Part shown: positions 1 through 64,000 of the stretch, piece by piece
Numbering within the stretch: position 1 is the first letter of the stretch
Layout: the number at the start of each line of letters is the position of its first letter
NCBI GenBank assembly: GCA_021810905.1
Contig: JAJZQH010000003.1
Location: 1,897-65,896, forward strand
Source of the DNA: a bacterium
GTDB lineage: Bacteria; UBA10199; 2-02-FULL-44-16; JAAZCA01
Direction of reading: 5' to 3'
Length of the DNA stretch: 64,000 bases
The notes under the pieces: generated by a model
Databases searched by the model: none
Told to the model about the DNA's origin: nothing
The model's input: the letters and a program-made list of their open reading frames with translations, nothing else
Translations under genes and position numbers: made by a program

Positions 1-3000
1 AAAAGCAGGCGAAAGAGCGCCGCAAAGAGCACCATAAAGAGGCTCGAATGATTCTCCCGTGCCAGCGCCTTTAGCTTGTGCGCCACATCCTGACTGATGA
101 CAGTTCGATATTGCGCGGTTCTCCTGTCCGCGACGTCTCCTCCCTCACTATCGTGCGGCATCGAGGGGATGAAGAGTTCCGTCTTCTGTAAGGCATCCCT
201 CCAAAAGTCGATTTCAGGCTGTATCAATCTCCTGTCGCTCAGAAATCGGCGGTGCCATTCCGAATAATCACGAAACTGAAGCGAAGGAAGACCTGGCGTA
301 AAGCGCTCGCCGCCGTGTCGAGATCGCAGCATGGCCTCGATTTCGCGCTTCAGATTGTACAAGGACCACCCGTCTCCTATAATATGATTCATCGCGAAGA
401 GGAGATCCGATCCAACATCTCCGTTCTGCACCATGACCGCCCTGAAGAGCGATGGTTCCTCCAAAGCAAAAGCCGCGTCGCCTTCCTTCGCGGCGAGTGC
501 AGCAAACTCCGTCGCTACCTTCTCCCCTCTCTCGTTGGAAAGATCGACCATCCTGAAATGCAGCCGCCCGGTCTCGTGAATCCGCTGAAATACGCAGCCA
601 TCCTCCTCTTCGAACGATGTCCGCAAGCTTTCATGCCTGCGGACGATCAGGCAAAGCAACTCTTGAAGAACATCCGCCTCCACATTGTCGTCGAGATGCA
701 TGGTAAAGACCATGTTCGACGAGGCATCAGCCGGCTCCTCGCGATATCGCCGCCAGATCCTCTTCTGCGCGATGGTAGCATCATAGCGATCACAATCAGA
801 CGCAGGACGGATGATATATCGGCTTGCTCCCTCCCGCCGATTTCTCAACATTTCCGCAAGCGAGGCGATCGTCGGATGAATATAAATCGTCCTGATCCTG
901 AGATCCGCATGGAAGATGCGGTTCACGGCATTCATAACCTGCATCGCCCGCATCGAATGACCGCCGAGATCGAAGAAATCGTCATCTATACCGACTTCCT
1001 CCACACCCAGTTCGCGCTTCCAAATCTCTATCAATTGATTTTCCAATTCATCTTGCGCGCCGCGCCCGCCAGCACGCGGTCTCGTCGCCCCCTCTCGCTC
1101 TCCAGGACGGATCGGCCCTTCACATGTCAGGGCCGCATTCAATTCGCCACACTCGCCGATCCGCAGATCCGGATAATCCAGAATCTCCATGATTATCCGT
1201 TCAAAGGCCGAGACATAAGATCGGACTGTCGCCCCACTGAGTAGATTCGGGGCAAAAGCGAAGGATAAATGCAGTCCGCGCTCAACGTCATGAACGTGCA
1301 ATGCGAGCGGAAATTTCGCCGAGACGAAATCACCTTCTATTTTCTTGAATGAAGCATCCCCTATAAAGAGATGCGTAAAATCATGACTAACCTGACCGAA
1401 CATGACATCAAAGAGCTGCGCATGAGTGGATATTCCGTTCGCGTAAAGCCGGCCGACGAGATATTCAAACTGATACTCAGACCGATCATATCCTTCGAGG
1501 ATCACACCTCGCACACGGCGCATGAACTCACGCCATGTCAGATTCGAGCACATACAAAATCGCAGGGGTAACGTGTTGACGAACAGGCCGACCACTCGAT
1601 CGAACTCCGCGTTTTTACGATCCGTGAAGGGCATGCCGATGGTCACGTCCTTGCCGCCCGCAGCCCTCGAAAGGAGGACCGTCAGCGCCATCATCAATAC
1701 CATGTAGGTCGTCGCAGATTCCTCCTGTGCGAATCGCAGAAGACGCTCCGCGATACCCGAATCGAGATCGAGGGCGATGGACTCTTCTACGCAATCGAAC
1801 GATGAGAGTTGATCCCCCAGGATTGGAAGGGATTTTGTCTTCTCAATATCGCGGCATCGTTCTGACCAATATGCCTCATGCGCGTGTTTTACCGTGCTCT
1901 CGCGCAACCGCTGATGTTCCGAAAAATCTCTATATTGAAATACAGTCTCTGGGAGGATCTTTCCTCGATAGAGCGCATCCAGATCGTGAAAAAGGACGTG
2001 AGCGGACCGATCATCGAAGATGATATGATGCACGTCCATCGCGAGCACCTTCCTCCCGTCATCATATTCGACCAGGGCAAACCTCAAAAGAGGTGCCCTT
2101 TCCAGGCAAAAGGGACGGACGAACCGTTGCAGGGCACGCGTTTCACCATCGATTCGGTCGATTCGAAATGGAACAGATCGATGAATCCGCTGAAGCATGT
2201 TCCCATGCGCCACCTCGAAGGATGTCCTCAACGACTCATGGCGTTCGATCAGCGCCAGCACCGATGATTCGAGTTTCGGTACGTCGATATCGCCCAATAT
2301 CTCGTAAAAGAGAGGGATGTTATATGCGGTACTCTCCGGATGAAGTTGCTGCAGCAGGTAGAATCGGCGCTGAGACGATGACATTTCATAGCTATCGCGG
2401 GACTCGGTTCGATTGATTTCCGAAGTTGTCAAGACGCCATCGGCCGGAATTTTTCGAGCTAATTCCGCAATGCACGGATGTTCGAAGATATCGCCTATGG
2501 AAATCTCGGCGCCGAATTCGTTTCTGACGCGATCAACGATGCGAAGCGCGATCAAGGAATGCCCTCCGAGGTCGAAAAAATCATCGCGGACTCCCGCGCA
2601 TTCCATGCCGAGCTCTTGTCGCCAGATATCCGCCAGACGCAACTCAACGTCACTGCGCGGGGCCTCATATTCGTCATGAAATTCGGAGACCGCTTCCGAA
2701 AGCGCCGCACGATCCACTTTCCCGTGGATCGTGCGCGGTAACCGCGCCAATGACACAAATCTAGAGGGAACCATATAGCGCGGCAACATCTCCAGCATAT
2801 GTCGCCTAAGCTGCGTAACCCTATTATCTCCGTCAAAGACGACATAGGCCGACAGCGTTTTTTCGTCATGGACCGTTTGATTCACGACAACGACGTTTTC
2901 CTTTACCCCGCGATATGCAGCGATGCACTTCTCCACCTCTCCAAGTTCGATTCTATAACCACGCACCTTTACCTGATCATCGCGGCGGCCTATAAAATCG

Positions 3001-4181
3001 ATATCGCCCTCGGGAAGCATTCGCGCAAAATCGCCCGACCGATACATCCGCTCTCCGGGAACGAAAGGATCCGCGGAAAAGCGTTCCGCCGTCAGCCGCT
3101 CGTCATGGAGATATCCGCGTGATACCGCCGCGCCTGCAATATGGATCTCGCCCACTTGTCCGTCGGAAACTCGGAGTCCATCGTCGCCCATGAGATAGAT
3201 GCGCGTATTCGCAACAGGCTTCCCGACGGGGACATTCTCTCCGGGTTTGGGGCCGGTACGATAGCGATACGTCGTAGCGCAGATCGTCGTCTCAGTCGGA
3301 CCGTATGCATTGATGACGATCATTCGCTCATGCATGTCCTGATATCTTTTGAGGACTTCATCCCGGATCGGCTCGACGCCGACGAGAAGTTTTCGAAGTC
3401 GCAGCGTATCACGGGATCCGCTCAGAATCCTCGATACGTCGTCTATAAATCCAGGCGGAATGTACGCAAAAGTGACACCCTTCTCCCGAATCACATGGGT
3501 AAACTCCTCAACATCGTAGCATTGATCGTTCTTGAGCAGGATCAAACGCGATCCATGAAAAAGCGGGAGAAATATTTCGGCAACGCTCACGTCAAACGAG
3601 ATGCTGGCGCCGGCGAGAAAGACATCCGTTTCATCCAGGCGTCCTTCATAGACATCAGCCATGTGATGAATGAAGTTGGCGAGCTGGGCATGCTCGACCA
3701 TCACGCCCTTAGGCTTTCCCGTGGAACCGGACGTATATATGACATAAGCCAAATCGGACGGATCGGGCTGTACCTCCGGTTCCTCGATATCTCCCCGGAG
3801 GAAGAGGGAATCGTCCAGATCGATCACACGATATTCGTCGCTCCATTTCCACAAACTGCAGCTGCCGGACGTCATCACCACGCTCGATCCGCTCTCCTCC
3901 AGAATGCACTCGATACGCTTTCGCGGATTGGCGGAATCGAGCGGCAGATAGGCACCACCCGCCTTCAGGGCGGAAACCATGCCCACGATCATTTCGATCG
4001 ACCGATCGGCGACGATCCCTACGATTACATCGCGCCCGACGCCAAGCCCGCGGAGCCGATTAGCGATACGGCCCGCCCTCTTGTTCAACTCTCCATAGGT
4101 AATCCCTCGATCGCCGCACTCCACCGCTACGGCCTCGGGCCGCATCCTGCCCCACCTGCCGATAGCTTCAAACACCATCAT
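1..4181 (-). CDS. Non-ribosomal peptide synthetase, multi-module (A-T-C-T-C...), 3' end beyond window start (partial)
   Basis: Manual reverse-complement translation, in codon phase with the + shadow ORFs 252..1244 and 3141..4451. Gives canonical motifs: A3 core LAYVIYTSGSTGKPKG (revcomp of ~3719-3763), NAYGPTET, GERMYRSGDFARMLPEGDIDFIGRRDDQVKVRGYRIELGEVE (~2930-3050), LPRTIHGKVDRAAL (~2700). Two PCP motifs DDFFDLGGHS (Ser codons ~2550 and ~952). Two C-domain His motifs MDVHHIIFDD (~2000-2030) and MNHIIGDGWS (~370-395). No in-phase TTA/CTA/TCA codons seen on + strand between 3 and 4214, so the - frame is open to position 1. Absent from ORF track because its stop lies outside the window. ATGATG start at 4181 overlaps the agmatinase stop (ATGA). 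Confidence 0.8.
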   Translation of the reverse strand, partial: MMVFEAIGRWGRMRPEAVAVECGDRGITYGELNKRAGRIANRLRGLGVGRDVIVGIVADRSIEMIVGMVSALKAGGAYLPLDSANPRKRIECILEESGSSVVMTSGSCSLWKWSDEYRVIDLDDSLFLRGDIEEPEVQPDPSDLAYVIYTSGSTGKPKGVMVEHAQLANFIHHMADVYEGRLDETDVFLAGASISFDVSVAEIFLPLFHGSRLILLKNDQCYDVEEFTHVIREKGVTFAYIPPGFIDDVSRILSGSRDTLRLRKLLVGVEPIRDEVLKRYQDMHERMIVINAYGPTETTICATTYRYRTGPKPGENVPVGKPVANTRIYLMGDDGLRVSDGQVGEIHIAGAAVSRGYLHDERLTAERFSADPFVPGERMYRSGDFARMLPEGDIDFIGRRDDQVKVRGYRIELGEVEKCIAAYRGVKENVVVVNQTVHDEKTLSAYVVFDGDNRVTQLRRHMLEMLPRYMVPSRFVSLARLPRTIHGKVDRAALSEAVSEFHDEYEAPRSDVELRLADIWRQELGMECAGVRDDFFDLGGHSLIALRIVDRVRNEFGAEISIGDIFEHPCIAELARKIPADGVLTTSEINRTESRDSYEMSSSQRRFYLLQQLHPESTAYNIPLFYEILGDIDVPKLESSVLALIERHESLRTSFEVAHGNMLQRIHRSVPFRIDRIDGETRALQRFVRPFCLERAPLLRFALVEYDDGRKVLAMDVHHIIFDDRSAHVLFHDLDALYRGKILPETVFQYRDFSEHQRLRESTVKHAHEAYWSERCRDIEKTKSLPILGDQLSSFDCVEESIALDLDSGIAERLLRFAQEESATTYMVLMMALTVLLSRAAGGKDVTIGMPFTDRKNAEFDRVVGLFVNTLPLRFCMCSNLTWREFMRRVRGVILEGYDRSEYQFEYLVGRLYANGISTHAQLFDVMFGQVSHDFTHLFIGDASFKKIEGDFVSAKFPLALHVHDVERGLHLSFAFAPNLLSGATVRSYVSAFERIIMEILDYPDLRIGECGELNAALTCEGPIRPGEREGATRPRAGGRGAQDELENQLIEIWKRELGVEEVGIDDDFFDLGGHSMRAMQVMNAVNRIFHADLRIRTIYIHPTIASLAEMLRNRREGASRYIIRPASDCDRYDATIAQKRIWRRYREEPADASSNMVFTMHLDDNVEADVLQELLCLIVRRHESLRTSFEEEDGCVFQRIHETGRLHFRMVDLSNERGEKVATEFAALAAKEGDAAFALEEPSLFRAVMVQNGDVGSDLLFAMNHIIGDGWSLYNLKREIEAMLRSRHGGERFTPGLPSLQFRDYSEWHRRFLSDRRLIQPEIDFWRDALQKTELFIPSMPHDSEGGDVADRRTAQYRTVISQDVAHKLKALARENHSSLFMVLFAALFRLL

Positions 4182-5113
4182 AATGCGCCGCCCTTCGTGA
4201 CAGAAGTCTTCCCCTCACGATGCACGTTTGCAAAGATTTCGCCGATGATACCGAGGACTGAAGCGATGGTGATGTTGGAGACATCCAACGATGGGGCGAA
4301 TTCCACGATATCGAAGGCGCGCACTGAAATCGGAAGCGACTCGATCATCTTGAGGAGCACGCTTACCGGGATTCCGGCGGCCACGGGCGTTCCCGTTCCC
4401 GGAGCACAGGATGGATCGAGCACATCCACGTCGACCGACACATACAGATGATCGACACGGCGGGAGATATCTTCAACGCCTCGTCGAAATCGCTCCAGCG
4501 CACCAGTATCGAAGAGAAGTTCGTCTGAGGGCAGCTCGTGAATGCCCGTCCGCTTGATATACGGCATCTCCTCCTGTTCATACGCGCGCGTTCCCACCAG
4601 GAGGCAGTCGGTCGGCCTGATCTCCGTCGTTTCAATCGCGCGACGCAGCGCCGATCCATGTGAGAAAGAAAAACCATGATACGTATCGAGTAGATCGGGA
4701 TGCGCGTCGAACCAGATAACACCCGTCCTCCCTCGCTTCGCCACAGCCTTGAGGATAGGATGGGTAACGGAGTGATCGCCCCCTATGGACACAAGCGTTG
4801 AATCCGTCCCGTCAAGGACGGCGGAACAGCTGCATTCTATGGCGTCGAATGTCTTCATCGCATCGAAGGTGGAAACGTCAACATCTCCAATGTCGAGGAT
4901 CCGTATTGACGACAGGTCATCGCCGCGACGGGATGTCGATTTCAACCTCCCAGTCATGGATCGCACTCGCCCGGGCGCAAAAGCGGCGCCACGCTGGCCG
5001 CCGGCTCCTCCGTCGAATGGTATCCCGAGGATGAGCACGTCGGCATCGCCAGGGGAATTCGCTTTTGTCCCCACTCCGTTCCATGCGCCATATCCTTCGG
5101 ATTTTAAAAACAT
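4178..5113 (-). CDS. Agmatinase/arginase-family ureohydrolase
   Basis: ORF 4178..5206 trimmed to ATG at 5113 preceded by GGAGGAATGTT. Ureohydrolase motifs SIGGDHSVTHP, WFDAHPDLL, VSVDVDVLDPSCAPGTGTP. Confidence 0.85.
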   Translation of the reverse strand: MFLKSEGYGAWNGVGTKANSPGDADVLILGIPFDGGAGGQRGAAFAPGRVRSMTGRLKSTSRRGDDLSSIRILDIGDVDVSTFDAMKTFDAIECSCSAVLDGTDSTLVSIGGDHSVTHPILKAVAKRGRTGVIWFDAHPDLLDTYHGFSFSHGSALRRAIETTEIRPTDCLLVGTRAYEQEEMPYIKRTGIHELPSDELLFDTGALERFRRGVEDISRRVDHLYVSVDVDVLDPSCAPGTGTPVAAGIPVSVLLKMIESLPISVRAFDIVEFAPSLDVSNITIASVLGIIGEIFANVHREGKTSVTKGGAL

Positions 5114-5238
5114 AACATTCCTCCTATTCGAGAGCCCGTAACCCCGGACATTGCATGCAGGTCGAGTGTCCCAAAAAACAGCCCCGACAAAACGCTGGCT
5201 GGTCATGCATCATCCATGGGCACACAGTGATATTGCGC

Positions 5239-5823
5239 CTAGGGAATCGGCACAACGTTGAACTGGAACTGGGTCCCATCGACGATCTTCCGTTCAATGC
5301 TGTCAAGATCGCTCACGACTGCACAATAAGACGCCAGCCAATCAAGCGCCCTCTGTTTGTCGCTGTCACGGGTGGAGACCACTCCGTCGGACGGTACGAT
5401 CACATGATAGCCCCGGAAATAAGCATCCGCCGCCGTCGTTTGCACACATATCTGCGTCTGCATACCTGTGATGACGATGGTATCGACACCCAGCACCTTA
5501 AGACGTTCGTCGAGTTTCGTCTCGAAGAACCCGCTATCCTTATTCTTCTCAACGATGATATCACGATCATCGAGGTAGTCCTGTGCTATCATTGCGCCCT
5601 TTGTACCGCGCAGGACGGGCAACACGCCGTTATGAAGCTCCGCGTGGTTGTCGTCCTCGTCATAGATCAGCTGAAGATGGACGATTGGAATATTCATCTC
5701 GCGCATTTTTTTGAGAAAGCGGATCATCGAAGGAGCGAATCGCTCGACCTGCTTGCGGCGCTCTTCATTCTTGTTAATGAGGTCATACTGCAGATCGTTG
5801 GTTAAAATTGCATATCGCGCCAT
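5239..5823 (-). CDS. Isochorismatase-family (cysteine) hydrolase
   Basis: ORF 5239..5895 trimmed to MARYAILTND start (ATG 5823, GGGGAG SD 7 nt upstream). Catalytic-Cys region VITGMQTQICVQTTA typical of the isochorismatase family. Confidence 0.75.
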   Translation of the reverse strand: MARYAILTNDLQYDLINKNEERRKQVERFAPSMIRFLKKMREMNIPIVHLQLIYDEDDNHAELHNGVLPVLRGTKGAMIAQDYLDDRDIIVEKNKDSGFFETKLDERLKVLGVDTIVITGMQTQICVQTTAADAYFRGYHVIVPSDGVVSTRDSDKQRALDWLASYCAVVSDLDSIERKIVDGTQFQFNVVPIP

Positions 5824-5878
5824 TTTGGACTCCCCTAAATATTGAACAACAAATTCGTGCACAATAGCTTCCATTCGC

Positions 5879-7294
5879 TCAGATGGACCGACCAATATTC
5901 CTCTTCATCATTGTTGAAAATCGCGAAAGTCCATCCTTCCAGATTTCGAAAATCTCCTGCTCGTCGAGATATTCTGTTCTGGTCACGGATGGCTGATCTT
6001 CTCGCCAGCTGTCAAAGTTTTCGCCAATAATCGTCAAATGATAGCGTTCGAAATTATGGTAGAGGTCGGTCCCCGGATAAGGCGTCGTGATATAGTACTC
6101 CACGATATCCGCGAGCCCCTCTTCGAGCAGCTTTTCGGCATAGGCGATCGTCCGGTAGGCGGTATCCCTCGATTCGCCAGGCAGCCCAACCATCCAGTAA
6201 AGGAGGACATTCAGCCCGGCATCCTTGGCCATTTTACAGGATGCTCTGATCTGCTCGACTCGAATTCCCTTCCGGATGAGATCGAGTAATTCCTGGTTCG
6301 CACTCTCCGCGCCGTACTTGATGAGCCGGCAATTGCCCTCATGCATCTTTCGGAGGATTCGGGGGGTCACAAGATCGCAACGCGTCTGAGCGATCCATCG
6401 AAAACCCCGGTTCCGCATCTCCATTCCAAACTCCTCCACATAGGAGGGATTCGTCGTGAATGATTCATCGCCGACATAAAGCAGATCTATGTCAAAATAT
6501 TTTCGTAGAAGTTCCGCCTGCGTTACGGTTCGCTCCATACTCTGATACAACGGTTTTCTCCCCTTCCAGATCGTGTCCGCACAATACGCACAGTTATAGG
6601 TACAGCCCCTCGACGTATAGATCCGGGCGAAAGGAATCTGACCGCGATAGATGTCGTTCGGTATGAGATGATATGCCGGCATAGGGAGACGATCGGATAT
6701 GATCGCTTCCTTGCTGAATGGATTTACATTGATCTCACCATCACGTTTCCACGAGATTCCCGGGATACCTCTAAGATCTCCGCCATCATGGAGGCACCGT
6801 AATAGATCTGGCAGGATGAATTCGCCCTCCCCTCTCACAACGATATCGATATCCTCCTCTTCCAGGCATGAGCGATCCGTATAGGACACATGTGGTCCGC
6901 CAAGAACAACGAAGACATCTCGGCCCAGCACTTTTTTGACCAATCGGGAAACGCGAACGGCAACGCTGAAACTATTGGTAAAAGGCGACATGCCAACCAC
7001 ACGAGATGTGACCTGGCTGAGTTCCCTCGCAATGGCATCATAGTCGATGTCGCATCCGGAATAAGATGTGAGATCCAGGACATCTGCGGTCAAGCCTTCG
7101 TGCTCAAGGGTTCCCCCCAACGCGGCAATCCAAAGCGGGAGCTCCTTGATGTCGTAGATCGGGGCTTTTACGAATTTTCCACCGATTCTCCGTTCAAAGA
7201 AATCCCAGTAGACATCATAAAACGCGCTCTCCTCTTTATGAATGAACGGTTTCGCGATCAGCGGAAGCTGGATAAACGTAAAATCACTGTTCAT
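5879..7294 (-). CDS. B12-binding-domain radical SAM protein (class B rSAM, putative methyltransferase)
   Basis: 471 aa. CxxxCxxC cluster motif in YTSRGCTYNCAYCAD about 230 aa in, preceded by an N-terminal Rossmann-like (cobalamin-binding type) domain. ATG at 7294 overlaps hypF stop (ATGA). Confidence 0.8.
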   Translation of the reverse strand: MNSDFTFIQLPLIAKPFIHKEESAFYDVYWDFFERRIGGKFVKAPIYDIKELPLWIAALGGTLEHEGLTADVLDLTSYSGCDIDYDAIARELSQVTSRVVGMSPFTNSFSVAVRVSRLVKKVLGRDVFVVLGGPHVSYTDRSCLEEEDIDIVVRGEGEFILPDLLRCLHDGGDLRGIPGISWKRDGEINVNPFSKEAIISDRLPMPAYHLIPNDIYRGQIPFARIYTSRGCTYNCAYCADTIWKGRKPLYQSMERTVTQAELLRKYFDIDLLYVGDESFTTNPSYVEEFGMEMRNRGFRWIAQTRCDLVTPRILRKMHEGNCRLIKYGAESANQELLDLIRKGIRVEQIRASCKMAKDAGLNVLLYWMVGLPGESRDTAYRTIAYAEKLLEEGLADIVEYYITTPYPGTDLYHNFERYHLTIIGENFDSWREDQPSVTRTEYLDEQEIFEIWKDGLSRFSTMMKRNIGRSI

Positions 7295-9630
7295 GATATT
7301 TCCTCGTCTCCAATCGATGAGCGGCCAAACTGGAGACCCGCGATGATCGCCTGTCCAAGCGACACACCGCCGTCATTGCTCGGAACCCTCGAATGCCTAT
7401 AAACGGAGAACCCGTCGTGCGTGAGAGAGCGGTAACAATGCGAGAGAAGAAATTCATTCATGAAGACACCGCCGCTCAAGACGACCTTCGCAAGCCCATG
7501 CGTGAGCCGGATGCGATGACAAACGTCTCTGACAATATCTACGATCGTTTGATGAAAACGACGGCTGATAACGCCAAGCGAGATGCCACCTCGCACGAGG
7601 AGATCCACGATCTCACGAATCATCGGCCGCATATCAATCATCCCAGAGGATGTTGATTCCATGAAGTCATAAGAGAACGATGTAAATTCATCCTCTCCGT
7701 CCGCCATGATGTATTCGAGTGCCATGGCCGCATGCCCTTCATGGGAAATTGACTCGATCACGCCGATAAGCGCGGAAACAGCATCAAACAAGCGGCCCAT
7801 GCTCGACGTTTGTGGAGAATTGATCCCTTGTTTCGCCATACGCAGAAGGAGATCCAGTTCGTCGCCCTGTCGTTCTCGGATAATCGGCAGGGGGAGTTCA
7901 CGAAGCACGTGCTCATCGTAGATCTGTGAAAGAATACCTATCGCCGTTCTATAGGGATGCTGCACAGCTTTATCTCCACCCGGAAGCGGAAAAGGCCGCA
8001 GGCAGGCAAAACGCTGAAATTGTTCATAACCTCCGACAAGGAACTCACCGCCCCAGATGCTGCCATCGGCGCCGTATCCGGCTCCATCGAAGATGACGCC
8101 GATCACGTCCTCATCCAGGCCATGCTCGCACATACATGAAGCCATATGGGCATGATGATGTTGAACCCTGACCACAGGAAGATGTTCCATTTCCTCGGCA
8201 TAGGCGCTCGTCAGAAAATCCGGATGGAGATCGCATGCTACAAGCTCAGGCGCAATATCATAGCTCGCCCTGATATGATCGATGATCTCACGGAGGAACC
8301 GGTAGATATATTGATTATTGATATTTCCTATATGTTGACTGACGAACATCCTCCTGTCCTTTGTCAGGCATATCGTGTTCTTCAGATCTGCACCGAGCGC
8401 CAACACGGAAGGAAGGGTACGATGGCACATGATCGGATGGGGGGCATATCCGCGCGCTCGGCGGAGTATCTCAACATGATGGCCATCCCCATTCGAGCCC
8501 ATACATCTGACGATCGAATCGTCGATTCTGATATGGATATTGCGGTCATGCGAAAGAAAAAAATCTGCGACGTCTTCGAGCTTCGTCAAGGCATCGTCGT
8601 CATCGCTGATGATCGGCTCATCAACCGCATTGCCGCTTGTGGCCACAAGTGCCGGAAAATGACCCCGGAGCAAGAGATAATGAAGGGGTGTGGAAGCAAG
8701 CATGACTCCGTAGCGACGGTTATCCGGGGCTACAGCCTGGCAAATGAGATCGTTCTTCTTCTTTCGGAGCAAAACGATGGGACGTTGTGGGGAAGCAAGC
8801 AACTGCCGTTCATCCTCCGAAACATGCGCAAAACAACGTACCTTGTCGATTTCGTCGGACATCATCGCAAAAGGCTTGAGGCTGCGCCGCTTCCTCCTGC
8901 GCAACTCGTTGACGGCGTCTTCCTGCGACGGATCAACCATTAAATGATAGCCGCCTAGCCCCTTGACGGCGATAATTAACCCTTGCCGCAGAAAATTCAC
9001 GGTTTCAAGGATGGGATCGCGGGTATCTACCGGCTCGCCATCTCGCCGCTTGAGAAAGAGCTGCGGTCCGCACTTCCAGCACGCATTGGGCTCTGCGTGA
9101 AATCGTCGATCCGACATATCCTCATATTCATCCATGCATTCCTCGCACATCCGGAACACATGCATCGTCGTATTGCACCGATCGTAGGGAATGTCCTTGA
9201 TGATGGAGTATCGAGGCCCACAATTCGTGCAGTTGATGAAAGGGTAACGATGCCGCCGGTCGGCGGGGTCGAAGAGTTCAGACAAACACTCGGAACAGAT
9301 GCTGGCGTCGGGAGAGATGAGTGTTTCGCGTGAGGCATCTTGCCTGCTCTCCAGGATGCGAAACTCCTTATGGAGGCCAGTCGCCTTTTCGACTGAGATG
9401 AGCTTGATCTCATCAACGACGGCCATGGACGGCGCATCGAATTTGAGCTCCTGAATGAATTTCGCGCTTTCCTCCTGCGGCCCTTCAATTTCGACAACCA
9501 CGCCCCGTGAATTGTTGAGGACCCATCCGCGAAGATCGTATTTCTTGGCGACGCGATAGACAAAGGGCCTGAATCCTACTCCCTGTACGATCCCGCTGAT
9601 CAGATATCGGCGCACTTCAAACATGGCCAT
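7291..9630 (-). CDS. hypF: Carbamoyltransferase HypF (acylphosphatase + two Zn fingers + YrdC + Kae1-like domains)
   Basis: 779 aa. N-terminal acylphosphatase motif VQGVGFRPFVYRVA. Two CxxC-x18-CxxC zinc fingers (CSECL...CTNCGPRYS and CEECMDE...CWKCGPQL). YrdC-like and Kae1/HypF C-terminal regions. GGAGG SD upstream of ATG 9630. Confidence 0.85.
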   Translation of the reverse strand: MAMFEVRRYLISGIVQGVGFRPFVYRVAKKYDLRGWVLNNSRGVVVEIEGPQEESAKFIQELKFDAPSMAVVDEIKLISVEKATGLHKEFRILESRQDASRETLISPDASICSECLSELFDPADRRHRYPFINCTNCGPRYSIIKDIPYDRCNTTMHVFRMCEECMDEYEDMSDRRFHAEPNACWKCGPQLFLKRRDGEPVDTRDPILETVNFLRQGLIIAVKGLGGYHLMVDPSQEDAVNELRRRKRRSLKPFAMMSDEIDKVRCFAHVSEDERQLLASPQRPIVLLRKKKNDLICQAVAPDNRRYGVMLASTPLHYLLLRGHFPALVATSGNAVDEPIISDDDDALTKLEDVADFFLSHDRNIHIRIDDSIVRCMGSNGDGHHVEILRRARGYAPHPIMCHRTLPSVLALGADLKNTICLTKDRRMFVSQHIGNINNQYIYRFLREIIDHIRASYDIAPELVACDLHPDFLTSAYAEEMEHLPVVRVQHHHAHMASCMCEHGLDEDVIGVIFDGAGYGADGSIWGGEFLVGGYEQFQRFACLRPFPLPGGDKAVQHPYRTAIGILSQIYDEHVLRELPLPIIRERQGDELDLLLRMAKQGINSPQTSSMGRLFDAVSALIGVIESISHEGHAAMALEYIMADGEDEFTSFSYDFMESTSSGMIDMRPMIREIVDLLVRGGISLGVISRRFHQTIVDIVRDVCHRIRLTHGLAKVVLSGGVFMNEFLLSHCYRSLTHDGFSVYRHSRVPSNDGGVSLGQAIIAGLQFGRSSIGDEEIS

Positions 9631-9652
9631 TTGCGCCTCCGCAATAACGTAT

Positions 9653-10675
9653 TCAGCATAGTCTCGGAAGTTCAGCCCCCTGCAGCAACTGGACGATTTT
9701 TTCCTCCCCGCCTTCGCCGCACATCACGACGTGGCAATCATCACATTCTAACACTTTACCGATGACCGATGCGTGTTCCCCATATCGATGCCGACGGAGC
9801 GTTTCGACAATCCCCTTGCTCGCTCCGGAGGAAGCGAAGATGCAGACATTCCCTTCATTGGCGAGGTAGAGAGGATTTACGCCCAGCATGTCCGCGGCCA
9901 TAACGGTCTCATGCAGGATGGGAAGCCGCACCTGTTCGATGCGCACGCCGAACCCCCCTAGCTGCGAGATCTCGTTTAAGAGCGTTCCCAACCCGCCACG
10001 CGTGATATCGCGCATGCAATGAATACGATTCCCAAACTCTTTCAGCACACCCGCAATCATATCGTTGAGTGGAGCGCAGTCGCTTTGAATCCGCCGTTCG
10101 AACCCCAACCCTTCACGAATTGAAAGTATATGGATGCTGTGATTGCCGAGCTGTCCGGAGATGATGACATCGTCGCCTGGCCGAATGGACGATATCGAAA
10201 GATGTATATCATTAGGCTGAAAAATACCGATGCCGGATGTGTTGATAAAAATCTTGTCGACCTCGCCGCGTTTGACGACCTTCGTATCCCCGGCAACGAT
10301 ATACACTTCCGCCTCCAGTGCCGCGTCACGGATGGAATGCAGGATCTGTTCGAAATCCGAAAGCGGGAAGCCCTCCTCCAGGACGAAGGCGAGCGTCAGG
10401 TACAGCGGCTTGGCGCCGCTAACAGCCAGGTCGTTCACCGTGCCGCAAACGGCGAGCTTACCAATATTCCCGCCGTGAAAAAAAATCGGATCCAGAACAA
10501 AAGAATCGGTGGTGATAGCAATGCGATCGGCCTTCCACTCGAGTACGGTGCTGTCCTCCATCTGGCCTCGGTGGGTCTCACCGAGGCATCGCACGATGAC
10601 ATCTCTGATGAGATCCCCACTCAACTTGCCACCGGTTCCGTGATCGAGCACAATGCGATCTGACAGATAATTCAT
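9653..10675 (-). CDS. hypE: Hydrogenase maturation protein HypE (PurM-like carbamoyl dehydratase)
   Basis: N-terminal VLDHGTGGKLS. PurM-like fold. C-terminus ends ...GAELPRLC with the conserved terminal Cys that carries the thiocyanate in HypE. Track ORF begins at TTG 10693; ATG at 10675 preferred. Confidence 0.85.
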   Translation of the reverse strand: MNYLSDRIVLDHGTGGKLSGDLIRDVIVRCLGETHRGQMEDSTVLEWKADRIAITTDSFVLDPIFFHGGNIGKLAVCGTVNDLAVSGAKPLYLTLAFVLEEGFPLSDFEQILHSIRDAALEAEVYIVAGDTKVVKRGEVDKIFINTSGIGIFQPNDIHLSISSIRPGDDVIISGQLGNHSIHILSIREGLGFERRIQSDCAPLNDMIAGVLKEFGNRIHCMRDITRGGLGTLLNEISQLGGFGVRIEQVRLPILHETVMAADMLGVNPLYLANEGNVCIFASSGASKGIVETLRRHRYGEHASVIGKVLECDDCHVVMCGEGGEEKIVQLLQGAELPRLC

Positions 10676-10867
10676 TTCCAAGCCGCCTATCAATAAAAGA
10701 GCAACGATGGTGCCAAATTTCGCGAGTCACCGGCAAAGCCAGAGATTATACGGTCCGCACAAAATAAGCCCTTCGCAAACATAGTGAGCACAGTGTTACA
10801 CATGCAAAAAAAAAGCAAGGGCAATACAAATGAATTCATATCCCAAACCTTACAGGTCGAAAAGTTA

Positions 10868-10913
10868 ACCGCGCTCAAAAATGAGAGAACGGGAGGGGAC
10901 GTCCCGTTCTCTC
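10868..10913 (-). terminator. Rho-independent terminator hairpin (12-bp stem GAGAGAACGGGA/TCCCGTTCTCTC, 7-nt loop) followed by U-run on - strand
   Basis: Perfect inverted repeat 10883-10894/10902-10913. A-run 10876-10880 on + strand gives a U-tract downstream on the - strand. Lies 3' of small ORF 10935..11228 and upstream of hypE. Confidence 0.5.
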
Positions 10914-10934
10914 AGGTTGAACTGCTTCGAAAAC

Positions 10935-11228
10935 CTATGCCTCTTTAGGCGATCTGTGATAGCGATTCTTACGCTTGCCATCGCGTTGATTGAGCTCATG
11001 ATATATGAAAGTGGACAACGTCTTGATGACTCTCTCTTCCAGGGGGAGGAGATTCTCTCGCGCCAGCTCTCTCTTCCACCTCTTCGATATGCCGCGAAGA
11101 AAGAGGACGATGCGCTCCACCGTGCGGCCGTCCAGGTGTCCGATGCGGACGTCGGCCTTCTGAATCCTGTTATGGTCAAATCTCAGAGGCCTGAAATCAG
11201 CATTCAAGCGCTTCAAGAACGCCTGCAT
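10935..11228 (-). CDS. Hypothetical small protein (97 aa)
   Basis: ORF between lysE-like gene and hypE on same strand. No recognisable motif. Followed by terminator hairpin. Confidence 0.3.
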   Translation of the reverse strand: MQAFLKRLNADFRPLRFDHNRIQKADVRIGHLDGRTVERIVLFLRGISKRWKRELARENLLPLEERVIKTLSTFIYHELNQRDGKRKNRYHRSPKEA

Positions 11229-11300
11229 GAGTCCTGATGCCTTATTCCTCCTGGTCTCATCTTTCGGTAGATGGAAATCGTCCAGGGGCTCGTCTTTCTT

Positions 11301-11939
11301 CTATCGGAAATAGGATGCGATCAACGAGGCTGCGATGAAGGCCATGATGCACCCGATGATGATATCCAGCCACCTCCATACGACGGCTCTCTTCAAGATG
11401 GAAGAGAGAAGGTGCGAGAAGAGCGCCAACGCGGAAAACCAGAGGAGTTCCGCCAGAAAAATGCCGAGGAGAAAGAAGGGCCTTTGAGGGAGAGATAATT
11501 GCCCGCCGACGCTGCCGATCAGGACGATGTTGTCCAACAGCGCATGCGGATTTAACCAGGAGAAGGCGAGAGTCGAGGCGACGATCTTTCCCAACGTAGG
11601 ACCGTTCGGCATGCCTCCGTTTGCGTTGAGGACTTTCGGTCTGATCGCCGACTTGAAGGAGAGGAATCCGTAATACAGGAGAAACAGGGCTCCTCCCCAA
11701 AGGGCGACGTTTTTCACCGTGGGCGAACGGGAAATGAAGAACCCCACGCCGTAGACCCCGGCCACGGCGAGGGAGACGTTCAGGATGATCGAGAGGGCGG
11801 CGATCGTCAGGACGTGTTGACGTTGCAGCCCCTGCCGCAGGACGAACGCATTCTGCGCGCCGATGGCAACGATGAGGCCGAGATTGAGGGCCAGTCCCTG
11901 GGAGAGAGGAGTGAGCGAGCAATCCATCAAGTTCATCAT
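11301..11939 (-). CDS. LysE/ArgO-family amino-acid exporter
   Basis: 212 aa. Six predicted TM helices. LysE-type translocator signature region LNLGLIVAIGAQNAFVLRQGL. Confidence 0.8.
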   Translation of the reverse strand: MMNLMDCSLTPLSQGLALNLGLIVAIGAQNAFVLRQGLQRQHVLTIAALSIILNVSLAVAGVYGVGFFISRSPTVKNVALWGGALFLLYYGFLSFKSAIRPKVLNANGGMPNGPTLGKIVASTLAFSWLNPHALLDNIVLIGSVGGQLSLPQRPFFLLGIFLAELLWFSALALFSHLLSSILKRAVVWRWLDIIIGCIMAFIAASLIASYFR

Positions 11940-11996
11940 AAGCGTATTTTCGAATTTTTCAATATCCGTTCCTTATGGTTCTACTACAATGAATCC

Positions 11997-12872
11997 ATGA
12001 GATACCTCTACGTGATTCTTCTGTTCGCTTTTCTGGTGGCTCCGCTCGCGTCCTGCGGTTCGAGTACGACAACGGTTTTTGATTTGAGAATGGCGCAGAC
12101 GCTGCAGCAATCGCTGGATCGCTCGGTGAGCGAGCTCAACATCCCGGGCGCGGTCATGGCGGTACGCGCGCCCGACGGGTCGATCTGGTCCGGCGCCAGC
12201 GGCTACGCAACGCTCCCCAACTCTGCTCAACCTTCCGGCGTGCGCATGACGACCGACATGCACCTGCGCATTGCCAGCATGATCAAGTCTTTCACTGCCA
12301 CGATGATCCTCCAGCTCGTGGACGAGGGGAAGCTCACGCTCGACGAGACGCTGGATCAGGTCATGGCGCAGTGGTTCGCGCCCGGCGTCATCGACTTCGC
12401 GATACCCTACAGCGACGCCATCACGATCAGGCACCTGCTCGAGATGCGCAGCGGCATGCCGAATTATTCCAATACGCCGGCCTTCTTAGCCCTGCTCGCG
12501 CAGCAGCCGCCGCAGCCGGTGGAAGCGAAGGAGCTCATCCGCATGAGCGTGCAGAGCGCCAATCCTGCTCCATATCCGCCGGACACTCGTATGGAATACT
12601 GCAACACCAACTACATCGTGCTCGGGATGATCGTCGAACAGGTCACGGGCAACCCCTACGCCGTTGAATGGCATCGTCGTCATCACCAACGGCGAACGGG
12701 GCGCACATCCAGAAGCCGGCCGTCACCCCGCACGCTCGATCTTCTGGAACGCGGTCCGGGACGCGGGCATTTATTTGCCATGAGAGCGCATGCGCCTGCT
12801 CAGCATTTTGAGCGAGCGCTTCAATTCGTCGCTGATCTCAACCGGATGAAGACCTGCTTCATTCCCGGATAG
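11997..12872 (+). CDS. Serine hydrolase, beta-lactamase/DD-peptidase-like lipoprotein (possible C-terminal frameshift)
   Basis: Track ORF 11814..12872 trimmed to ATG 11997 (MRYLYVILLFAFLVAPLASCGSS, lipobox LASC). SxxK motif SMIKSF. YxN motif YCNTNY. C-terminal 60 aa are R-rich and atypical. Confidence 0.6.
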   Translation: MRYLYVILLFAFLVAPLASCGSSTTTVFDLRMAQTLQQSLDRSVSELNIPGAVMAVRAPDGSIWSGASGYATLPNSAQPSGVRMTTDMHLRIASMIKSFTATMILQLVDEGKLTLDETLDQVMAQWFAPGVIDFAIPYSDAITIRHLLEMRSGMPNYSNTPAFLALLAQQPPQPVEAKELIRMSVQSANPAPYPPDTRMEYCNTNYIVLGMIVEQVTGNPYAVEWHRRHHQRRTGRTSRSRPSPRTLDLLERGPGRGHLFAMRAHAPAQHFERALQFVADLNRMKTCFIPG

Positions 12873-13805
12873 AGCACCTTGGAGGGCGAGAGCTTCATGC
12901 GCGCGCTGCCCGCGTAATCAACGAGCTTATATGCCATGTCCAGATGCGGGGCATCCGCGGACGTTGAAAACTTCGTGCCCACTCCGAATCCGTCGATCGG
13001 CGCGCCGCGGTCGAGCAATCTTTTGATCTCATATTCGTCGAGGCTGCTGGAGGCGAAGATCTTCACGTTTCTGAGGCCAGCGGCGTCAAGCCGTTCCCTC
13101 GCCGCCTTGGAGAGCGAGAGCAGATTGCCGGAGTCGAGCCGGATGGCATTGATGCGGAAACGTCGTCCGAGCCTTCGGCTCAGTTCGACCACCTTTTCCA
13201 CGCCGCCAATTGTGTCGTAGGTATCGACCAGGATCGTAGAGCCTGGATAGAGACGCGCGAATCGCTCAAAGGCTTCCAGTTCATCGTCGTGCGCCTGGAT
13301 GTAGCTGTGAGCCATGGTCCCGAAGAGCGGAATGCCGAAGATTTTTGACGCGAGCACGTTCGATGTACCGGCGAAACCAGCGAGATAGCCGCTCCTGGCG
13401 GCAAGCAACCCCGCCTCAATTCCGTGCGCGCGCCTCGATCCGAAATCTACGACCGCTCTGCCCAAAGCCGCGCGGACGATGCGCGAGGCCTTTGTGGCGA
13501 TCGCGCTCTGAAAATGGATCTGGTTATGGTGGCGCCGAGGATGAGATGGACCTCAAATCCTTCGCGCAGGCCGTCGAGAACGGTCTCGAATACGCAGACC
13601 TCGAGCACCAGCCCGCAGACCCATAGCCGAGCGACGCCAGCCTTGCGCAGATCAGCGGCGAGAGGGCATCACGTAAAAGCGGAATATTCCTCAATATCGC
13701 TCGCAGCGGCCTTGAGGAGGATCGTGGCGTCGTCAGGGAGATCGACGATGATGAGCGCGTCCGATGTGGCGTGAGTTCTGGAATGAGCCGAGTCATAAAG
13801 TTCAA
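12821..13805 (-). pseudogene. pncB: Nicotinate phosphoribosyltransferase (NAPRT, pncB-like) disrupted by frameshift
   Basis: C-terminal part ORF 12821..13465 has NAPRT motifs VVDFGSRRAHG and GTMAHSY. N-terminal continuation NQIHFQSAIATKASRIVRAAL is in the same frame but cut by TGA near 13540. Upstream NAPRT-like sequence continues in another frame. One missing A in the run around 13512-13516 would restore GATI-NQIHFQ. Confidence 0.55.
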
Positions 13806-13809
13806 TCAA

Positions 13810-14535
13810 TCACCTTGGCGTGAACTGCGAAAGATCGTAGATGCCGAGGCGCTTTTCGATCTCCACTACACGCCCCACTATCCTTTCAAAACCGTTCTCG
13901 CCAAAGAGCGCGTGTTCTTTGTCTTCGAATGCATCGCCCATCTGTTCGTATTCCTCTGCAGTTACTATCGTGCGCAGCGCTGGGAAGAGCACGGTGTCCT
14001 CGCGCGCCTCATGCGGACCATACATACGGATGAACTGATCGAGGGCCTGGGCCAAGGCGCGGCGATCTTGCGGCGCCTTCATCGCACGCGCGTCGGAAAG
14101 CTTGAGGGCAATGTCGGTAAGCTTGCGCCCGGCGCGATGCTGCGCGATCAACACGCCGACGAGATCCACGAGCTTGCCGGCCTTCAGAAATCGAGGGAAG
14201 AGGTGCTCTTCCTCTAGTCTCTCATGATAATCCTCTATGAATGAACGAATGATACCCGCGGCATCAGCGACTGCCGTGGGTTGAAGCTCCTCTCCGGCAT
14301 TGATACGGCGGATCGCCTCTCCGTAGATGAGCAGGATGCGCTTGAGCACTCCATGCTCCCTCATGAGATCCTCAGCCGGCGAGATTTCCTGCAAAGCGTT
14401 CGGACACGGCGATTGCTTCTGCTGGCCCGCCAGTTGCCGTGGCGACGCCGCGCAGACGGCCACTAGAAACGTTGCGCACATCGCCACTGCGGCCTGCACA
14501 AAGATCTTCCGACGTATTTTTTTCAGTCCGCGCAT
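13810..14535 (-). CDS. Secreted hemerythrin-like (HHE cation-binding domain) protein
   Basis: Signal peptide. Repeated H...E motifs: LMREHGVL, EDYHERLEEEHLFP, IAQHRAG, GPHEAREDTVLFP. Confidence 0.7.
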   Translation of the reverse strand: MRGLKKIRRKIFVQAAVAMCATFLVAVCAASPRQLAGQQKQSPCPNALQEISPAEDLMREHGVLKRILLIYGEAIRRINAGEELQPTAVADAAGIIRSFIEDYHERLEEEHLFPRFLKAGKLVDLVGVLIAQHRAGRKLTDIALKLSDARAMKAPQDRRALAQALDQFIRMYGPHEAREDTVLFPALRTIVTAEEYEQMGDAFEDKEHALFGENGFERIVGRVVEIEKRLGIYDLSQFTPR

Positions 14536-14671
14536 GGGATCGCTCCTTGCGAATGCTGATTATGACATGGCAATAATGAAAAATACCAGCTACATTTGTG
14601 AATCAACAAAAAACGATTGCACAGCTGCGCCGCGAGCGGCTAGTGCTGAACGCTCAAGAGGAGCAACATCC

Positions 14672-15838
14672 ATGGTCAAACTCGGCATTGAGAAACTCAT
14701 CGAAGATCCATCCATTCTCAAAGGGAAACGCACGGGGCTCGTGGGCAGCGCCACCAGCGTTGATCGCAATTTTCGATCCGCGGTCGATTTGCTCCACGAC
14801 CATCCCGGCGTCCGGCTCACGACTATCTTCGGCTGTCAGCAGGGATTCTGGGGCGAGACTCAGGACAACATGATCGAGTGGGAATCGTGCAGATATCCAA
14901 TCCACGATCTGCCGCTCTACAGCCTCTACGGCAAGGAGCGCAAGCCGACCGCGAAGATGCTCAAGGACGTGGACGCGCTGGTCTTTGACATCCAGGACGT
15001 GGGCACGAGGATCTACACCTTCATTTGGACGATGGCCAATTGCATGCAGGCATGCGCAGATCTCGGCAAGGAATTCGTCGTCTGCGACAGGCCGAATCCG
15101 ATAAACGGTGTTGCCGTGGAGGGCAACGTCTCGCAGGAGGAATTCGCATCGTTCGTAGCATTATACGCGCTGCCGCTGCGGCACGGGATGACCGTGGGCG
15201 AAATAGCGGAATACGTGAATGGAGAATTCAAGCCGGGCTGCAGGCTCACTGTTATGAAGATGGAAGGATGGAGGAGGGAACAGTGGCTCGATGAGACCGA
15301 CGCGCCGTGGGTAATTCCATCCGCGAACATGCCTACGCTTGAAACCGCGGTCGTTTATCCGGGCACGGTGATCTTCGAAGGGACGAATATCTCGGAGGGC
15401 CGCGGAACGACGAGGCCGTTCGAGTTCGTGGGCGCGCCGTTCATCGACGGATTCAAGCTCGCGGCAATGCTTGAAGGATACAAACTTTCCGGCGTGTTCT
15501 TCAGGCCGTGCTTCTTTTTGCCGACGTTCAGCAAATTCGCCGGTCAAAACTGCGGCGGCGTTCAGCTCCATGTTACCGACCGCGGCGCGTTCCTGCCCGT
15601 CAAGACGGCCCTCGCAATACTCAAGACGATCATGGACCTCTATCCCGGCGAATTCGCGTGGAAGGAGCCTCCTTACGAATACACGTTCGACAAATTGCCC
15701 ATCGACATGATCTTCGGCTGCGATTGGATTAGAAAAGAACTGGAGAAAAAAGCCAGCGTTGAAACCATCCTCGACAGGGCGGAGATAGAGCTGAAAGACT
15801 TCATGCCGCGTAGAGAAAAATATCTGCTGTATCGATGA
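14672..15838 (+). CDS. DUF1343 family protein (NamZ-like exo-beta-N-acetylmuramidase family)
   Basis: Track ORF 14327..15838 trimmed to ATG 14672 (GAGGAG SD). Family-typical length and conserved blocks (VGSATSVD..., DIQDVGTRIYTF, FEGTNISEGRGTTRPFE). Confidence 0.65.
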   Translation: MVKLGIEKLIEDPSILKGKRTGLVGSATSVDRNFRSAVDLLHDHPGVRLTTIFGCQQGFWGETQDNMIEWESCRYPIHDLPLYSLYGKERKPTAKMLKDVDALVFDIQDVGTRIYTFIWTMANCMQACADLGKEFVVCDRPNPINGVAVEGNVSQEEFASFVALYALPLRHGMTVGEIAEYVNGEFKPGCRLTVMKMEGWRREQWLDETDAPWVIPSANMPTLETAVVYPGTVIFEGTNISEGRGTTRPFEFVGAPFIDGFKLAAMLEGYKLSGVFFRPCFFLPTFSKFAGQNCGGVQLHVTDRGAFLPVKTALAILKTIMDLYPGEFAWKEPPYEYTFDKLPIDMIFGCDWIRKELEKKASVETILDRAEIELKDFMPRREKYLLYR

Positions 15839-15873
15839 GGAACAACCTGCTCATCCCTGTTTCTAGATCAAAT

Positions 15874-15902
15874 GAAAAGGGCCGCGATCTGCGGCCCTTT
15901 TC
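15874..15902. terminator. Bidirectional rho-independent terminator between convergent DUF1343 and FKBP genes
   Basis: AAAAGGGCCGC-GATCT-GCGGCCCTTTT. 7-bp GC stem flanked by A-run and T-run. Confidence 0.6.
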
Positions 15903-15929
15903 TATCGCGATTCAGTTCTCGCGCTGAAT

Positions 15930-16340
15930 TTATTTCACGTCCAGTAACTCCACCTCGAAGATCAGATTCGCATTCGGCGGTATGGCGGAACCTGCGCCGC
16001 GCGCGCCATAGCCGAGGTTAGCGGGTATCATGAGCGTGCGCTTTCCGCCCACCTTCATTCCGGCAACGCCCTCATCCCAGCCCTTGATCACCATGCCCGC
16101 GCCGAGTGAAAATGAAAACGGCTTGCCATGATCGAGGGAACTGTCGAACTTCTTGCCCTTCTTGCCGTTCTCGTCGAGCCAGCCGGTGTAGTTGACGAAG
16201 ACTGTCTTTCCGGCCGTGGCCACGGTACCCGTGCCCACCTTCACGTCCTCATAAGAGAGGCCGCTCTTGGTCTTCGTGACGCCCGCAAAGCAGACTGCCG
16301 AGATCGCCATCAACGCCACCGTCATCATCGCGATTTTCAT
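15930..16340 (-). CDS. FKBP-type peptidyl-prolyl cis-trans isomerase (secreted)
   Basis: Track ORF trimmed to MKIAMMTVALMAIS (ATG 16340, GGGGGA SD). FKBP domain GKTVFVNYTGWLDENGKKGKKFDSS...PFSFSLGAGMVIKGWDEG...LIFEVELL. Confidence 0.8.
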   Translation of the reverse strand: MKIAMMTVALMAISAVCFAGVTKTKSGLSYEDVKVGTGTVATAGKTVFVNYTGWLDENGKKGKKFDSSLDHGKPFSFSLGAGMVIKGWDEGVAGMKVGGKRTLMIPANLGYGARGAGSAIPPNANLIFEVELLDVK

Positions 16341-16385
16341 TTGTCCCCCTTTTCTCAAGTTAAAGGAATTCATCATCACAGAGAG

Positions 16386-17618
16386 TCAGCATCCGACCGG
16401 ACATCCGCATACTCCCGGCACGCTCGTGCCTGGCACACTCGTGTCGGGCGGGCATTGCGAATTCGAGGTACAGACCCCGCCAGTGTCGCAGTAGCAGGTA
16501 CAGTCTGTTCCGCCGGTGTTGCCTCCTGTATTGCCGCCGCCCGTGTTTCCGCCTCCACTGCCCGTGGATGCGGGGCATGCCCCCCAGGTGCAACCTGTAC
16601 CGCACTGTTTTGTGCCATCAGGATAGCAGGGCATGTACGAGCCCGGCGTGCACTGATAATCGTTCGGGCACGTGGGAAGTATTGCACCAGGACTGACGAC
16701 GCCGCTCTGTTGTAACGAGCCTGGTGAGATGTAAGTGTTTGCCATAGTGACGAGCCCGCTGCCGTCGTTCATGACCTGGACGGCGCTGTCGAGCGTGTTG
16801 CTGGATACATCAAGCGCCGCGCTCACGCAGGACCCCGCATCTCCGAGCGTGCATTTAAAGACGTCGACTCCCGTAAGAATGCTTCCGGCGTCCCCGAGAT
16901 TTTCGAGCCACGTCTCGTCGCCCATCACCACAGTTGCAGTCGTCACGATGACGCCGGCGCACGGAAGCGCCATTGCGCCGAGGGAGACTGTCGTGGCTAC
17001 ACCGCAGGCGCCTACGGAAATGCCCAGCCCCGCAAACTTGAGCAGCTCCGCGAGGTTTTTGACGTCGGAGTCGCAGGCCGGGAAGCAGGTCGACTTGGTT
17101 GAAGCCGAACTGCTGCTGACGGCACTGGCGCCACCGGCGCCGGTAATTAAGTTCGAGGCTTCCGCGGGAACGCTAACCCTCCTGAACACTTCTACGTAAT
17201 CTGTCGGAACGTAGATCTTCGCGATATCGACCGTCCCCGCGCTCAGGTCCCAGTTGGAGAAGAGAAGGATGAAGTCGCCCATGACCGTCCTGTAAGGCAG
17301 CCCGTCGGCGCCAAAGAAAACCGCCACATTGCCGCCCGTGGCGTTGGTCCAGAGTGCGCCCACAATCTTCTCGGTGGTTCCGCTGGAACCGGGAATCGCA
17401 TTGCTCACCAGCGGGAGGAGCATCTCGCCGTCTTTGTTCACCATAATCGCGCCGAGCGAATCTTTGCTCTGCATCACGGCCGCGACCTCGGGCGTATTTT
17501 CGTTGCTGCCGCTCGTACTCCCAGCGCTCCCGCTTCCGCTCGTTCCGCTGCCTACCGATATGCATGAAACGACAGACGGAAGAAAGCAGAGCATCATCAT
17601 AACCAGTATTTTTCTCAT
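16386..17618 (-). CDS. Cys-rich secreted lipoprotein, unknown function (paralog of 52619..53983)
   Basis: Lipobox LPSVVSC. Gly/Ser/Thr-rich linker. C-terminal Cys-rich GGNTGG repeats. Shares near-identical core KSTCFPACDSD(V/A)KNLAELLKFAGLGISVGACGVATTVSLGAMALPCAGV with 52619..53983. Confidence 0.6.
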   Translation of the reverse strand: MRKILVMMMLCFLPSVVSCISVGSGTSGSGSAGSTSGSNENTPEVAAVMQSKDSLGAIMVNKDGEMLLPLVSNAIPGSSGTTEKIVGALWTNATGGNVAVFFGADGLPYRTVMGDFILLFSNWDLSAGTVDIAKIYVPTDYVEVFRRVSVPAEASNLITGAGGASAVSSSSASTKSTCFPACDSDVKNLAELLKFAGLGISVGACGVATTVSLGAMALPCAGVIVTTATVVMGDETWLENLGDAGSILTGVDVFKCTLGDAGSCVSAALDVSSNTLDSAVQVMNDGSGLVTMANTYISPGSLQQSGVVSPGAILPTCPNDYQCTPGSYMPCYPDGTKQCGTGCTWGACPASTGSGGGNTGGGNTGGNTGGTDCTCYCDTGGVCTSNSQCPPDTSVPGTSVPGVCGCPVGC

Positions 17619-17712
17619 AATCCCTCCTGCACGTTATGCGGCGCCAGATAGCTCATGTCGCAACCATTGTCTAGGTCTGCTTTCAACGGAATCGCAAAAA
17701 AAACGGCCCAAA

Positions 17713-19077
17713 CTATCTCTGCTTCGCGAACATCACCGGCACCTGTATGCCGCCGCCGCTCACGTTCACCTTGAAGCCGCGGTTGGTGGCGCGCGTGATG
17801 AATCCGCCCACGTTGAAGTTGGTGAAGCGCGCACCGTCCCAGTCGTAGTGGACGTAGACGCCGACGTCTGCAATCACGCGCCTGGGTCTGGAGAGAAAAC
17901 CTGCCACGTCAATCGTATTGAGATCGATGCGATCCTGGAGAACCCAGTACTTGTGATCTTTATGAAGTATGCGCGCGAGCCGCGCTGGAATTTTTTTCCC
18001 AACAAATACGTGCTCGCCTCCCATGCCATCAGCGTACTTGAGCACGAGCCTTGAAGGACGATGGAGCGCTTCTTCTTCGTTGCCTCTCAACAATCTCGCA
18101 GGAACGATCGTATCCGCGAGCCTCTCCGCGCGCGCCTCGCCTATGAGGCGCCTGAGAATATTTTTATCCTCGAGCACGGTGAGGATCGTCTTTGGCGCTA
18201 CGAGTCCAGTGATGAACGGACTGTAGTGAGGTGTCTCGGACCGCACGAGGTCGCGGAAGAATCCCGGGGCCTCTTTCAAATCTTTGAGTTCGAAGCTGTA
18301 CGAGAGCTGGAATGCATCCGGAGGCCTTGTATTTGCTCCGATCTGCAGCTTGCCATCCCTGAGACGGACGCATTCGCGCGAGAGGAGTTTGCAATCTTCA
18401 TCGAGCTTCACCTTGAAGGCGGATGGAGAGACGAGCCGCATGTCGAGTCCGATCGCGCGCGCCTTTTTAAGGATCACCTCCTCTTCCCAGTTGTACAGCT
18501 CGTACTGGAAGCGCACGAAACGCCTGCCGAGCCTTCGCATGTTGCGCACTTCGCTCGCGGCGGTATCGAGGCATATCACCTCGCGCCTAAGTATCGGAAA
18601 GAGCTTGAGGATCGTCTCTTGAATGAACGACGAGCGGCCGGTTCCGTCGAAGCCGATATCGTTCACCTCCATGAGCTTCGGCGGATTATCGGGACTGGGC
18701 TTTCCCACCACCGCCATATCGAATCGCAGGCTGCCGATGATGCGCCGCTTTCTGTGCTTGAGCACGCCGAGCTCGCGGATCATATACTCCGAGATAGGCG
18801 TTGGCGGCAGGAGTTCCCTGATCTCGTCGGAAGGCAGCGAGAGAATCCGCATGAGCGATTCGGTGATATCGCGACACGTGCGCCTTATGACCGGAAGATA
18901 CGACGCGGGAAGGATGCGCGGGAGCGCGGAACAATCGTGATCGTTGATGCCGATGAGCCCGGAATCCGCGAACTCGTTCCACAGCTCGGCCTTGAGAGCT
19001 CTGAGGTCGCGCTCCCTGAAGAGCCTCGCGAGCTTCGATGGAAGGGCCTCGTGAAAATGACGGTGTCTTGGAAACAT
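17713..19077 (-). CDS. Hypothetical protein, possibly circularly permuted ATP-grasp superfamily
   Basis: 454 aa. VLKYADGMGGEHVFVGKKI resembles the ATP-grasp glycine-rich loop. No other firm motif. Confidence 0.4.
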   Translation of the reverse strand: MFPRHRHFHEALPSKLARLFRERDLRALKAELWNEFADSGLIGINDHDCSALPRILPASYLPVIRRTCRDITESLMRILSLPSDEIRELLPPTPISEYMIRELGVLKHRKRRIIGSLRFDMAVVGKPSPDNPPKLMEVNDIGFDGTGRSSFIQETILKLFPILRREVICLDTAASEVRNMRRLGRRFVRFQYELYNWEEEVILKKARAIGLDMRLVSPSAFKVKLDEDCKLLSRECVRLRDGKLQIGANTRPPDAFQLSYSFELKDLKEAPGFFRDLVRSETPHYSPFITGLVAPKTILTVLEDKNILRRLIGEARAERLADTIVPARLLRGNEEEALHRPSRLVLKYADGMGGEHVFVGKKIPARLARILHKDHKYWVLQDRIDLNTIDVAGFLSRPRRVIADVGVYVHYDWDGARFTNFNVGGFITRATNRGFKVNVSGGGIQVPVMFAKQR

Positions 19078-19174
19078 GGTGCAACGTATATCTCAACGGC
19101 GGAAATTTTTCACGGATTATCATAATATCAAAACGGGGCGAGTCACCAAGGTCATCCGCCGAGCGATTGCCTCG

Positions 19175-21808
19175 CTACAGCAACTCTCTCAACACGGAAG
19201 CATATGGACCTTTCGCTATCTTTTCGAGGGCCGAATGCGAGAGCCGCCGGATCCTTTCTTTGCTCAAGCCGAGCATGCCTCCCACTTCCTCATGCGTATG
19301 ACCTGCGAGGTGGCATTGGAGCACTATGATTTTTTCCCTGTCGCTCAATCCCGATCCCTCAATCGCCATGTCGAGTTTCGTGATGGCATCGCTTCGAAGC
19401 GCGAGATGATCCGGCCCGACCTCTCCCAAATCGGTCACCCGGCCTTCCAACGTGAAATCACCATCTTCTTCGTCCAGCGGCGCAGAGAAGGAGACTTCCC
19501 GCCTTGCTGCCGCTCCCCGCTGTATCATCATTTTAAAGAGCGTCAACGAGAGCGAACGCTTGACATAGGTCTCAAAACTCGCGATCGAGGGATCATAGCG
19601 TTGCGCCAGCTTGTGGAGCTCAATCCTTCCTGCCTGGAGAAGCGCCCCAAAGCTCATGTTCGCCCCGCCAAACCTTGTCATCACGGAAGAAGCAATGCCC
19701 GCCATCAACGGCTCATAAAAAAAGATCAGGTGATCGAGTGCCTGCCGGTCGCCGGACTTGGCCATCCAGAGGAGAAGCATCTTCTCACGCTGATCCAGAA
19801 ATATTCCGCCGCCGCTCCTTCGCTTTGTCGTTATCGTCGAATAGACGTCCATCCCATAGTGCGAAAACGCCCAATCGATCATCCGCCCTTCACTTTCTGA
19901 ACCGCGCCACAGATTGCGGAGATAACCATAGAGGCCCATCAATCCCGAGTTCCTCTCTCCAACATGCGAGCGAAAATCTCCCTGCACGATGCCAGCTGCA
20001 TCCTTTGCGCCCGCTTCGCACATCATTCCAGCGAGATAAAAAGCAATGACCGAATCAGGCACGCGGCGCCAGCCCGAGAGCTTCCCGCCTCTCCGCTCAG
20101 CCAGACGAAGCTGCAGCGCAAATGGCATTTCTTCGGCTGCGGATACACCACAATAATCCAGGATTTTATCGACTACCACTCTCGAATCGTCAGGTGTCTT
20201 CCTCAGACTAAAATGCGTGTAGAGACCTTTCAGCGATTGACCGATCTCCGGGACGACCGTACTCTCCATCTCGCGACAGGAAACAAACCTAACGTGAGGC
20301 AGGCCATTGAGTTCCTGCACCCTCTCCATAAGGCGCAGAATCGTCGCGAGGGGAACCTTCTCCCACGGCCAATTCCTGTTATATCGCAAACAGAGGCACT
20401 GTTGTTCGTAGGAAAGATCTTCAAACCTCTCAACTCCGAGTTGATCGAGCATGAAATCCAGCGCAGAACCTCCGTAGCCTTCCGGAACCCTGAGCCAATA
20501 ATGTTCAAGCAAGCCTGAGAGCGTCGCGCCGAGCTCATCGAGCACGATCTCATTCAGTTTCTTACCTGGCATCGCCCTCAGATGCGGACATTTCAAACCG
20601 TTCTGCTCGGGTAAGAGTCCTCTGGCTATCTCCAGCAGTTTCACCTGCGTGGAAGCAGGCATTCTTTCCCATTTTATGAGTTCGCACTCTAGAAGACCCT
20701 TCAGCTGCACATCCCAGGGAAGGATCTCAAATGACGGAACGCCCACATCATCAAGCAGTGCATCGATTATTCTGCGGGCCTCTTTTCCCCGGTTGAGATA
20801 ATTATTATACAGTCCAATCAGTGTAGAACTGAGTTCTGGCATTTCGATGTCCCTGAAGTGGTCGAAAGTCAAAAACCTCGGATGCACAACGCCAGCCTCA
20901 TTCGCCAAGCGAAAAAGCAGATGTCGCTTAAGCTCCACGCTAATTTTATCCCAGTGGATACGCTGATAACGCAGCCCGATGAATCTCGCCTGTTCCGCCA
21001 GAGACAATTCCTCAAACCTCTGCACTCCTAAATGATCGAGCATGAAATCCACGATCCCGCCTGCACCGTGTTCGTCCGTCCACATCCGAGAATAATGTTT
21101 GTAAAGCCCTTGGCACTGCGCTTTCCATCCCGGCAACCTCATTTTGAAATGATCGAATCCCAGCAGGCGAGGATGTGGCAGGTTTTGAACCAGCGCCATC
21201 TGCTCGAGTATTCTGACCTGTGCACTGAGAGAGAGATGAGAGACATTCTTAAAGGGAGCGGAATCAACCCGCAACCGGTCGATCTCTGCCTGAATGCGCA
21301 ACTCCTCCATGGGATGATACGTGTATCGAAAGGAGCCGAGTCCGCGGGTCCCGAATTTCAGGCAGATATCAGCTATGGAGACGCTTGCCCCCTCGATCAG
21401 CGCGAGCGCCGATGCGACGAGCATCTTTGCGGGTTCGAAAGAGAGTATTCCCAGGATATGGGCGTCATGCGCGATAATGATCGCGTGAGAGGGAGAGTCA
21501 AAGCCGTGGAGTTTGAGCGCATCGCGCGTCATCGGGCTGCTCTCGTCGACAAAACGCATTGCTTGCCGATCGAGCGCCCTCCGGATCTCGGCCGGCGTCT
21601 GCCGGTGTGATCCATCTCGCTCCCCGTATTCATCCGCGGACGACGGCGTTGCAGAGTGCTCTTCGGTGTCAACGCCGCAGGATTCAAGCTCCTGGGATTC
21701 GGCGCAGGGCGGTATCTCGTCGAGGGCAGCTGTCTCTTCAGCAAGGACTAAGCTCCCCAACAGCTCCAGCTGCGAAGCGAGGTCTCCTGTAGATTGCAGC
21801 GCGGCCAT
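19175..21808 (-). CDS. Sigma-70 family factor (regions 2 and 4) fused to ~690-aa N-terminal extension with five tandem ~100-aa repeats
   Basis: C-terminus: region 2-like DHLIFFYEPLMAGIASSVMTRFGG...ALLQAGRIELHKLAQRYDPSIASFETYVKRSL and region 4 HTH LSDREKIIVLQCHLAGHTHEEVGGMLGLSKERIRRL. N-terminal repeats recur with core (I/A)(V/L)DFMLDxLGVxRFE(E/D)LS. Confidence 0.6.
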   Translation of the reverse strand: MAALQSTGDLASQLELLGSLVLAEETAALDEIPPCAESQELESCGVDTEEHSATPSSADEYGERDGSHRQTPAEIRRALDRQAMRFVDESSPMTRDALKLHGFDSPSHAIIIAHDAHILGILSFEPAKMLVASALALIEGASVSIADICLKFGTRGLGSFRYTYHPMEELRIQAEIDRLRVDSAPFKNVSHLSLSAQVRILEQMALVQNLPHPRLLGFDHFKMRLPGWKAQCQGLYKHYSRMWTDEHGAGGIVDFMLDHLGVQRFEELSLAEQARFIGLRYQRIHWDKISVELKRHLLFRLANEAGVVHPRFLTFDHFRDIEMPELSSTLIGLYNNYLNRGKEARRIIDALLDDVGVPSFEILPWDVQLKGLLECELIKWERMPASTQVKLLEIARGLLPEQNGLKCPHLRAMPGKKLNEIVLDELGATLSGLLEHYWLRVPEGYGGSALDFMLDQLGVERFEDLSYEQQCLCLRYNRNWPWEKVPLATILRLMERVQELNGLPHVRFVSCREMESTVVPEIGQSLKGLYTHFSLRKTPDDSRVVVDKILDYCGVSAAEEMPFALQLRLAERRGGKLSGWRRVPDSVIAFYLAGMMCEAGAKDAAGIVQGDFRSHVGERNSGLMGLYGYLRNLWRGSESEGRMIDWAFSHYGMDVYSTITTKRRSGGGIFLDQREKMLLLWMAKSGDRQALDHLIFFYEPLMAGIASSVMTRFGGANMSFGALLQAGRIELHKLAQRYDPSIASFETYVKRSLSLTLFKMMIQRGAAARREVSFSAPLDEEDGDFTLEGRVTDLGEVGPDHLALRSDAITKLDMAIEGSGLSDREKIIVLQCHLAGHTHEEVGGMLGLSKERIRRLSHSALEKIAKGPYASVLRELL

Positions 21809-21882
21809 GCCTCCCCTTATACGACGCCGCGGAGATATTCAACTACCCATTAAAAATTTCCCGTGCGACCGGTAGGAATTTT

Positions 21883-23010
21883 TCACGGATTATCGGAGCG
21901 CCGTCGTCGGAAATCCTCGAGAAATTCCGCTAGAGGCATTTTGAATTCGCCTGATCCGCCGTTCGCCATCGAGTTCCGCCACATCAATCCAGCAAGGCGC
22001 TGCTGAACGCCCTCGTCCTCTATGACGAGCGCTTCCAGGAGCAGGTTGCGACCGCCTTGCGCGCAGTTCGAGAGAATGAATAAGAGCGGGGCATCATTGC
22101 GCATTTCAAGACGTTCCCGCATCTTTCGCAGATTTGCGAGCAGCGAATTGAAAACCTTCACCGCATTCTTGTTGCCGATGAAGACAATATCGCGGTTCAT
22201 CAAACCGCCCAATCCAGGGGTTTCGCCGGTTTTCAGCCAAAGCTCAAGAGAGCAGCGAAAGCCGTGCTCCCCATAGACCGTCGCAAATCCGGGTCGCAGC
22301 TCAAAGCCCGCGTACCTCATCATCTCGAAGAGCGCTACGTGGAACCCTGGTCTCCACGTATCGTCATCAAAGACGATGAGCATGGAACCGCCTTCCGAGA
22401 TCCGCCTTTCGCATCCGCACAGGAGCTCATGCATCCTGGTGAGGTACATACGATCGAATGTGTGCAGGGGATCCATCTCCCAGTCCATCGCCTCAGGGTG
22501 TACCCACGTCACCAGATCAAAGGTCTCAAGAGAGTCGCCATCATCCGCAAGGCCCTCAATAAATCCGGATTGCACCATCCCACATCCGTCTCCGGCACGG
22601 ACCTGATGAATCTTTCCCTCAGGATCGTCCCCAAGAGCGCACTGAAACTCTTTGAGATTGATCCTGGCGCCCTCCAATTTCCAACTCAAGACATCAAATC
22701 CGATAGTCTTCACGAGACCCGGAAGCGCCAGTCTCATCCCCAAATTCTCGTACCATTTCCCCGCGCCGACCGAAAGTACGGTGCGCGCCTCACACTTCTT
22801 TCCGACTTCCTGATAGAGGAGTATTTGCGCGGTATCGTAATACAATCTTGGGACGAGTTCGTCGGCGCCTCCGCCATTATAGAAATGTTGATAGAGCCTC
22901 AGCAGATCATACCGCTGCGCAGCGACAAGCTGTTCGACCGAGAAGTGATCTCTGCTTGCAGACAGTGCCCGCGGCACTGAGTCCCTCAACTCGATATTTT
23001 TTTGAATCCA
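21883..23010 (-). CDS. Hypothetical protein (start uncertain; track ORF reads through an upstream MITE copy to 23403)
   Basis: Track ORF 21883..23403 includes in-frame translation of the repeat element (ENECSPRQAAGYHRQH...). Likely true start is a GTG/TTG just downstream of the element. Weak Rossmann-like VLSVGAGKW. Confidence 0.4.
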   Translation of the reverse strand, partial: WIQKNIELRDSVPRALSASRDHFSVEQLVAAQRYDLLRLYQHFYNGGGADELVPRLYYDTAQILLYQEVGKKCEARTVLSVGAGKWYENLGMRLALPGLVKTIGFDVLSWKLEGARINLKEFQCALGDDPEGKIHQVRAGDGCGMVQSGFIEGLADDGDSLETFDLVTWVHPEAMDWEMDPLHTFDRMYLTRMHELLCGCERRISEGGSMLIVFDDDTWRPGFHVALFEMMRYAGFELRPGFATVYGEHGFRCSLELWLKTGETPGLGGLMNRDIVFIGNKNAVKVFNSLLANLRKMRERLEMRNDAPLLFILSNCAQGGRNLLLEALVIEDEGVQQRLAGLMWRNSMANGGSGEFKMPLAEFLEDFRRRRSDNP

Positions 23011-23031
23011 TTGCGGGAGTTCAATGAGATG

Positions 23032-23152
23032 GTTCCCCGCAGCTTGCTGCGGGGTTTCCGCCACCATCTCCCTTGAGGGGAGAGGGAAGGGTGAGGGTGA
23101 TCGTCGATGTTGCCGGTGATACCCCGCGGCTTGCCGCGGGGAGCATTCATTT
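23032..23152 (-). repeat. MITE-like ~130-bp repeat element, inverted copy
   Basis: Reverse complement of the element at 46753..46900, 52425..52554 and 55829..55958. Hairpins CCCCGCAGCTTGCTGCGGGG, CTCCCTTGAGGGGAGAG, CCCCGCGGCTTGCCGCGGGG. Confidence 0.75.
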
Positions 23153-23485
23153 TCCGGAGCCGACTGTTCGCGATCGCGCGTGACTGGCAGTCGCGGAGTA
23201 ACCGGCCCAGGCGCGCCACGATATTGATCGCCAACCGCCACATATTCCGACGCCACGTCATTCAGGCATATACCCTGACGGGAATCGGGCAGCGGTATAA
23301 TATCATCGTCGCAGACCACGAACACTTCCTCTGCACCGGATTCCTCTGCAGGCAGCCCGTCTGCCGCGGCCATTACATCGAGATTTAACGGTTTTACGGT
23401 CATATATCTCCTGCCCTGACGACATGGACGTTATCGCAGAATTCCTGAAAAAGTTGCTCGATATTCGCACCCAAATCCGACACTT

Positions 23486-23625
23486 GAATTATCACTCAAA
23501 TCCTCCCTCCCTTGATGGGAGGGAGTTTGAGGGAGGGTGACCATGAAGACTTTCGTCACCCAAGGAATGAGTACCACCCTCTCCCTAACCCTCTCCCATC
23601 AAGGGAGAGGGAATTTTTTGTGTCG
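23486..23625. repeat. Degenerate/variant copy of the stem-loop repeat family
   Basis: Two hairpins CTCCCTCCCTTGATGGGAGGGAG and CCCTCTCCCATCAAGGGAGAGGG, related to the central CTCCCCTCAAGGGAGAG hairpin of the main element. Confidence 0.5.
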
Positions 23626-23695
23626 GATTTCAGCGCAAAAAAACCCGCAACTTCTTCCCGGCTGCAGCCGATACACGCCGTAATCGAGGAATTCA

Positions 23696-25210
23696 ATGAG
23701 CACTACATTCACTCCAGGTATCGGCGGTTTTCCCGGCGTGATTTCGCCGCAGGAAGGCGTGGATAGCGTCATCCTAACCTCTACGGGCGATTATGACTTC
23801 GCCTGCGAACGCCCGGCGGAGGATGCTGCCGGCGGAAATCTCGGACTCATCGCCATCGACCACGCGCTCGAAGATGCCGGATTTGATCCGGAAAAGATCA
23901 GCACCATCTATCGCGGGAAAAAACGCAGGCCTCATCTCGATACTGAACGTACGCGGATCGTGGAAGGAATGCGCGCATTGGGCGCCGGAGAAAAAGGCGC
24001 GGTCATAGGCATCTCCACCACGACCGACGAATATTTCAGATTTGCCCCGCTCGCAAAACTCCTCAGAATGGCGTTTCCGGACGCCACCCTCATCGCGGGC
24101 GGGGCGCACTTCGTGCGCGAGCGCATCGGCGGATTCGCGGACCCGGTAGAGACTGCGCTCATGATGGGGCTGGTTGACGCCGTTGTGGTGGGACACGCGC
24201 AGCCGTTCGTAGACCTGGTCGTCAAGCACGGAGGCAGAATCGAAGAGGTCGATGCGCCTGGCTTCTATCGGCTCGATCCTGTTTCAAAGCGCGTCACGGG
24301 TCGCGGCAAGGGGAAATTTCCCGACCTGAACAAACTCACTCTTCTCTACGATCCGGTGTCGATGGGCATCCGCACGATGCTCGCCGACGGCTGCAGAAAC
24401 GGCTGCAATTTCTGCACGGTGGCGGGCAGGCCGGTCGCGCTCTTCGATCCCGAGATCGTCGTCAGGGACTTAAGCGCCGCACTACTTGAGCATCAGGACT
24501 TTCGCATCTCGCTCTATGATTCCAATCCGCTCGAACCCGCGCTTCGGAATTTCTATCGCAGCGTCTTTCTGGCGCTTGATGAAACAAACCAGTCCCGAAA
24601 ATTCGCCTATATCGATCCTGCCACGCTGGCCCACGATTTTCTGGAATCTCTGAACACCATATCGTTCGGCACGATCTGGTCCTTCAACGCGGGCCGCGAC
24701 GCGGTAACCGAGAAGCAGGCACGCGCGATCGGCACGAGGTATAAAGGAAAATATAAGGACCAGCGGATGCTCGACGCGGAGAAGAAGGCGCTGATCGAAT
24801 TCATCGATGCCATGAAGATGCTGAAAAAGCTCTATCCCGAAGAGCCGCCGTTCGGCCTGATGCTCTCCTATATCGTGACGCCGTTTGAAACCAGGCAGTC
24901 GGCGATGGCGATGTACGAAGAGATGCGCGAGTTCCTGGCGCTGGCCGACAAATCGATCGTGTTCCGCTTCGCCGTGCATGCCCTCAGGCCCTATCCGGGA
25001 ACGACCCTCAGAAATAAATATTCGAGTGTCATCGACATGGAAGAATTCAATTTCCGCCTCGACCTGGGCGACAGGATCTCGCCGTGGAAGAAGGGCGCGG
25101 CCCCAGCCCTCGCCTTTCATCGTGCAGTGACGATGATTCCCCCGGTCAACGATCAGACAGACTACCTCAAGGCCTTCAAGCGCGCCATTAACACTCATCT
25201 TCCCCGGTGA
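23696..25210 (+). CDS. Radical SAM-like protein with N-terminal B12-binding-like domain (paralog of 31766..33244)
   Basis: 504 aa. CxxxCxxC in MLADGCRNGCNFCTVAG. Conserved blocks shared with paralog: SVILTSTGDYDF, LIAGGAHFVRERIGGFADPVETAL, HAQPFVDLVVKHGGR. Confidence 0.6.
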   Translation: MSTTFTPGIGGFPGVISPQEGVDSVILTSTGDYDFACERPAEDAAGGNLGLIAIDHALEDAGFDPEKISTIYRGKKRRPHLDTERTRIVEGMRALGAGEKGAVIGISTTTDEYFRFAPLAKLLRMAFPDATLIAGGAHFVRERIGGFADPVETALMMGLVDAVVVGHAQPFVDLVVKHGGRIEEVDAPGFYRLDPVSKRVTGRGKGKFPDLNKLTLLYDPVSMGIRTMLADGCRNGCNFCTVAGRPVALFDPEIVVRDLSAALLEHQDFRISLYDSNPLEPALRNFYRSVFLALDETNQSRKFAYIDPATLAHDFLESLNTISFGTIWSFNAGRDAVTEKQARAIGTRYKGKYKDQRMLDAEKKALIEFIDAMKMLKKLYPEEPPFGLMLSYIVTPFETRQSAMAMYEEMREFLALADKSIVFRFAVHALRPYPGTTLRNKYSSVIDMEEFNFRLDLGDRISPWKKGAAPALAFHRAVTMIPPVNDQTDYLKAFKRAINTHLPR

Positions 25211-25408
25211 TCGGAAGATCGCTTTCTTCGATAAAGACGCACTCGCAGAGCTCCTTAAATAATTCGACTTGAATTCATTATCAGGGAGTCTAGAATCCGC
25301 CCCATTCATAACCTTTCCCGATTGTTCTCAGCTTAAACGGTTGAACTATGTATGGGCATTCAGGCGTCCAATTGTACGGGTACATGTGGCGAGAGGAGTT
25401 AACGAATC

Positions 25409-27145
25409 ATGCAGAATGCGGGCATATTCTTTGACGTCGCAGAGATCGCATCGTTTCTTGTCATCCTCACCTTACTTGTGAAGCCGCTGGGCGTCTACAT
25501 GGCGCGGGTCTTTGAGGGCGAGAAGGTCCTGCTGAGCCCCGTGATTTCCCCGATAGAGCGGCTCATCTGCCGCATCGCCGGCATCCGACGCGACGACGAG
25601 ATGGACTGGAAGCAATACGCGCTCTCCATGCTCGTCTTCAATGCATTGGGAATCGCCGTGTTACTTGCGATCCTTCTCCTGCAGGGGATGTTACCGCTGA
25701 ACCCGCAGCACCTCCCCGCGTTTTCCTGGGACCTTGCGATCAACACGGCCGTGAGCTTTGTCTCCAATACGAACTGGCAGGCCTACGGCGGCGAATCCGC
25801 CGCGAGTTACGCCACGCAGATGGCGGGCCTCACCGTGCAGAACTTCCTCTCCGCCTCAACCGGCATCGCGGTCGCAATCGCGCTCATCCGCGGGTTCGCG
25901 CGGAGATCGGCGCAGACGATCGGCAACTTCTGGCTCGATATCACAAGATGCGCGCTCTACGTCCTCCTTCCGCTGGCATTCGTATTTTCTATATTTCTCG
26001 TATCGCAAGGCGTGATCCAGAACTTCAGTCAGCCCGTGAAGGCGTCGCTCGTGGAGCAGTATCACTCATCGGAGGAAAAGGTAGTTTCCGAACAGATCAT
26101 CCCGATGGGACCCGTGGCGTCTCAGGAAGCGATCAAGATGCTTGGCACAAACGGCGGCGGTTACTTCAACGCCAACTCCGCGCACCCGTTCGAGAATCCC
26201 ACCCCGCTGACGAATTTTTTTGAAATCCTCATGATGGCGCTCATCGCCGCATCCCTCACCGCTACGTTCGGATACATGGTGGGCGACTCAAAGCAGGGCT
26301 GGGCCATCTATACTGCGATGATGATCATCTTCATCGCCGCGATCGGCATACTCTACTGGGCCGAGGCGAGCGGCAATCCCATACTGCACGGTCTTGGCGC
26401 CTACGGACCGTCGATGGAGGGAAAAGAGGTGCGCATGGGCCTCGGAGGCACAACCCTCTTCAGCGCGACGACCACCGCGGAATCTTGCGGCGCTGTAAAC
26501 GCCATGCACGATTCGCTCACGCCCGTCGGCGGCATGGTCTCGATGACGCTCATGCTCCTGGGAGAGGTGGTGCTGGGCGGCGTCGGCTCCGGCCTCTATA
26601 CCATGCTCGCATTTGCGATCACCGCGGTATTCATAGCAGGTCTCATGATCGGCAGGACGCCGGAGTATCTGGGCAAGAAGATCGAGGTCTTTGAGATCTG
26701 GTCGTCCATGACCACGATCCTCTCCGCGGGAATAGTTGTACTCGTCACCGTGGCTATTGCGCTGAGCACCGAGGCAGGGCTCTCCTCTATCATGAATCCC
26801 GGCGCGCACGGGCTCTCCGAAATCCTCTATGCTTACGCGTCGGCTGCGAATAACAACGGGAGCGCATTCGCCGGGCTCAACGCCAACACAGTCTTCTACA
26901 ATCTGACGACCGCCGCGGCTATGCTCGTGGGGAGGTTCGTACCGGCGGTTGCGGTGCTTGCGCTGTCCGGGTCGCTCGTGAAGAAGAAATACATCCCTCC
27001 GAGCGCCGGCACGCTGCCCACGCACCAGACGGCCTTCGTACTCTGGCTCGTGATCGTGGTGATGATCGTGGGCGCGCTCACGTACTTTCCCGCGTTGTCG
27101 CTGGGTCCGATCATCGAACATATAATAATGAATGGAGTCCGGTGA
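25409..27145 (+). CDS. kdpA: Potassium-transporting ATPase subunit A
   Basis: 578 aa polytopic membrane protein with KdpA-typical N-terminus and selectivity-filter-like TNGGG segments. Immediately upstream of kdpB. Confidence 0.9.
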
Positions 27146-27146
27146 C

Positions 27147-29213
27147 ATGGATATTATTCAGAAAAAATCCCATAAATTTTTTCAAAAGGCGCTCCTCTGG
27201 TCCGCGTTCCTCGATTCGCTCAGGAAGCTCTCGCCCAGGCACCTATTGAGAAATCCGGTCATGCTCGCGGTGGAGCTTGGCAGCGTCGTCACGACCGTGA
27301 ATTTCGTCGTCGGATTTTTTTCCAGACCTGCCGATCCGGCATGGTTCACCGGCCTAGTCTCCGTCTGGCTCTGGCTCACGGTCCTGTTTTCGACTTTCGC
27401 GGAATCGCTCGCCGAGGGCAGAGGCAAGGCCCAGGCCGACTCGCTGCGAAAGACGCGTACGGAGGTAATGGCCAAGAAGTTGAAAAGACCGGAACCCGGC
27501 GCCGAATATTCCCTCGTTCCTTCGGACAAACTCATGAAGGGCGACTTCGTCCTCGTAGAGGCGAACGACCCGATTCCCAGCGACGGCGAAGTGATCGAAG
27601 GCGCCGCGCTCGTGGACGAGTCGGCCGTCACCGGGGAATCGGCGCCGGTCGTGCGCGAATCGGGCGGGGACCGGAGCGCCGTCACAGGCGGCACCAAGGT
27701 CATCTCCAACCACATCATCGTGCGCATAACGGTGGACCCCGGTGAGACGTTCCTCGACAGGATGATATGCATGGTCGAGGGCGCGAAAAGGCGCAAGACG
27801 CCGAACGAAGTCGCGCTCGAAGCGCTCCTCCTCGCAATCACCGTGGTCTTTCTGCTCGTCGTGGTGAATCTCAATCCGCTCTCCGCGTACAGCGCGCACG
27901 TGGCCGGCCGCGGTAGCGCGGTCTCGCTCACGGTGCTCGTCGCGCTCTTCGTCTGTCTCGCGCCGACTACCATCGCTGCGCTGCTGCCGGCTATCGGCAT
28001 CGCCGGAATGGATCGCCTCTTTCAGCGCAACGTGATAGCGCTCTCAGGCAAGGCGATCGAGGCCGCGGGAGACGTGAACGTGCTTCTGCTCGACAAAACC
28101 GGCACGATCACGCTCGGCAACCGGCAGGCGGTGGAATTCACGCCGCTCGGCGAGCACACCGATCACGAAGTCGCGGAGGCGTCGCTCATGGCGTCTCTCA
28201 CGGACGAGACGCCCGAGGGCCGAAGCATCGTCGTGCTCGCAAAGCAGAAGTACAATCTGCGCATGCACGAGATGCCTGCTGGAGCCCGCTCCATCCCGTT
28301 CACCGCGCAGAATCGGATGAGCGGCATCGACGTCGACGGGCAGTCTTATCGCAAGGGTGCGCCCGACTCTATCGCAAAGAGCATCGCGAGTCAGGGAAAG
28401 TCCGTACCCGATGGGCTGGATCGCTGCCTCGCGGATATAGAGGGCACCGGTGGCACACCGCTGGTCGTGATGAAAAATGACGAAGTCATCGGCGTGATCC
28501 ACTTGAAGGACATCGTCAAGGGTGGAATCCAGGAGAGATTCGCGGCGCTGCGCAAGATGGGGATCATGACGACGATGATCACCGGCGACAGCTACCTCAC
28601 CGCAGCCACTATCGCTGCCGAGGCCGGCGTGGACGATTTCCAGGCGCAGGCTAAGCCGGAGCAGAAGCTGCACTGGATACGCGGCTATCAGGCCAACGGA
28701 TACATGGTCGCCATGACAGGCGACGGAACGAACGACGCGCCGGCGCTCGCGCAGGCGGACGTCGCCGTTGCGATGAACACGGGCACGCAGGCCGCACGCG
28801 AGGCCGCCAACATCATCGACCTCGATTCCAATCCCACCAAGCTCATGGATATCGTGGAGATCGGAAAGCAGCTGCTCATGACGAGGGGCTCGCTCACCAC
28901 GTTCAGCATCGCCAACGACATTGCAAAATACTTCGCCATCATCCCCGCGGCGCTCTTCACCATCTATCCGCAACTGGGCGTGCTTGGACTGATGCGCCTG
29001 GCTAACCCGCATACGGCGATACTCTCCGCGGTCATTTTCAACGCGATCGTTATACCGCTGCTCATACCGCTGGCGCTCAAGGGCGTGAAATACCGGCCGA
29101 TGCCCGCGGAGAAGCTTTTGATCTACAACCTGCTCGTCTTCGGTGCGGGCGGCATAATCGCGCCGTTCATAGGCATAAAGCTTATCGACATGGCGATATC
29201 GCTGTTCGTTTGA
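27147..29213 (+). CDS. kdpB: Potassium-transporting P-type ATPase subunit B
   Basis: P-type ATPase motifs [26 protein letters not shown] 27147 after GGAG. Follows kdpA stop by 1 nt. Confidence 0.9.
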
Positions 29214-29223
29214 GGTGAATGAA

Positions 29224-29811
29224 ATGCGAAGAATAAAAACCGCACTGATCCTCTTTGCGCTGCTGGCGATAATAACCGGCGGAATCTATCCGGCGATCGT
29301 TACGCTCGTCGCGCGAACGGCGTTTCCCGCTGCGGCACGCGGCAGCCTGATCTTTGATGCCGGCGGCAACGTGCTCGGTTCCTCGCTCATCGGTCAGCAA
29401 TTCTCGGATGCGAAATACTTCTGGCCGCGGCCATCGTCCACGGCGGATCATCCGTACAACGCGATGGCCTCCGGCGGCTCGCAGCTCGGGCCCACCAATC
29501 CCGAACTCGCCCGCGAAGTATCGGAGAGGATTGACGCGCTGAAGGCCGCCGGCGTCTCCGCGCCCTTTCCTTCGGATCTCGTGACTTCGTCCGCAAGCGG
29601 TCTCGATCCGCACATCTCGCCTGAAGCGGCGCTGGTACAGATACCCCGCGTAGCAAAGGCGCGCGGAATGAACGAAGATGATATTCGCTCGATCGTCTTT
29701 AGAATGATCGAGGATCGGGCGCTGGGATTTATCGGAGCGCCGCGCGTCAACGTGCTTCAGCTCAATATCAAGCTGGGCGACATGGAAGGCAAAGCTTATG
29801 GGAAACGATGA
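29224..29811 (+). CDS. kdpC: Potassium-transporting ATPase subunit C
   Basis: KdpC family, single N-terminal TM helix. Track start GTG 29215; ATG 29224 with GAGGTGA SD preferred. Confidence 0.85.
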   Translation: MRRIKTALILFALLAIITGGIYPAIVTLVARTAFPAAARGSLIFDAGGNVLGSSLIGQQFSDAKYFWPRPSSTADHPYNAMASGGSQLGPTNPELAREVSERIDALKAAGVSAPFPSDLVTSSASGLDPHISPEAALVQIPRVAKARGMNEDDIRSIVFRMIEDRALGFIGAPRVNVLQLNIKLGDMEGKAYGKR

Positions 29812-31729
29812 AGAGAGAAGGCCTGAACCCGAATCGCTATTGGAGCTATCTCGCGAGGAAGAGGGAAAGGATCGCGGCAAGCTCACGATTTATTTCGGCG
29901 CCGCGCCCGGCGTGGGAAAGACCTACTCCATGCTCTCCGACGCCAGGTTGAAGAAGAGGGACGGCGTGGACGTGTTGGTCGGCTACTACGAAGCCCACGC
30001 GCGCCCCGAAACTGAGGCGCTGCTTGAAGGCCAGGAAATAATACCGCCGAGGAAGATTGAATATCGCGGCATGGCTCTCAAGGAGATGGACCTGGAGGCC
30101 ATACTCAAGCGCAAACCCGCGCTCGTGCTCGTGGACGAGCTCGCGCACACTAACGCGCCGGAGTCGCGGCACGTCAAGCGCTACCAGGACGTGGAGGAGC
30201 TTTTGGACGCGGGCATCGACGTCTATGCCACGCTCAACGTCCAACACCTGGAGAGTGTCAGCGACCTCATCTTCCAGATCGCGGGCATCCGCGTGCAGGA
30301 AAAAATTCCGGATACGATCTTTCAGTCCGCCGACGAGGTGAAGCTAGTCGATCTCCCCTACGAGGAGCTGCTCCAGCGGCTCAACGAAGGGAAGGTCTAC
30401 GTGAAAGGGATGGCCGAAGAGGCGCTCCGCCGCTTCTTCCAGCCGAGCAATCTCCTCGCGCTCAGACAGATGGCCATGCGCCTCTCGGCGGGACGCGTTG
30501 ACGAGCGCATGCGCATCTACATGCGCGCTCACGCGATCGCGGGGCCCTGGCCCATCTCCGAACGAATACTCGTGAGCGTCTATGCGAGCCCGTATGCGGA
30601 GCGGCTCGTGCGCTCCACGTTCAGGCTCGCATCCGAAATGAACGCGGAATGGGCGGCTATCTACGTGGAAGGCCCGGAGCACGCCCGCCTCTCGGACGAA
30701 GAAAAACGCTGGCTCGAAAACGCGATGGACATCGCGCGCAAGCTGGGCGCGCAGATCGTCTGGACAAAAGGCGACGATCCGGCCGACGAGATCTCCCGCT
30801 ACGCGCAGAACAACAACGTCACCAAGATCGTCATGGGAAAACCCGGGAGGCTCTGGTTCTTCCCCACCATCGTGCGCAAGATCATGTACCGCACCCGCAA
30901 CATCGACATCTTTCTCTTTGCGAGCGAAGGGAAGGACGAGGTCCGTCCGATTCGCGCGAAGCGGCGGCGCGGTTTCAAACTCCGCAATTATCTTTTGGGC
31001 CTTCTCTCCGTTGCTATCGTATCGGGCATCGGCTTTATGCTGAGGGATGTGATCGGTGAGATGAACATCCTCTTCATGATGCTGCTTCCGGTAATCTGGA
31101 CCGCCATCTACCTCGGGAGGGGCGCTTCGATCATAACGGCTCTGGCAAGCATTGTGGCGTTCGATTTCCTCTTCGTCCACCCCTACTACACCTTTACGGT
31201 CCACGAGATCGGAGACATGATTTCATTTTCAGTGTACCTGATCGTCGCCGTTGTCATCAGCAACCTCGCTTCCAAGCTGCGCTACAGGGTTGGTCTGCTC
31301 GCGCAGAGCGAATCGCGCAGCGTAGCGCTATGCGACGCGAGCAGACATCTCGTCACCGCGCGAAACGTGGATCAGGTACTCTCCCTTCTCATCAACCGCG
31401 TGAAGGCGATCCTTCCGTGCGAGGTCGCGATACTGCTTCCCAGCGGCGCACAGCTCTCGGTGGAGGCGGCGACGCCCGAATTCAAGATCGATCAGAAGGA
31501 GCTCTCCGTCGCAACGTGGGTATGGCTGAACGGCAAGAACGCGGGACAGGCCACCGAGACCCTGCCGCAAGCATGGGCCCACTACCTGCCGATGAGGACG
31601 TCCGACGGGATCAAGGGCGTGCTGGGCGTGCACCTCGACGATCCAAAGGAATTCCTGACGCCCGAGAACGACGCAGTGCTCGACGCGCTAGCGGGCCTCG
31701 GAGCGACGGCGATAGAGAGGATAGGGTAA
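29798..31729 (+). CDS. kdpD: KdpD N-terminal sensor protein (KdpD-N + Usp + TM + GAF), lacking histidine-kinase domains
   Basis: KdpD N-terminal P-loop GAAPGVGKTYSML. Usp-like region. Four TM helices. GAF-like C-terminus. ORF ends after GAF (…GLGATAIERIG) with no HisKA/HATPase. Confidence 0.8.
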   Translation: MGNDEERRPEPESLLELSREEEGKDRGKLTIYFGAAPGVGKTYSMLSDARLKKRDGVDVLVGYYEAHARPETEALLEGQEIIPPRKIEYRGMALKEMDLEAILKRKPALVLVDELAHTNAPESRHVKRYQDVEELLDAGIDVYATLNVQHLESVSDLIFQIAGIRVQEKIPDTIFQSADEVKLVDLPYEELLQRLNEGKVYVKGMAEEALRRFFQPSNLLALRQMAMRLSAGRVDERMRIYMRAHAIAGPWPISERILVSVYASPYAERLVRSTFRLASEMNAEWAAIYVEGPEHARLSDEEKRWLENAMDIARKLGAQIVWTKGDDPADEISRYAQNNNVTKIVMGKPGRLWFFPTIVRKIMYRTRNIDIFLFASEGKDEVRPIRAKRRRGFKLRNYLLGLLSVAIVSGIGFMLRDVIGEMNILFMMLLPVIWTAIYLGRGASIITALASIVAFDFLFVHPYYTFTVHEIGDMISFSVYLIVAVVISNLASKLRYRVGLLAQSESRSVALCDASRHLVTARNVDQVLSLLINRVKAILPCEVAILLPSGAQLSVEAATPEFKIDQKELSVATWVWLNGKNAGQATETLPQAWAHYLPMRTSDGIKGVLGVHLDDPKEFLTPENDAVLDALAGLGATAIERIG

Positions 31730-31765
31730 TGAAGAGTGTCGTTTCCTGCTTTCCCCGTAGGTCCG

Positions 31766-33244
31766 TCATCGCGGCAGGTAGCGGAGGATCGCGTCCTCAA
31801 AGTGCGGCAGATAGTCGTCGAGCCTCATCGGCGCGTCGCGATGTGTGACCTCGCGCATGAACCTGAGCGAAGGGCAGGCGTCTCTCTTCCAGGGCGAGAT
31901 GCCGACGCCATCGTCGCGGTCAAAGTCAAAATCCTCCAAGTCGATCGCGTCCGCGAGCCGCGCGCGCAGCGCCGTTCCCGGATAGGGCATGAGCGCCTGC
32001 ACCGAGAGGCCCACCTCCATTTCCGGCGTCGAGAGATCGAGAAACTCCCGCATATCGTCCAGCATCGCCAACGCGGAATCGCGCGTCATAAAGGGCGTTG
32101 TGATATAGGAGAGCGTGAGTTTCCGGGGGACGGCGGCGCTCGCCTTCCGTCGGCGCAGAAGCATGGCTCCGATGAAATTGCGCAACGCGGTTTTCTCCTC
32201 GTCGAGCGTGTGCTGATCCTTGATCTTTCCAAGGTATTTCGTCCCGATCACCCGCGCGTCCTCTTCCAACACGGCGTCACGGCCGGCGTAGAAATACCAG
32301 CAGCCGTACCTCTCAGCTCTCTCGACGACGCGATAAAAATTCTTCAGGAGCGCCGACGGATCGAGATAGACCGCCTTGAGCGAGCGATCCTCGCCTTCAA
32401 TCCTGTCGAAAATTTCGCGATAGAAGTCGTCGAGGTGCGGTAAGAACGGATTGGAATCCGTGAGAGAGAACGTGTGCACGCCCTCCCGGAGCATGGCCCC
32501 GAGCCCACACGCCACGATGTCAACCGTCAGATTCGGAGGCCGTCTCCCCGTGATGAAGCAGAAGTCGCACCCGTTACGGCACTGATCTGCAAGCATCGTG
32601 ATCACCTCTCCTTCGCCCGCGTCACCGCTGGAGGGGAGCCTCCCGACGCGAGGATAGAACCCTGTGCCGCGGCCCACGACCTTGTGATATACAGGATCGA
32701 GCTGATAAAAGCCGGGTGTCGTGACATCCTCTCTCCTGCCCCGGTGCTTGACGACGAGATCCACGAATCCCTGTGCATGTCCGCACACTGCCGCATCGGC
32801 CAACCCCATGCCGAGCGCCGCCTCGACCGGATCCGCGAATCCGGCGATCCGTTCGCGCACGACGTGCGCTCCGCCGAGGACGATCTGGACGCCGGGAAAG
32901 GCCCGCCTGAGCAGCGGCGAAAGCACGGCAAGGACGTGGTAACGGCTCGATGTCGTGGAGATGCCCATGACCGCGCCCGACTCCGCGGCGCCCGCGCTCC
33001 GGAACGCATCGACGACGGCGCTGCTGCCGCCGGAGAGGTCATAGGGCCGGGATGCGTGGGGCTTCAGGATCACGGCGTCTTTGAACCCCTCAGTGATCAG
33101 GGCCTCTTTTATGGTTTCGAGCCCGAGGTGTTCGGAGGCGGCATCCGCGGGCCTCGCAGGGTCCAGCTCAAAATCGCCGGTCGAGGCGAGGATCACCGAA
33201 CTCACATCCGGCTGCGGCATGATGATGGCAGGGGCCATGGGCAT
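31766..33244 (-). CDS. Radical SAM-like protein with N-terminal B12-binding-like domain (paralog of 23696..25210)
   Basis: 492 aa. CxxxCxxC in MLADQCRNGCDFCFITG. About 45% identity to the 23696..25210 product across the full length. Confidence 0.6.
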   Translation of the reverse strand: MPMAPAIIMPQPDVSSVILASTGDFELDPARPADAASEHLGLETIKEALITEGFKDAVILKPHASRPYDLSGGSSAVVDAFRSAGAAESGAVMGISTTSSRYHVLAVLSPLLRRAFPGVQIVLGGAHVVRERIAGFADPVEAALGMGLADAAVCGHAQGFVDLVVKHRGRREDVTTPGFYQLDPVYHKVVGRGTGFYPRVGRLPSSGDAGEGEVITMLADQCRNGCDFCFITGRRPPNLTVDIVACGLGAMLREGVHTFSLTDSNPFLPHLDDFYREIFDRIEGEDRSLKAVYLDPSALLKNFYRVVERAERYGCWYFYAGRDAVLEEDARVIGTKYLGKIKDQHTLDEEKTALRNFIGAMLLRRRKASAAVPRKLTLSYITTPFMTRDSALAMLDDMREFLDLSTPEMEVGLSVQALMPYPGTALRARLADAIDLEDFDFDRDDGVGISPWKRDACPSLRFMREVTHRDAPMRLDDYLPHFEDAILRYLPR

Positions 33245-33341
33245 ACGGCATTGTTATCGACCGAACCGCAAAATGGTTGCGATGTTTTTTAATGTCCTCT
33301 AGGAAAGATGCTTCTCGAAACCAGTCGAAGGAGAGACTCAC

Positions 33342-33770
33342 ATGACAAGCACATCTGGAAGGATCATCGCCGTCATCACCATCGCCCTCATCGGGCTCTG
33401 CATCTCGCTGGAGCTCTCTGCCAAGGCCCCGGCCGCGGCGGCAGCCGCGCCCAAGGCGCTCTCCATCAAACGCAACATGAAGATCGACGACTGCGCCGCG
33501 CGAGGCATAGTGCAGGATCAAATCCTCTTTATCTACTCTCACTCCTGCCCTTACTGCAAAGAGGCGCTGCCGATCGTCGAACGGGTCGTGAAGAATCACT
33601 CGCTTGAATCGCGATACGTGCCCGTCGACACCCTGACGGACGAGGGGCAGGACAAACTCGCCGGATGGGGCATAGAGGCCTCATACGTCCCGCTCTTGAT
33701 CAAGGATTGCCGCGCCTACGTAGGCTCAAGGGATGAAAAGGAATACGAGCGCATCCTCACGGGCAAATAG
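33342..33770 (+). CDS. Thioredoxin-fold protein with CPYC motif (glutaredoxin/DsbA-like), N-terminal TM/signal
   Basis: YSHSCPYCKEALP active-site motif. Hydrophobic N-terminus. Confidence 0.6.
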   Translation: MTSTSGRIIAVITIALIGLCISLELSAKAPAAAAAAPKALSIKRNMKIDDCAARGIVQDQILFIYSHSCPYCKEALPIVERVVKNHSLESRYVPVDTLTDEGQDKLAGWGIEASYVPLLIKDCRAYVGSRDEKEYERILTGK

Positions 33771-33806
33771 CGTGAGGATGGTTCGTATTCAAAAGCTTGC
33801 AGTCCC

Positions 33807-35480
33807 TCACTGCACGTCGTCGATCGTCTGGATCGGGATCGGGGTGAATGATATCGGCGGCGATGTCAGTTTGTAATCGCTCAGGCAGCTCCAGACCTCC
33901 GGCCGATCGGGAAGTACGTTCGCCGGCGGCAATATATATGGGGAGTTCAGATTGAGAGCCGGTTCCTGTCCCTGCATCTTGACTATCGGCAGGTTCTTCT
34001 GAAGCAATAATTTATATGCCCAATTCGGAACGGAATTAATTTTTTTGGCTGCCGGCTCGAGTGCCACGTTCTGGTTCAGGAGTTGCACCCTCTCTAACAG
34101 TTTTAAAAGTAAATATTTGTGCGGCAGGCAGCCATAGTGAACGAGGTCACTGCCATCCACGAAGATGTCGTGAGGCTGAGGCACATAAACAGCGTAATTC
34201 TTAGCACCTGAATAGACCACGATTGCGGGAATATTGATGCTGCGCAACATATGCGCGAGGAAATGGCTGGACGTTGCGTCGTCTCCTGCTCGCATGGCGA
34301 AAACGAGCTCAAGAGGGGCGTTCAGCGCTCGATCATCCGGACTTGCATACTTATTACTCTGATCAGCGCTATAGTTGCCGCTCTTCTGCACTTGCGAGCA
34401 GTAACTCCTGCCAGGATTGAACTGCTTATATTCCGGCGATATACCCACATAATAGCCGGAATCGGTCATCGTAATATCACCGCCTTGCCCGTGAAGAGCT
34501 ACCTGCGGGTCCACCCATGTGACCTCTTTTTCGATGATGCCCCTTGCGGTCGCGATCACCGGATCTTGCTGATTCAACGCACTGAGCGTCACGGGGAATA
34601 TCTTGTAGGTGTTGAAACCAGCGCCGCGGCAGACCCAGGAACCTTCATCGCTGGTGAATTTCGTATACAGTAGATCAGGCAGTCCAATCACCTTCTTTGA
34701 AGGAATCTGCTTGTTCCACTGATATCCATCGGGGATATTGTTGAAGAAGAAATCGACGAGAGTTGGGTCCCACGTCTTGATAGACCATGGCAATATGACC
34801 GCAGCCTCGACCCAGAACGCGTGTACGATAGAGACGATCCGCTGCCTGCACATCATGTCCTCGGTTCCGCACTTGGCGTCCAATGCCGCGTCGAATGCCG
34901 CTTGTTTGTCACTCGCCTTGTCGAATGGGTTGTACGTGAGGAACAGATCGCGAACGAGATCCAGCGTGCCTTCGGAAGTCAGTTGGGCCTTGAGATTGCT
35001 GAGATTGGAATAAGCGATGATTTCATCAAATTTGCCGTTCATCCACGCATCGTGATCCGCGGCAACTGCCTCAGGTCTGATAAACGCATTCCCCTGATTT
35101 TGCTGGATGAACTGGGCATAACCAAGATTGATTTTGTTGAACGAATGTATTGACGGCGGAGTGACGTTCACCTGCTGATCCACGCAGTGGTTATTCGCAT
35201 CGCATACCTGAGGAGCCGTGCACGTTCCGCACGAGGCGATCGTGCCGCCGCATTCGTCGGGAATATTGTCGCCGCACGTATAGCCCAGGTCCGCGCAGGT
35301 CTTTGGCACGCAACTCTCTGTGGGCGCCGGAGTGGCTTCAGGCAGTTCGCTCACGGTCGGCTCGTTACCAGCGCCGGCAGGCGTTCCCTCCCCGCCGCCG
35401 CTGCAGCCGATCACACCGGCTACGACGAGCGCGATGCAGATGATGAGTGAACCAGCGTATATTGAATATAGTTTCTTCAT
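33807..35480 (-). CDS. Secreted lipoprotein, unknown function
   Basis: Track ORF trimmed to MKKLYSIYAG start (AGGAGG SD). Lipobox VIGCSGG. Cys-rich N-terminal module. No known domain recognised. Confidence 0.5.
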   Translation of the reverse strand: MKKLYSIYAGSLIICIALVVAGVIGCSGGGEGTPAGAGNEPTVSELPEATPAPTESCVPKTCADLGYTCGDNIPDECGGTIASCGTCTAPQVCDANNHCVDQQVNVTPPSIHSFNKINLGYAQFIQQNQGNAFIRPEAVAADHDAWMNGKFDEIIAYSNLSNLKAQLTSEGTLDLVRDLFLTYNPFDKASDKQAAFDAALDAKCGTEDMMCRQRIVSIVHAFWVEAAVILPWSIKTWDPTLVDFFFNNIPDGYQWNKQIPSKKVIGLPDLLYTKFTSDEGSWVCRGAGFNTYKIFPVTLSALNQQDPVIATARGIIEKEVTWVDPQVALHGQGGDITMTDSGYYVGISPEYKQFNPGRSYCSQVQKSGNYSADQSNKYASPDDRALNAPLELVFAMRAGDDATSSHFLAHMLRSINIPAIVVYSGAKNYAVYVPQPHDIFVDGSDLVHYGCLPHKYLLLKLLERVQLLNQNVALEPAAKKINSVPNWAYKLLLQKNLPIVKMQGQEPALNLNSPYILPPANVLPDRPEVWSCLSDYKLTSPPISFTPIPIQTIDDVQ

Positions 35481-35671
35481 GGCAATCCTCCTGGGCAAAA
35501 ACTTCACAATGCTTATAATACAGCAAAGGACGTGCCATTGCGGCAGAAAAAAAAGACAACTGTAATATCAGCAGGTTGTAGAACTCTCGACCCTGGCGGG
35601 ATCACCATCAAATTGAGAATCAGGGCTGCCGGCATTGGATTTTTGACTGATAAATCGGACCGCTCTTCGCC

Positions 35672-37516
<1,845 letters not shown>

Positions 37517-37553
37517 GGATTAAAGTACGGGCAAACTTCGCTCTTCGTCTCCA

Positions 37554-39215
37554 TCACTTTGCGGATGCCACGGCATGGTTGACTATGGCCTGCGCCTCCT
37601 GCTGGATGCGGCGCAGGTGTTCCTCTCCGCGGAAGCTCTCGGCGTAGATCTTGTAGATATTTTCAGTGCCCGACGGACGAGCCGCGAACCACCCGCTCTC
37701 GGCTATCACCTTGAGCCCGCCTATCGGCGCATCGTTGCCCGGCGCGTTCGTGAGGATCTTCTCTATCTTCTCGCCAGCCAGTTCGCCGAGCTTCACCTCA
37801 CGCGGAGAAAGCTTCTTGAGCAGGGCCTTCTGCGCGGGCGTGGCGGGTGCGTCGATGCGGTCGTAGAGCGGTTCGCCGAACTCGCGCGTGAGCTCGCGAT
37901 AGAGCTCGCCGGGGTCGCGCCCCTCTTTCGCCGTCATCTCAGCAGCGAGCAGCGCGGGGATCATTCCGTCCTTGTCAGTGCTCCACGCCCCGCCGTCCAT
38001 TCTCAAAAACGACGCGCCGGCGCTCTCCTCGCCGCCGAAGCCGAGCGAGCCGCCCTGCAGCCCGTCCACGAACCACTTGAAGCCGACCGGAGTCTCGTAG
38101 AGTTTGCGGCCGACCTTTGCAGTCACGCGGTCGATCATGCTGCTCGACACCACGGTCTTGCCCACTGCGGCGTCCTTTCGCCAATTGGGTCTGTTCCTGA
38201 AGAGGTATGAGACCATCACCGCGAGGTATTGGTTCGGCTGCATGAGGCCCGCGCTGCGCGTGACTATGCCGTGCCTGTCGTGATCGGTGTCGCATGCGAA
38301 TGCGATGGCGAAGCGATCCTTGAGTCCGATGAGCCTCTGCATCGTATAGGGAGACGAGGGATCCATGCGGATCTTGCCGTCCCAGTCGACTGTCATGAAA
38401 CCGAACGTCGGGTCCACCACTTCGCTTACGACCGTGAGATCGATCTTGTATCGCTCCGCGATCTGCGCCCAGTAGTGCACGCCCGCGCCGCCAAGCGGGT
38501 CCACTCCCATCTTGATGCCTGCAGCGCGAATTGCCTCCATGTCGATTACGTTTGCGAGGTCATTAGTATATGCGTCTATGTAATCGTACCTGTGCGTGGT
38601 TGCCGCGTGAAGGGACTTCTCGAACGTAATTCTCTTCACTTCCGCAAGCCCGTTTCCAAGAATCTCGTTCGCCTTTGCCTCGATCCACCCGGTAATTGTC
38701 GGATCCGCTGGTCCACCATTCGGCGGATTGTACTTGAAGCCGCCATCAGAGGGAGGATTGTGCGATGGAGTGATCACAATGCCGTCCGCAAGTCCCGTAG
38801 TGCGGCCGCGGTTGTATGTCAGTATGGCGTGGGAGATGGCGGGCGTCGGCGTGTATTCGTCCTTGTCGGAGACCATCGTCTCCACGCCGTTTGCCGCCAG
38901 CACCTCCAGCGCGGTTGCAAACGCGGGCGCCGAGAGAGCGTGCGTATCGACTCCGATGTAGAGCGGGCCGCCGATGTCGTTTTTCCTGCGATACATGCAG
39001 ATCGCCTGCGTGACCGCGAGGATGTGAGACTCGTTGAAGGATCTCTCGAACGACGATCCGCGATGACCGGAGGTCCCGAACAAAACCCTCTGCGCCGCAA
39101 TCTGCGGGTCGGGCTTCTCGGTGTAATATGCAGTGATGAGCTTCGGGATATCCACGAGCATCGACTGCGAAACCGGTTTTCCTGCGAGAGGGCTGACGTT
39201 CATTTTTGGCTCCAT
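37554..39215 (-). CDS. pgm: Phosphoglucomutase (alpha-D-glucose phosphate-specific)
   Basis: Active-site Ser motif FGTSGHRGSS. Mg-binding DTDHDR-like loop (CDTDHDRHGIV). 553 aa. Confidence 0.85.
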   Translation of the reverse strand: MEPKMNVSPLAGKPVSQSMLVDIPKLITAYYTEKPDPQIAAQRVLFGTSGHRGSSFERSFNESHILAVTQAICMYRRKNDIGGPLYIGVDTHALSAPAFATALEVLAANGVETMVSDKDEYTPTPAISHAILTYNRGRTTGLADGIVITPSHNPPSDGGFKYNPPNGGPADPTITGWIEAKANEILGNGLAEVKRITFEKSLHAATTHRYDYIDAYTNDLANVIDMEAIRAAGIKMGVDPLGGAGVHYWAQIAERYKIDLTVVSEVVDPTFGFMTVDWDGKIRMDPSSPYTMQRLIGLKDRFAIAFACDTDHDRHGIVTRSAGLMQPNQYLAVMVSYLFRNRPNWRKDAAVGKTVVSSSMIDRVTAKVGRKLYETPVGFKWFVDGLQGGSLGFGGEESAGASFLRMDGGAWSTDKDGMIPALLAAEMTAKEGRDPGELYRELTREFGEPLYDRIDAPATPAQKALLKKLSPREVKLGELAGEKIEKILTNAPGNDAPIGGLKVIAESGWFAARPSGTENIYKIYAESFRGEEHLRRIQQEAQAIVNHAVASAK

Positions 39216-39402
39216 TATGTACGGGGACCTCTAAGAACCGTCCAGATGCAAGGCGCCCGACTGAGGCCGGCCGAGTCAGACAAGGCGGGAAAACTTCTGC
39301 CAGATGGCAGAAGGCAAACCGCCGCGTCAGTTATCAATCGCCCGCCGCAGGCCGTGCCGATGGAGGGCAACGCAGCAGATGGGCGGTTATTAGAGGTTCC
39401 CC

Positions 39403-40374
39403 TTAAGGACAGAAGGTCATGAGGAACTGCGTATTGCCGGCGCAATTGTGCAGCCCCACGACATCATCATATGAATACGCATACACGCCGCCGGTGCACA
39501 TGCTGTGTATGGCTGCCACGTATTTTGTCGCAGCCACGGGACCCGCGCGGCAGGCGCCCGGGTCGATTGGAGGAGTCGGGCAGCAGTACATCACGGCAGC
39601 GTCGCCCTGCTCGGAGAGGCCCTCGCCGTTGTATCCTGTGTTGTTGGGCCAGTTGAGTTTCTTGCACGGAGAATAGCACCCAAGCGCGGTGTCGGGACTT
39701 GCCGCGTCGAGGACCCTCAGATCCTCGTTGTTATACTCGGGATGCACATCTACCTGTCCCTGGCTTAAGTTCTCGTCGGTCGGGCAGCCGCTTAGATTGA
39801 GGTTTGTGCAGTCGATGGTATTGCAGGAAGAGCAATCCGCGTTGATGCAGGTTGAACCTCCTCCGCCGACGATGGTGACTTTGTAAGGCAAGGAATAACC
39901 GTCGACAGCGCTCGTGTCCCAAGAGGTGATCGGCGGGAGCTTCTGTGCCGGCGCAGAGGGATTCACCGCGCACTGCGTGGGATCGGCATTGGTGCAACCC
40001 CACGTGGCCTCAAATTTGGAATCAATGGGCGGGGCACAGCCTGCTGCCGGGCACGGGTCCGAGCTCTGACCCAACGAGCAGTTCTGGCTGTTGGCATCGC
40101 AACCTGTCTTGGGCCAGAAGCGCGTCGACGCAAGCCCTATATCAGGAATGTTGTAATCCACGTATCCGCCCTTGGCCAATTGAGTGACGGCGGCAGTTCC
40201 GGTGGGCATGTTCGATTGCTGGATCCAGATCGTATAAGAGCAGTTGTTGACGATTCGGAAGAGCGCGGTCTGCGTGGGAAGTCCGCCGCCGCCCCCGCCG
40301 CTGCCGCTTCCTCCTCCACAGCCGAAGCAGAACGCCAATGCGATTATAAGAGACAATGGGCGAAAAATTCTCAT
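39403..40374 (-). CDS. Thaumatin-like (PR-5/osmotin family) lipoprotein
   Basis: Lipobox FCFGCGG. Thaumatin family hallmarks: N-terminal beta-strand FRIVNNCSYTIW, multiple conserved Cys pairs, CCPTPP, GVYAYSYDDVVGLHNC, C-terminal FLMTFCP. Confidence 0.7.
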   Translation of the reverse strand: MRIFRPLSLIIALAFCFGCGGGSGSGGGGGGLPTQTALFRIVNNCSYTIWIQQSNMPTGTAAVTQLAKGGYVDYNIPDIGLASTRFWPKTGCDANSQNCSLGQSSDPCPAAGCAPPIDSKFEATWGCTNADPTQCAVNPSAPAQKLPPITSWDTSAVDGYSLPYKVTIVGGGGSTCINADCSSCNTIDCTNLNLSGCPTDENLSQGQVDVHPEYNNEDLRVLDAASPDTALGCYSPCKKLNWPNNTGYNGEGLSEQGDAAVMYCCPTPPIDPGACRAGPVAATKYVAAIHSMCTGGVYAYSYDDVVGLHNCAGNTQFLMTFCP

Positions 40375-40481
40375 GGTAATATCCCCCTGAGCGGTTCGAC
40401 ACTGTAGAATATGATCGGGGACTATAGACTAATAATTATAGAAATCATCAGGAAAATGACTGGCGAAGTTACACAGGTTCT

Positions 40482-41147
40482 TCAACTCGGCTTGCTGTGG
40501 CGCACATCCCTCCCCTTTGCCGTGAATATCGCGAGTTCCGCGATATTGGTGGAGTGATCCGCCATTCGTTCGAGATAGCGGACGATCGAAGTCGCCGGAA
40601 ACAGCCGGTTCAGATTTTCAGGCTCCTTTTCTGCGCGCTCCAGCAATTCCTTCACGTAATACTCGGTGAGATCGTCCACCACGTCGTCGTTATTGAGCAC
40701 TCCCTCGGCCTTTGCCGCGTTGGAGTTGACGAACGCGTCGATGCTGTCCTTGAGCATCATCTGCACATTGTTCGACATCTGAGTGAGATCGATAGGTGAG
40801 TCCCCGTGCTTCACGATATCTATCACGCGGCTCGCCGTGTTGACGGCTAGGTCCCCCACGCGCTCCAGATCCGTCACTATCTTTAGGCCGCGTGTGATAA
40901 AGCGCAGGTCCCACGCCGCGGGCTGGTAGCGCGCAAGCAGCTCTATGCACTGTTCGTCGATGGATACCTCCAGCGCGTTGACCGCATGATCGCTCTCGAT
41001 TATCTGCTGCGCGAGGGCCGTATCGCGCGAGGCCAGGGCCTTCATGCAATCCGCAACCATCGCCTCAACTTTGGATCCCATGAGCAGGATCTGCTGCTTG
41101 AGCGCCTCGATTGCCTCGTCAAAGTGACGATCGATGTGGTGTTCCAT
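40482..41147 (-). CDS. phoU: Phosphate-specific transport system accessory protein PhoU
   Basis: Two PhoU repeats (…RDTALAQQIIESDHAVNALEV… and …DVVDDLTEYYVKEL…). 221 aa. Immediately downstream of pstB. Confidence 0.9.
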   Translation of the reverse strand: MEHHIDRHFDEAIEALKQQILLMGSKVEAMVADCMKALASRDTALAQQIIESDHAVNALEVSIDEQCIELLARYQPAAWDLRFITRGLKIVTDLERVGDLAVNTASRVIDIVKHGDSPIDLTQMSNNVQMMLKDSIDAFVNSNAAKAEGVLNNDDVVDDLTEYYVKELLERAEKEPENLNRLFPATSIVRYLERMADHSTNIAELAIFTAKGRDVRHSKPS

Positions 41148-41155
41148 GATTCCTC

Positions 41156-41908
41156 CTATCCATAGCGTCCGGATATATAGTCTTCAGTGCGTTCGTCGCG
41201 CGGCGCGGTGAAGAGCTGCGTGGTCTTTCCGAATTCTATGAGTTCGCCGAGCAGCATAAAACCGCAGTCCTCGGAGACGCGCGCGGCCTGCTGCATGTTG
41301 TGCGTAACGATGACGATCGTGTATTCGCTCCTGAGGTCCTGCATCAGCTCTTCGATGTGCGCGGTGGCTATAGGGTCGAGCGCCGAGCACGGCTCGTCCA
41401 TGAGCAGGATCTCGGGCTTTGTGGCGAGCGCCCTCGCGATGCAGAGGCGCTGCTGCTGCTCGCCCGAGAGGGAGAGCGCGCCCGTCTTGAGCTTGTCCTT
41501 GAGATCCTCCCACAGCCCCACTCCCGTGAGGCATTTCTCGACTGTCTCCTCCACCTGCGACCTGTTGCCGATACCGTGGATTCTCATCCCGTAAGCGATG
41601 TTCTCGAAAATGTTCAGCGGAAACGGATTCGGGCGCTGGAAGACCATGCCTACGGTCCTGCGCAACTTGAGGATATCCTCATCGAGCAGCGGGCGACCCA
41701 GCACGCTCACGTCTCCCGTGATGCGCACGCCGGGGATGAGGTCGTTCATGCGGTTGAATACGCGAAGCAAAGTGGACTTGCCGCAACCCGAAGGTCCGAT
41801 GATCGAGGTGATGCGTTTGGGCGCAATGGAGACGGACACGGACTTCAGCGCATGGAAGTCGCCATAGAACAAGTTCAGGTCTGTGCAGGTTATGGAATCC
41901 ATCCTCAT
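41156..41908 (-). CDS. pstB: Phosphate ABC transporter ATP-binding protein PstB
   Basis: Walker [18 protein letters not shown] signature, PstB-typical length 250 aa. Overlaps upstream paralog by 4 nt. Confidence 0.9.
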
Positions 41909-42669
41909 CCAAACTTTCCAGTTACGTAATCCTCGGTGCGTTTGTCGCCCGGGGCGGTGAAGATCTTATTTGTATCGTCTACCTCTATCAGTTTTCCCAT
42001 GAGCAGAAAGGCCGTGCGGTCGCCCACTCGCGCTGCCTGCTTCGTGTTATTCGTGACGAGGATCAGCGTGTGCCTCGCCTTGAGTTCCTTCATCGCCTCT
42101 TCCACCTTTGCGGTGGAGATCGGGTCGAGGCCAGAGCACGGCTCGTCGAACATTATCACTTCGGGGCCCACCGCGAGCGTGCGCGCGATGCAGAGCCTCT
42201 GCTGCTGCCCGCCGGAGAGCTTCACCGCCGAACTGTCGAGCCTGTCCTTGACCTCGTCCCAGAGATAGGAGGCTACGAGCGTCTGCTCCACGAGATCGTC
42301 GGATGCCGATTTTCGAAGCCTGCGCACGAGTCTGGGTCCGAAGAGGATATTGTCGCGTATGCTCATGGGAAGCGGTATCGGCATCGCATAGACCATTCCG
42401 ATGCGCCGCCGCAACTCCTGGACGTCCCTGATTGCAGCCACGTCCTGCCCGCCCAGAAGAACGCTCCCTTCCACCGTGGCGTTGGTGACGCGCTCTATCA
42501 TACGGTTGATCGCCATGAGCAGCGTCGACTTGCCTGAGTTGGCCGGACCGATAATAGAGAGGATTTCGTTCTCCGCGATGTTGAGGGTCACCCCTTGCAA
42601 GGCAACTGCATCGCCGAATCTCACGCTGAGATCCAAAATTTCTATCTTGTTCTTCATGCGCGCCGTCAT
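41905..42669 (-). CDS. pstB: Second PstB-like phosphate ABC transporter ATPase (tandem paralog)
   Basis: Walker [18 protein letters not shown]. 254 aa. Sits between pstA and the other pstB. Confidence 0.85.
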
Positions 42670-43508
42670 GCCGCCCTCCGGCCGCGCATCAAGCGATGCA
42701 TCATCGTGTACGCCGTTATGTTGATGACGAGTATCGTGCAGATAAGGACGGCGGCCGTTGCGTACGCGTTGTCGTTCGATATCCCCTCACGCGCCAGGAT
42801 GTAAAAATGCACGGACATCGTGCGCGCGGAATCGAAGAGCGAGCGCGGCATCTGCACGGCGGAGCCCGCGGTGAATATGACGACTGCGGTCTCTTCTATC
42901 GAGCGGCCGATACCGAGGATTACGCCGGTGAGTACGCCTGGCAGCGCGTACGGAAGCACGGCGCGCGTCACTACCTGCCAGCGCGTAGCGCCGAGCGATG
43001 CGGCCACGTCGCGATAGTTGCGAGGCACCGCGCGCATTGCCTCTTCCGCCGTGCGGATGATGGTGGGCAGCACCATCGCGGCGAGCGAGAGGCCGCCGGA
43101 GATTATCGACCACCCGAAACCCAGCATAACCACGAATAGGATGAAGCCGAAGAGTCCGAATATTATCGATGGAACGCCCGCAAGGCAATTGATGCCGAAG
43201 CGGATCGTCTGCGTGACCTTGCCCTCCTGCGTGTATTCAGCGAGATAGATCGCTGAGGCGATGCCGAGCGGAGCCGCGATACCTATCGCCACGAACACCA
43301 TGAGGATCGTGCCCACGATGGCGGGCAGGATGCCGCCCGCGCGGCCCATATCCAGAATCGGCTCTGTGAGGAATGCCCACGTCACGTGCTTGAGGCCGCC
43401 TACCAGCACGAAGCCTATAACGAAGACGAGCGCCGCAACTGCCGACGCGCACGCGAGCGTGAGTGAAATCTTCGCGATCTTCTGCGTTATGGACGGCGGA
43501 ATGCGCAT
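42666..43508 (-). CDS. pstA: Phosphate ABC transporter permease PstA
   Basis: 280 aa polytopic permease with EAA-like loop. Position after pstC. Confidence 0.85.
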   Translation of the reverse strand: MRIPPSITQKIAKISLTLACASAVAALVFVIGFVLVGGLKHVTWAFLTEPILDMGRAGGILPAIVGTILMVFVAIGIAAPLGIASAIYLAEYTQEGKVTQTIRFGINCLAGVPSIIFGLFGFILFVVMLGFGWSIISGGLSLAAMVLPTIIRTAEEAMRAVPRNYRDVAASLGATRWQVVTRAVLPYALPGVLTGVILGIGRSIEETAVVIFTAGSAVQMPRSLFDSARTMSVHFYILAREGISNDNAYATAAVLICTILVINITAYTMMHRLMRGRRAA

Positions 43509-44390
43509 CTAGAATCGCCTCCTCGCCACGCGCAGCGCCACGGTGTTGAGCGCCATGATGAAGAAGAAGAGGACTATGCCCGTCGCGAAGAGCGCCTCGC
43601 GGTGATCGCCCACCGCGTAACCCATCTCGATGGCGATGTTGGCGGTGAGCGTTCGCACGGAATCGAGTATGGAATGCGGAATCTGCGTGGCGTTGCCGGA
43701 GATCATGATCACGGCCATGGTCTCGCCGACCGCGCGCCCCATGCCGAGGATCACGCCCGCGAGAATGCCGGAACGTGCTGCCGGAAGAATCACTCGCCAC
43801 GCGGTCTGCCACTCCGTCGCCCCGAGCGCGAGCGAGCCTTCCTTGTAGCTCCTGGGCACCGCATGGATCGCGTCGATCGATACGCCCACTATCGTGGGCA
43901 GGATCATGATGGCCAGCACGCAGGAAGCCGCGAGTATCGAAAGCCCCGGCCCACCCAGATGTACTCTAATGATAGGGGCCAGCCACATGACTCCGAGAAA
44001 TCCGTAAACCACCGAAGGGATGCCGGCGAGAAGCTCGATGGCGGGCTTGAGCACTGCGGCGAGCCTGGCCGGAGCAAACTCCGCGAGAAAGACCGCGCAT
44101 GCGACACCAAGCGGCACGCCGAGTATCAACGCCCCTGCGGTAACCCACAGCGATCCTATTATAAAAGGAAGTATGCCGAACTGCCCTTCGAGCGGAGACC
44201 ATATCCTGCCAAAGAGAAAATGGCCGAGCCCGCTCCTGATAATGATCGGCACGCCCTCCTTGAATATAAAGAGGGCAATGAGCGCCAGGATCGCAATCGA
44301 GGAGCACGCGGCGATAAAGAGCAGCTTTGAAATAAATCGATCCATAAGAAAGCTTGTGAGGCAAGCGACGGGATGGAGTATTCTCGGCAC
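43509..44390 (-). CDS. pstC: Phosphate ABC transporter permease PstC
   Basis: 293 aa polytopic permease. Immediately follows pstS and precedes pstA. Confidence 0.85.
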   Translation of the reverse strand: MPRILHPVACLTSFLMDRFISKLLFIAACSSIAILALIALFIFKEGVPIIIRSGLGHFLFGRIWSPLEGQFGILPFIIGSLWVTAGALILGVPLGVACAVFLAEFAPARLAAVLKPAIELLAGIPSVVYGFLGVMWLAPIIRVHLGGPGLSILAASCVLAIMILPTIVGVSIDAIHAVPRSYKEGSLALGATEWQTAWRVILPAARSGILAGVILGMGRAVGETMAVIMISGNATQIPHSILDSVRTLTANIAIEMGYAVGDHREALFATGIVLFFFIMALNTVALRVARRRF

Positions 44391-44510
44391 GCCTTCGTCG
44401 CCTCAGACGCCGGCTCCTCGTCTGCCCTCCGGACGCCGCGTTATTAGAGGCTTAGAAAGCGGCGTCCTCCGAGCGCCGAGAAAACTCCATCCCGTCGCTC
44501 GCCTCCAGAG

Positions 44511-45332
44511 TTATTTTGCTGCTATGAGTCCTTCCTTTTCGAGCGTCTTCTGCGCCTCGTCCGAGAGCATGTAATCGAGGAACGCCTTTGTCTGCGGAGA
44601 CGGTTCGCCCTTGGTGAGCAGGAAGATCGGCCGTGCGAGCGGGTACGATCCATTCTTCACGTTGGTGTCGTTTGCCGGAACTCCGTTATAGGTGAGCGCC
44701 TTGACCTTGTCGTTCACCAACCCGATGGAGACATAGCCGATCGCTGTCGGATCGGAGGCAACTGCCTGACGAACGGTGCCCGTTGAGTTTTGGAAGAGCG
44801 CTGAAGGCGCGAGCTTCGCGCCGACCAGCACCAGCTTGTCAAATGAGCGCCGCGTGCCGCTCCCCTCCTCGCGCGAGATCACGTGGATCGGCGAATCGCT
44901 GCCGCCCAGATCCTTCCAGTTTGCAACTTTGCCGGAGAATACGTCTCGCGCCTGATCGATGGTGAGCGCCTTGATGGAATTCACCGGGTTCACGACGATT
45001 GCTATGCCATCGCGGGCAACGACCGTTGATTTGAGCGCCGCTGCCTCAGGCGGGAGTTCGAGCAGATCCGCCATGCCGATCTGCGCCGCGCCCGAAAGCG
45101 CCGACTGTATGCCCACTGCGGAGCCGCCGCCTTGCACGTTGATCTGCACGTCCTTGTGCGTCTCGCCGTAGCGCTCCGCGAGCTTCTCGGCGAACGGCTG
45201 GAACGCGGTCGAACCGGCCAGGGTAATCGAATTTGCTGATGCGCGCGAGCATCCATTGCTTGCCAACGCGGCGAAGACGAAACCGCAACTCACAAATACA
45301 GCCAGGGCCTTCATTGATATCCTGTTCATGTG
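44511..45332 (-). CDS. pstS: Phosphate-binding periplasmic protein PstS
   Basis: Track ORF trimmed to MNRISMKALAVF. Signal peptide + PstS/PBP-like fold (GSTAFQPFAEKLAERYG, QGGGSAVGIQ). Confidence 0.85.
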   Translation of the reverse strand, partial: HMNRISMKALAVFVSCGFVFAALASNGCSRASANSITLAGSTAFQPFAEKLAERYGETHKDVQINVQGGGSAVGIQSALSGAAQIGMADLLELPPEAAALKSTVVARDGIAIVVNPVNSIKALTIDQARDVFSGKVANWKDLGGSDSPIHVISREEGSGTRRSFDKLVLVGAKLAPSALFQNSTGTVRQAVASDPTAIGYVSIGLVNDKVKALTYNGVPANDTNVKNGSYPLARPIFLLTKGEPSPQTKAFLDYMLSDEAQKTLEKEGLIAAK

Positions 45333-45394
45333 ATGCCTCCGTTTTGTTATCAAGCAATTGAGTAATGAACCAACATGAGTCACATGTTCGAAAT

Positions 45395-45412
45395 TTGTTA
45401 AAAAAATGTTAA
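45395..45412 (-). promoter_or_regulatory. Candidate Pho box (TTAACAT-TTTT-TTAACAA, 7+4+7 direct repeat) upstream of pstS
   Basis: On - strand the sequence TTAACATTTTTTTAACAA has the 11-bp-phased direct-repeat architecture of PhoB sites. Similar TAAC(A/G)AT repeats upstream of porin and phoA. Confidence 0.35.
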
Positions 45413-45442
45413 GGCGGCTTTATCGTCATAAAGCAAGGCATT

Positions 45443-46591
45443 TCATAGATATAACTGCAGCTGGACCCTCGCACGGTGGTCGATCTCTCCCTGAATGAAC
45501 CCCGGCGCTCCACCGGTCGTGACGATATTGGCTGGCCCGTTCACTCCGGCAGTTCCTCCAGCGCCTTTAACGAGTGCTCCGTTGATGAGGGCGCTGTAAT
45601 CCGCCTGAATTTTCAGATTGTGGCCGAAGAAGTAATAGTTGAAACATGCACCGGCTTCATAACCTTTAGTCACGCCTCCGGTGGGAACAACCCCCGCGAA
45701 TCTCCCCGCGACCTCAAAACGCTTTGGAATCAGAAAATAGCCGGCCTCGCCAAGGAAGCCGAACGTGTTTGTCTTTGCAGTGTGGTTCCTCAGGTAGTTG
45801 CCCTCACCATATAGGGAGAATCCCCGATACTGCAGGATGACATCGCTGGTCGTTGCTATTGTCGTGGCCTCGGGAACGGTTCCGCCGAGACGATTGTAGT
45901 TGCCGGCAATACCCACTGCCAGTTTAGGCGTCTCGGAAAAATCCAGATCGCTTATCGTGTAACCGGGCTCACCCAGGATGTTGAAGACAAGTCGGCCGCC
46001 CACAAGAAACATGAGATTGCGATTTGCAGCGTTAATATTGTTTCCGTCGTTAACCGCGAACACCGAATATTCCAGCCACCTGTCAACCGGCTTTCCGTGC
46101 ATCTCAATTCCCAGACCGCGGCCGAACGAGAAGGCCTCGTTGTTTACCGAGCGATCCACGAACTGCAGCTTCGTACTAGAAGTCAGCTCTTCCCTGTTAT
46201 AGGGCGCCTTAAACTGCCCGGCTTTCACTTGAATCCCATGACCGAAGTCATAATTGATGTATGCATCGCGCAGGTTCGGCCCGGTGTAAGCGACTCCAGG
46301 CGAAGCATTGGTCGTTCTGCCGCCCACCGCTTCAAACTGAACTTTGTAAGTAAGCTCTTTTGTGAAGGCATGCCCTGAAAAGATGAGCCGGCCGCGCCTG
46401 ATCTGAAACGAATTCGTCTTGCCGTGTCCTTCGATTGATACGAATTGATACTGCGGTTGCAGTTGGATTCCGAATTTCAATTCAAACTTTCCGTCGTCGG
46501 ATTCGAGCGTCAAGGGCTTATCGGCCCATGCCGCACGCCCTCCGCCGATGATGAACAGCACACCGATCAGCATTATGATAATCTTCCGCAT
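45443..46591 (-). CDS. Phosphate-selective porin O/P family outer-membrane protein
   Basis: Signal peptide. Beta-barrel pattern ending in aromatic residue. Porin O/P family similarity. Located in Pho cluster. Confidence 0.7.
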   Translation of the reverse strand: MRKIIIMLIGVLFIIGGGRAAWADKPLTLESDDGKFELKFGIQLQPQYQFVSIEGHGKTNSFQIRRGRLIFSGHAFTKELTYKVQFEAVGGRTTNASPGVAYTGPNLRDAYINYDFGHGIQVKAGQFKAPYNREELTSSTKLQFVDRSVNNEAFSFGRGLGIEMHGKPVDRWLEYSVFAVNDGNNINAANRNLMFLVGGRLVFNILGEPGYTISDLDFSETPKLAVGIAGNYNRLGGTVPEATTIATTSDVILQYRGFSLYGEGNYLRNHTAKTNTFGFLGEAGYFLIPKRFEVAGRFAGVVPTGGVTKGYEAGACFNYYFFGHNLKIQADYSALINGALVKGAGGTAGVNGPANIVTTGGAPGFIQGEIDHRARVQLQLYL

Positions 46592-46682
46592 CTAACGCTC
46601 CTTTCCTCACATTGAAAGTGCTCGTGATTGACGACGAGGATGACCTGCAGGACTGCGCCACGACCTGGACAATATAGATCAA

Positions 46683-46725
46683 ATCGTTACGAACGCCTTG
46701 TTCGGAAATCGTTAGAAAATTGTTA
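46683..46725 (-). promoter_or_regulatory. Candidate Pho boxes (TAACAAT-TTTC-TAACGAT ... TAACGAT) upstream of porin O/P gene
   Basis: Three TAAC(A/G)AT direct repeats on - strand. First two are 11-bp phased. Confidence 0.35.
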
Positions 46726-46752
46726 ATGCGTGAACTTGTAGCTCATCAAGAC

Positions 46753-46900
46753 AATGAATGCTCCCCGCGGCAAGCCGCGGGGTATCACCGGCAACATCTC
46801 CGATCACCCTCACCCCTGCCTACCGGCAGGCAGGCTTCCCTCTCCCCTCAAGGGAGAGTGGCGGAACCCCCGCAACAAGCTGCGGGGAATCATCTCATTG
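46753..46900 (+). repeat. MITE-like ~130-150-bp repeat element (three stem-loops, imperfect terminal inverted repeats)
   Basis: AATGAATGCTCCCCGCGGCAAGCCGCGGGG...CTCCCCTCAAGGGAGAG...CCCCGCAACAAGCTGCGGGGAATCATCTCATTGA. Copies at 52425..52554, 55829..55958 and inverted at 23032..23152. Confidence 0.75.
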
Positions 46901-46901
46901 A

Positions 46902-48059
46902 CTATCTTTCAAAGAGTGCGGTTGAAATGAGGCGATGTATATCGGTATTTTCGATCGTCCCTGACTTGAAGTGGTCCTTCATGCCAATCGCGAAGAGAGG
47001 GACGTCGACTGCGGTGTGCGCGGCCTCAAGTGAAGCGGGATCGTTCGGATCGAGGACGCGCGGATACGCAGAGTGCGGACCCGTCGCCCACGTGATGATC
47101 GGGTAAAGCCTTCCGTCTGCATCCTCGCCGGCATTTGCGAGGACGCTGCTGCCTGCCTTCGCATAGCCGTTTATCGCAAGTCCGCCGGTTTCGTGATCCG
47201 CCGTCACCAGTATCAGCGCCTTCTCCGGATCCGTCATCGAGGCACCGGCGCGGACAGCGGCGTCGAACTCGATGGTTTCTTCAAACGCGTCGTGCGCCCG
47301 GTTATCATGTTCTGCCTGGTCGATTCGACCGCCCTCGACCATGAGGAAAAATCCTTTTGGATTTTTTGAGAGCCGTTCGATGGCGATCTTCGTCATCTCG
47401 GGGAGCGAGGGCCCTGAATATCCGGACTGCTTTCTCTCGAGCACAAATGGGATATGGCTGTCCGCGAAGCAGCCGACAACCTTTTGATCGATCGGCGCCA
47501 TCTTTATATCCCGCAGATTGTATGCCAGCGTGAAGCCCTTCCTGGTCACTTCATCCTTTGAGAAATATTTACAGCCACCTCCCATTGTCACATCGATCTC
47601 CGAGTCCAGCAGCTGGCCCGCGATTTTTTGCTCCTCGTTGCGATCAGCAACGTGTGCATAAAAACCCGCCGGCGTTGCATGGGTGATGCGAGTAGTGGTG
47701 ACGAGACCCACGGAGAGCCCCATTTTTTTTGCCTCTTCGGCTATCGTTACGAGCCTGTGATTCAGATCGCACCTGGGTCCCAGACCTAGACAACCGTTAT
47801 CGGCCTTGCTTCCGGTAGCCATAGCTGTAATTGCAGCCGCTGAGTCGGTCACCATCTTGTTGTGAGATCCTGTGCGCACGTGAGCGATGAGCGGGAGCTC
47901 ATCAATGAAGAGACCGCCGCGCCGCTCATTCTTATAAAGCCGAGTTGCAGTGATATCCGCGACGCCCATCCCGTCTCCGATGAAGAGGATGACATCTCTC
48001 GCATGAGCGGTTTGCGAGATGAGGCATGCTGCCAGCGCTATTGCAATTTTGAATTTCAT
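46902..48059 (-). CDS. phoA: Alkaline phosphatase
   Basis: Motifs DGMGV, DSAAAITAMATG (active-site Ser), EGGRIDQAEHDN, TADHETGG. Signal peptide. Confidence 0.85.
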   Translation of the reverse strand: MKFKIAIALAACLISQTAHARDVILFIGDGMGVADITATRLYKNERRGGLFIDELPLIAHVRTGSHNKMVTDSAAAITAMATGSKADNGCLGLGPRCDLNHRLVTIAEEAKKMGLSVGLVTTTRITHATPAGFYAHVADRNEEQKIAGQLLDSEIDVTMGGGCKYFSKDEVTRKGFTLAYNLRDIKMAPIDQKVVGCFADSHIPFVLERKQSGYSGPSLPEMTKIAIERLSKNPKGFFLMVEGGRIDQAEHDNRAHDAFEETIEFDAAVRAGASMTDPEKALILVTADHETGGLAINGYAKAGSSVLANAGEDADGRLYPIITWATGPHSAYPRVLDPNDPASLEAAHTAVDVPLFAIGMKDHFKSGTIENTDIHRLISTALFER

Positions 48060-48099
48060 GGTTGTCTCCTTATCCAGTTATTATGAAATAAATATTTTG

Positions 48100-48125
48100 A
48101 ACGTGTAAAAAATTTGTAAGCGTTA
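48100..48125 (-). promoter_or_regulatory. Candidate Pho box (TTAACGC TTACAAA-TTTT-TTACACG) upstream of phoA
   Basis: 11-bp phased TTAC(A)NN repeats on - strand within the 100-bp phoA leader. Confidence 0.3.
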
Positions 48126-48161
48126 ACTCATTGTCGCTGCCCGATCTGGCTCAATGCCGAT

Positions 48162-50009
48162 TCATTTGGCCGCGCTCAACCCGCGCTCCATATCGGGCAG
48201 CATTTTCTTCATCCTGTTCGCCATGAAAAAGGCCTTAAAGAACATCCCCCAGCTGACCAATGAATTCGCAAACAGATTCCACTGCCTCACGATTCTCTCC
48301 GCAACGTTCAAGCCCTCCGTCTCCATCTCTTCGGCGGCCCTGGTATTCTTGGCTATGGCATGCCCGATCTTGATGCTCTCCCACAACTTGCCCATGAATC
48401 CCCTGGAGTCCTTTGACTCAGCCCTTTTTTTACGGGTCGATCTGATCGCCTGCCAAATTTGTCCCATGTTGCGGCCTGCCAGGAATCTCCTTATCGCAGG
48501 GCCTTCTTTCACCATATACTGCAGGAAGAGCAATCCGCCGTACGTTGAAGTGAACAACAGCGCGTGGGGTTCTGTGGCTGGATAGACTGAAACTGCAGTG
48601 CCGATGAGAGATGCGGCTGCGCCTATGCCCAGCGCGTTGACTATATGTTCGGTCGAAAGCTGTCTTGTCCTCTCCGCCACGGTCATTCTGTGCGTTTTTC
48701 CATTCTTCACTTCTACGGTCCCGTTCGGATCGAGACCGCGCAGCCCCCAGTGCTCTTTTAAGTTTCTGATCGTCTTGCCGGCAATCACTCCAAAGCCAAT
48801 GCTCGGAGGGAGCAATGCGAGGAGAAGACCGCCTATGACCAGCGTCTTTGGGACAACAAACGCGTAGTTGGCCCACCGATAAAGCGCCTCTGCGTTCGTG
48901 GATAAGGCGGCAGCGTTGTGTGCCGTCGGCTGAAGTTTTTCCATGGCATCGCTTACATAGGCAGAGTTCTCACGCAGAAAGGAGAAGCGTTCGGGCGCAA
49001 ACAGTGCGGCCCCGAGTATGGCGCTCGAGGCGATGGCCACGGCAAACTTCGGCACACGGGCAATCGCGTTGCCGAGCGAAAAGAGCGCGGCGTTGACGTC
49101 AGGGGTGTTGATCTGTCTGTCCTCTCCCTTTTCCACGGCTGACACGTATTTCTGTTGCTCTGCCTCGAGCATGGATAACCCGCTCTTCGCCTTTGCCCAC
49201 CATCCCAGGATCGACAGCGCAAATGCCCCATTTACCGCAATCGTTCCCGCAATATAACCCGCTTCCCACATGGTTGTGCCCCTGCCGAACAATTGCGCTG
49301 CGCCTATAGCCAGAAGCGTCGCACCTGAACAGACCTTGTCGGCCGTAAACGCCACGTTTCCGAGCAGGTCATAATAGTTTCGGAGATGGAGCTTCGTCCG
49401 CTCATCTTCGCTCAACCTTGTATCTCTGGCGAATGCAGCGGTCGCTGCAATATTGCCTCCGATAGCAAGCAGGTATCGTGCAAGCTTGCCTCCCATATAA
49501 ACATTCGAGTATCCGGCTGATTCGATGTCGATCTGAACCCTCTCAGAAGGGCTGAGGGCATGCCCCATGTGATCGCCGACGAGAAAACGCATCGGGATCG
49601 ACATGACATTTCCGGTATCCTGAGTATGGAGCGGTTCATCCGTGTAGGTGCCGGCCGCAACAAGCGCGCCGCTTATTGCCTCAGCCCTTGCATAATCGCC
49701 GACTGCCGCGGCGGCGCTGGGGACTCCCTGCGTCGACAATCTCCACAATGCCTTTCCGTCGATTCCGCCGTCATGCTGAGATCCTTCCGCAACTGTGGAT
49801 ACAGGGCCAGAGACACCCGACGGAGCAAAGGTTGATGACTGATTTGAAATCGCAGCAGCATCTACTGAGGAAGCGGCCGCAGGGGAAAGGCGGTCATCAA
49901 CGATATCGTCCGCAGTCAGCTCTTCCGTTTCATCAAAAAGAGGCTCCGCAGAAATTGCCGAGCCAAACTGCTCTGCTGAAGCCGTAAGGGAAGCCTGCAC
50001 GCTTACCAT
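48162..50009 (-). CDS. Large hypothetical protein (615 aa) with internal hydrophobic segments, embedded in Pho cluster
   Basis: Long ORF with plausible codon usage. No recognisable domain. Divergent from phoB. Confidence 0.4.
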   Translation of the reverse strand: MVSVQASLTASAEQFGSAISAEPLFDETEELTADDIVDDRLSPAAASSVDAAAISNQSSTFAPSGVSGPVSTVAEGSQHDGGIDGKALWRLSTQGVPSAAAAVGDYARAEAISGALVAAGTYTDEPLHTQDTGNVMSIPMRFLVGDHMGHALSPSERVQIDIESAGYSNVYMGGKLARYLLAIGGNIAATAAFARDTRLSEDERTKLHLRNYYDLLGNVAFTADKVCSGATLLAIGAAQLFGRGTTMWEAGYIAGTIAVNGAFALSILGWWAKAKSGLSMLEAEQQKYVSAVEKGEDRQINTPDVNAALFSLGNAIARVPKFAVAIASSAILGAALFAPERFSFLRENSAYVSDAMEKLQPTAHNAAALSTNAEALYRWANYAFVVPKTLVIGGLLLALLPPSIGFGVIAGKTIRNLKEHWGLRGLDPNGTVEVKNGKTHRMTVAERTRQLSTEHIVNALGIGAAASLIGTAVSVYPATEPHALLFTSTYGGLLFLQYMVKEGPAIRRFLAGRNMGQIWQAIRSTRKKRAESKDSRGFMGKLWESIKIGHAIAKNTRAAEEMETEGLNVAERIVRQWNLFANSLVSWGMFFKAFFMANRMKKMLPDMERGLSAAK

Positions 50010-50153
50010 CGCTGCGTCCTTTCGAAAAACAAGTTGCGCTCGTGACCATGCTTTCTGTAATAATGCTCATGACCTCTCTCACCTGGCGCATTAAGCGCAG
50101 ACGTGCTTTAGGAAGTGATTCGCAATCTGTTAATTATTGGTTAGGAGCGCCGC

Positions 50154-50843
50154 ATGGCTAAACTGAAAGTGCTCGTGGTCGACGACGAGGAAGACCTGCA
50201 GGAACTGCTGCGCTACAATCTCGAAAAAGAGGGCTATTCCGTATCGTGCGTCTCATCGGGTGAAGAGGCTCTCGCCTCTGTCAGAAAAAGCGTGCCGGAC
50301 ATCATCGTTCTGGACCTCATGCTTCCGGGCATGGACGGCTTCGACGTCTGCAGGGCGCTGAAGAAAGAGCAGAAGAGTGCGCGCATTCCTATAGTGATGC
50401 TCACTGCAAAAGGTGAGGACACGGACATCGTAGCCGGGCTCGAACTGGGCGCTGACGACTACGTGACCAAGCCCTTCAGTCCCAGGGTTCTGATAGCGCG
50501 GCTGAGAATGGTGCTGCGCCGCAAGCGCAAGGACGATGCGCCGTCTGCTGCAGAAACGATTGAGATACGAAATCTGACGATAGACCCGCAGCGGCACAGG
50601 GTCTCCATCAAGGGCAGGTCCGTCGAGCTCACCGCGACTGAGTTCGCCCTGCTGCATCACCTGGCCGGCAAACCCGGCTGGGTCTTCACGCGCGGCCAGC
50701 TCATCGATTCGATCAAGGGGAGCGACTACGCCGTGACCGAACGCTCGATAGACGTACAGATCGCCGGCCTCAGAAAAAAACTCGGCGCGGCCGGAGAAAA
50801 TATCGAGACGGTGCACGGCGTCGGCTACAGGTTCAAGGAGTGA
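50154..50843 (+). CDS. phoB: OmpR/PhoB-family response regulator
   Basis: Receiver domain (VVDDEEDL...DLMLPGMDG...K) plus winged-helix trans_reg_C (ELTATEFALLHHLA...VHGVGYRF). Adjacent to phoR-like kinase and pst genes. Confidence 0.85.
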   Translation: MAKLKVLVVDDEEDLQELLRYNLEKEGYSVSCVSSGEEALASVRKSVPDIIVLDLMLPGMDGFDVCRALKKEQKSARIPIVMLTAKGEDTDIVAGLELGADDYVTKPFSPRVLIARLRMVLRRKRKDDAPSAAETIEIRNLTIDPQRHRVSIKGRSVELTATEFALLHHLAGKPGWVFTRGQLIDSIKGSDYAVTERSIDVQIAGLRKKLGAAGENIETVHGVGYRFKE

Positions 50844-50846
50844 GAG

Positions 50847-52274
50847 ATGTCGAGAAAGCGGCTCTTGTGGCAGCTCTATCCTTCGTATCTCGCGATCACG
50901 CTGCTGGCGCTCGTGGCGATCGCGATATACTCGTCCAATGCGTTCAAGCAGCTCTTCTACGAACAGACTCTCTCGGAGCTCACGCATTCGGCCAGGCTCG
51001 TCTCGCAGATCATACTTGGATCCAACGCATGGAGCGAGAAGACCATAGACGCAATATGCAAACAGGCGGCCCAGAACTCATCCAAGAGGATAACCGTAAT
51101 CCTTCCCGACGGCGTCGTCATCGGGGATTCAGAGGAAGATCCGGGTTTGATGGAAAATCACGCTGAGCGGCCAGAGGTGAGCGAGGCGCTCGAGGGCTCC
51201 GTGGGAATAGCCACGCGCCACAGCCGTACGCTGGGCAAGGACATGACCTACGCCGCGATACCGCTCTACAAAAACGACAAGGTGGCGGCAGTCGTGCGCA
51301 CGTCGATGCCAACGCGTTCGCTGTCGGAAGTTATGAGCTCTCTGTATGCGGGCATCGCACTCGAAGCCGTGCTCCTCGCCATCCTCGTTGCGGCGATGCT
51401 CCTCGTCATCTCCAGAAAAATAATCAAGCCGCTGGAGAAGATCCGGATCGGGGCACGCAAATTCCTTGAGGGAGATCTCTCATACCGTTTGAGGGTTCAC
51501 GGTTCCGATGAGGTAAAGGCGCTGGCGACGACGATGAACCAGATGGCGGCCGAGCTGCAGGAACGGATCGAGCGCCTCAAGCAGATGGAGAACACGCGCC
51601 GCGAATTCGTAGCCAACGTCTCTCACGAACTCAAGACGCCGATCACCTCCATCAAGGGGTTTGCGGAGACGCTGCGCGACGGTGCGCTGGACGACCCTTC
51701 GCGCGCGAAGCAGTTCCTGGAGATCATAGCTTCGCATGCCGAGAGGATATCCAATATCATCGAGGACCTTCTGCACCTCTCCCGGATCGAGCAGGTGCAT
51801 GAGGTGCAGCAGATACCGCTGGAGCGCAGCGCGATCAGGGAGATGCTCGAGTCCGCGATCCTCATGTGCGAGACCAAGGCTTCGGAGAAAAAAATTACGC
51901 TGGAGCTATCCTGCGACGCCGGGCTCACGGCCCTCATAAATCCTGCGCTGCTCGAGCAGGCGGTCGTGAACCTCATCGACAACGCGATCAAGTACAGCGC
52001 CGAAGGCGGAAAGGTTTTCATCGAAGCGAAGGACGACGCCTCGGGCATGCGCATCTCCGTGCGCGATTCGGGAGTCGGAATACCGCAGGAACACCTGTCG
52101 CGGATTTTCGAGCGATTCTATCGTGTGGACAAGGGTCGGAGCCGCAAGCTGGGCGGCACCGGCCTGGGGCTCGCGATCGTGAAGCACATCGTGGCTGTGC
52201 ACAACGGACACGTCTCCGTCGAAAGCACCGTGGGTCAAGGGAGCAAATTTACGATCCGCCTGCCGGCCGAATAA
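50847..52274 (+). CDS. phoR: Sensor histidine kinase (PhoR-like)
   Basis: Two TM helices, HAMP-like, HisKA SHELKTPITSIKGF, HATPase_c (GLGLAIVKHIV). Start 4 nt after phoB stop. Confidence 0.85.
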   Translation: MSRKRLLWQLYPSYLAITLLALVAIAIYSSNAFKQLFYEQTLSELTHSARLVSQIILGSNAWSEKTIDAICKQAAQNSSKRITVILPDGVVIGDSEEDPGLMENHAERPEVSEALEGSVGIATRHSRTLGKDMTYAAIPLYKNDKVAAVVRTSMPTRSLSEVMSSLYAGIALEAVLLAILVAAMLLVISRKIIKPLEKIRIGARKFLEGDLSYRLRVHGSDEVKALATTMNQMAAELQERIERLKQMENTRREFVANVSHELKTPITSIKGFAETLRDGALDDPSRAKQFLEIIASHAERISNIIEDLLHLSRIEQVHEVQQIPLERSAIREMLESAILMCETKASEKKITLELSCDAGLTALINPALLEQAVVNLIDNAIKYSAEGGKVFIEAKDDASGMRISVRDSGVGIPQEHLSRIFERFYRVDKGRSRKLGGTGLGLAIVKHIVAVHNGHVSVESTVGQGSKFTIRLPAE

Positions 52275-52424
52275 ACACTTTCGTCAGACGGCGAAGCCGG
52301 AAAACACTCATAATATCAGGATTGGACGGGAGCGATCCGGGGTCTGCGGTCTCCATATCAGGTGAATATTTTCGCTGGCTTTCGATACGAGAGATAGAAT
52401 ATAGACCTGCTTTCAAATGCCGCT

Positions 52425-52554
52425 AATGAATGCTCCCCGCGGCAAGCTGCGGGGTATCATCGGCAACATCTCCGATCACCCTCACCCTTCCCTCTCCCCT
52501 CAAGGGAGAGGGTGGTGGAAACCCCGCAGCAAGCTGCGGGGAATTATCTCATTG
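52425..52554 (+). repeat. MITE-like repeat element copy
   Basis: Near-identical to 46753..46900 and 55829..55958. Confidence 0.75.
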
Positions 52555-52618
52555 ATGCATCAACCGTTGATGCATTGAGGCATTTAACCACCAAGCTGCA
52601 GATAGATGGAGGTGTACT

Positions 52619-53983
52619 ATGAAAAGGGTCATATGCTTGCCGATAGTGCTTCTCGCCTTTGTCCTCGTTTCATGTGTCAGCACTTCAAGCGGCACCAGCA
52701 GCGACAGCGGCACCACCAGCGGAACCTCGTCCACGACGATTCCCGCCAAGGCAGCAGTACTGCACAGCACGCCTCCATTCGGCGGGATCATGGTGGCCGA
52801 CAGTGGAGAGGTGATCCTCCCATTGGTCAGCTCCGACGGCAAGACGATCACCGGCGCCATCTGGAACAGCGAGACCGGCGGCACAGTCACGGTCTATCTC
52901 GATCCTTTGACCCACCTGCCCACCAAGACCATCCTTGGAGATTTCATCTTCCTCTTCTCCAACTGGAACGCGAACGCAGGAACCGTGGACATCGCTGAGA
53001 TCTACGGGCCAGGCAACTTCGTACAGTTGTTCAGGGGTGTGAGCGTCTCCTCGCTCGCGATCGCTAACGCCAATCTGAGTTCCAAAGACATGGCCTCCAA
53101 GTCGACGTGTTTCCCGGCCTGCGACTCCGACGCCAAGAATCTCGCGGAGCTCCTCAAGTTCGCGGGGCTGGGCATATCTGTCGGCGCATGCGGCGTGGCG
53201 ACGACCGTCTCGCTTGGAGCGATGGCGCTCCCGTGCGCCGGCGTTCTCGTGAGCACGGCCATCGCCGTTGTGGATACTGATACGTGGCTGCAGAATCTCG
53301 ACGATGCGGAGAGCATTCTTTCGGTGATCGACGCAGCGCAGTGCGCAACGCTCGATGTGGAGAGCTGCATCAGCACGATCCTCGGAGGTCTGAGCGCCCT
53401 CTTCGACAACGCGAGCAAGGTCGAGACCGCATATGCAGATTTTGAAACGAACGCAGATGCGGCGCTGGCAGATCCTGCCCAGCCGAGCGGCGTCATGCCC
53501 GGAAGTGGAGCTTTGCCGATAGCGGCGACAGGCACCTATGAATGCGATCCGAACGGCTCCATGCTCTATGAACCCTGCCTCACGGGCGGGACGAAGACAT
53601 GCCAGGCCGACTTCACCTATTCCGAATGTCCGAATGCGCCTTCCAGCAGCAGCTCAGGCAGCACCGGAGGAAGTGGAGGTTCCGGCGGAAGCGGCGGCAG
53701 TGGTGGAAGCGGAGGCAGCGGTGGAGGCAGCGGCGGGGCGTGTTCCTACAGCTACGATATTCCCAGCATGAAGTGCCCTGGCGAAACCTGCGTTACGTTT
53801 GCGGCTTGTTGCTCCTCATGTTCCATCAGCTCCTGCGTATCTACTTCTGACGAGCACTGCAACGGGGCGTCCTATTATTACAAGGTGTCAGGCGACCCAA
53901 CGCATTACTCGACCAGCTCGGCGTGTCAGTTGGCAGCTAACTGTGTTTACCAGTGTTTTGGCCAGACGGCCACGTGCAACTGA
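52619..53983 (+). CDS. Cys-rich secreted lipoprotein (paralog of 16386..17618)
   Basis: Lipobox LVSCVS. Shared core KSTCFPACDSDAKNLAELLKFAGLGISVGACGVATTVSLGAMALPCAGV. (GGS)n linker. Cys-rich C-terminus. Confidence 0.6.
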   Translation: MKRVICLPIVLLAFVLVSCVSTSSGTSSDSGTTSGTSSTTIPAKAAVLHSTPPFGGIMVADSGEVILPLVSSDGKTITGAIWNSETGGTVTVYLDPLTHLPTKTILGDFIFLFSNWNANAGTVDIAEIYGPGNFVQLFRGVSVSSLAIANANLSSKDMASKSTCFPACDSDAKNLAELLKFAGLGISVGACGVATTVSLGAMALPCAGVLVSTAIAVVDTDTWLQNLDDAESILSVIDAAQCATLDVESCISTILGGLSALFDNASKVETAYADFETNADAALADPAQPSGVMPGSGALPIAATGTYECDPNGSMLYEPCLTGGTKTCQADFTYSECPNAPSSSSSGSTGGSGGSGGSGGSGGSGGSGGGSGGACSYSYDIPSMKCPGETCVTFAACCSSCSISSCVSTSDEHCNGASYYYKVSGDPTHYSTSSACQLAANCVYQCFGQTATCN

Positions 53984-54002
53984 CCCACCAGGAAATGATT
54001 TG

Positions 54003-54035
54003 AAAAAGGCCACCCTCTGTCCGGGTGGCCTTTTT
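54003..54035 (+). terminator. Rho-independent terminator (AAGGCCACCC-TCTGTCC-GGGTGGCCTT + T5)
   Basis: 10-bp perfect stem, 7-nt loop, TTTTT, 20 nt after lipoprotein stop. Confidence 0.7.
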
Positions 54036-54059
54036 GCGAATGCAAAGAAATCGATTGTT

Positions 54060-54299
54060 TCACTTGTCGGTAATTGACCAGGTTCCGGACGCGGGCTTGT
54101 GCTTGCCGCAGTGCGGGCATTCGTCCGCGCCGTTCCAGAATGGCTTTCCGCAGTAGGGGCACGGCTTGCGCGCGGCCTTGCAATGAGGGCAGCTCGCTGC
54201 AAGGGGATCCAGAAGTTCTCCGCAGAGGTCGCATGAAATCATGGGATCAGCGATCTTCATATGCCCTCCGGATGGAATATTCAGAATATCGTATCGCAT
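54060..54299 (-). CDS. Small double zinc-ribbon protein
   Basis: Four CxxC pairs (CDLCGE...CPHCK...CPYCGK...CPHCGK). 79 aa. Confidence 0.5.
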   Translation of the reverse strand: MRYDILNIPSGGHMKIADPMISCDLCGELLDPLAASCPHCKAARKPCPYCGKPFWNGADECPHCGKHKPASGTWSITDK

Positions 54300-54300
54300 T

Positions 54301-55677
54301 TTATCGCTCCGAAACCATGGGCAAAGCCAGCGCGTTCGCGCCGCTCACCAGGTCTTCATAAGAATCGTCGTCCTGTGTCACACGATCTTCCTCTTCTGGG
54401 AACGAAGACTGACCGGTCCCCGCATCGAAGAGGAGATTTTTTTCATCTTCTCCACCCGCATTTCTCACATCCACTACAGAGTGGCCTGCGTGAAATTTCA
54501 CCTGTTCCACACCTGAATCGAGAGCTGCGATCACGCGCCTGGTTACGCTGTGCAATCTGGCCGGGTCATCGTCCATAATGCGGATGTGCATCGAGCCGAG
54601 AATCGCGAAATTGAGGACAGCGATCGGCGTGAAGAATGGAGCCGCGCCTCCGAAGACGCGATCTGCGTGACGCTGCAGATCGTGATGGCGCGCCTCTTTG
54701 CTCCGGGCGGCAATCAGATACGAATTTTCCATATCGAGCAGCCCCGCCATGCCGTTAAAACCTGTGAACCACGGTTTATCGTAAAGAGATTGAAAGAGCC
54801 GCTGCGGCAGCAGCTCATCAACGGGAAAGATATTGAACGTTTCACTGCGCGCCGCTTCATCCGCCATGAGCATGTAGCCCGCGGCAGCCCGATCGTCAGC
54901 TGCGATCCCCTCCTGGAATTCCAGCTCCGTTCGATCATCGGCAATACCGATTCGAGGCGCTGCGACGCCGAACGCATCGAGAACCGAGTGAACCGCGCGC
55001 GACCATTCGGCTTGAGATAACTCGCCCATCGAGTGCGCGCGCATGAGCTCCATCCTGATCTTCGAATCGCCTGCGGCGCTGGAGATCGTGAGCGGCAGTA
55101 GCAGCGGCCTCTGCACAGGAAAAGCCAGATTCACCGCCTCCATGATATGCTCGTGTCTCACTGCGCCATCAGCAGCCATGAGCAGGATATTATTTCCATA
55201 GTCGAACAGTGCGGTGCGCACTGCAGGCCCGCCAGCTTTCCCGCGCAGAATTTCCGCGAGCTCATGCACCCTCTCACCAGCGTTCCTCAACACGCGCACG
55301 TAGTTGTCGCGGAAAAAAACGTACCTGGAAAGCGCTGCGTATCCGGCAAATACCGATTCCAGACTCATCTCCGCGTTACGATCGCGCAAAAGATATCCGC
55401 GCGCGTCTTCTCGGAACCTGCGCACGGTTGAAATGAGCGCTCCATACTCCCGCGCCTTTGGATCCGCGCTCCTGGAAAGCACGGCATGAAAACGAACGCC
55501 CAACGCCGCGTACGTTTGAAACCGCCTCGGATCTTCCACGGCGCTCAAGAGCACAGCGCGGCTCTGTCCGACCAGAGTCGGATCGTCCTCGACGATGGAC
55601 CTCGCCAGCCCCCTGCCGTGCTCCGTCCTGAGGATGGAAAAATCGTAGCCTGATACCGCGCCGCTGGAATCGTACAT
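54301..55677 (-). CDS. Hypothetical protein (458 aa)
   Basis: Long ORF, start abuts zinc-ribbon gene stop region. No recognised motif. Confidence 0.4.
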   Translation of the reverse strand: MYDSSGAVSGYDFSILRTEHGRGLARSIVEDDPTLVGQSRAVLLSAVEDPRRFQTYAALGVRFHAVLSRSADPKAREYGALISTVRRFREDARGYLLRDRNAEMSLESVFAGYAALSRYVFFRDNYVRVLRNAGERVHELAEILRGKAGGPAVRTALFDYGNNILLMAADGAVRHEHIMEAVNLAFPVQRPLLLPLTISSAAGDSKIRMELMRAHSMGELSQAEWSRAVHSVLDAFGVAAPRIGIADDRTELEFQEGIAADDRAAAGYMLMADEAARSETFNIFPVDELLPQRLFQSLYDKPWFTGFNGMAGLLDMENSYLIAARSKEARHHDLQRHADRVFGGAAPFFTPIAVLNFAILGSMHIRIMDDDPARLHSVTRRVIAALDSGVEQVKFHAGHSVVDVRNAGGEDEKNLLFDAGTGQSSFPEEEDRVTQDDDSYEDLVSGANALALPMVSER

Positions 55678-55828
55678 TCAGATCACCTGTTCGAAAGCCC
55701 TCAGGAAGGCGTATAACGTCAACCCTTACCTCAGAGATAGCAATTTAATAATTTGAATATACACTGTTTTTTGAGATGCTCCAAGTCGCAAATGAATTGA
55801 TGGGCAGAAATAATGCTATCTGTGCGCT

Positions 55829-55958
55829 AATGAATGCTCCCCGCGGCAAGCCGCGGGGTATCACCGGCAACATCGACGATCACCCTCACCCTTCCCTCTC
55901 CCCTCAAGGGAGAGGGTGGCGGAAACCCCGCAGCAAGCTGCGGGGAATCATCTCATTG
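55829..55958 (+). repeat. MITE-like repeat element copy
   Basis: Near-identical to 52425..52554. Lies just 3' of cusA. Confidence 0.75.
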
Positions 55959-56002
55959 ATGGGCCATCTTGACACACGCGGCAGGATGTTTGCTCGAGAA
56001 GA

Positions 56003-59000
56003 TCAGCCTCTGAATTCCCTCTTCTTCCAGAGGAGATAAATTGCGGGGTACACCAGGAGTTCCATCGCGAATGACGTGACGAGTCCGCCTACCATCGGAG
56101 CTGCGATGCGCTTCATCATGTCCGCGCCCGTGCCGATGGACCACATGATCGGGATGAGTCCCATGAATGCGGCCATGACAGTCATCATCTTCGGCCGGAT
56201 TCTTTTCACAGCGCCGTGCACGATCGATTCCTTGAGATCTGAGATATCCTTGAGCATCCCGTTCTTGCGCGCGTCCTCGTGCGCGATGTCGAGATACAGG
56301 AGCATGAAAATGCCGGTCTCCGCATCGAGACCCATGAGCGCGATGAGCCCCACCCATACCGCGATCGACATGTGATAACCCAGGATGTACAGGAGCCAGA
56401 TCGCGCCGATCGCGGAGAACGGAACCGCGAGGAGCACGATCGCGGCCTTGATGCCGGACTTCGTGTTCAGGTAGAGCAGCACGATGATGATGAAGAGCGC
56501 GAGCGGCAACACCACCTTGAGCTTCTCGCGCACGTGCAGCATGTTCTCGTATTGTCCGCTCCACGCGAGCGCGTAACCTGACGGCAGCTCAAGGTTCGCA
56601 TTCACCGCTTTTTTTGCGTCAGATACAAAGCTGCCCACGTCGCGTCCGGCCAGATCTACGTACACATAGCCCGACAGCATTCCGTTCTCGTTTCGAAGCA
56701 TGCTCGGGCCCTGCACCAGGCGAATATCGGCCAGCGCAGCGATGGGCACCTGCGCGCCGTCGGGCGCCGCGACCAGCACGCGCGAGAGCGCGCTCATGTC
56801 GTCGCGAAGTTCCCTGCTGTAGCGCACGTTGATCGGATAGCGCTCTCGCCCTTCCACCGTCGTCGAGACGTTCTCTCCTCCGATGGCCGAGAGGATCGTC
56901 TCTTCCGCGTCGGCAACCGAAATTCCAAGCCGCGCGAGTTCATCACGCTTGAGGTCGAAATCCAGGAAGTATCCGCCTGCGGCGCGCTCCGCGAATACGC
57001 TCCTCGTACCCGGCACGCCCTTGAGTATAGTTTCAAGGCGGCTGCCGATCTTCTCGATTTCCTTTGTATCGTTTCCGAGGATCTTGATTCCTATCGGCGT
57101 GCGTATGCCGGTGGAGAGCATGTCGATGCGCGCCCTGATCGGCATGGTCCACGCGTTGGAGACGCCCGGGAACTGCATGGCCTTGTCCATCTCTGCAACG
57201 AGTTCGTCCCAGCTCAACCTGTCGTTCCAGATATGCCTCAATGGAGCCTTCATTATATCCGGCATCCATGAGTACCATCGTTTTTTTCCACGCCACTCAT
57301 CCATCGGTTTGAGCACGACCGTCGTCTCCATCATCGAAAACGGCGCAGGATCCGTGGAAGTCTCGGCGCGGCCCGCCTTGCCGAAGACCCGCTCTACTTC
57401 TGGAAACGATTTCAATATGCGGTCCTGCTGCTGAAGGAGATTCTGCGCCTCAGTCACCGATATGCCCGGCAGCGTCGTGGGCATGTAGAGGATAGTGCCC
57501 TCGTTCAAAGGCGGCATGAATTCGCTGCCCATCATGACGAACGGCGGGATCGCGGTAAGGAGTAAAACCCCCGCGATCACGATGGTCCTCTTCGGATGTT
57601 TTAATACGAGCCTGCATGCGGGTTCGTAAACTCGGAAGAGCCTCTTGCTCACCGGATGTTTTTCCTCGGCGTAATAGCTGCCGACGAAGACGCGGTTGTA
57701 GATCCAGGAGAGCCAGGCGGGCTTGAAGTTGCGAAAATCCATGCGCGTGAAGAGCATGCGCATCACCGGATCGAGCGTCACCGCGAGGAGCGCGGCGATC
57801 GCCATGGCGAACGTCTTCGAATACGCCAGGGGCTTGAAGAGCCGCCCTTCCTGATCCACGAGCGTGAAGATCGGCAGAAATGCGACTGCGATGACCAGCA
57901 GCGAAAAGAACACGGAGGGCCCGACCTGCTTGAGCGCGTCGAGGCGCACCTGATGGAAGTCTCCCTTGCGGCCGCCGTCCTTCCATTGCTGCAGCTTCTT
58001 GTAGGCGTTCTCCACCTCCACGATCGCGCCGTCCACGAGCACGCCGATGGATATGGCGATTCCCGCGAGCGACATGATGTTCGCGGTGAGCCCCATGAAG
58101 TAGAAGGGTATGAACGCGAGGAGCACCGACAATGGGATCGTGAATATCGGCACAACGGCCGAGGGGATATGCCAGAGAAAGATCAGGATCACTATCGATA
58201 CGATGATCATTTCCTCTATCAGCGTGTCGGTGAGCGTGGAGATCGAACGCAGTATGAGATCCGATCTGTCATATGTGGTGACGAGCGTAACGCCTTTGGG
58301 TAAAGACGGTTCGATCTCCTTGAGCTTCTCCTTCACGCGATCGATCACTCGAAGCGCGTTTTCTCCCTGCCGCATGATCACGATGCCGCCCACCGCGTCG
58401 CCTCTTCCGTCGAGGTCTGCCACGCCGCGCCTGATATCCGGCCCAAGCTCCACGTTGCCGATCTGCCCGATGGTAACCGGCGTGCCGGCTATCGGGTCGG
58501 CGCCGACCGCTATATTCCGGATATCCTCCACGCTCTTTGCGTACCCGCGGCCTCGCACCATGTATTCGCGTCCGGAAAATTCCACGAGGCGGCCGCCGAC
58601 GTCGTTGTTGTTGCGCCTGATCGCCTCCACGACCTGTCCGATCGGGATCTTGTAGGCCGCGAGTTTATTGGGATCCACGCCCACCTGATACTGGCGCACG
58701 AACCCGCCGACGGTCGCAACCTCCGCGACCCCGGGGACCGACTGGAGATAATAACGCAGATACCAGTCCTGATAGCTGCGCAGCCCAGCGAGATCGTTCT
58801 GTCCGGATTCATCCACCAGCGCATACTGAAAAACCCATCCCAGGCTCGTTGCGTCTGGACCGAGTTCCGTGGTCACTCCCTCGGGCAGTCGCGGAGTGAT
58901 CTTGCTCAGATATTCGAGCGCGCGGCTTCGCGCCCAGTATATGTCCGTCCCGTCCTCGAAGATGATGTAGACGTAGGAGAAACCGAAGTCGGAGAAACCG

Positions 59001-59245
59001 CGTATCGCGCGCACCTTCGGCGTGCCGAGCATTGCGGTGACGATCGGATAAGTGACCTGATCTTCGATGATGTCTGGGCTTCGATCCCACCGCGAATAGA
59101 TGATGACCTGCGTATCTGAGAGATCCGGGATCGCATCGAGCGGCACGTTCTTGAGACACCATACCGCGGCAGCTATGGCAGCCGCGGCAAGCATCAGCAC
59201 GACGACCTTGTTCTTCGTCGACGCCTCTATGATGCGTTCAATCAT
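56003..59245 (-). CDS. cusA: Heavy-metal efflux RND transporter, CusA/CzcA (HME) family
   Basis: 1080 aa. 12-TM RND architecture with two large periplasmic loops. HME-family conserved blocks. Confidence 0.9.
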   Translation of the reverse strand: MIERIIEASTKNKVVVLMLAAAAIAAAVWCLKNVPLDAIPDLSDTQVIIYSRWDRSPDIIEDQVTYPIVTAMLGTPKVRAIRGFSDFGFSYVYIIFEDGTDIYWARSRALEYLSKITPRLPEGVTTELGPDATSLGWVFQYALVDESGQNDLAGLRSYQDWYLRYYLQSVPGVAEVATVGGFVRQYQVGVDPNKLAAYKIPIGQVVEAIRRNNNDVGGRLVEFSGREYMVRGRGYAKSVEDIRNIAVGADPIAGTPVTIGQIGNVELGPDIRRGVADLDGRGDAVGGIVIMRQGENALRVIDRVKEKLKEIEPSLPKGVTLVTTYDRSDLILRSISTLTDTLIEEMIIVSIVILIFLWHIPSAVVPIFTIPLSVLLAFIPFYFMGLTANIMSLAGIAISIGVLVDGAIVEVENAYKKLQQWKDGGRKGDFHQVRLDALKQVGPSVFFSLLVIAVAFLPIFTLVDQEGRLFKPLAYSKTFAMAIAALLAVTLDPVMRMLFTRMDFRNFKPAWLSWIYNRVFVGSYYAEEKHPVSKRLFRVYEPACRLVLKHPKRTIVIAGVLLLTAIPPFVMMGSEFMPPLNEGTILYMPTTLPGISVTEAQNLLQQQDRILKSFPEVERVFGKAGRAETSTDPAPFSMMETTVVLKPMDEWRGKKRWYSWMPDIMKAPLRHIWNDRLSWDELVAEMDKAMQFPGVSNAWTMPIRARIDMLSTGIRTPIGIKILGNDTKEIEKIGSRLETILKGVPGTRSVFAERAAGGYFLDFDLKRDELARLGISVADAEETILSAIGGENVSTTVEGRERYPINVRYSRELRDDMSALSRVLVAAPDGAQVPIAALADIRLVQGPSMLRNENGMLSGYVYVDLAGRDVGSFVSDAKKAVNANLELPSGYALAWSGQYENMLHVREKLKVVLPLALFIIIVLLYLNTKSGIKAAIVLLAVPFSAIGAIWLLYILGYHMSIAVWVGLIALMGLDAETGIFMLLYLDIAHEDARKNGMLKDISDLKESIVHGAVKRIRPKMMTVMAAFMGLIPIMWSIGTGADMMKRIAAPMVGGLVTSFAMELLVYPAIYLLWKKREFRG

Positions 59246-60368
59246 GCTTGTGTCCGCCCGTCGTTGCGCCAGCGGCCGCGGATAGCTTTGATTCCGAATC
59301 TATGAGAAACAGCGCCGAGGTGGCGACTGTCTCTCCATCTTTCAGTCCTGACTTCACGACAAAGCTCTCCTTGAGTTCCGGACCCAACTGCACGTCGCGC
59401 GGCACAAAATGCAGCCCCTCGTGCACGACGAAGACCAGTTTTCTTGTCCCGGAATCGATGACCGCTGATTTGGGCACGAGCAACTGCTGACCCAGGTCGT
59501 CATTCAGAAAAGCGGTGACGAACATGTTGGGCTTGAGCATCGCATTCGAATTATCGATTTCGATCCTCGCGCGAACCGTGCGAGTCGCGGGATCCAGCAC
59601 CGGATCGATCGCGCGGATTGTGCCGGTTCCGACGGGCTTGCCGTCCGGCAGCTCTATCGCCGCGCTCTGCCCTGCCTTGACATACGGCAGTTCGCGTTCG
59701 TAGATCGACGCGTAGATCCACGCCTTCTTTCCAGGCAGCACGAGGTTTTCGTCCGGCTTGCCGCGCGCGGAAAGAGCGCCGATCGCATCCGCGCTCATGC
59801 CCATGAGCGCGAGCCTGCGTTTTGCGGCCTGCACGAGGTCTTTGTCGCCGAGACGGCGCGCCTCGATGAGCTCGCGCTGGGCAACTTCCAGATCCGGATC
59901 AAACGCCACGCGGCCCACCGCGCGGATCGCGGCCACTGCAGGGCCCGTGACAACAGGCTCCGTCTTCACTCCGATGAGCTGCTGCCGCGCGCTGTCGATC
60001 ATCACGGTAGCGCGCGCATCCCCGCCCTTTTCAGGGTGAGGCGCCTGCTCCGGCATCTGCATGCCGGGCATCTGCATCGACGTCGGACCACCCGCCCCCG
60101 CGCCCTGCGGGGATTCCTGCTTCGGTTTCTCTTTCACGGGAACGAGGTCCATGCCGCAGATCGGGCACTTGCCCGGCCTGTCGGATATGTATGAGGGATG
60201 CATGGGACAAGTATAAAGTTGCTTCGCCTCCTGCCCTCCGCCTGCGCCGCCGTGACCGTGGCAGGAAGACATGCAGAGAGCAGCAGAGCCGGCCGCCGCG
60301 GCCATGAATGCGATGACTGCAACCGCCGTGACGAAACCTCGCAATGGCGAAGCGTTTGTATTGTTCAT
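59238..60368 (-). CDS. cusB: RND efflux periplasmic adaptor (CusB-like) with N-terminal heavy-metal-binding domain
   Basis: YTCPMHPSYISDRPGKCPICGMDLVP motif. Met-rich MQMPGMQMPE. Membrane-fusion-protein beta-barrel/lipoyl regions. Confidence 0.85.
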   Translation of the reverse strand: MNNTNASPLRGFVTAVAVIAFMAAAAGSAALCMSSCHGHGGAGGGQEAKQLYTCPMHPSYISDRPGKCPICGMDLVPVKEKPKQESPQGAGAGGPTSMQMPGMQMPEQAPHPEKGGDARATVMIDSARQQLIGVKTEPVVTGPAVAAIRAVGRVAFDPDLEVAQRELIEARRLGDKDLVQAAKRRLALMGMSADAIGALSARGKPDENLVLPGKKAWIYASIYERELPYVKAGQSAAIELPDGKPVGTGTIRAIDPVLDPATRTVRARIEIDNSNAMLKPNMFVTAFLNDDLGQQLLVPKSAVIDSGTRKLVFVVHEGLHFVPRDVQLGPELKESFVVKSGLKDGETVATSALFLIDSESKLSAAAGATTGGHKHD

Positions 60369-61657
60369 TTTTCATCCTCCTTCAGAGGCGCGCCGACCGC
60401 GCGTTCGAGGTCGGCAAACGCCTGGGCCGCATCCACTCTAGCCCTTACGTACATGAGCTGCGCGTTGGAGAGGCTGCGGATCGCGTCGACGACGCCCAGA
60501 AAATCGCCGTTGCCGGACGCGTACGCCTCGCGCGAAGAGGCGAGCAACACCCGCGCGCGCGGCAGCACGGTGGCGCCGTAGATCCTCGCCGTCTTCTGCG
60601 CTGCGTTGATGCGCGCATACGCGATCTTCACGTCCGATTCAGCCTTTAACACCGCCGAATCCTTGAGCGACTGCGCGCGTTCCAGCATCGCCTTTGATTC
60701 CTTCACTCCAAATCGCTGTTTGGAGAACGACCATAGAGGCACGGTGATGCCGGCTCGGCCATACCATGCATTCAGCACGCCGGCCGGATTGTCCATGTAA
60801 CCGAGCCGCAGCGTGAGGTCAGGGCCGTACTGGGATTTGGCGAAAGAGAGCTTCGCCCGCTGGGAAAGTATCTCGCTATCCGCTTCAGCGACCTCGGGCC
60901 TCTGCTCCCTCGCCTTTGCGACGAGCTTCTCCACGCCCGCCACATCAGGCGGAGGTGGAGGCTCCGCGAGCTTCACTGAAGGATCGAGAGGTTTTGCCAT
61001 GAGCTTCGAGAGCTCCGCGATAGCGGCGAGGCGATCCTGTTCGATGATCGCGATCTTTCCTTCGATGTCGCCCAGCTCCACGGATGCGCGGACTGGCTCC
61101 GAGACAGGGCCCTTCAAATTTGCATAGGATTCTTCAGCCGAGCCCTTGCCCTGATGGAAGATCGCAAAGGCCTCGTGCTCGATCCTCTCCTCCTCGGAGA
61201 GGCGCCACAGATCCAGGTATGCGCGCTTTACCTGGCGCACGAGTTCCTGCGCCGCGGTCTCCTTGCGCGAGAACGCCGCGTCGGCCGCGCGCTTCTCAGC
61301 CTTGTAGCCGTAGACGAGCTTGGCTGGGAACGGGATCTGTTGCTCACCCATGTACTGTATGGTGCCCTGGGTCACGTCCGCCGTGTTGATCGGCACGCCG
61401 ATGAAATCGACCATGAACTCCGGGTCAGGCGGGCTCGCAGCCTGCGGCGGGCGCGCGCGCGCGGCATCCAGCTCATGCCCCGCGGAGGCGAGGTCCGGAT
61501 TCTCCGCAAGCGCCGCGGCGATAGCGCTGTCCATCGTGAGCGTCTCATCGACGCGGGCCGCACCGCCAGAGGCGGCAGCAAAAGCGAGCGCCATCAACAC
61601 GGCCACGGCTGATGAAACGAGTCTCATCGACAAAAGAGCCTTTCGCGAGGGTGACAA
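60365..61657 (-). CDS. cusC: Outer-membrane efflux protein (TolC/CusC family)
   Basis: Signal peptide. Two TolC-like repeats. Overlaps cusB start by 4 nt. Confidence 0.8.
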   Translation of the reverse strand: MSPSRKALLSMRLVSSAVAVLMALAFAAASGGAARVDETLTMDSAIAAALAENPDLASAGHELDAARARPPQAASPPDPEFMVDFIGVPINTADVTQGTIQYMGEQQIPFPAKLVYGYKAEKRAADAAFSRKETAAQELVRQVKRAYLDLWRLSEEERIEHEAFAIFHQGKGSAEESYANLKGPVSEPVRASVELGDIEGKIAIIEQDRLAAIAELSKLMAKPLDPSVKLAEPPPPPDVAGVEKLVAKAREQRPEVAEADSEILSQRAKLSFAKSQYGPDLTLRLGYMDNPAGVLNAWYGRAGITVPLWSFSKQRFGVKESKAMLERAQSLKDSAVLKAESDVKIAYARINAAQKTARIYGATVLPRARVLLASSREAYASGNGDFLGVVDAIRSLSNAQLMYVRARVDAAQAFADLERAVGAPLKEDEK

Positions 61658-61833
61658 TAAGTGAATTTATAATTTTTTTTGACCGAAATGTCATTATCGA
61701 ACAATTAAACAGCCCCAATCCCGCAAGACTCGTTCCATCGCTCCTTACGAGGCTACGGCAATAGATTGTAGCTGGTGAATGGTGCTGCGAAACGCAGCAG
61801 CGGTGCATGTGCTTGAGCGTACTCTCATATTCG

Positions 61834-62283
61834 TCACCAGAATTCTGGCTTATGAAACGGGCCGTGACGGTCCTCCAAGTTTGGTGAAAACTGAGAGACC
61901 TGAAGAACGCCTTGTCTGATCTTTTTATAAAACGTCGCATACGCGAGAAGTGTTCGGCTCGGGTGTCTATGAGGATTCAGTACGCCGACTCGTTTTCCGA
62001 GCTCCTTTGTCGTGATCCTTATGACCTCGGCAAGATCGGAATCGTTTGAGACGATGACAGCCGTATCGAATCTGTCCTTGTACGCATCGTTGAGCATGTG
62101 AACGGCAAGATTTACATCCGAACCTTTTTCCTCGGTTCGGATGACGCGGACGTATTTCGTTTTACCGCACTCCTTTTCCGCCAGCGGCATCATAACGGGA
62201 TGCGAAAGAAAGTGACCCAATATGATGGAAAGTTGAACCCGTCGATATAGACGCTTGTCCTGCACGGGGATTTGATAAAGCAA
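61834..62283 (-). CDS. NYN/LabA-like nuclease domain protein, apparently N-terminally truncated fragment
   Basis: KGSDVNLAVHMLNDAYKDRFDTAVIVSNDSDLAEVIRI matches the central/C-terminal NYN (PIN-like) block. The canonical N-terminal VFIDxxN strand is absent. Confidence 0.45.
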   Translation of the reverse strand: MLYQIPVQDKRLYRRVQLSIILGHFLSHPVMMPLAEKECGKTKYVRVIRTEEKGSDVNLAVHMLNDAYKDRFDTAVIVSNDSDLAEVIRITTKELGKRVGVLNPHRHPSRTLLAYATFYKKIRQGVLQVSQFSPNLEDRHGPFHKPEFW

Positions 62284-63179
62284 AGGCCGCTTGGAGCGGC
62301 CTCGCGCCCTGCGCCGAAGCGACAGGGGTGGTATCTGAAATTATGATAGCCTTGAGTCCTTCCATTGTCCATGCGGAATTTCTTTTGCATCGAATCTCTC
62401 TCGGCTGTCTGTCGATTCAATTAACAGCAAGGCGCGTGCCAGATACGCGCTGATTGCAACTCCTTGAAAGTCAGCTGATTTATTTTTCGATATTCGGATC
62501 GACTGCAGTGAAACGCAGCAGCACTGCACGAAAACTGGGCAGTTGATCAAACTGGTCGCAATTTGCGACCGGTAGGTTCCCCGCCCTATACAAGCCCCCC
62601 CCCCGCTTGCCTATGGAGTCATTTTTATCCATATTTTTCAATCATATAGCCCGGATTTTCCCTTGTCGCGCTCCTTATAATTATGCTACTTTACCGCAAC
62701 TTGTTCATCCTATCATTATAATGGGGGCACGCAGCATCATTCTCCCCCTTTATAAGGGGGAGTTAGAGGGGGTAGATCCGAGTGAATACAGGGTGCACAG
62801 CGGTGCTCCTCGCGCGAAGCTGGGTGCGGCGGACTCCGTGCTCCGGCAAGTTGCTGCGGAAACGATTTCAGCTCTTCCCTCGTCGCTGGCGCACTTCGCT
62901 CGCTACTCGTCGCCAAAAAGCCGTTGGCGTCATTCGCGACTTGGAGATCCTCCTCTGTCGGCTTCCAAGTCGCGACGCCAATCGGCTTTTTAGCTCCTCA
63001 TACGCTCGTCTCGTAAACGCGCCTTTTACGCTCCTCCGGGAAGAGCTGAAATCGTCCCCGCAGCACATGAACTTCGCACACGGGCCGCACGAACGTAGCG
63101 TTCCGAGTAGAGGCACGCGGCGTGTTGTGCAAGGTTGTTCGCCTTGTAGGTATAAAGAAAGACTTGCCTTGGAGGCAAT

Positions 63180-63572
63180 ATGTCTGAATGGCAACAACAA
63201 TTAATCGCAGACACATTTCAAAATTATCAAAATATGCTAATGCAAATATCACTCTTGCTTGTAACTGGCGGTGTCATCTTACTTTTGACTAAAGAATATA
63301 CAAAAAACTGGAAAATTTTAGGCGTCCTTGGAGTTGCGGTTGCCGTCTTCGGTATCGTCATCAATCATCATATTTATTCACTAATAATTGAGAGGTTAAA
63401 GGTCATCGCGGATAACAAAGGCAGCATTCTATTAGAAACACAACCAAACCAATGTCTGAGCCTTGGCGGCTGGTACGTTTTTCAAATTATTTGTAATAGC
63501 ATTGCCGCAATTATTTTATTCATCATTTTGTTAACGGCAAAGATTGATAGAATCGCCGCCCAAAAGAGGTAA
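63180..63572 (+). CDS. Small membrane protein, low-GC (island gene)
   Basis: 130 aa, three hydrophobic helices. AT-rich codon usage distinct from the rest of the window. AGGCAAT-ATG context. Confidence 0.4.
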   Translation: MSEWQQQLIADTFQNYQNMLMQISLLLVTGGVILLLTKEYTKNWKILGVLGVAVAVFGIVINHHIYSLIIERLKVIADNKGSILLETQPNQCLSLGGWYVFQIICNSIAAIILFIILLTAKIDRIAAQKR

Positions 63573-63574
63573 GT

Positions 63575-64000
63575 ATGGTCAGCCGGATTATTTATATCTG
63601 TGCATTCATTTCATTGGTGGCGCTTACTCTCCAAGCTAGTGAGAAGAATTTTTCAAGTAATTCATTTTTATCTGGAGGCTGGACGCAGCTAGACGGTGCC
63701 AGGGTTGGATTTGATGACATCGTTTCGTTAAAAGACATGCAATTCATTCATTCTGACCGAGAGAGTGTCTCATTGGCGAGTACAAATGCAGGCGCGAAAA
63801 TGAAAAAAGTTGAGATAAAAAATAATTTTGACGGAATATTGACATTCTTCAATTTTTTTATACCTGATGATAGCAAAACGGTGAGAATCTTATTTAGCGA
63901 TACTTGGCCCCTCGCAGATATTTATGTGGATGACCACGGCCCTTTTGGAGGTACTAGTAAAAGCGGTATTGGTTTTATTCACGAGCAGTTTGAGTTAGGA
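63575..64000 (+). CDS. Secreted hypothetical protein, 5' partial view (runs off window end)
   Basis: ATG 63575 3 nt after previous stop. Signal peptide MVSRIIYICAFISLVALTLQA. Open to end of window. Not in ORF track because no stop inside window. Confidence 0.4.
   Translation, partial: MVSRIIYICAFISLVALTLQASEKNFSSNSFLSGGWTQLDGARVGFDDIVSLKDMQFIHSDRESVSLASTNAGAKMKKVEIKNNFDGILTFFNFFIPDDSKTVRILFSDTWPLADIYVDDHGPFGGTSKSGIGFIHEQFELG

Follow-up and report, generated by a model that had tools for sequence, protein, structure and literature searches.

A 64,000-nucleotide stretch of bacterial DNA, which we call the window, encodes a protein whose C terminus resembles sigma factors of the sigma-70 family and whose N terminus is a long extension of about 670 amino acids. 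Sigma factors are the promoter-selecting subunits of RNA polymerase. As a rule they are compact, and their control falls to anti-sigma proteins encoded separately. This gene raises the questions of whether the fusion is real, what kind of sigma factor it encodes, and what the extension might do. Our best explanation, to which as a whole we give a probability of roughly 50%, is that the gene's product is a functional alternative sigma factor that stands alone; that the repeat arm of this factor is a built-in module for regulation or binding; and that the factor would activate its own expression from a sigma-28-like promoter.

A real gene in a rare family

The gene lies on the minus strand at positions 19175 to 21808, as do all of its parts described below. 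A single open reading frame spans these positions: it begins with ATG, ends with a stop codon at 19175-19177, and encodes 877 amino acids, including both of the peptides that were quoted in the preliminary description of this locus. The identical 877-residue protein is encoded by at least four contigs (from NCBI, Logan, and ENA), and 12 relatives align with it from end to end. Homologs with the same fusion had been proposed as a check, and the layout of repeats followed by a sigma module is indeed shared by about 20 full-length relatives, which are 34-52% identical. When we counted repeats with an HMM of the repeat unit, 17 of the 20 or so sigma fusions had five units; the others (P0012, P0020, and P0022) have fewer units or are truncated.

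The preliminary description had also raised the concern that two genes might have been joined artificially. Nothing was found in favor of a sequencing error of this kind, and we rejected it as extremely improbable: at least four contigs agree, the continuous architecture is kept in relatives that come from different samples, and only 8 residues separate the last repeat from the sigma module, flanked by helices at residues 653-664 and 673-684 of the AlphaFold (AF2) model. The long sigma factor is thus real and conserved, and it is very rare.

The extension contains five copies of a new domain

The protein begins with a helix (residues 10-29) and an acidic disordered tail, which together span residues 1-74 (positions 21587 to 21808) and have a net charge of -15; the AF2 confidence (pLDDT) is below 50 for residues 27-69. 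P0002, P0006, and P0007 have this (D/N)LASQ helix too. Next is a helical "head" (residues 75-185; 21254 to 21586), which is conserved in the eight long-form members and ends with a family-wide motif, (F)RYTYHPxEExRIxxEIxRL. In all 12 aligned members, six positions of the head (T163, E169, R171, I172, E175, and I176) do not vary, and the motif can be detected in short-form members as well. The head region has no match in Pfam. We rejected the idea that residues 90-182 are a sixth repeat, as the unit HMM does not detect them.

Five tandem repeats of about 100 residues had been described at roughly 19740 to 21210, close to the 19805 to 21253 that we obtain, and this part of the description stands. 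Segments of 100 residues that lie one unit apart are similar with z scores of 8-23 relative to shuffles, and an HMM built from 49 units detects five of them, at residues 191-283, 286-373, 380-480, 482-576, and 580-667. Repetition is visible in the DNA too: 20418-20460 and 21009-21051, which are 591 nt or two units apart, are 86% identical. Unit A, which the unit alignment also shows, comprises residues 186-285 (20954 to 21253); unit B, which is missing from P0012, comprises residues 286-379 (20672 to 20953); unit C, with a 6-residue insert, comprises residues 380-481 (20366 to 20671); unit D comprises residues 482-579 (20072 to 20365); and unit E comprises residues 580-668 (19805 to 20071). 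Unit E is degenerate: PHxR and FEELP..Q are gone from it, and a short Gly-rich segment leads on to the first helix of sigma domain 2. Unit C is the best-conserved unit of the array. The units are conserved as orthologs, each at its own place in the array, so that unit C of one species is closer to unit C of another than to unit B of its own protein.

Structure prediction, which had been suggested for the array, gave a confident model of two units, C and D (pLDDT of 91.4). The full-length model (pTM of 0.51) does not predict how the array is placed with respect to sigma domains 2 and 4, and it shows no contact of the array with the sigma module that would be reliable. Unit C contains three cysteines (Cys407, Cys471, and Cys473) that are invariant in the 12 close members. 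We do not put forward a zinc or redox site as the mechanism, as each of these cysteines is replaced in at least one of P0013, P0020, and P0022.

Pfam searches with the 49 units gave nothing below an E value of 0.06; a sequence profile search of the PDB matched only the sigma part of the protein; and a library of predicted viral structures gave no match to the repeat with E < 1. The repeats are not degenerate sigma domains (hhalign probability of 1.2%), and no ligand-binding fold was detected. Judged by its sequence, the repeat is a new all-alpha domain of about 95 residues, with no match in Pfam or the PDB.

Of 1.84 billion protein clusters, about 90 contain the domain, as an exhaustive search showed. 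A word-indexed homology search with the repeat-unit alignment returned nothing; its index probably copes poorly with short queries, since 90 proteins came out of the exhaustive search. Besides the sigma fusions, the domain is fused to SF1 helicases in six proteins, it occurs with Sigma70_r4_2 or GerE helix-turn-helix (HTH) modules in both orders, and it is found in repeat-only proteins and in giant proteins. That it occurs far from any sigma factor argues that the domain serves for binding in general and is not a fold dedicated to anti-sigma action, and its recurring fusion to helicases and HTH modules provides a functional hypothesis that can be tested.

What the array might do

In our preferred explanation, the array would be a regulatory platform that acts in cis, so that no separate anti-sigma factor is needed. 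By binding a macromolecular partner, either protein or nucleic acid, it would gate or direct the access of the sigma module to the polymerase or the promoter. Built-in regulation is suggested by the lack of an anti-sigma gene or a conserved partner gene in 14 loci and by the lack of PADLOC matches for the window's protein and its neighbors (see below). The fusions to SF1 helicases, HTH modules, and sigma modules, along with the basic charge of most arrays in the family (net +10 to +18, pI of 9-9.6), tie the array to nucleic-acid machinery as a binding module.

A less likely alternative is that the array does not gate the sigma module and is mainly a nucleic-acid-binding arm, for DNA upstream of the promoter or for RNA, that extends or redirects promoter specificity. 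The same charge and fusions are consistent with this idea, and judging from known structures of the holoenzyme, the array, being only an 8-residue segment away from sigma domain 2, would lie next to upstream promoter DNA. However, the array of the window's protein is electrically neutral, unlike those of most relatives, and is preceded by the acidic tail. Also, across 14 sites we found no conserved DNA element 5' of the -35 element beyond a short AT-rich stretch, and for this reason we rejected the idea that the DNA upstream of the promoter contains a long conserved target.

A more novel idea, which we consider unlikely, is that the repeat is a new modular domain with which the machinery of transcription and nucleic acids recognizes macromolecules. 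The constant array of five units, each conserved at its own place, would then read an extended nucleic-acid target or dock onto RNA polymerase, adding a second layer of promoter targeting or self-control, and the same module would have been reused to direct SF1 helicases and giant proteins. If array-based targeting or self-control of this kind were true, it would be a mechanism that has not been described for any sigma factor. More generally, the members of this conserved family have a sigma-70 module in permanent linkage with a large folded array of five units, with no partner gene in sight. Should the array gate or target that module, this would be a new way to control transcription initiation in uncultured lineages.

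A candidate promoter of the sigma-28 type

Directly 5' of the long-sigma gene, both in the window and in distant orthologs, is the motif TGAAATTT-N13-CGATAt. In the window, the candidate promoter is GAAATTTTTAATGGGTAGTTGAATA (21836 to 21860, minus strand), which has putative -35 and -10 elements like those of sigma-28 promoters, ends 27 nt before the ATG, and has counterparts at orthologous sites. The pattern was found 20 times, as compared to 3.6 ± 1.4 times in shuffles. Bases outside the search pattern are conserved as well: a 5' T is present in 13 of 13 sites, and there is an ATAA tail. The sites lie 6-27 nt 5' of start codons.

Among loci outside the discovery set, the motif is clear in L021 and L023 and approximate in L020 and L024. 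In Margulisiibacteriota-type loci, the same motif is also found ahead of neighboring genes without an assigned function. It is poor or absent in the long-form relatives L002, L003, L006, and L018. Across the 64-kb window, the one convincing site is that upstream of the gene itself, with a spacer shorter by 2 nt, and further copies are not above what is expected by chance.

The upstream region of the gene also contains one copy of a 25-nt direct repeat (21870 to 21894, no strand assigned; repeat families D6 and I20), which reads GATAATCCGTGAAAAATTCC on the minus strand and, together with the candidate -35 element, makes up an imperfect palindrome. The other copy (19097 to 19121, no strand assigned; family D6, 88% identical) is 20-45 nt 5' of the ATG (at 19077) of the downstream gene, which is ATP-grasp-like.

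The geometry of the motif equals that of the sigma-28 consensus, which is TAAAGTTT-n11-GCCGATAA (PMC2859248). The motif is the most likely candidate for the cognate promoter of the long sigma factor, and its location directly upstream of the factor's own gene suggests positive autoregulation, in which the long sigma factor would read this motif. The predicted promoter would also be an experimental handle for comparing the long sigma factor with and without its array.

A conventional FliA in the host genomes could read the motif instead. If so, the long sigma factor would not be autoregulated: its gene would be expressed late in a flagellar-type cascade, and its own specificity would be different. 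The motif does fit the FliA consensus in both sequence and spacing, and no member of the long-sigma family reaches the cutoffs of the FliA or WhiG models. Yet none of the six genes that we scanned downstream of the motif is flagellar (one encodes a Com-like zinc ribbon, and the other five have no significant Pfam match above the cutoff), and the motif precedes the long-sigma gene across distant genomes. Furthermore, the family resembles sigma-28 factors: it has the FETY melting motif, it lacks the Trp-Trp wedge, and FliA is its best model relative to the model's own cutoff. Overall, control by a conventional FliA seems somewhat unlikely.

The sigma module is group-3-like

The preliminary description was correct that the C terminus belongs to the sigma-70 family and has regions 2 and 4. 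TIGR02937 matches residues 690-866 (56.6 bits; the cutoff is 42.9), and a profile of the family matches regions 2 to 4 of RpoD, SigA, and RpoS chains in the PDB (E of about 1e-24), starting at sigma domain 2, with an alignment to region 2 of RpoD. Of the Pfam families, Sigma70_r4 (PF04545) matches residues 820-864 well above its cutoff (48 versus 24.1 bits). The two that had been suggested as a check, Sigma70_r2 (15.7 versus 24 bits) and the ECF-type Sigma70_r4_2 (PF08281; 16.1 versus 25.7 bits), are both below theirs. The weak match to Sigma70_r2 suggests that recognition of the -10 element may be atypical.

Sigma domain 2, with regions from 1.2-like to 2.4, is at residues 669-767 (19508 to 19804). 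The core-binding helix LLQAGRIEL (LLQ.GRIEL) and the FETY melting motif are conserved in the family alignment, and the positions of W433 and W434 are occupied by S/R-S, so the Trp-Trp wedge is absent. An acidic linker that resembles region 3.2, VSFSAPLDEEDGDFTLE, is at residues 768-804 (19397 to 19507). It is predicted to be disordered (pLDDT below 50 across residues 765-804), and the family profile aligns it with ISMESPIGDDEDSTVGDFIED of RpoD. Sigma domain 4, whose HTH would read the -35 element, is at residues 805-877 (19178 to 19396). Together, domains 2 and 4 would bind core RNA polymerase and read the -10 and -35 elements, as expected from what is known of the family.

Sigma domain 3 is missing from the window's protein, which has a gap of about 50 residues relative to its relatives. 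Exactly at this gap, 5 of the 12 aligned relatives (P0002, P0006, P0008, P0009, and P0011) have a match to Pfam's Sigma70_r3, which is also present in P0014, P0015, and P0016. The best curated models for the relatives are RpoD_Cterm, RpoS, and FliA, although every one of these matches is below the cutoff. We propose that the ancestor had sigma domains 2, 3, and 4, like FliA or RpoS, and that the window's member would have lost domain 3 while keeping domain 2, the acidic linker, and domain 4.

The preliminary description had viewed the module as a minimal ECF-like core, and the extension as a possible ligand sensor. It is true that the window's protein has only domains 2 and 4, that TIGR02937 bears the name "sigma70-ECF," and that ECF sigma factors that carry regulatory extensions and have no anti-sigma factor are known (PMC8999054). 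However, sigma-70 factors of every type match TIGR02937, which is a model of the superfamily, and the two-domain core is not family-wide. Just one model for an ECF subgroup matches at all (TIGR02984, with 23 bits versus a cutoff of 184), and there is no ECF chain among the 60 PDB sequence matches listed. An ECF (group 4) sigma factor whose repeats sense a small molecule is therefore quite improbable. Leaving the ECF assignment aside, the extension may still be an auto-regulatory or ligand-sensing module, as the preliminary description suggested. Given domain 3 in the relatives, the match to PF04545 rather than PF08281, the retained 3.2-like linker, and the best models (RpoD, RpoS, and FliA), the core is, as far as sequence comparison goes, a group-3-like sigma module without domain 3, and not an ECF sigma factor.

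Genomic neighborhoods

We found no anti-sigma gene and no conserved neighbor in the 14 loci: the neighborhoods contain ordinary chromosomal genes that differ between loci. In two loci, an Opp-type transporter is 5' of the long-sigma gene. No flagellar genes or FlgM were found in the window or within ±4-10 kb in the fetched loci, and an Rfam scan of the window found no RNA families.

Another idea is that the long sigma factor belongs to an anti-phage or mobile-element system, as MzaA belongs to MZA, and is not a housekeeping regulator. Models of MzaA do match family members (57-94 bits with NCBIfam; E of 4e-10 with PADLOC for P0011), and the helicase core of P0023, a fusion of the repeat to a helicase, resembles the Mokosh helicase MkoA (197 bits). 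But the MzaA matches are confined to the generic sigma module and are far below the cutoff of 800, PADLOC has no match for the window's protein or its four neighbors, PHROGs matches only the sigma part, and the ordinary neighborhoods are not shared between loci. We rejected membership in a defense system, which is very unlikely.

Comparison with known systems

First, the long-sigma family is similar to FliA and WhiG (sigma-28, group 3) in its ancestral layout of domains 2, 3, and 4 and in the sequence and spacing of its candidate promoter. It has FETY and no Trp-Trp wedge, and sigma-28 also lacks the wedge of sigma-70 (PMC12784957). Of all the models, those of FliA are the nearest when each score is set against the model's own cutoff (P0008 has 104 of 201 bits). 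Nevertheless, with the models TIGR02479 and NF005413, the best relative scores 104.3 versus 201 bits and 96.9 versus 189.6 bits, and the window's protein is below every FliA or WhiG cutoff (33.2 versus 189.6 bits). The window's member also differs in lacking domain 3, FliA has nothing like the N-terminal array of about 670 residues, and there is no FlgM or flagellar gene near the long-sigma gene (within ±4-10 kb).

Second, RpoD and SigA also have a large N-terminal portion ahead of domain 2, and the highest raw scores of the sigma module are those with RpoD. The acidic, disordered N terminus of the long sigma factor recalls the acidic region 1.1, which keeps free sigma-70 off DNA (PMC12784957). 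Unlike RpoD, the long sigma factor has no match in sequence or fold to region 1.1 or to the non-conserved region, and the scores are 109-128 bits versus a cutoff of 354 in the comparison with RpoD, and 94-128 bits versus 354 when the RpoD_Cterm and RpoS models are taken together. Since the Trp wedge is absent and the family is extremely rare, it is not a housekeeping sigma factor.

Third, MzaA is also a long protein of the sigma-70 family, with a C-terminal sigma module after an N-terminal part of about 470 residues (in model coordinates). However, the N termini are unrelated, only the sigma module matches the MzaA models (NF041931 and PDLC02203), and mzaBCDE are not neighbors at the long-sigma loci.

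Fourth, pro-sigma-K, pro-sigma-E, and BldN are activated when an N-terminal pro-sequence is removed, and the N-terminal part of the long sigma factor could similarly hold it inactive until a signal arrives. These pro-sequences have 20-90 residues and are not repetitive, whereas the array is conserved, folded, and 480 residues long, and no protease partner was seen near the long-sigma gene.

Finally, extended ECF sigma factors have an extra region that is covalently attached, without an adjacent anti-sigma gene, and the extension is proposed to act in place of the anti-sigma factor (PMC7826278, PMC8999054). The window's member shares their two-domain core as well, although neither profiles nor the history of the family make it an ECF sigma factor. 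Extensions at their N terminus are described as rare, and in general as shorter than those at the C terminus (PMC7826278), as compared to about 670 residues here, folded and repetitive, so the earlier remark that such an extension is very unusual is borne out. With no anti-sigma gene in 14 loci and the extension present in about 20 relatives, the long sigma factor would join the sigma factors with built-in extensions ("one-component"), which are a functional class rather than a family of homologs.

A conserved family of long sigma factors

The gene at 19175..21808 (minus strand) is a single uninterrupted open reading frame that starts with ATG and encodes 877 amino acids. An identical protein is present on at least 4 contigs, drawn from NCBI, Logan, and ENA (the one from NCBI is part of MAG GCA_027327785.1). 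When 5.8 billion proteins were searched, only 12 relatives were found (610-958 amino acids, 34-52% identity), and these are collinear with the window protein across 65-99% of the query. The identical copies and the collinear relatives rule out an assembly artefact or a fusion of two genes. A profile search run exhaustively against 1.84 billion cluster representatives brought the sigma fusions to about 20, and 17 of them have five repeat units and then the sigma module, so the fusion noted in the preliminary description is shared by other proteins. The exceptions are P0012, which lacks unit B, and P0020 and P0022, which are truncated or shorter. The genomes are labeled as a Bdellovibrio sp. MAG, "Proteobacteria bacterium," "bacterium," Margulisiibacteriota, WOR-1, and (weakly) Saganbacteria; MAG GCA_020723205.1 is one more carrier of the gene. 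In the literature that we searched, we found no description of a long sigma family with a five-unit array.

The five tandem repeats that had been described ahead of the sigma core were borne out. When segments of the window protein offset by one unit are compared with each other, z is 8-23 relative to shuffled controls, and an HMM built from 49 units matches at amino acids 191-283, 286-373, 380-480, 482-576, and 580-667. At the DNA level, units A and C retain 86% identity in a 43-nt stretch, at a spacing of 591 nt. The protein begins with a short helix and an acidic disordered tail (amino acids 1-74; net charge -15; pLDDT below 50 for amino acids 27-69), followed by a helical head (amino acids 75-185) that is present in eight long-form members. 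The head closes with (F)RYTYHPxEExRIxxEIxRL, which is conserved in 12 of 12 aligned members and is found in most short-form members. The array itself (amino acids 186-668) has the consensus W..vP......LlE.la.e.GlPHpR.L....F....ipElG..L.GLY..Y...(loop)..ivD.mLD.LGv..Fe.Lp...Q. In the alignments, each unit is conserved across species at its own place in the array, which implies that the five units are old and individually specialized.

An AlphaFold2 model of units C and D (from a 32-row alignment) has pLDDT 91.4 and pTM 0.84, and each unit is predicted to contain five helices and a small beta-hairpin. In the full-length model, just 8 residues are predicted to separate the last helix of unit E from the first helix of sigma-2; the pTM of that model is 0.51, so it does not fix where the array sits with respect to the sigma domains. 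Overall, a conserved, folded five-unit array is joined to the sigma module by only a short segment. Within unit C (window 20366-20671), the invariance of Cys407 (in CPH) and of Cys471 and Cys473 (in QCLC) among the 12 close members hints at a metal or redox site, but every one of the three has a substitution in one or more of the distant members P0013, P0020, and P0022.

Classification of the sigma module

Domain models identify the C-terminal ~200 amino acids as a sigma-70 module. TIGR02937 (NCBIfam) matches amino acids 690-866 at 56.6 bits (cutoff 42.9), and Pfam's Sigma70_r4 matches amino acids 820-864 at 48 bits (cutoff 24.1). Thus, the sigma assignment of the preliminary description stands, and Pfam confirms region 4, but Sigma70_r2 is below its cutoff in the single sequence (15.7 versus 24). 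A profile of the family aligns to PDB chains of RpoD, SigA, and RpoS over regions 2 to 4, with E of about 1e-24. The long sigma has a sigma-70 fold in which the elements for core binding and DNA reading are conserved.

The preliminary description also called this module a minimal ECF-like core. The window protein does have a gap where sigma-3 would be, but the ECF identity did not survive. A segment of ~50 amino acids was scored as Pfam Sigma70_r3 in five relatives (P0002, P0006, P0008, P0009, and P0011), and in the alignment it falls exactly at the gap. The window protein retains the acidic linker VSFSAPLDEEDGDFTLE, which the family profile pairs with region 3.2 of RpoD, and the ECF-type region 4 (PF08281) is below its cutoff in the window protein. 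The top curated models for the region-3-bearing relatives were RpoD_Cterm (94-128 bits, cutoff 354), RpoS, and FliA (at most 104 bits, cutoff 201); none of the relatives scored reached the cutoff of any of the three. Together, these results place the family in an unclassified branch of sigma factors with sigma-2, -3, and -4. Judging from the sequence, the module is group-3-like and is not an ECF sigma factor. At the position of the Trp-Trp wedge of sigma-70, the aligned family has S/R-S, and the FETY motif keeps its stacking Tyr; sigma-28 also lacks the wedge (PMC12784957). We tried and rejected identification as an ECF sigma factor, as RpoD or RpoS, and as MzaA, each on its membership test.

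Sigma-3 was secondarily lost in the window protein. One genome encodes tandem paralogs, P0007 (903 amino acids) and P0002 (922 amino acids), with overlapping stop and start codons (L002 7293-12769, on the same contig as L005). Just one of the pair has region 3, so a loss of sigma-3 occurred inside a single genome.

Repeat units in other proteins

The repeat unit had no match in Pfam, among PDB sequences, or among viral predicted structures, and profile-profile comparison showed no relation to sigma domains. Set against these collections, the repeat is a new domain. It is also rare: just 90 of the 1.84 billion cluster representatives contain it at E ≤ 1e-3. Six proteins fuse it to Upf1/DNA2-type SF1 helicase cores (AAA_11/AAA_12). 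One of them, P0023 (L014 6001-9426), has four units N-terminal to the helicase, and the other five are similar; the helicase core of P0023 resembles MkoA, the defence helicase of Mokosh (197 bits). A gene for a Ser/Thr kinase lies directly upstream of P0023. Other fusions are to Sigma70_r4_2 or GerE HTH modules and, in single proteins, to DnaJ or pYEATS domains. The order is reversed in P0090, with an ECF-like sigma at the N terminus and repeats at the C terminus. Some proteins have repeats only (for instance, P0018 and P0031). Predicted giants of 2,000-6,500 amino acids also carry the repeat, with 3-13 copies in P0030 (6142 amino acids), P0035 (6478), P0073 (5714), P0042, P0047, and P0034. 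In P0073 and P0034, sub-threshold Sigma70_r3/r4_2 signals come right after the repeats, and P0073 has a second sigma-like stretch (residues 5118-5290).

A sigma-28-like motif upstream of the long sigma genes

When upstream regions were compared, a candidate promoter emerged: GAAATT-N14-16-GA[ACT][AT][AT] immediately precedes the start codon both in the window (21860..21836) and in four loci around relatives (L008, L009, L010, and L011), and L001 has a near-match. The distance from the sites to the start codons that follow is 6-27 nt. We counted 20 occurrences of the pattern in nine loci, versus 3.6 ± 1.4 in shuffles. The aligned sites read TGAAATTTtt-N-CGAtAtaaA; they share a conserved 5' T (in 13 of 13) and are followed by an ATAA tail, and both features lie outside the search pattern. 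Of the loci outside the discovery set, L021 and L023 matched the prediction, and L020 and L024 matched it approximately (L022 duplicates L009). The motif is in register with the sigma-28 consensus promoter, TAAAGTTT-n11-GCCGATAA (PMC2859248), with the same spacing and 6 of 8 -35 bases. It is weak or absent before the long-form relatives in L002, L003, L006, and L018.

Extra copies of the motif (TGAAATTT-N13-CGATAt) are clustered near the long sigma gene, no more than a few kb away (L008 7472, 9738, and 10776; L010 3981, 6741, 12469, and 14168; L011 9424 and 9665; L021 9717; and, beside the gene in L024, two canonical sites at 7416 and 10786). They are usually 6-18 nt before start codons, which is a leaderless-type geometry. 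None of the other genes preceded by the motif is flagellar; of six whose products were scanned, one encodes a Com-like zinc ribbon, and Pfam gave the other five no significant match above cutoff. The genes behind the motif may form a regulon. No second convincing copy was found in the 64-kb window.

A 25-nt direct repeat (window 19097-19121 and 21870-21894; 88% identity; GATAATCCGTGAAAAATTYCC on the minus strand) has one copy upstream of the ATP-grasp-like gene that follows the long sigma gene and one upstream of the long sigma gene itself. Together with the candidate -35 element, the copy before the sigma gene makes up an imperfect palindrome (CCGTGAAAAATTCC-N-GGGAAATTTTTAATGG). The repeat could act as an operator or as a site of shared regulation.

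Genomic neighborhood

The window is a stretch of ordinary bacterial chromosome that includes Kdp, AcrB, HypF, and NamZ genes. For its ABC-F protein, the best matches come from "bacterium" MAGs (81%), followed by "Deltaproteobacteria bacterium" MAGs (~55%). Across the loci compared, no gene consistently adjoins the long sigma, and no anti-sigma candidate was seen nearby. PADLOC had no match for the window protein and its four neighbors. The flanking genes (506 amino acids; 454 amino acids, ATP-grasp-like; and 410 amino acids, a Cys-rich lipoprotein) gave no above-cutoff match to Pfam, and they are not conserved neighbors of the homologs. The sole neighborhood feature met more than once is an Opp/Dpp-type peptide ABC transporter operon (SBP_bac_5, BPD_transp_1, OppC_N), directly upstream and on the same strand in two distant family members (L001 3921-7699 for P0008; L024 50-4934 for P0016).

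Several other features of the window were noted. The predicted lipoprotein (16386-17618, minus strand), whose gene is the second one downstream of the long sigma, is rich in Gly/Ser/Thr and has many cysteines and a C-terminal run of GGNTGG-like repeats. Two proteins have B12-binding domains: one (5879-7294) also has a clear radical SAM domain, and the other (23696-25210), whose gene runs divergently from the sigma operon, matches the B12-binding domain only weakly and lacks a radical SAM match. GC-rich palindromic elements (CCCTCTCCC.TCAAGGGAGAGGG), which are reminiscent of REP-like intergenic repeats, occur at 23064-23086, inside the 506-amino-acid gene, and at 23498-23539 and 23575-23616, in the divergent gap between that gene and the B12-binding-like gene. 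GC content is 0.47 at 62001-64000, versus 0.52-0.63 elsewhere in the window; this could be an island edge or an AT-rich gene.

Proposed role of the array

A conserved sigma-28-like motif precedes the long sigma gene, and no partner gene was seen. We consider it a little short of an even bet that the long sigma binds core polymerase and initiates at the candidate motif, including at its own gene. The array would be a cis-acting regulatory platform in place of an anti-sigma factor: it might bind a macromolecule and so gate or direct the sigma. We favor a regulatory or gating role, at a probability of roughly 45%, because the sigma extensions studied so far regulate sigma activity (PMC7826278, PMC8999054) and because partner genes are lacking. 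Alternatively, the array might primarily target nucleic acids, as most arrays are basic (pI 9-9.6, net charge +10 to +18; the window array is neutral) and the repeat is fused to helicases and HTH modules. We view this alternative as somewhat less likely than gating. No conserved upstream DNA element was found at the candidate promoters.

The family fits the functional class of sigma factors with a built-in regulatory extension. It joins an unusual sigma factor to a new domain family, whose function we infer. Among known sigma factors, it is closest to group-3 sigmas such as FliA and would work like them, but it scores below the membership thresholds of the FliA type. Unlike the N-terminal sigma extensions that have been described, its extension is far larger and is built from a domain without known relatives.

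Follow-up and report, generated by a model that had tools for sequence, protein, structure and literature searches.

The N-terminal domain of KdpD was described as an atypical serine kinase, which phosphorylates KdpB at Ser162, the inhibitory phosphorylation site of the E. coli protein, and thereby inhibits it (Silberberg et al., 2024, Nat Commun 15:3223; PMC11018627). An engineered E. coli KdpD devoid of residues 663–894 still inhibits KdpFABC through phosphorylation of KdpB Ser162 (PMC11018627). The phosphotransfer to the KdpB serine was shown for the KdpD of E. coli and D. geothermalis only, the stimulation of the serine kinase by K+ was reported for E. coli KdpD, and the sensing of K+ via the TM/GAF region was characterised in E. 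coli only. KdpD proteins with a "truncated DHpCA domain" were named as a class in the same study; the class accounts for 61 of 5495 species, 54 of which lack KdpE, and among its members are Methanoregula boonei (A7I6Q3) and Campylobacter species. The KdpD/Usp-only proteins of cyanobacteria and Deinococcus (NF038185, "KdpD-like non-kinase potassium sensor") are kinase-less as well. They are encoded after kdpC and keep the N-terminal serine kinase domain, are about 370 aa long, soluble, and without TM and GAF regions, and are driven by c-di-AMP in D. geothermalis.

In our study, the window (the whole stretch of bacterial DNA that was analysed, 64 kb in length) was found to contain a kdpD gene without the histidine-kinase half (Table 1). 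Its domain architecture was conserved among relatives, its catalytic motifs were intact, and no KdpD-type kinase or KdpE was present nearby. We consider it probable, at about 0.72, that the protein is a natural, conserved "truncated DHpCA" KdpD, which would shut the pump off by serine phosphorylation of KdpB without a phosphorelay to KdpE.

Table 1. Coordinates of the kdp features in the 64 kb window.
Feature	Position	Strand	Evidence or remark
Candidate sigma-70-like promoter, TTGAAT-16-TAGAAT	25269-25296	+	about 110 nt upstream of kdpA
kdpA, K+-translocating subunit	25409-27145	+	Pfam KdpA, E 7.4e-238
kdpB, P-type ATPase subunit	27132-29213	+	Pfam E1-E2_ATPase and Hydrolase
KdpB TGES motif (aa 167-170)	27630-27641	+	Ser170 aligns with E. 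coli Ser162, Glu169 with Glu161
kdpC	29215-29811	+	Pfam KdpC, E 2.3e-68
kdpD without histidine-kinase half	29798-31729	+	643 aa: KdpD_N, Usp, four TM helices, GAF
KdpD N-terminal domain (aa 26-234), proposed atypical serine kinase module	29873-30499	+	Pfam KdpD PF02702, E 9.8e-91
Walker A-like motif G34-AAPGV-G40-K41-T42 (G-X5-GKT), then Tyr43	29897-29923	+	alignments
Walker B residues Asp113-Glu114	30134-30139	+	align with E. coli Asp109/Glu110
Usp domain (aa 255-352)	30560-30853	+	Pfam, 28.4 bits (cut-off 24)
DUF4118 region, four transmembrane helices (aa 398-498)	30989-31291	+	Pfam, E 3.5e-24
GAF domain (aa 524-641), complete	31367-31720	+	Pfam GAF_3
Tandem in-frame stops TAA TGA at GAF/DHp boundary	31727-31732	+	TAA = 31727-31729

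The modules of the protein were arranged in the order KdpD N-terminal domain, Usp, four-TM DUF4118 region, and GAF, and each Pfam match was above its gathering cut-off, which confirmed the domain content given in an earlier note on this DNA. All four modules also matched solved KdpD domains: the N-terminal domain matched 2R8R (E 5.8e-73), the Usp domain 7JI4, the DUF4118 region 2KSF (the TM domain structure of E. coli KdpD), and the GAF domain 4QPR (the GAF structure of E. coli KdpD). The GAF_3 match spanned profile positions 2–129 of 129, and the GAF domain was therefore complete. No Pfam match to HisKA or HATPase_c was found in the protein. The C-terminus (...AIERIG) aligned with ...ALERL of E. 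coli, and the column of the phospho-accepting His673 of E. coli was situated 24 residues past the end, so that the gene stops ahead of any kinase domain, as the note had read it. Six-frame phmmer searches of the 64 kb window, with the kinase half of E. coli KdpD, the kinase half of a second KdpD, and E. coli KdpE as queries, detected no KdpD kinase remnant in any frame, including the alternate frames downstream of kdpD, where the note had proposed to look for HisKA/HATPase motifs. The sole histidine kinase and sole response regulator of the window were a pair encoded at 50154–52274. This pair was rejected as the missing KdpE and kinase; its best NCBIfam models were PhoB and PnpS/PhoR. Its regulator belonged to the OmpR family, with PhoB as the top score and 35% identity to E. 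coli KdpE, and the pair adjoined pstSCAB-phoU, a phosphate porin, and alkaline phosphatase.

The genes kdpA, kdpB, and kdpC were present directly upstream of kdpD on the same strand. In the public gene call the start of kdpB is at 27147. The kdpC and kdpD genes overlapped by 14 nt, and a Shine-Dalgarno-like element, GGAAGG, was found upstream of the kdpD ATG. No hydrophobic small ORF that could represent kdpF was found upstream of kdpA within 25211–25408. The promoter candidate was a single, weak match to the consensus, and the number of such matches in the region was not above the expectation from shuffled sequence. No Rfam riboswitch was detected in the kdpA leader, whether the whole window was scanned at gathering thresholds or 23350–25500 at E<=1; a ydaO-type c-di-AMP riboswitch or other riboswitch was accordingly rejected as an alternative transcriptional control of kdp. 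No response regulator followed kdpD, and the operon was devoid of kdpE, in agreement with the earlier note. The next gene (31766–33244, minus strand) was convergent, with only 36 nt between the two stops. The note had called it an rSAM paralog; its convergent orientation was confirmed, and its identity as an rSAM paralog is plausible but weakly supported, by a CX3CX2C motif and 48% identity to the gene upstream of kdpA, whereas its Pfam scores for Radical_SAM and B12-binding were under the cut-offs.

The Walker A-like motif, as defined for KdpD in PMC11018627, was invariant within the clade of the window protein. The columns of Asp113 and Glu114, the Walker B residues to which a catalytic role is assigned in KdpD (PMC11018627), were also invariant in the clade alignments. 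For the adenine-coordinating pair of E. coli (W39/R190), the arginine was present as the invariant R194, and the W39 position was occupied by Tyr43, which is aromatic and invariant in the clade. KdpB showed 60% identity to E. coli KdpB over the full length and contained the DKTGT motif at aa 321. The TGES motif is general to P-type ATPases, and its presence is therefore necessary but not discriminating. The Walker A/B and TGES motifs, being common to all KdpD and KdpB proteins, point to competence rather than activity.

More than 120 homologous protein clusters with 54–68% identity to the window KdpD were about 640–656 aa long and contained the same domains; almost all of the best 120 clusters were of 640–656 aa, without a kinase. 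These short clusters, the closest relatives of the window protein, were contributed by Thermodesulfobacteriota, Dadabacteria, Nitrospiraceae, Zixibacteria, and Ca. Methanoperedens. The window itself was placed by a housekeeping ABC-F protein no more precisely than among unclassified or "Deltaproteobacteria" MAGs. Among the 150 best representatives in a library clustered at 50% identity, 31 were of 625–700 aa. The short forms all ended 0–25 residues beyond the same alignment column, at the end of the GAF domain. Conservation within the clade extended to all four domains and was highest in the N-terminal one, where 87 of 209 columns were invariant; the TM and GAF domains retained invariant residues too. 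The arrangement kdpABC-kdpD(short) without kdpE was found in the window, in L003, L083 (Ca. Methanoperedens), L085, and L087, and in about 10 methanogen loci. No KdpD-type kinase or KdpE was found within 8–10 kb in five relatives of the same clade. At the loci encoding a KdpD of 884–948 aa where the contig extended past the gene, the kinase domain was present in all and an OmpR-type regulator followed directly in nearly all. The short KdpD copy of Dadabacteria was located far from any kdpABC.

A crude neighbour-joining tree contained one large, all-short cluster including the window KdpD, a second cluster of methanogens, and about 15 singletons, and did not uphold the monophyly of the short forms. 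Parsimony indicated at least 17 independent losses of the kinase, a count which is indicative only, as just 9 of 30 bootstrap replicates recovered the exact bipartition of the large cluster. One singleton or more stems from a two-chain system, in which kinase function is not truly lost. The distribution suggests that loss or separation of the kinase half occurred many times.

The window KdpD resembles the "truncated DHpCA" class (PMC11018627) in its KdpD_N-Usp-TM-GAF architecture without DHp/CA, in being encoded last in the kdp operon with no kdpE next to it, and in its intact Walker A/B motifs. The kinase-less KdpD proteins of some lineages, mentioned in the earlier note, thus correspond to a class already named in the literature. 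The Methanoregula KdpDs were only 42–43% identical to the window protein and fell into a different cluster of the crude tree, and the accessible part of the cultured-species table of PMC11018627 contains no "truncated DHpCA" entry for Nitrospirota or Desulfobacterota. E. coli KdpD (894 aa) was 35% identical to the window protein and collinear with it over residues 1–645; the two have the four modules, the Walker motifs, and the type of Usp motif in common, and the engineered E. coli protein comes very close in construction to this natural one. The window KdpD differs from the E. coli protein in the lack of the H-box, of the HATPase, and of a following kdpE, and in the Tyr for Trp39. Against the canonical KdpD model (NCBIfam NF007793 / PRK10490) it scored 535.1 bits, below the cut-off of 1123, over profile positions 2–645 of 895. 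Against NF038185 (about 373 aa, KdpD_N and Usp only) it scored 364.9 bits, below the cut-off of 550, over residues 8–375; it possesses an extra 270 residues of TM and GAF beyond that architecture.

We infer a serine kinase role for the window KdpD, with K+ as its signal, by analogy with the E. coli system. The membrane-anchored KdpD would be translationally coupled to kdpC and hence produced together with the pump. At high K+, the TM and GAF sensing region would activate the N-terminal Walker A/B domain, which, as an atypical serine kinase, would transfer phosphate from ATP to KdpB Ser170, the counterpart of E. coli Ser162. The phosphorylation of Ser170 would turn the KdpABC pump off post-translationally, with no His-Asp phosphorelay to KdpE, and the transcription of the kdp operon would be constitutive or under a control unrelated to KdpD. 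Direct phosphorylation by the window KdpD is the most likely way in which the pump is switched off. The earlier note had held that regulation must depend on a kinase encoded elsewhere; such a kinase is not required, since the KdpD N-terminal domain phosphorylates KdpB without DHp/CA (PMC11018627).

A kinase elsewhere could nevertheless be involved if the window protein were the sensor/serine-kinase chain of a two-chain KdpD, in which a separate TM-GAF-DHp-CA kinase and a KdpE control kdp transcription. This would not conflict with the serine kinase role, to which it would add transcriptional control. Such systems exist: at one locus (P0135, L088) the gene for a 654-aa short KdpD of the same architecture and length class precedes those for a DUF4118-GAF-HisKA-HATPase protein and an OmpR-type regulator, and the supplementary tables of PMC11018627 list a class "Truncated DHpCA domain + TM, GAF, DHpCA domain". 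A separate two-component system regulates the expression of kdp in Deinococcus, Anabaena, and Alicyclobacillus, and the genome studied here was inspected over 64 kb only. The short KdpD of L088 is of a different lineage from the window KdpD. At L088, however, the short KdpD gene is directly followed by the second chain and kdpE, whereas in the window that place is taken by the convergent radical-SAM-like gene; neither partner was found in the 64 kb of the window or in the 8–10 kb around the five relatives, and KdpE is missing from the 54 species of the "truncated DHpCA" class mentioned above, so we regard the two-chain arrangement as unlikely. The other doubt raised by the note, that the short kdpD is an artefact of a frameshift in sequencing or assembly, or a recent pseudogene left by a truncation and now in decay, is hardly credible, although the source record is a metagenome-assembled genome. 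A second, independent Logan assembly yielded an identical 643-aa product, and the end point is common to more than 120 same-length clusters from several phyla with conserved domains. The tandem stops and the short distance to the convergent gene leave no room for a long frame, no kinase-like remnant was present in any frame, and residues of the TM and GAF domains are still invariant across the clade. Taken together, these results refute a frameshift or truncation.

The signal could also differ from K+, if the binding of c-di-AMP at the Usp domain, rather than K+ via TM/GAF, controlled the window KdpD. The 7JI4 structure matched by the Usp domain (E 1.2e-07) is that of the S. aureus protein bound to c-di-AMP, and the serine kinase activity of D. 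geothermalis KdpD is stimulated by c-di-AMP. Two classes of Usp motif were described, RXXXR-X8-WXAVY of the E. coli type and SXS-X20-FTAXY of the S. aureus type, and Ser244 and Tyr271 of S. aureus KdpD are needed for c-di-AMP binding (PMC4686210). The window KdpD contained R272-xxx-R276-x8-W285-AAIY289, which fits the E. coli class RXXXR-X8-WXA[VI]Y. It lacked the S. aureus-type motif, with Y262-A-S264 ... W285-AAIY289 at these positions: the first serine, corresponding to Ser244, was replaced by Tyr262, and FTAXY by WAAIY. The protein also kept the TM/GAF sensing module, which is absent from the c-di-AMP-dependent short forms, and neither a diadenylate cyclase nor a c-di-AMP riboswitch was found within the 64 kb window. 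Control by c-di-AMP therefore appears very improbable.

The kinase-less KdpD of this locus is a further case of an already described, conserved variant, and the current view of Kdp regulation is unchanged by it. The proportion of short forms among the nearest 50%-identity representatives (31 of 150) suggests that the class is commoner, and spread over more taxa, than was reported for cultured species (61 of 5495). It may further be speculated, as a long shot, that kdpABC-kdpD is a self-contained, purely post-translational cassette, which spread laterally between Archaea (Ca. Methanoperedens, Methanotrichaceae) and several bacterial phyla, and that in some hosts, such as that of the Dadabacteria copy, the protein acts on targets other than KdpB. 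If this were true, the kinase-less TM/GAF KdpD would be a cassette regulator, more than a sporadic product of loss of function. The short forms carry the public labels "sensor histidine kinase KdpD" or "DUF4118 domain-containing protein", yet histidine-kinase activity is impossible for them. Reading the short KdpDs as probable stand-alone, K+-sensing serine kinases avoids the inference of a KdpDE two-component system that does not exist.

The kdpD gene of the window encodes a KdpD protein without the histidine-kinase half, as the earlier note had described it, and this description was borne out in all essentials. Four domains scored above the Pfam gathering thresholds, the same scan gave no HisKA or HATPase_c match in the product, and each module matched one solved KdpD fragment in sequence (2R8R, 7JI4, 2KSF, and 4QPR). 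Escherichia coli KdpD aligned collinearly over residues 1–645, and the C-terminus of the window protein (AIERIG; ALERL in E. coli) lay 24 residues short of the phospho-accepting His673. The gene ended in TAA followed by an in-frame TGA, 36 nt from the stop of the convergent gene. The kdpA, kdpB, and kdpC genes were present directly 5' on the same strand, with a 14-nt kdpC/kdpD overlap and a GGAAGG element 5' of the kdpD ATG. No small hydrophobic kdpF-like ORF was found upstream of kdpA (25211–25408), and the kdpABCD operon thus seems to lack kdpF, unlike that of L088, a relative's locus where KdpF was called. The only sigma-70-like promoter match, a weak one, was at 25269–25296, and no riboswitch was detected in the kdpA leader or the rest of the window.

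Coordinates of kdpD, its domains, and other features in the window and in relatives' loci (L numbers)
Feature	Position	Strand	Details
kdpD	29798–31729	+	643 aa
KdpD N-terminal domain	aa 26–234 of KdpD		Pfam, E 9.8e-91
Usp domain	aa 255–352 of KdpD		Pfam
DUF4118, four transmembrane helices	aa 398–498 of KdpD		Pfam, E 3.5e-24
GAF_3 domain, complete	aa 524–641 of KdpD		Pfam, profile positions 2–129/129
Paralog 5' of kdpABCD	23696–25210	+	aligned to the 3' paralog over ~490 aa
Paralog 3' of kdpABCD	31766–33244	-	aligned to the 5' paralog over ~490 aa
Long hairpin	23490–23630		between divergent 21883–23403(-) and 23696–25210(+)
Terminator-like stem	23589–23611		within hairpin
Related pair, member 1	16386–17618	-	no Pfam family match
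Related pair, member 2	52619–53983	+	no Pfam family match
ECF-type sigma-70 protein	19175–21808	-	877 aa; sigma region aa ~690–866
Thaumatin-family protein	39403–40374	-	Pfam, E 6e-15
Phosphate-starvation cluster	40482–52274		complete
Regulator	50154–50843		PhoB models best
Kinase	50847–52274		PnpS/PhoR models best
Two-chain KdpD system	L088 4840–9149
Dadabacteria kdpD	L004 / L084 8001–9959		PSLL01000015.1
KdpC/KdpA-matching ORF	L019 876–3443
KdpC/KdpA-matching ORF	L021 5062–7668
KdpC/KdpA-matching ORF	L022 8–2401
KdpC/KdpA-matching ORF	L038 5447–7882
KdpC/KdpA-matching ORF	L047 4–2097

The truncation is not an artefact; it is real and conserved, as follows from a second assembly, homologue lengths, a shared end point, domain conservation, and the lack of a kinase remnant. 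The window belongs to the MAG GCA_027327785.1 (contig DAHVYM010000026.1), and the identical 643-aa product was found in an independent Logan assembly of SRR13189623. In a search across 5.8 billion proteins, the best 120 clusters (54–68% identity; named sources include Ca. Methanoperedens, Dadabacteria, Zixibacteria, and Halobacteriota) were nearly all 640–656 aa long with matching domains, and none contained a kinase domain. A library of representatives clustered at 50% identity gave 31 proteins of 625–700 aa among its best 150 matches, and the remainder were mostly of 875–925 aa. Every short KdpD ended 0–25 residues past one common alignment column. Conservation within the clade extended to all domains and was strongest in the N-terminal one, where 14 sequences shared 87 invariant columns out of 209. 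Two KdpD kinase halves and E. coli KdpE were searched with phmmer against all six frames of the window; no kinase remnant turned up near kdpD, nor HisKA/HATPase in another frame just 3' of it. The frameshift or truncation considered in the earlier note is contradicted by these results, and an artefact or pseudogene is highly improbable.

The same search detected only one kinase and one regulator in the window. The regulator shared only 35% identity with E. coli KdpE, its partner kinase was of the sCache-HAMP type, and the pair adjoined pstSCAB-phoU, an OprO/P porin, and an alkaline phosphatase. From its best-scoring models and these neighbours the pair is part of the phosphate regulon, and it was rejected as a displaced KdpDE. 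The surrounding cluster also contained a 615-aa protein without a Pfam match.

The context in relatives was analysed by script in 80 fetched genome loci. In KdpDs of 884–948 aa the kinase domain occupied residues ~660–890 wherever the contig continued past the gene, and an OmpR-type regulator (~230 aa) followed nearly all of them immediately 3'. The complete KdpDs of 643–674 aa (Thermodesulfobacteriota, L003; Dadabacteria, L004; Nitrospiraceae, L005; Methanoregula, Methanomicrobiales, Methanotrichaceae, and Methanomassiliicoccaceae) in every case lacked both a kinase and a regulator in the flanks present. Additional look-ups showed kdpABC and a short kdpD, with unrelated genes after them, in three more loci: Ca. 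Methanoperedens (L083), a JGI contig (L085), and the closest relative (L087; 68% identity). L088 and the Dadabacteria locus, both described below, depart from this simple arrangement. In Methanoregula and Methanomassiliicoccaceae loci, single ORFs had a KdpC-matching N-terminal and a KdpA-matching C-terminal part; their sequences suggest a KdpC-KdpA fusion in the order kdpCA-kdpB-kdpD(short).

Earlier publications have already described this kind of KdpD and accounted for its mechanism. According to Silberberg et al. (2024; PMC11018627), KdpD carries an atypical serine kinase in its N-terminal domain (Walker A G-X5-GKT, Walker B D109/E110, adenine-binding pair W39/R190), which phosphorylates KdpB Ser162 and thereby inhibits KdpFABC when K+ is high. 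This domain suffices on its own in vitro, phosphorylation and inhibition persist in vivo in E. coli KdpD lacking residues 663–894 (no DHp/CA), and the serine kinase activity of full-length membrane-embedded KdpD is stimulated by K+. The same authors name a "Truncated DHpCA domain" class (61 of 5495 species surveyed, 54 of the 61 without KdpE), noted for Campylobacterota and Archaea, with Methanoregula boonei listed. The window KdpD is essentially a natural counterpart of the engineered E. coli protein. It contained Walker A (G34-AAPGV-G40-K41-T42), Walker B (D113/E114), and R194 at E. coli R190; the W39 position was occupied by Tyr43, aromatic and invariant across the clade. The window KdpB (60% identity with E. 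coli KdpB) contained DESAVTGES170APV aligned with E161/S162; as TGES is common to P-type ATPases, this match shows that the site is present and nothing further.

We consider it probable (about 0.7) that the window KdpD acts alone as a membrane-bound serine kinase that responds to K+ and shuts off the co-expressed pump without His-Asp signalling. It would be made together with KdpABC and would phosphorylate the TGES serine of KdpB, thereby switching the pump off. The main rival, a separate kinase and KdpE encoded elsewhere in the genome, is compatible with the serine kinase role and has a counterpart in L088, where the short KdpD P0135 (654 aa) precedes a separate kinase of 515 aa (DUF4118-GAF-HisKA-HATPase) and an OmpR-type regulator/KdpE, hence a two-chain system, with TM and GAF modules on both chains. 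P0135 belongs to another lineage than the window KdpD, and this rival is disfavoured by the context in clade relatives and by the published correlation with KdpE absence (PMC11018627); we regard it as rather unlikely. Control by c-di-AMP is more doubtful still: the Usp domain aligned with the c-di-AMP-binding domain of Staphylococcus aureus, but it carried Y-A-S and WAAIY in place of SXS-X20-FTAXY and fitted the E. coli-type RXXXR-X8-WXAVY motif (motif classes: PMC4686210), which makes K+, sensed via the retained TM/GAF regions, the likelier input.

The paralogs bracketing kdpABCD (48% identity over ~490 aa) contained a CX3CX2C motif and had no NCBIfam match. The 3' neighbour, called a convergent rSAM paralog in the earlier note, is indeed convergent and paralogous and plausibly an rSAM protein; the B12-binding or Radical_SAM Pfam matches of both paralogs were weak. 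The kdp cassette might have been inserted between these duplicated genes. The hairpin gave weak miRNA-precursor-like Rfam matches on both strands. The related pair was 47% identical over ~350 aa, and the N-terminal ~670 residues of the sigma-70 protein, of which the C-terminal region was the sole recognisable part, had no match. Thaumatins are mostly eukaryotic; this one is encoded by a bacterium, and its gene is flanked by phosphoglucomutase and phoU.

A housekeeping ABC-F protein placed the host among unclassified or "Deltaproteobacteria"-labelled MAGs (nearest named matches 53–57% identity), whereas the KdpD shared ~61% identity with proteins of Ca. Methanoperedens. A crude neighbour-joining tree (636 shared columns; not a rigorous phylogeny) put the KdpD inside an all-short cluster of 26, where bacterial phyla were mixed with Methanoperedens and Methanotrichaceae; of 30 bootstrap replicates, only 9 recovered the exact bipartition. 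Methanoregula-type proteins formed a second all-short cluster, ~15 other short KdpDs were scattered among full-length ones, and parsimony required at least 17 state changes. This tree suggests that the kinase half was lost or split off repeatedly and that the cassette may have moved laterally. The Dadabacteria protein (652 aa, kinase-less, 60% identical to the window KdpD) had unrelated neighbours and no kdpABC within 8–10 kb on either side, which raises the question of its substrate. The window KdpD widens the known class to further uncultured bacterial lineages.

Follow-up and report, generated by a model that had tools for sequence, protein, structure and literature searches.

A thaumatin-fold protein with a lipoprotein-type export signal is encoded after phoU in a bacterial genome

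Results

The thaumatin-like gene and its surroundings

The window analysed here is a 64-kb stretch of bacterial DNA (64,000 nucleotides). Its minus strand carries a genuine gene for a thaumatin-like protein (hereafter TLP), exported, disulfide-rich and predicted to adopt the thaumatin fold. An identical protein is called on an NCBI contig of a metagenome-assembled genome (DAHVYM010000026.1, assembly GCA_027327785.1), to which the window corresponds. The gene and its immediate surroundings comprise the following features.

39403 to 40374, minus strand: complete open reading frame of TLP, 323 amino acids plus stop codon, ATG start (from the list of open reading frames).
40382 to 40388, minus strand: Shine-Dalgarno-like AGGGGGA, 7 nt before the ATG (read on the minus-strand sequence).
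40375 to 40481, minus strand: 107-nt spacer between phoU and the TLP gene, with neither a terminator-like hairpin nor a Pho-box (promoter and terminator scan, folding, matrix).
40482 to 41147, minus strand: phoU (PF01895, E = 1.8e-47), last conserved gene of the pstS-C-A-B-B-phoU operon, given as context only.
39290 to 39313, minus strand: terminator-like hairpin 3' of the TLP reading frame, GC-rich, 8 bp, CTTCTGCC-ATCT-GGCAGAAG followed by TTTT.

The TLP gene therefore lies 107 nt downstream of phoU on the same strand, as the first-pass annotation had stated, and its immediate downstream neighbour is a phosphoglucomutase gene (pgm). A consensus scan of the gap between phoU and the TLP gene found no terminator and no convincing sigma-70 promoter on the minus strand. 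The gap contains a TATAAT hexamer (40440 to 40435, minus strand) that lacks a good -35 element, and its RNA fold has a z-score of +1.0, with no stable hairpin. On the other side of the gene, the RNA from 39210 to 39420 (minus strand) folds at -92.6 kcal/mol (z = -4.5), and none of 200 shuffled sequences folded as well. The hairpin that it contains had escaped the simple scan, a likely reason being that only four T residues follow it. Rfam returned no match within positions 39100 to 40600 at E ≤ 1. The local GC content, 0.57 to 0.59, is similar to that of the flanks.

Family membership and predicted fold

Most of the protein is taken up by a single domain.

39406 to 40266, minus strand: thaumatin-fold domain, residues 37 to 323, with 20 cysteines, the invariant or nearly invariant residues R85, E122, D158, D303 and D304, and an FCP end (Pfam, hhalign, AlphaFold2, Foldseek).

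TLP matches the Pfam Thaumatin family (PF00314) with an E-value of 6e-15; its score of 55.9 bits exceeds the gathering score (27.4), and the alignment pairs residues 43 to 323 with positions 1 to 209 of the 209-position profile. The thaumatin-family identity proposed in the first-pass annotation is thus borne out by a significant profile match. Among 74 relatives, 44 match the same profile at E ≤ 0.001. Among the sequences of the PDB, cherry Pru av 2 and osmotin match TLP best, and a profile of the 74 relatives aligns with Pru av 2 in hhalign with a probability of 99.5% (E = 3.8e-22). The C-terminal MTFCP of TLP aligns with the C-terminal ITFCP of Pru av 2.

An AlphaFold2 model built on the alignment of 74 sequences is of high confidence, with a mean pLDDT of 89.8 and a pTM of 0.85. 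When this model was compared with the PDB using Foldseek, the best 28 matches were all thaumatins or thaumatin-like proteins of plants, fungi and, in one case, a bacterium. The best E-value (1.8e-15) was obtained with Mal d 2; Pru av 2, a Puccinia protein (7p23), PR-5d, osmotin and zeamatin were also matched, with TM-scores of 0.68 to 0.78 when normalised to the targets, which are shorter than TLP. Judged by this predicted model, TLP carries the thaumatin fold.

The PROSITE thaumatin signature, which we take to be G-x-[GF]-x-C-x-T-[GA]-D-C-x(1,2)-[GQ]-x(2,3)-C, was found in the Pru av 2 control and neither in TLP nor in any of 120 relatives; the equivalent region of TLP reads GCDANSQNCSLGQSSDPCP. 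This signature is a diagnostic pattern and does not define the family.

Cysteines and cleft residues

TLP contains 22 cysteines, two in the signal region (C16 and C19) and 20 in the mature part. With C19 as a lipid attachment site, the 20 that are left are even in number, as suits pairing in disulfides. The thaumatin family is marked by 16 conserved cysteines in eight disulfides (PMC3048497). Fifteen of these sixteen align column for column between TLP and Pru av 2, and the last one belongs to the stretch C92-C113, which has four cysteines in either protein. All 16 canonical cysteines appear to have counterparts in TLP on this alignment, with a connectivity that is itself predicted. The cysteine framework and terminal FCP that had been noted at the outset are indeed present. 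Two further pairs are found in TLP: C127/C135, which occurs in essentially all of the 74 relatives, and C176/C181, which occurs in only three of them. Hence, the subfamily has the 16 canonical cysteines and a family-specific pair, to which TLP adds one more pair.

The acidic cleft residues of eukaryotic thaumatin-like proteins have been defined as REDDD (PMC3048497). In the hhalign alignment, R85, D153, D158 and D303/D304 of TLP are paired with plant cleft residues of this set. R85, E122, D303 and D304 are invariant in all 74 relatives, together with the aromatic residues W50, W87, Y298 and Y302, and D158 is kept in 73. Position 153 is an Asp in TLP and an Asn in 54 of the 74 relatives. The placement of the cleft Glu differs between approaches: hhalign pairs the plant Glu with D131 and not with the invariant E122, which sits in the strand that follows the PP motif directly. 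The MAFFT and hhalign alignments are at odds with the topological argument for E122. The TLP domain is about 70 to 80 residues longer than the plant proteins and contains two insertions.

Export signal and location

The N-terminus of TLP is made up of three short segments.

40321 to 40374, minus strand: signal peptide, residues 1 to 18 (MRIFRPLSLIIALAFCFG), a basic N-terminus followed by a hydrophobic core (read from the sequence).
40318 to 40320, minus strand: codon of Cys19, which is probably the lipidated cysteine at +1, in a non-canonical lipobox C-F-G-C.
40282 to 40317, minus strand: Gly/Ser linker, residues 20 to 31 (GGGSGSGGGGGG) (from the sequence).

TLP is exported. The AlphaFold2 model has low pLDDT values (54 to 60) in residues 1 to 30 only, as expected of a cleaved or flexible segment. 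The first-pass annotation had described a bacterial lipobox here. For TLP itself, the sequence A-F-C-F-G-C19 fails the rule that we applied (a PROSITE PS51257-like pattern, [LVI][ASTVI][GAS]-C), because of the Cys at position -3. The lipobox of TLP is thus no more than approximate. However, C19 aligns with the lipobox cysteine in 66 of 74 relatives, and the lipobox is canonical in 77 of 109 full-length relatives, 32 of which also have a Gly/Ser-rich stretch after the cysteine. C16, in turn, is not conserved. TLP is thus probably lipid-anchored at Cys19, judging from this sequence conservation.

The window encodes markers of a diderm envelope (porin O/P, OEP and AcrB). Since no Asp follows Cys19, the E. 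coli sorting rule would place TLP in the outer membrane.

Distribution of the bacterial subfamily

To our knowledge, thaumatin-like proteins have been studied almost exclusively in plants, fungi and animals. TLP belongs to a distinct bacterial subfamily with a domain of about 290 amino acids. A word-indexed search returned 209 significant relatives, nearly all of them metagenomic. A HMMER scan of 1.84 billion cluster representatives retrieved 977 proteins at E ≤ 1e-3 and 249 at E ≤ 1e-30, and at least 105 stretches encoding relatives were found among 185,579 species genomes, one genome being taken per species. Carriers include Sorangium, Nannocystis, Minicystis, Byssovorax, Kofleriaceae, Sandaracinaceae, Legionella, Cellvibrio and Hahella, as well as Bdellovibrionales, Thermoanaerobaculia, Acidobacteriota and several metagenome-assembled genomes of Deltaproteobacteria and Pseudomonadota. 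Overall, about 250 divergent clusters (E ≤ 1e-30) form this subfamily, most of whose members are predicted lipoproteins and which is concentrated in predatory, host-associated and polysaccharide-degrading bacteria.

The subfamily is therefore numerically rare yet taxonomically broad, so the earlier statement that such proteins are rare in bacteria is right in numbers only. The surprise at meeting a thaumatin in a bacterium was likewise overstated, because annotation pipelines already recognise members, as 'thaumatin family protein' at NCBI (Nannocystis pusilla) or 'Thaumatin family' at JGI, and because a bacterial structure exists in the PDB (7p22). A search of the literature found no functional or biochemical study of members of the bacterial subfamily. 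A recent transfer from plants was considered and rejected: only bacterial or metagenomic proteins are found among the nearest relatives, eukaryotic thaumatin-like proteins share only about 20% identity with TLP, and the GC content at the locus resembles that of the flanks.

Position after phoU

The TLP gene forms the 3' end of a same-strand Pho island of about 12 kb, whose remaining members are given here.

50154 to 52274, plus strand: PhoB/PhoR-like genes of the Pho island.
Other members of the Pho island: a 615-aa open reading frame, an alkaline phosphatase gene, a porin O/P gene, pstS, pstC, pstA, two pstB genes and phoU.

TTAACA-like repeats with an 11-bp period (TTAACA-N5) precede pstS, the porin gene, the alkaline phosphatase gene and the divergent pair formed by the 615-aa reading frame and phoB. 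These in-window sites were themselves used to build a Pho-box matrix, which is therefore self-trained and rough; on its scale the training sites score 19.6 to 31.9 bits, and no other site in the 64 kb exceeds 12.7 bits. Upstream of the TLP gene, the highest value is 3.1 bits, at rank 104 of 127,958 positions, and no meaningful 8-mer is common to this upstream region and the other Pho promoters.

Such an arrangement could mean that TLP is the last cistron of pstS-C-A-B-B-phoU, a passenger or member of the Pho regulon that would be induced by phosphate starvation and would, for example, attack glucan-walled cells for nutrients. The gene lies close behind phoU on the same strand and ends the island, strong TTAACA-N5 repeats stand before four transcription units of the latter, and the gap holds neither a hairpin nor a convincing sigma-70 promoter, while a hairpin and T-run come right after the gene. 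With no terminator before the TLP gene and a hairpin after it, read-through from pst-phoU is possible, and TLP may be co-transcribed with these genes in this way, as far as sequence signals tell. However, the gene has no Pho-box of its own, its best site falling far below the 19.6 bits of the weakest training site, and the TATAAT in the gap together with its own Shine-Dalgarno sequence would allow it to be transcribed independently. Moreover, beta-glucan is free of phosphate, so that a direct mechanistic link is absent.

The comparison of genomes bears on the same question. The six closest TLP homologues (52 to 73% identity) have unrelated gene contexts. When the Pst, PhoU, Pgm and ABC-F proteins of the window were used as tblastn queries against 91 TLP loci, no PhoU was found within about 6 kb of the TLP gene in any of the other ~89 loci at E ≤ 10, and adjacency to pgm was likewise confined to this genome. 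In the reverse direction, four close relatives whose PhoU is 72 to 85% identical all keep pstS-C-A-B-B-phoU, and none of the four has a TLP gene after phoU; the next gene differs in each case (a convergent hypothetical gene, a radical-SAM gene, HipA and PriA). The window's ABC-F gene is also present in one of these relatives, about 2 kb downstream. The segment from phoU to the ABC-F gene is thus a variable junction, which here holds the TLP gene and pgm. Ser/Thr kinases are expected to be common in Myxococcota genomes anyway; together with antisense artefacts of high-GC DNA, they were all that recurred beside members of the subfamily in an all-against-all clustering of the reading frames of 85 loci, so that no recurrent neighbour was identified.

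The adjacency of the TLP gene to phoU is therefore peculiar to this one genome, with no conserved synteny, and phoU is context for the TLP gene and not a functional partner. A meaningful link of TLP to the Pho system is not supported, and we regard membership in the Pho regulon as a doubtful explanation. Expression of TLP that depends on Pho in this particular genome is conceivable but rather unlikely, and the chance that such expression reflects the function of TLP is much lower. Of the phosphate-linked, secreted glucan function suggested in the first-pass annotation, the export holds and the glucan role is plausible, while the phosphate link, lacking both synteny and a Pho-box, has no support other than possible read-through.

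A glucan-related role at the cell surface

The best functional clue is given by domain fusions. In the full scan, longer relatives have the thaumatin domain fused to GH16/SKN1-KRE6 of the beta-glucanase type, CBM56, CBM6/CBM35, X8 (CBM43) or ricin-B lectin domains. CBM56 and X8 bind beta-1,3-glucan, and GH16 includes laminarinases. The fusions to GH16, CBM56, CBM6 and X8 thus support a role in binding or hydrolysis of beta-1,3-glucan at the surface. The conserved cleft and aromatic residues agree with what the fusions suggest, as do the lifestyles of the carriers and a weak similarity to GH64 (PF16483), which TLP itself matches with an E-value of 0.095 and which is also matched by 9 of the 74 relatives. 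So does the activity of eukaryotic proteins: a conserved acidic cleft and widespread glucan-lytic activity have been described for thaumatin-like proteins (PMC3048497), and GH152 enzymes are active glucanases (PMC11800479).

On this basis, the explanation that we favour, with somewhat more confidence than doubt, is that TLP is an envelope-tethered beta-1,3-glucan-binding protein, perhaps with weak endo-glucanase activity, whose position after phoU is incidental. The signal peptide would direct export, followed by cleavage before Cys19 and lipid anchoring. The 12-residue flexible Gly/Ser tether would then keep TLP on the diderm envelope, where it is assumed to be exposed at the surface. There it would most probably bind beta-1,3-glucan, whose source could be laminarin, curdlan-like polymers or the walls of fungi, oomycetes or algae, by means of the conserved cleft residues R85, E122, D158 and D303/D304 together with the aromatic residues W50, W87, Y298, Y300 and Y302, perhaps cleaving it slowly in the manner of GH152-type thaumatin-like proteins. 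In many plant members of the family, glucan is bound but no hydrolysis can be measured, which makes catalysis by TLP uncertain. As for the gene, it would have been inserted into the variable junction after phoU, and read-through transcription from pst-phoU may occur.

The same fold also matches antifungal osmotin, PR-5d and zeamatin, which raises the question of whether TLP could be a toxin against eukaryotes, permeabilising membranes as osmotin does and used by predatory or host-associated bacteria against fungi, amoebae or other prey. The enrichment of the subfamily in Myxococcota, Legionella and Bdellovibrionales would fit such a use. Membrane-active osmotins are mostly basic, whereas mature TLP is strongly acidic, with a pI of 4.33. 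In addition, a lipid anchor and a short tether would hold TLP on its producer, which fits binding better than a diffusible toxin, and where relatives have fusion partners, these are carbohydrate modules, none of them of a toxin or delivery type. Thus, although antifungal activity is widespread among thaumatin-like proteins (PMC3048497), we consider a toxin unlikely here.

A tether of the lipoprotein type could equally point to the producer's own envelope. As an envelope or matrix protein, TLP might then bind or remodel a beta-glucan exopolysaccharide or periplasmic glucans of its own producer or, alternatively, inhibit foreign glycosidases or proteases as TLXI does. This small thaumatin-like xylanase inhibitor is among the fold matches (E = 2.9e-6), and the phosphoglucomutase gene lies immediately downstream. 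Yet a terminator-like hairpin separates the TLP gene from pgm, whose adjacency is unique to this genome, and glucan synthase or exopolysaccharide genes never recur beside members of the subfamily in the 85 loci. TLP is also full-length and has the cleft residues, unlike the truncated TLXI type, which has no cleft (PMC3048497). A self-directed role of this kind is accordingly improbable in our view. The toxin, the self-directed protein and true membership in the Pho regulon are all less well supported than glucan binding.

A more far-reaching proposal combines several of these elements: TLP, as a surface-tethered protein that binds or cleaves glucan, would have been captured at the 3' end of pst-phoU in this uncultured lineage, so that phosphate starvation switches on the display of a factor against eukaryotic microbes with glucan walls, used in predation or scavenging. 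On a broader scale, Myxococcota, Legionella and bacteria related to them would possess, in the long 18-Cys lipoprotein subfamily, a tool against fungi or protists that has gone unrecognised. If this proposal were true, nutrient stress would be linked to predation or scavenging, but we give it little credence. The value of the present locus is modest, since TLP is an already annotatable member of its family and the phosphate link does not generalise. The favoured glucan-binding explanation has a wider bearing: should members of the subfamily attach to beta-1,3-glucan or cut it at the bacterial surface, they would add to the means by which bacteria interact with fungi and protists.

Comparison with known systems

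TLP shares a Pfam family and a predicted fold with the plant PR-5 or thaumatin-like proteins, such as Pru av 2 (2ahn), Mal d 2 (3zs3), osmotin (1pcv and 4l2j) and tobacco PR-5d (1aun). Like them, it is secreted and rich in disulfides, and it has the Arg of RFW, the Asp of VDG(Y/F), the YxYDD motif and the C-terminal FCP. The differences are nevertheless considerable. Identity is only 18 to 24%, and the TLP domain spans about 287 residues as compared to 200 to 222 in the plant proteins, with insertions at residues ~126 to 148 and ~198 to 262. TLP also has two extra cysteine pairs, which are predicted to form disulfides, and no PROSITE thaumatin signature. Finally, its signal is of the bacterial lipoprotein type and is followed by a Gly/Ser tether, whereas that of the plant proteins is a eukaryotic secretory signal.

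A closer case in terms of host is the thaumatin-like protein of Amycolatopsis rifamycinica (PDB 7p22), which is bacterial and has the thaumatin fold (Foldseek E = 1.9e-9, target-normalised TM-score 0.69). Unlike TLP, it is a short form (about 220 residues); the two proteins are 18 to 19% identical, and neither phmmer nor the profile search retrieved it at the thresholds used. Its short form and the missing sequence match point to a bacterial lineage separate from the long subfamily.

The laminaripentaose-producing beta-1,3-glucanases of family GH64 show a distant structural likeness to TLP (5h4e, E = 5.7e-5; 7vtk, E = 7.7e-4). Membership of TLP in GH64 is ruled out, as the TM-scores are 0.3 to 0.4 and the matches lie far below the family threshold.

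Family GH152 of CAZy, with TLG1 of Lentinula edodes and Bta13961 of the whitefly, offers the functional parallel that the favoured explanation draws on: the thaumatin fold, an acidic cleft (putative in TLP) and an expected beta-1,3(/1,4)-glucan substrate are common to these enzymes and TLP. The modules fused to TLP relatives (GH16, CBM56, X8 and CBM6) indicate the same substrates (PMC11800479). Only two GH152 enzymes are reported to have been characterised, both of them eukaryotic (PMC11800479). If glucan binding or cleavage by TLP and its relatives holds true, the bacterial subfamily would be a source of prokaryotic GH152-type enzymes.

Surroundings and relatives of the thaumatin-like gene

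The thaumatin-like gene is separated from the downstream phosphoglucomutase gene (pgm) by a spacer of some length.

39216-39402, minus strand: 187-nt intergenic spacer that follows the thaumatin-like gene and precedes pgm

This spacer is unusually structured, more so than a terminator-like hairpin alone accounts for: its predicted fold reaches -92.6 kcal/mol (z -4.5), and none of 200 shuffled sequences was equally stable. An Rfam search over 39100-40600, which includes the spacer, gave no match at E<=1.

Relatives of the gene amounted to 99 ORFs across 85 loci, and some loci therefore carry more than one copy. One MAG has the gene on two separate contigs (loci L028 and L039). In some relatives, an N-terminal Big_5 domain or an additional Cys-rich N-terminal module is present. 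A subgroup (proteins P0095-P0118) ends in VTFYCP and has no lipobox; in its members one hydrophobic segment comes after an extended N-terminal region, an arrangement that suggests a signal anchor. The VTFYCP proteins may belong to another group of hosts, anchored there in another way.

Other ORFs of the window

Five further ORFs drew attention in the domain searches.

21883-23403, minus strand: long ORF without Pfam match
33807-35507, minus strand: long ORF without Pfam match
52619-53983, plus strand: long ORF without Pfam match
54301-55677, minus strand: long ORF without Pfam match
19175-21808, minus strand: 877-aa ORF with a sigma-70 region 4 domain (Pfam)

The first four (454-566 aa each) had no Pfam match at E<=0.001, and the ORF at 33807-35507 was likewise without a match in NCBIfam. 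Sigma-70 region 4 is the only Pfam match of the 877-aa ORF and occupies its extreme C-terminus (residues 820-864). Such a length is unusual for a protein with this domain.

Putative Pho boxes of the Pho island

41156-41908, minus strand: pstB-like ABC ATPase gene
41905-42669, minus strand: pstB-like ABC ATPase gene, in tandem with the former
48162-50009, minus strand: 615-aa ORF
45391-45412, 46694-46726, 48099-48120 and 50112-50133, minus strand: TTAACA-like direct repeats with an 11-base period (matrix scan)

The two pstB-like genes overlap by 4 nt, and each of the four relatives whose genomes were compared keeps the order pstS-C-A-B-B-phoU. The TTAACA-like hexamer repeats, such as TTAACATTTTTTTAACAAATTTCGAACA, lie upstream of pstS, of the porin O/P gene, of the alkaline phosphatase gene and of the divergent pair formed by the 615-aa ORF and phoB. 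In a scan with a matrix self-trained on these sites, they scored 20-32 bits, the next best site of the window reaching 12.7. Searches of Pfam, NCBIfam and PDB sequences with the 615-aa ORF returned no match. The ORF is divergent from phoB within the Pho island, has a putative Pho box directly upstream, and may encode an uncharacterised protein of phosphate starvation. The 11-base-periodic repeats are likely PhoB boxes of the source lineage, and they resemble the Bacillus PhoP repeat, TT(A/T/C)ACA.

Follow-up and report, generated by a model that had tools for sequence, protein, structure and literature searches.

In the window analysed here, a stretch of 64,000 nucleotides, genes for PstS, PstC, PstA, two PstB proteins, PhoU, a porin O/P, an alkaline phosphatase, PhoB and PhoR lie side by side, and short direct repeats recur in several of the leaders. 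Are these repeats the operators of a phosphate-starvation regulon, and would the regulator encoded in the same cluster be the protein that binds them? The pst operon (pstS-C-A-B-B-phoU) spans 40482-45329 and starts with pstS (44511..45329, minus strand), which scores 233.9 bits against TIGR02136, above the cut-off. The pstC, pstA and phoU genes are also above their NCBIfam cut-offs, and pstB scores 313.5 vs a cut-off of 343.2. Also on the minus strand are a phosphate-selective porin O/P family gene (45443..46591; PF07396, Porin_O_P), the alkaline phosphatase gene phoA (46902..48059; PF00245, with a partial match to the NCBIfam alkaline phosphatase model) and ORF615 (48162..50009), which encodes a hydrophobic protein with no family match. 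The plus strand carries the gene for a phoB-like response regulator (50154..50843), the presumed binder, whose best NCBIfam match is TIGR02154 (PhoB), followed by that for a phoR/PnpS-like histidine kinase (50847..52274; 330 bits for PnpS and 274 bits for PhoR, both below the cut-offs). The host is of the Gram-negative type and has a porin of the outer membrane. Neither an Rfam scan nor a tRNA scan of the window returned a match. Our analysis indicates that the repeats are very probably Pho boxes, i.e., operators of the phosphorylated PhoB-like regulator encoded at 50154.

A preliminary description of this DNA had quoted repeat strings upstream of pstS, the porin gene and phoA, and all of them are present on the minus (coding) strand at those places. 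The arrays themselves turned out to be arranged somewhat differently. The pstS operator (45373..45412, minus strand) consists of four 11-bp-phased units, TTAACAT-TTTT-TTAACAA-ATTT-CGAACAT-GTGA-CTCATGT, of which CGAACAT and CTCATGT had been overlooked. An inverted repeat, AACATG...CATGTT, over units 3-4 was considered as a second operator and discarded, being conserved in neither L164 nor L167, two of the related loci. The porin operator (46698..46726, minus strand) has three phased units, TTAACAA-TTTT-CTAACGA-TTTC-CGAACAA. Its first two units are phased as described, but the proposed third TAACGAT is out of the 11-bp phase, at a distance of 25 bp from unit 2; the unit that continues the phase is CGAACAA (46704..46698) and not GTAACGA (46690..46684). 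This off-phase GTAACGA, 14 bp past unit 3, is followed by a candidate -10 element, TATATT (46671-46676; the pair spans 46671..46690, minus strand), and a similar CGTAAC occurs at +14 before phoB in the related locus L169. A further site of three phased units, CTAACCA-ATAA-TTAACAG-ATTG-CGAATCA (50116..50144, minus strand), had escaped notice altogether; it lies between ORF615 and phoB and faces ORF615, with 9 nt between its end and the phoB ATG. Upstream of phoA, the two-unit candidate box CTTACAA-ATTT-TTTACAC (48103..48120, minus strand) is present but marginal, and the adjoining TTAACGC (48126..48120), earlier counted with it, is out of phase.

AT-rich intergenic DNA, with its A/T tracts and UP-like elements, might yield such repeats by chance and with no specific binder. 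The leaders are indeed AT-rich (36% GC at pstS and 37% at phoA vs about 57% in the window), and the spacers are mainly T-runs. However, the repeats taken together far exceed chance: YTAAC-N6-YTAAC matches three times in 64 kb vs 0.03 expected, and YTWAC-N6-YTWAC four times vs 0.18 expected, all four in pho-cluster leaders and on the coding strand. Scored with a matrix made from 10 units of non-window pstS promoters only, the porin (27.0), pstS (25.0) and ORF615 (19.9) sites come first among 128,000 positions, the porin operator being the top score in the window. The maximum score in 30 simulated 64-kb sequences had a mean of 14.1 and a peak of 21.8. We also scored 3000 dinucleotide-preserving, and thus composition-matched, shuffles of each leader with the same matrix, and not one of them reached the score of the pstS, porin or ORF615 site (0/3000 each). 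This rules out AT-richness as the sole cause. The phoA box, with a score of 11.8 and rank 10 in the window, was equalled by 170 of the 3000 local shuffles and is marginal when taken alone. Other intergenic regions, including the AT-rich end at 62-64 kb, hold no comparable match; the matrix hits at 9736 and 34093, inside long ORFs, and at 63876, in the AT-rich window end, were set aside as noise. Furthermore, related genomes keep the cores while the spacers vary, becoming GC-rich in L169 (CTAATTC-GTCG-CTAACGC-GGCG-CTCATAT), and they show a strict 11-nt TAAC spacing with a strand bias. A chance origin of the repeats is therefore extremely improbable.

The scans covered the 64-kb window and, for each relative, about 10-20 kb. 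Boxes precede pstS or porin-pstS in the related loci L001, L002, L163, L164, L167, L168, L169 and L170; the box is weak in L165 (one good unit) and degenerate in L166, and no box was found in L003. The exact pattern occurs six times in 148 kb of related loci, each time on the coding strand and 79-116 nt upstream of pstS or porin-pstS. All six TAAC pairs in the relatives' promoters are exactly 11 nt apart, with none on the other strand, and the central base is nearly always A both here and in the relatives (TAAC in 23 of 24 units). In most relatives, the pstS and porin promoters carry arrays of up to four units (YTAAC, YTAAC, CGAAC/CTCAT), then 8 nt and a TAnnnW hexamer as a putative -10 element. 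The pstS operator of the window is collinear with those of L163, L164, L167 and L168, and the whole arrangement of four units, 8 nt and a TAnnnW hexamer is collinear in these promoters and in that of L170. The PhoB orthologues in the relatives with a box show 64-78% identity. Taxon labels attached to the nearest PstS and PhoB relatives are 'bacterium', Verrucomicrobiota, Lentisphaerales, Deltaproteobacteria, Polyangia or Marinimicrobia; a metagenome scan with PstS returned relatives of at most 44% identity only, which were of no use for footprinting. The motif is thus confined to pho-cluster leaders in the window and recurs at much the same place, its first unit 79-116 nt ahead of the start codon, before pstS or porin-pstS in most relatives, which lends good support to the proposal that it is a PhoB operator.

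The boxes of pstS and the porin gene are identical at 23 of 29 positions, and the cluster has a rearrangement scar, a phoB 5′ fragment in the porin leader. Hence one might ask if the pstS, porin and ORF615 boxes are alike through recent copying of one promoter segment and not through selection on each. The likeness, however, ends at the box edges and the flanks are unrelated, a repeat search shows no extended repeat over the boxes, and the same unit pattern is found in other genomes with unrelated flanks. Recent copying is therefore a very unlikely source of the resemblance, and we consider further the reading of the sites as separate PhoB operators.

A promoter scan found no canonical -35/-10 pair at pstS, the porin gene or ORF615, as expected of activator-dependent promoters. 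Between the last unit and a TAnnnW hexamer lie 8-10 nt, a distance kept in six promoters. At pstS, the putative -10 element TACTCA (45359..45364, minus strand) lies 8 nt downstream of unit 4, and at the equal distance the relatives have TAGGCA (L164, L167), TAGCTT (L163), TATTAA (L168) or TAATTT (L170). We propose from the sequence an operator built of 11-bp units in head-to-tail order, with the consensus (C/T)(C/T)TAAC(A/G)AWWT. Two strong units (YTAAC) would come first, with one or two weaker ones (CGAAC, CTCAT) behind them in phase. The weaker units would stand in for the -35 hexamer, with 8-10 nt between their end and the TAnnnW -10 element. Upon phosphate limitation, PhoR would phosphorylate PhoB, and PhoB dimers would occupy the strong units, spread from there to the weak promoter-proximal ones and bring in RNA polymerase. 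Under this model, PhoB would control the pstSCAB-B-phoU operon, ORF615 and the porin O/P gene, possibly along with phoA.

Whether the phoA site is a Pho box is uncertain. The TTTACA in it doubles as the -35 of a sigma-70 match, TTTACA-18-CATAAT, which agrees at 10 of 12 positions in the promoter scan (48109..48080). It is quite possible that this hexamer is a plain sigma-70 -35, that the upstream CTTACA is coincidental and that phoA is without direct PhoB control; besides the low matrix score given above, no third or fourth unit like CGAAC or CTCAT follows the site in phase. In contrast, it is among the only four YTWAC-N6-YTWAC matches in 64 kb and is one mismatch away from TT[ATC]AC[AT]-N5-TT[ATC]AC[AT], the pattern of the Bacillota PhoP-type box. 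It also lies on the coding strand, in front of a canonical Pho gene, and is followed after 8 nt by a TAnnnA hexamer (TATTTA), like the array at pstS. Moreover, Pho boxes usually overlap the -35 position.

Could the arrays be real operators of a different OmpR-family regulator or of a second factor, and not of the adjacent PhoB? The window PhoB scores 261.6 bits, below the TIGR02154 equivalog cut-off of 296.2, and also scores well against the RegX3, MtrA and YycF models. Direct repeats of the TTAAC/TGTTAA type serve several OmpR-family proteins; for example, the DAP-seq motif of Riemerella anatipestifer PhoP has TTTAACA as its most conserved part and is ArcA-like (PMC9603813). Since TTAAC-like half-sites are also used by other members of the family, the identity of the binder rests on gene context. 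This context speaks against another regulator: the box precedes pstS or porin-pstS in most related genomes examined, and phoBR lie next to or near pstS in most relatives, often with one intergenic region common to both. Furthermore, pstS, porin O/P and alkaline phosphatase genes are canonical PhoB targets, and the DNA-binding domain, taken by itself, is closest among solved structures to that of E. coli PhoB (1GXP). A different regulator thus appears improbable, and PhoB would be the protein that reads these operators.

Compared with E. coli PhoB, the recognition helix and wing of the window PhoB carry the changes T194S, R200A, R201G and R219H. The helix RS(I/V)DVQI(A/V)GLRKKL and the wing TVHGVGY are common to the PhoB orthologues of L001 and L163-L165. 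In B. subtilis PhoP, the helix and wing residues are SH and R. R201 and R219 of E. coli PhoB make base-specific contacts (PMC3973317). Gly and His in their place would fit a specificity other than CTGTCAT, and a PhoB clade with Gly201 and His219 may read YTAAC through contacts unlike those of E. coli PhoB. The argument is suggestive in strength, because SphR proteins, unlike the window PhoB with its Gly at 201 and His at 219, reportedly have the same contact residues as E. coli PhoB (PMC1906773) and yet bind TTAAC boxes.

The E. coli Pho box is CTGTCAT-N4-CTGTCAT and lies 10 bp upstream of the -10 (PMC4415409; PMC1906773), and known Pho boxes share an 11-bp tandem layout (PMC4415409). The arrays described here resemble it in their 7+4 units, placed in tandem head-to-tail, which would replace the -35 and end 8-10 nt from the putative -10; in the presence of several boxes at pstS; in the target genes; and in the DNA-binding domain noted above. 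The half-site is different from the enteric CTGTCAT, as had been noted: dimers of the CTGTCAT type with up to three mismatches number 4 in the window vs 4.6 expected, and none lies in the pho cluster. Also unlike the situation in E. coli, the box beside phoB faces away from phoB and abuts its ribosome-binding site, and does not have the position of an upstream activating site.

The preliminary description had further suggested that the half-site is specific to this lineage, a notion that does not hold, as its core matches both the PhoP box of Bacillota, TT(A/T/C)ACA, and the cyanobacterial SphR box, CTTAACCT. The core site of B. subtilis PhoP reportedly comprises four TT(A/T/C)ACA-like hexamers with about 11-bp periodicity, a description attributed to Liu & Hulett (1998). 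As in that site, our arrays are direct repeats on the coding strand with an 11-bp phase and four units that would overlap the -35 region. The window pstS site is an exact match to TT[ATC]AC[AT]-N5-TT[ATC]AC[AT], and 41 of 77 other loci, mostly from Bacillota, carry this pattern upstream of pstS, with 19 matches elsewhere in 0.93 Mb (both strands). The porin and ORF615 sites deviate from the hexamer by having CTAAC in one unit. In contrast to the B. subtilis box, the window and its relatives usually have C first (CTAAC), and few of the mostly Bacillota loci (3/77) have the exact YTAAC dimer before pstS.

In the cyanobacterial SphR box, CTTAACCT is repeated three times or more as tandem 8-bp units separated by 3-bp linkers (PMC1906773). 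Our arrays share with it the 11-bp period, the three or more tandem units, the TTAAC core and the location upstream of pstS and phoA. An in-phase third unit, as in SphR boxes, is present at pstS, the porin gene and ORF615, and unit 1 of the window pstS operator, CTTAACAT, matches CTTAACCT at 7 of 8 positions. Unlike in the SphR box, positions 7-8 are A/G-A here instead of C-T, the promoter-proximal units of the window are CGAAC or CTCAT, and the third units (CGAAC) are weaker matches. The Riemerella PhoP motif is similar in its TTAACA core, to which an OmpR-family 'PhoP' of a Gram-negative bacterium binds, but the Riemerella regulon is reported as one of virulence and oxidative stress and not as a classical pst/phoA regulon (PMC9603813). 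The repeat type is therefore already known from Bacillus-like bacteria and cyanobacteria, and its assignment here is an ordinary regulatory annotation; what looks typical of the clade is the CTAAC flavour, with C preferred at the first position, and nothing else.

ORF615 is a predicted new Pho target. An exhaustive search among 1.84 billion proteins found homologues in 12 other cluster representatives, and a word-index search for ORF615 gave no matches. General membership of ORF615 in the Pho regulon was considered and dropped, as the two homologue loci inspected, L171 and L172, have neither a nearby phoBR nor a significant box. A weak homologue does lie near phoBR in L163, but its upstream repeats are 12-13 nt apart.

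In the porin leader there is also a 40-nt copy, in antisense, of the 5′ coding part of phoB. This stretch is 93% complementary to phoB codons 4-17, with a predicted duplex of -97.6 kcal/mol. As the ORF615 box ends 9 nt from the phoB start, it would overlap the phoB promoter or ribosome-binding site, and PhoB binding there would repress phoB and not activate it. It is thus conceivable, albeit doubtful, that the cluster carries an unusual negative feedback on phoBR, in which repression at the ORF615 box is combined with a porin-leader antisense RNA. If so, the phoB message could be an antisense target, in trans, of the leader of the Pho-induced porin mRNA.

Among the papers covered by a literature search, none ties 'Pho box' to the Planctomycetes-Verrucomicrobia-Chlamydiae (PVC) phyla. 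The concept of Pho regulation is unchanged by our finding. What the analysis offers is an operator model for an uncultivated lineage without experimental genetics, namely two to four units of 11 bp and, 8-10 nt further on, a TAnnnW -10 element, which allows the phosphate-starvation regulon to be predicted in these genomes and in metagenomes. The single new target that the model proposes, ORF615, belongs to a very rare protein family. The model also links a recognisable PhoB subfamily, marked by the helix RS(I/V)DVQI(A/V)GLR, to a TTAAC-type box, which favours the view that such Pho boxes occur widely outside Proteobacteria.

The compact phosphate cluster carries every listed gene on the minus strand except the divergent phoBR pair. 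It comprises phoU (40482-41147), two tandem pstB genes (41156-42669), pstA (42666-43508), pstC (43509-44390), pstS (44511-45329, its ATG at 45329 preceded by GGAGG), a Porin_O_P gene (45443-46591), the alkaline phosphatase gene phoA (46902-48059), and ORF615, encoding 615 aa (48162-50009), followed on the plus strand by a phoB-like regulator (50154-50843) and a phoR/PnpS-like kinase (50847-52274). The order pstS-C-A-B-B-phoU with its tandem pstB pair is kept in the related loci L163-L167, and L170 has one pstB. Directly 3′ of phoU lies a gene for a thaumatin-domain protein (PF00314; 39403-40374, minus strand), a domain unusual in bacteria.

All repeat strings that the preliminary description had quoted from the leaders of pstS, the porin gene, and phoA were found at their coordinates on the minus (coding) strand, but each array had been only partly seen. 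The pstS array has four in-phase units, TTAACAT-TTTT-TTAACAA-ATTT-CGAACAT-GTGA-CTCATGT (45412..45373, minus strand), and the porin array has three, TTAACAA-TTTT-CTAACGA-TTTC-CGAACAA (46726..46698, minus strand). The TAACGAT taken for a third porin repeat (46690..46684) is present but lies 25 bp from unit 2 and is therefore out of phase. Likewise, the TTAACGC of the phoA leader exists but is out of phase with the phoA pair, CTTACAA-ATTT-TTTACAC (48120..48103, minus strand). A fourth site, previously missed, reads CTAACCA-ATAA-TTAACAG-ATTG-CGAATCA (50144..50116, minus strand); it occupies the ORF615/phoB intergenic region, faces ORF615, and leaves 9 nt between its end and the phoB ATG.

The pattern YTAAC-N6-YTAAC has three occurrences in the window, where 0.03 would be expected, and all three sites have CGAA in the third unit. 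The relaxed YTWAC-N6-YTWAC occurs four times against 0.18 expected, each time on the coding strand of a pho-cluster leader. Since these patterns were set post hoc, when the sites were already known, we used an independent matrix of an 11-bp unit, derived exclusively from other genomes (ten units in their pstS promoters), and scanned both window strands with its dimer. The porin (27.0), pstS (25.0), and ORF615 (19.9) sites, together with shifted registers of the same sites, took the top five positions; the best scores in simulated sequences of 64 kb (n = 30) had a mean of 14.1 and a maximum of 21.8. The remaining moderate matches in the window fall within long ORFs or at its AT-rich end. AT-richness alone, considered earlier as a possible source of the repeats, does not account for three of the four sites: among 3000 dinucleotide-preserving shuffles per leader, none reached the score of the pstS, porin, or ORF615 site. 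For the phoA leader, 170 of 3000 shuffles (~6%) reached the observed score.

Related genomes carry the same arrays. Among representative genomes, the nearest PstS loci were L001, L002, and L003 (70%, 57%, and 54% identity), and a metagenome scan gave no PstS relatives above 44% identity. Protein searches and contig look-ups added eight further loci (L163-L170), with PstS 66-72% or PhoB 64-78% identical to those of the window. In 148 kb of related loci, exact YTAAC-N6-YTAAC occurs six times, always on the coding strand, at a distance of 79-116 nt from the downstream pstS gene or porin-pstSCAB-phoU operon. The TAAC words in these promoters are spaced exactly 11 nt in six of six pairs, with no pair on the opposite strand. 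The arrays are collinear with the window pstS promoter, as in L167 (TTAACGT-TTTT-TTAACAT-CCTT-CGAACAA-GGTG-CTCATGT-CGCGGATA-TAGGCA) and L168 (CTAACAA-ATTT-CTAACAT-CAGG-CTAATCA-ATTC-CTAATCC-AACTCGGT-TATTAA). In L169, the cores are kept amid GC-rich spacers (CTAATTC-GTCG-CTAACGC-GGCG-CTCATAT), which rules out base composition as their cause. No box was found in L003, and only weak ones in L165 and L166. The consensus of 24 units is (C/T)(C/T)TAAC(A/G)AWWT. L169 has an additional phased box, TTCATCC-AATC-CTAACAT-CCGG-CTTAACG (12527-12559, plus strand), between phoR and a 280-aa ORF followed by two secretin genes; this region is a possible extra regulon member.

The half-site had been described as unlike the enteric CTGTCAT and as lineage-specific. 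The former holds, as no enteric-type box occurs within the cluster; the latter does not. The PhoP core site of Bacillus subtilis consists of four TT(A/T/C)ACA hexamers with an 11-bp period. Correspondingly, TT[ATC]AC[AT]-N5-TT[ATC]AC[AT] was found upstream of pstS in 41 of 77 other, mostly Bacillota, loci and only 19 times elsewhere in them (0.93 Mb, both strands); in Paenibacillus loci, it often reads TTAACATTGCGTTTACA. The window pstS site matches this pattern exactly. Furthermore, in the cyanobacterial SphR box, CTTAACCT is repeated in at least three tandem units with an 11-bp period (PMC1906773), to be compared with CTTAACAT in unit 1 of the window pstS array. Since their core matches both, the window sites are, judged by sequence, members of the TTAAC-type Pho box and not a new kind of site. 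A YTAAC dimer precedes pstS in only 3 of the 77 mostly Bacillota loci, and the apparent clade-typical features are the CTAAC preference and the near-invariant TAAC.

The phoA site counts among the four YTWAC dimers, lies one mismatch from the Bacillota-type pattern, and has a TATTTA hexamer 8 nt downstream. On the other side, its TTTACA is at the same time the -35 hexamer of a good sigma-70 match, TTTACA-18-CATAAT; the matrix score there is not significant, and in-phase CGAAC or CTCAT units are absent at the site. We therefore regard it as a candidate Pho box, with about even odds.

Tandem head-to-tail 11-bp units are the general definition of a Pho box (PMC4415409), and the array layout is that of a putative PhoB-dependent promoter. 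The two distal units are strong; weaker ones take the place of the -35 hexamer on the proximal side, and the gap from the last unit to a TAnnnW hexamer is 8 nt in pstS-type promoters, as against 10 nt for porin and ORF615. In a consensus promoter scan, the pstS, porin, and ORF615 leaders showed no -35/-10 pair, which fits activator dependence. Under phosphate limitation, PhoR would phosphorylate PhoB, whose dimers would fill the strong units and then extend onto the weak ones, and the array-bound PhoB would recruit RNA polymerase. The earlier interpretation of the repeats as PhoB sites is supported, with the binder named from gene context only.

The closest solved relative of the window PhoB DNA-binding domain is E. 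coli PhoB, in whose DNA complex Arg201 hydrogen-bonds to a half-site guanine and Arg219 touches bases between the half-sites (PMC3973317). The window protein has R201G, R219H, T194S, and R200A, with V197 unchanged. The helix RS(I/V)DVQI(A/V)GLRKKL and the wing TVHGVGY are common to the PhoB orthologues of L001 and L163-L165, and many of the 125 closest homologues have Gly at 201. R201G and R219H agree with a non-CTGTCAT specificity without proving it, because cyanobacterial SphR regulators are reported to bind TTAAC boxes despite having the contact residues of E. coli PhoB (PMC1906773).

Codons 4-17 of phoB (50164-50203, plus strand) recur as a 40-nt copy in the predicted porin leader (46613-46652, plus strand), with 37 of 40 positions identical. 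The copy reads TTG-KVLVIDDEDDLQ before a frameshift, and a 4-nt deletion follows it. It was found in none of the eight related loci examined, and a contig from a second sample (L082) has it unchanged. Should porin transcription start downstream of TATATT, the transcript would include this copy as an antisense to the region of phoB initiation, with a predicted duplex energy of -97.6 kcal/mol (shuffles, -41.9 ± 4.9). Most simply, the copy is a rearrangement scar; it may be what is left of a truncated response-regulator gene, or else act as a trans-antisense to phoB mRNA, possibly in a feedback role. A GC-rich structured repeat (46753-46901), REP/MITE-like, separates the porin Pho box from the stop codon of phoA, with further copies at 52425-52555 (plus), 55829-55959 (plus), and 23021-23151 (minus). 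The four copies in 64 kb are ~130-150 nt long and 83-97% identical, with a self-fold of about -90 kcal/mol; one lies just 3′ of phoR.

ORF615 is a hydrophobic protein that probably spans the membrane several times. It has no Pfam or NCBIfam match, and a set of 1.84 billion proteins contains just 12 further cluster representatives (50% identity). A homologue (24% identity) adjoins phoBR in L163; phoBR was not found near the homologues of L171 and L172. With the three-unit Pho box in front of it, ORF615 is a predicted addition to the Pho targets of this genome alone. In the stretch 50116-50153, the box end abuts the phoB GGAG ribosome-binding site, and its 9-nt distance from the phoB ATG is mirrored by the pstS box between the divergent phoB and pstS of L168. 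At this distance, phoB's own promoter would have to overlap the box. This arrangement hints that phoB may be negatively autoregulated, in contrast to the positive autoregulation of E. coli phoB.
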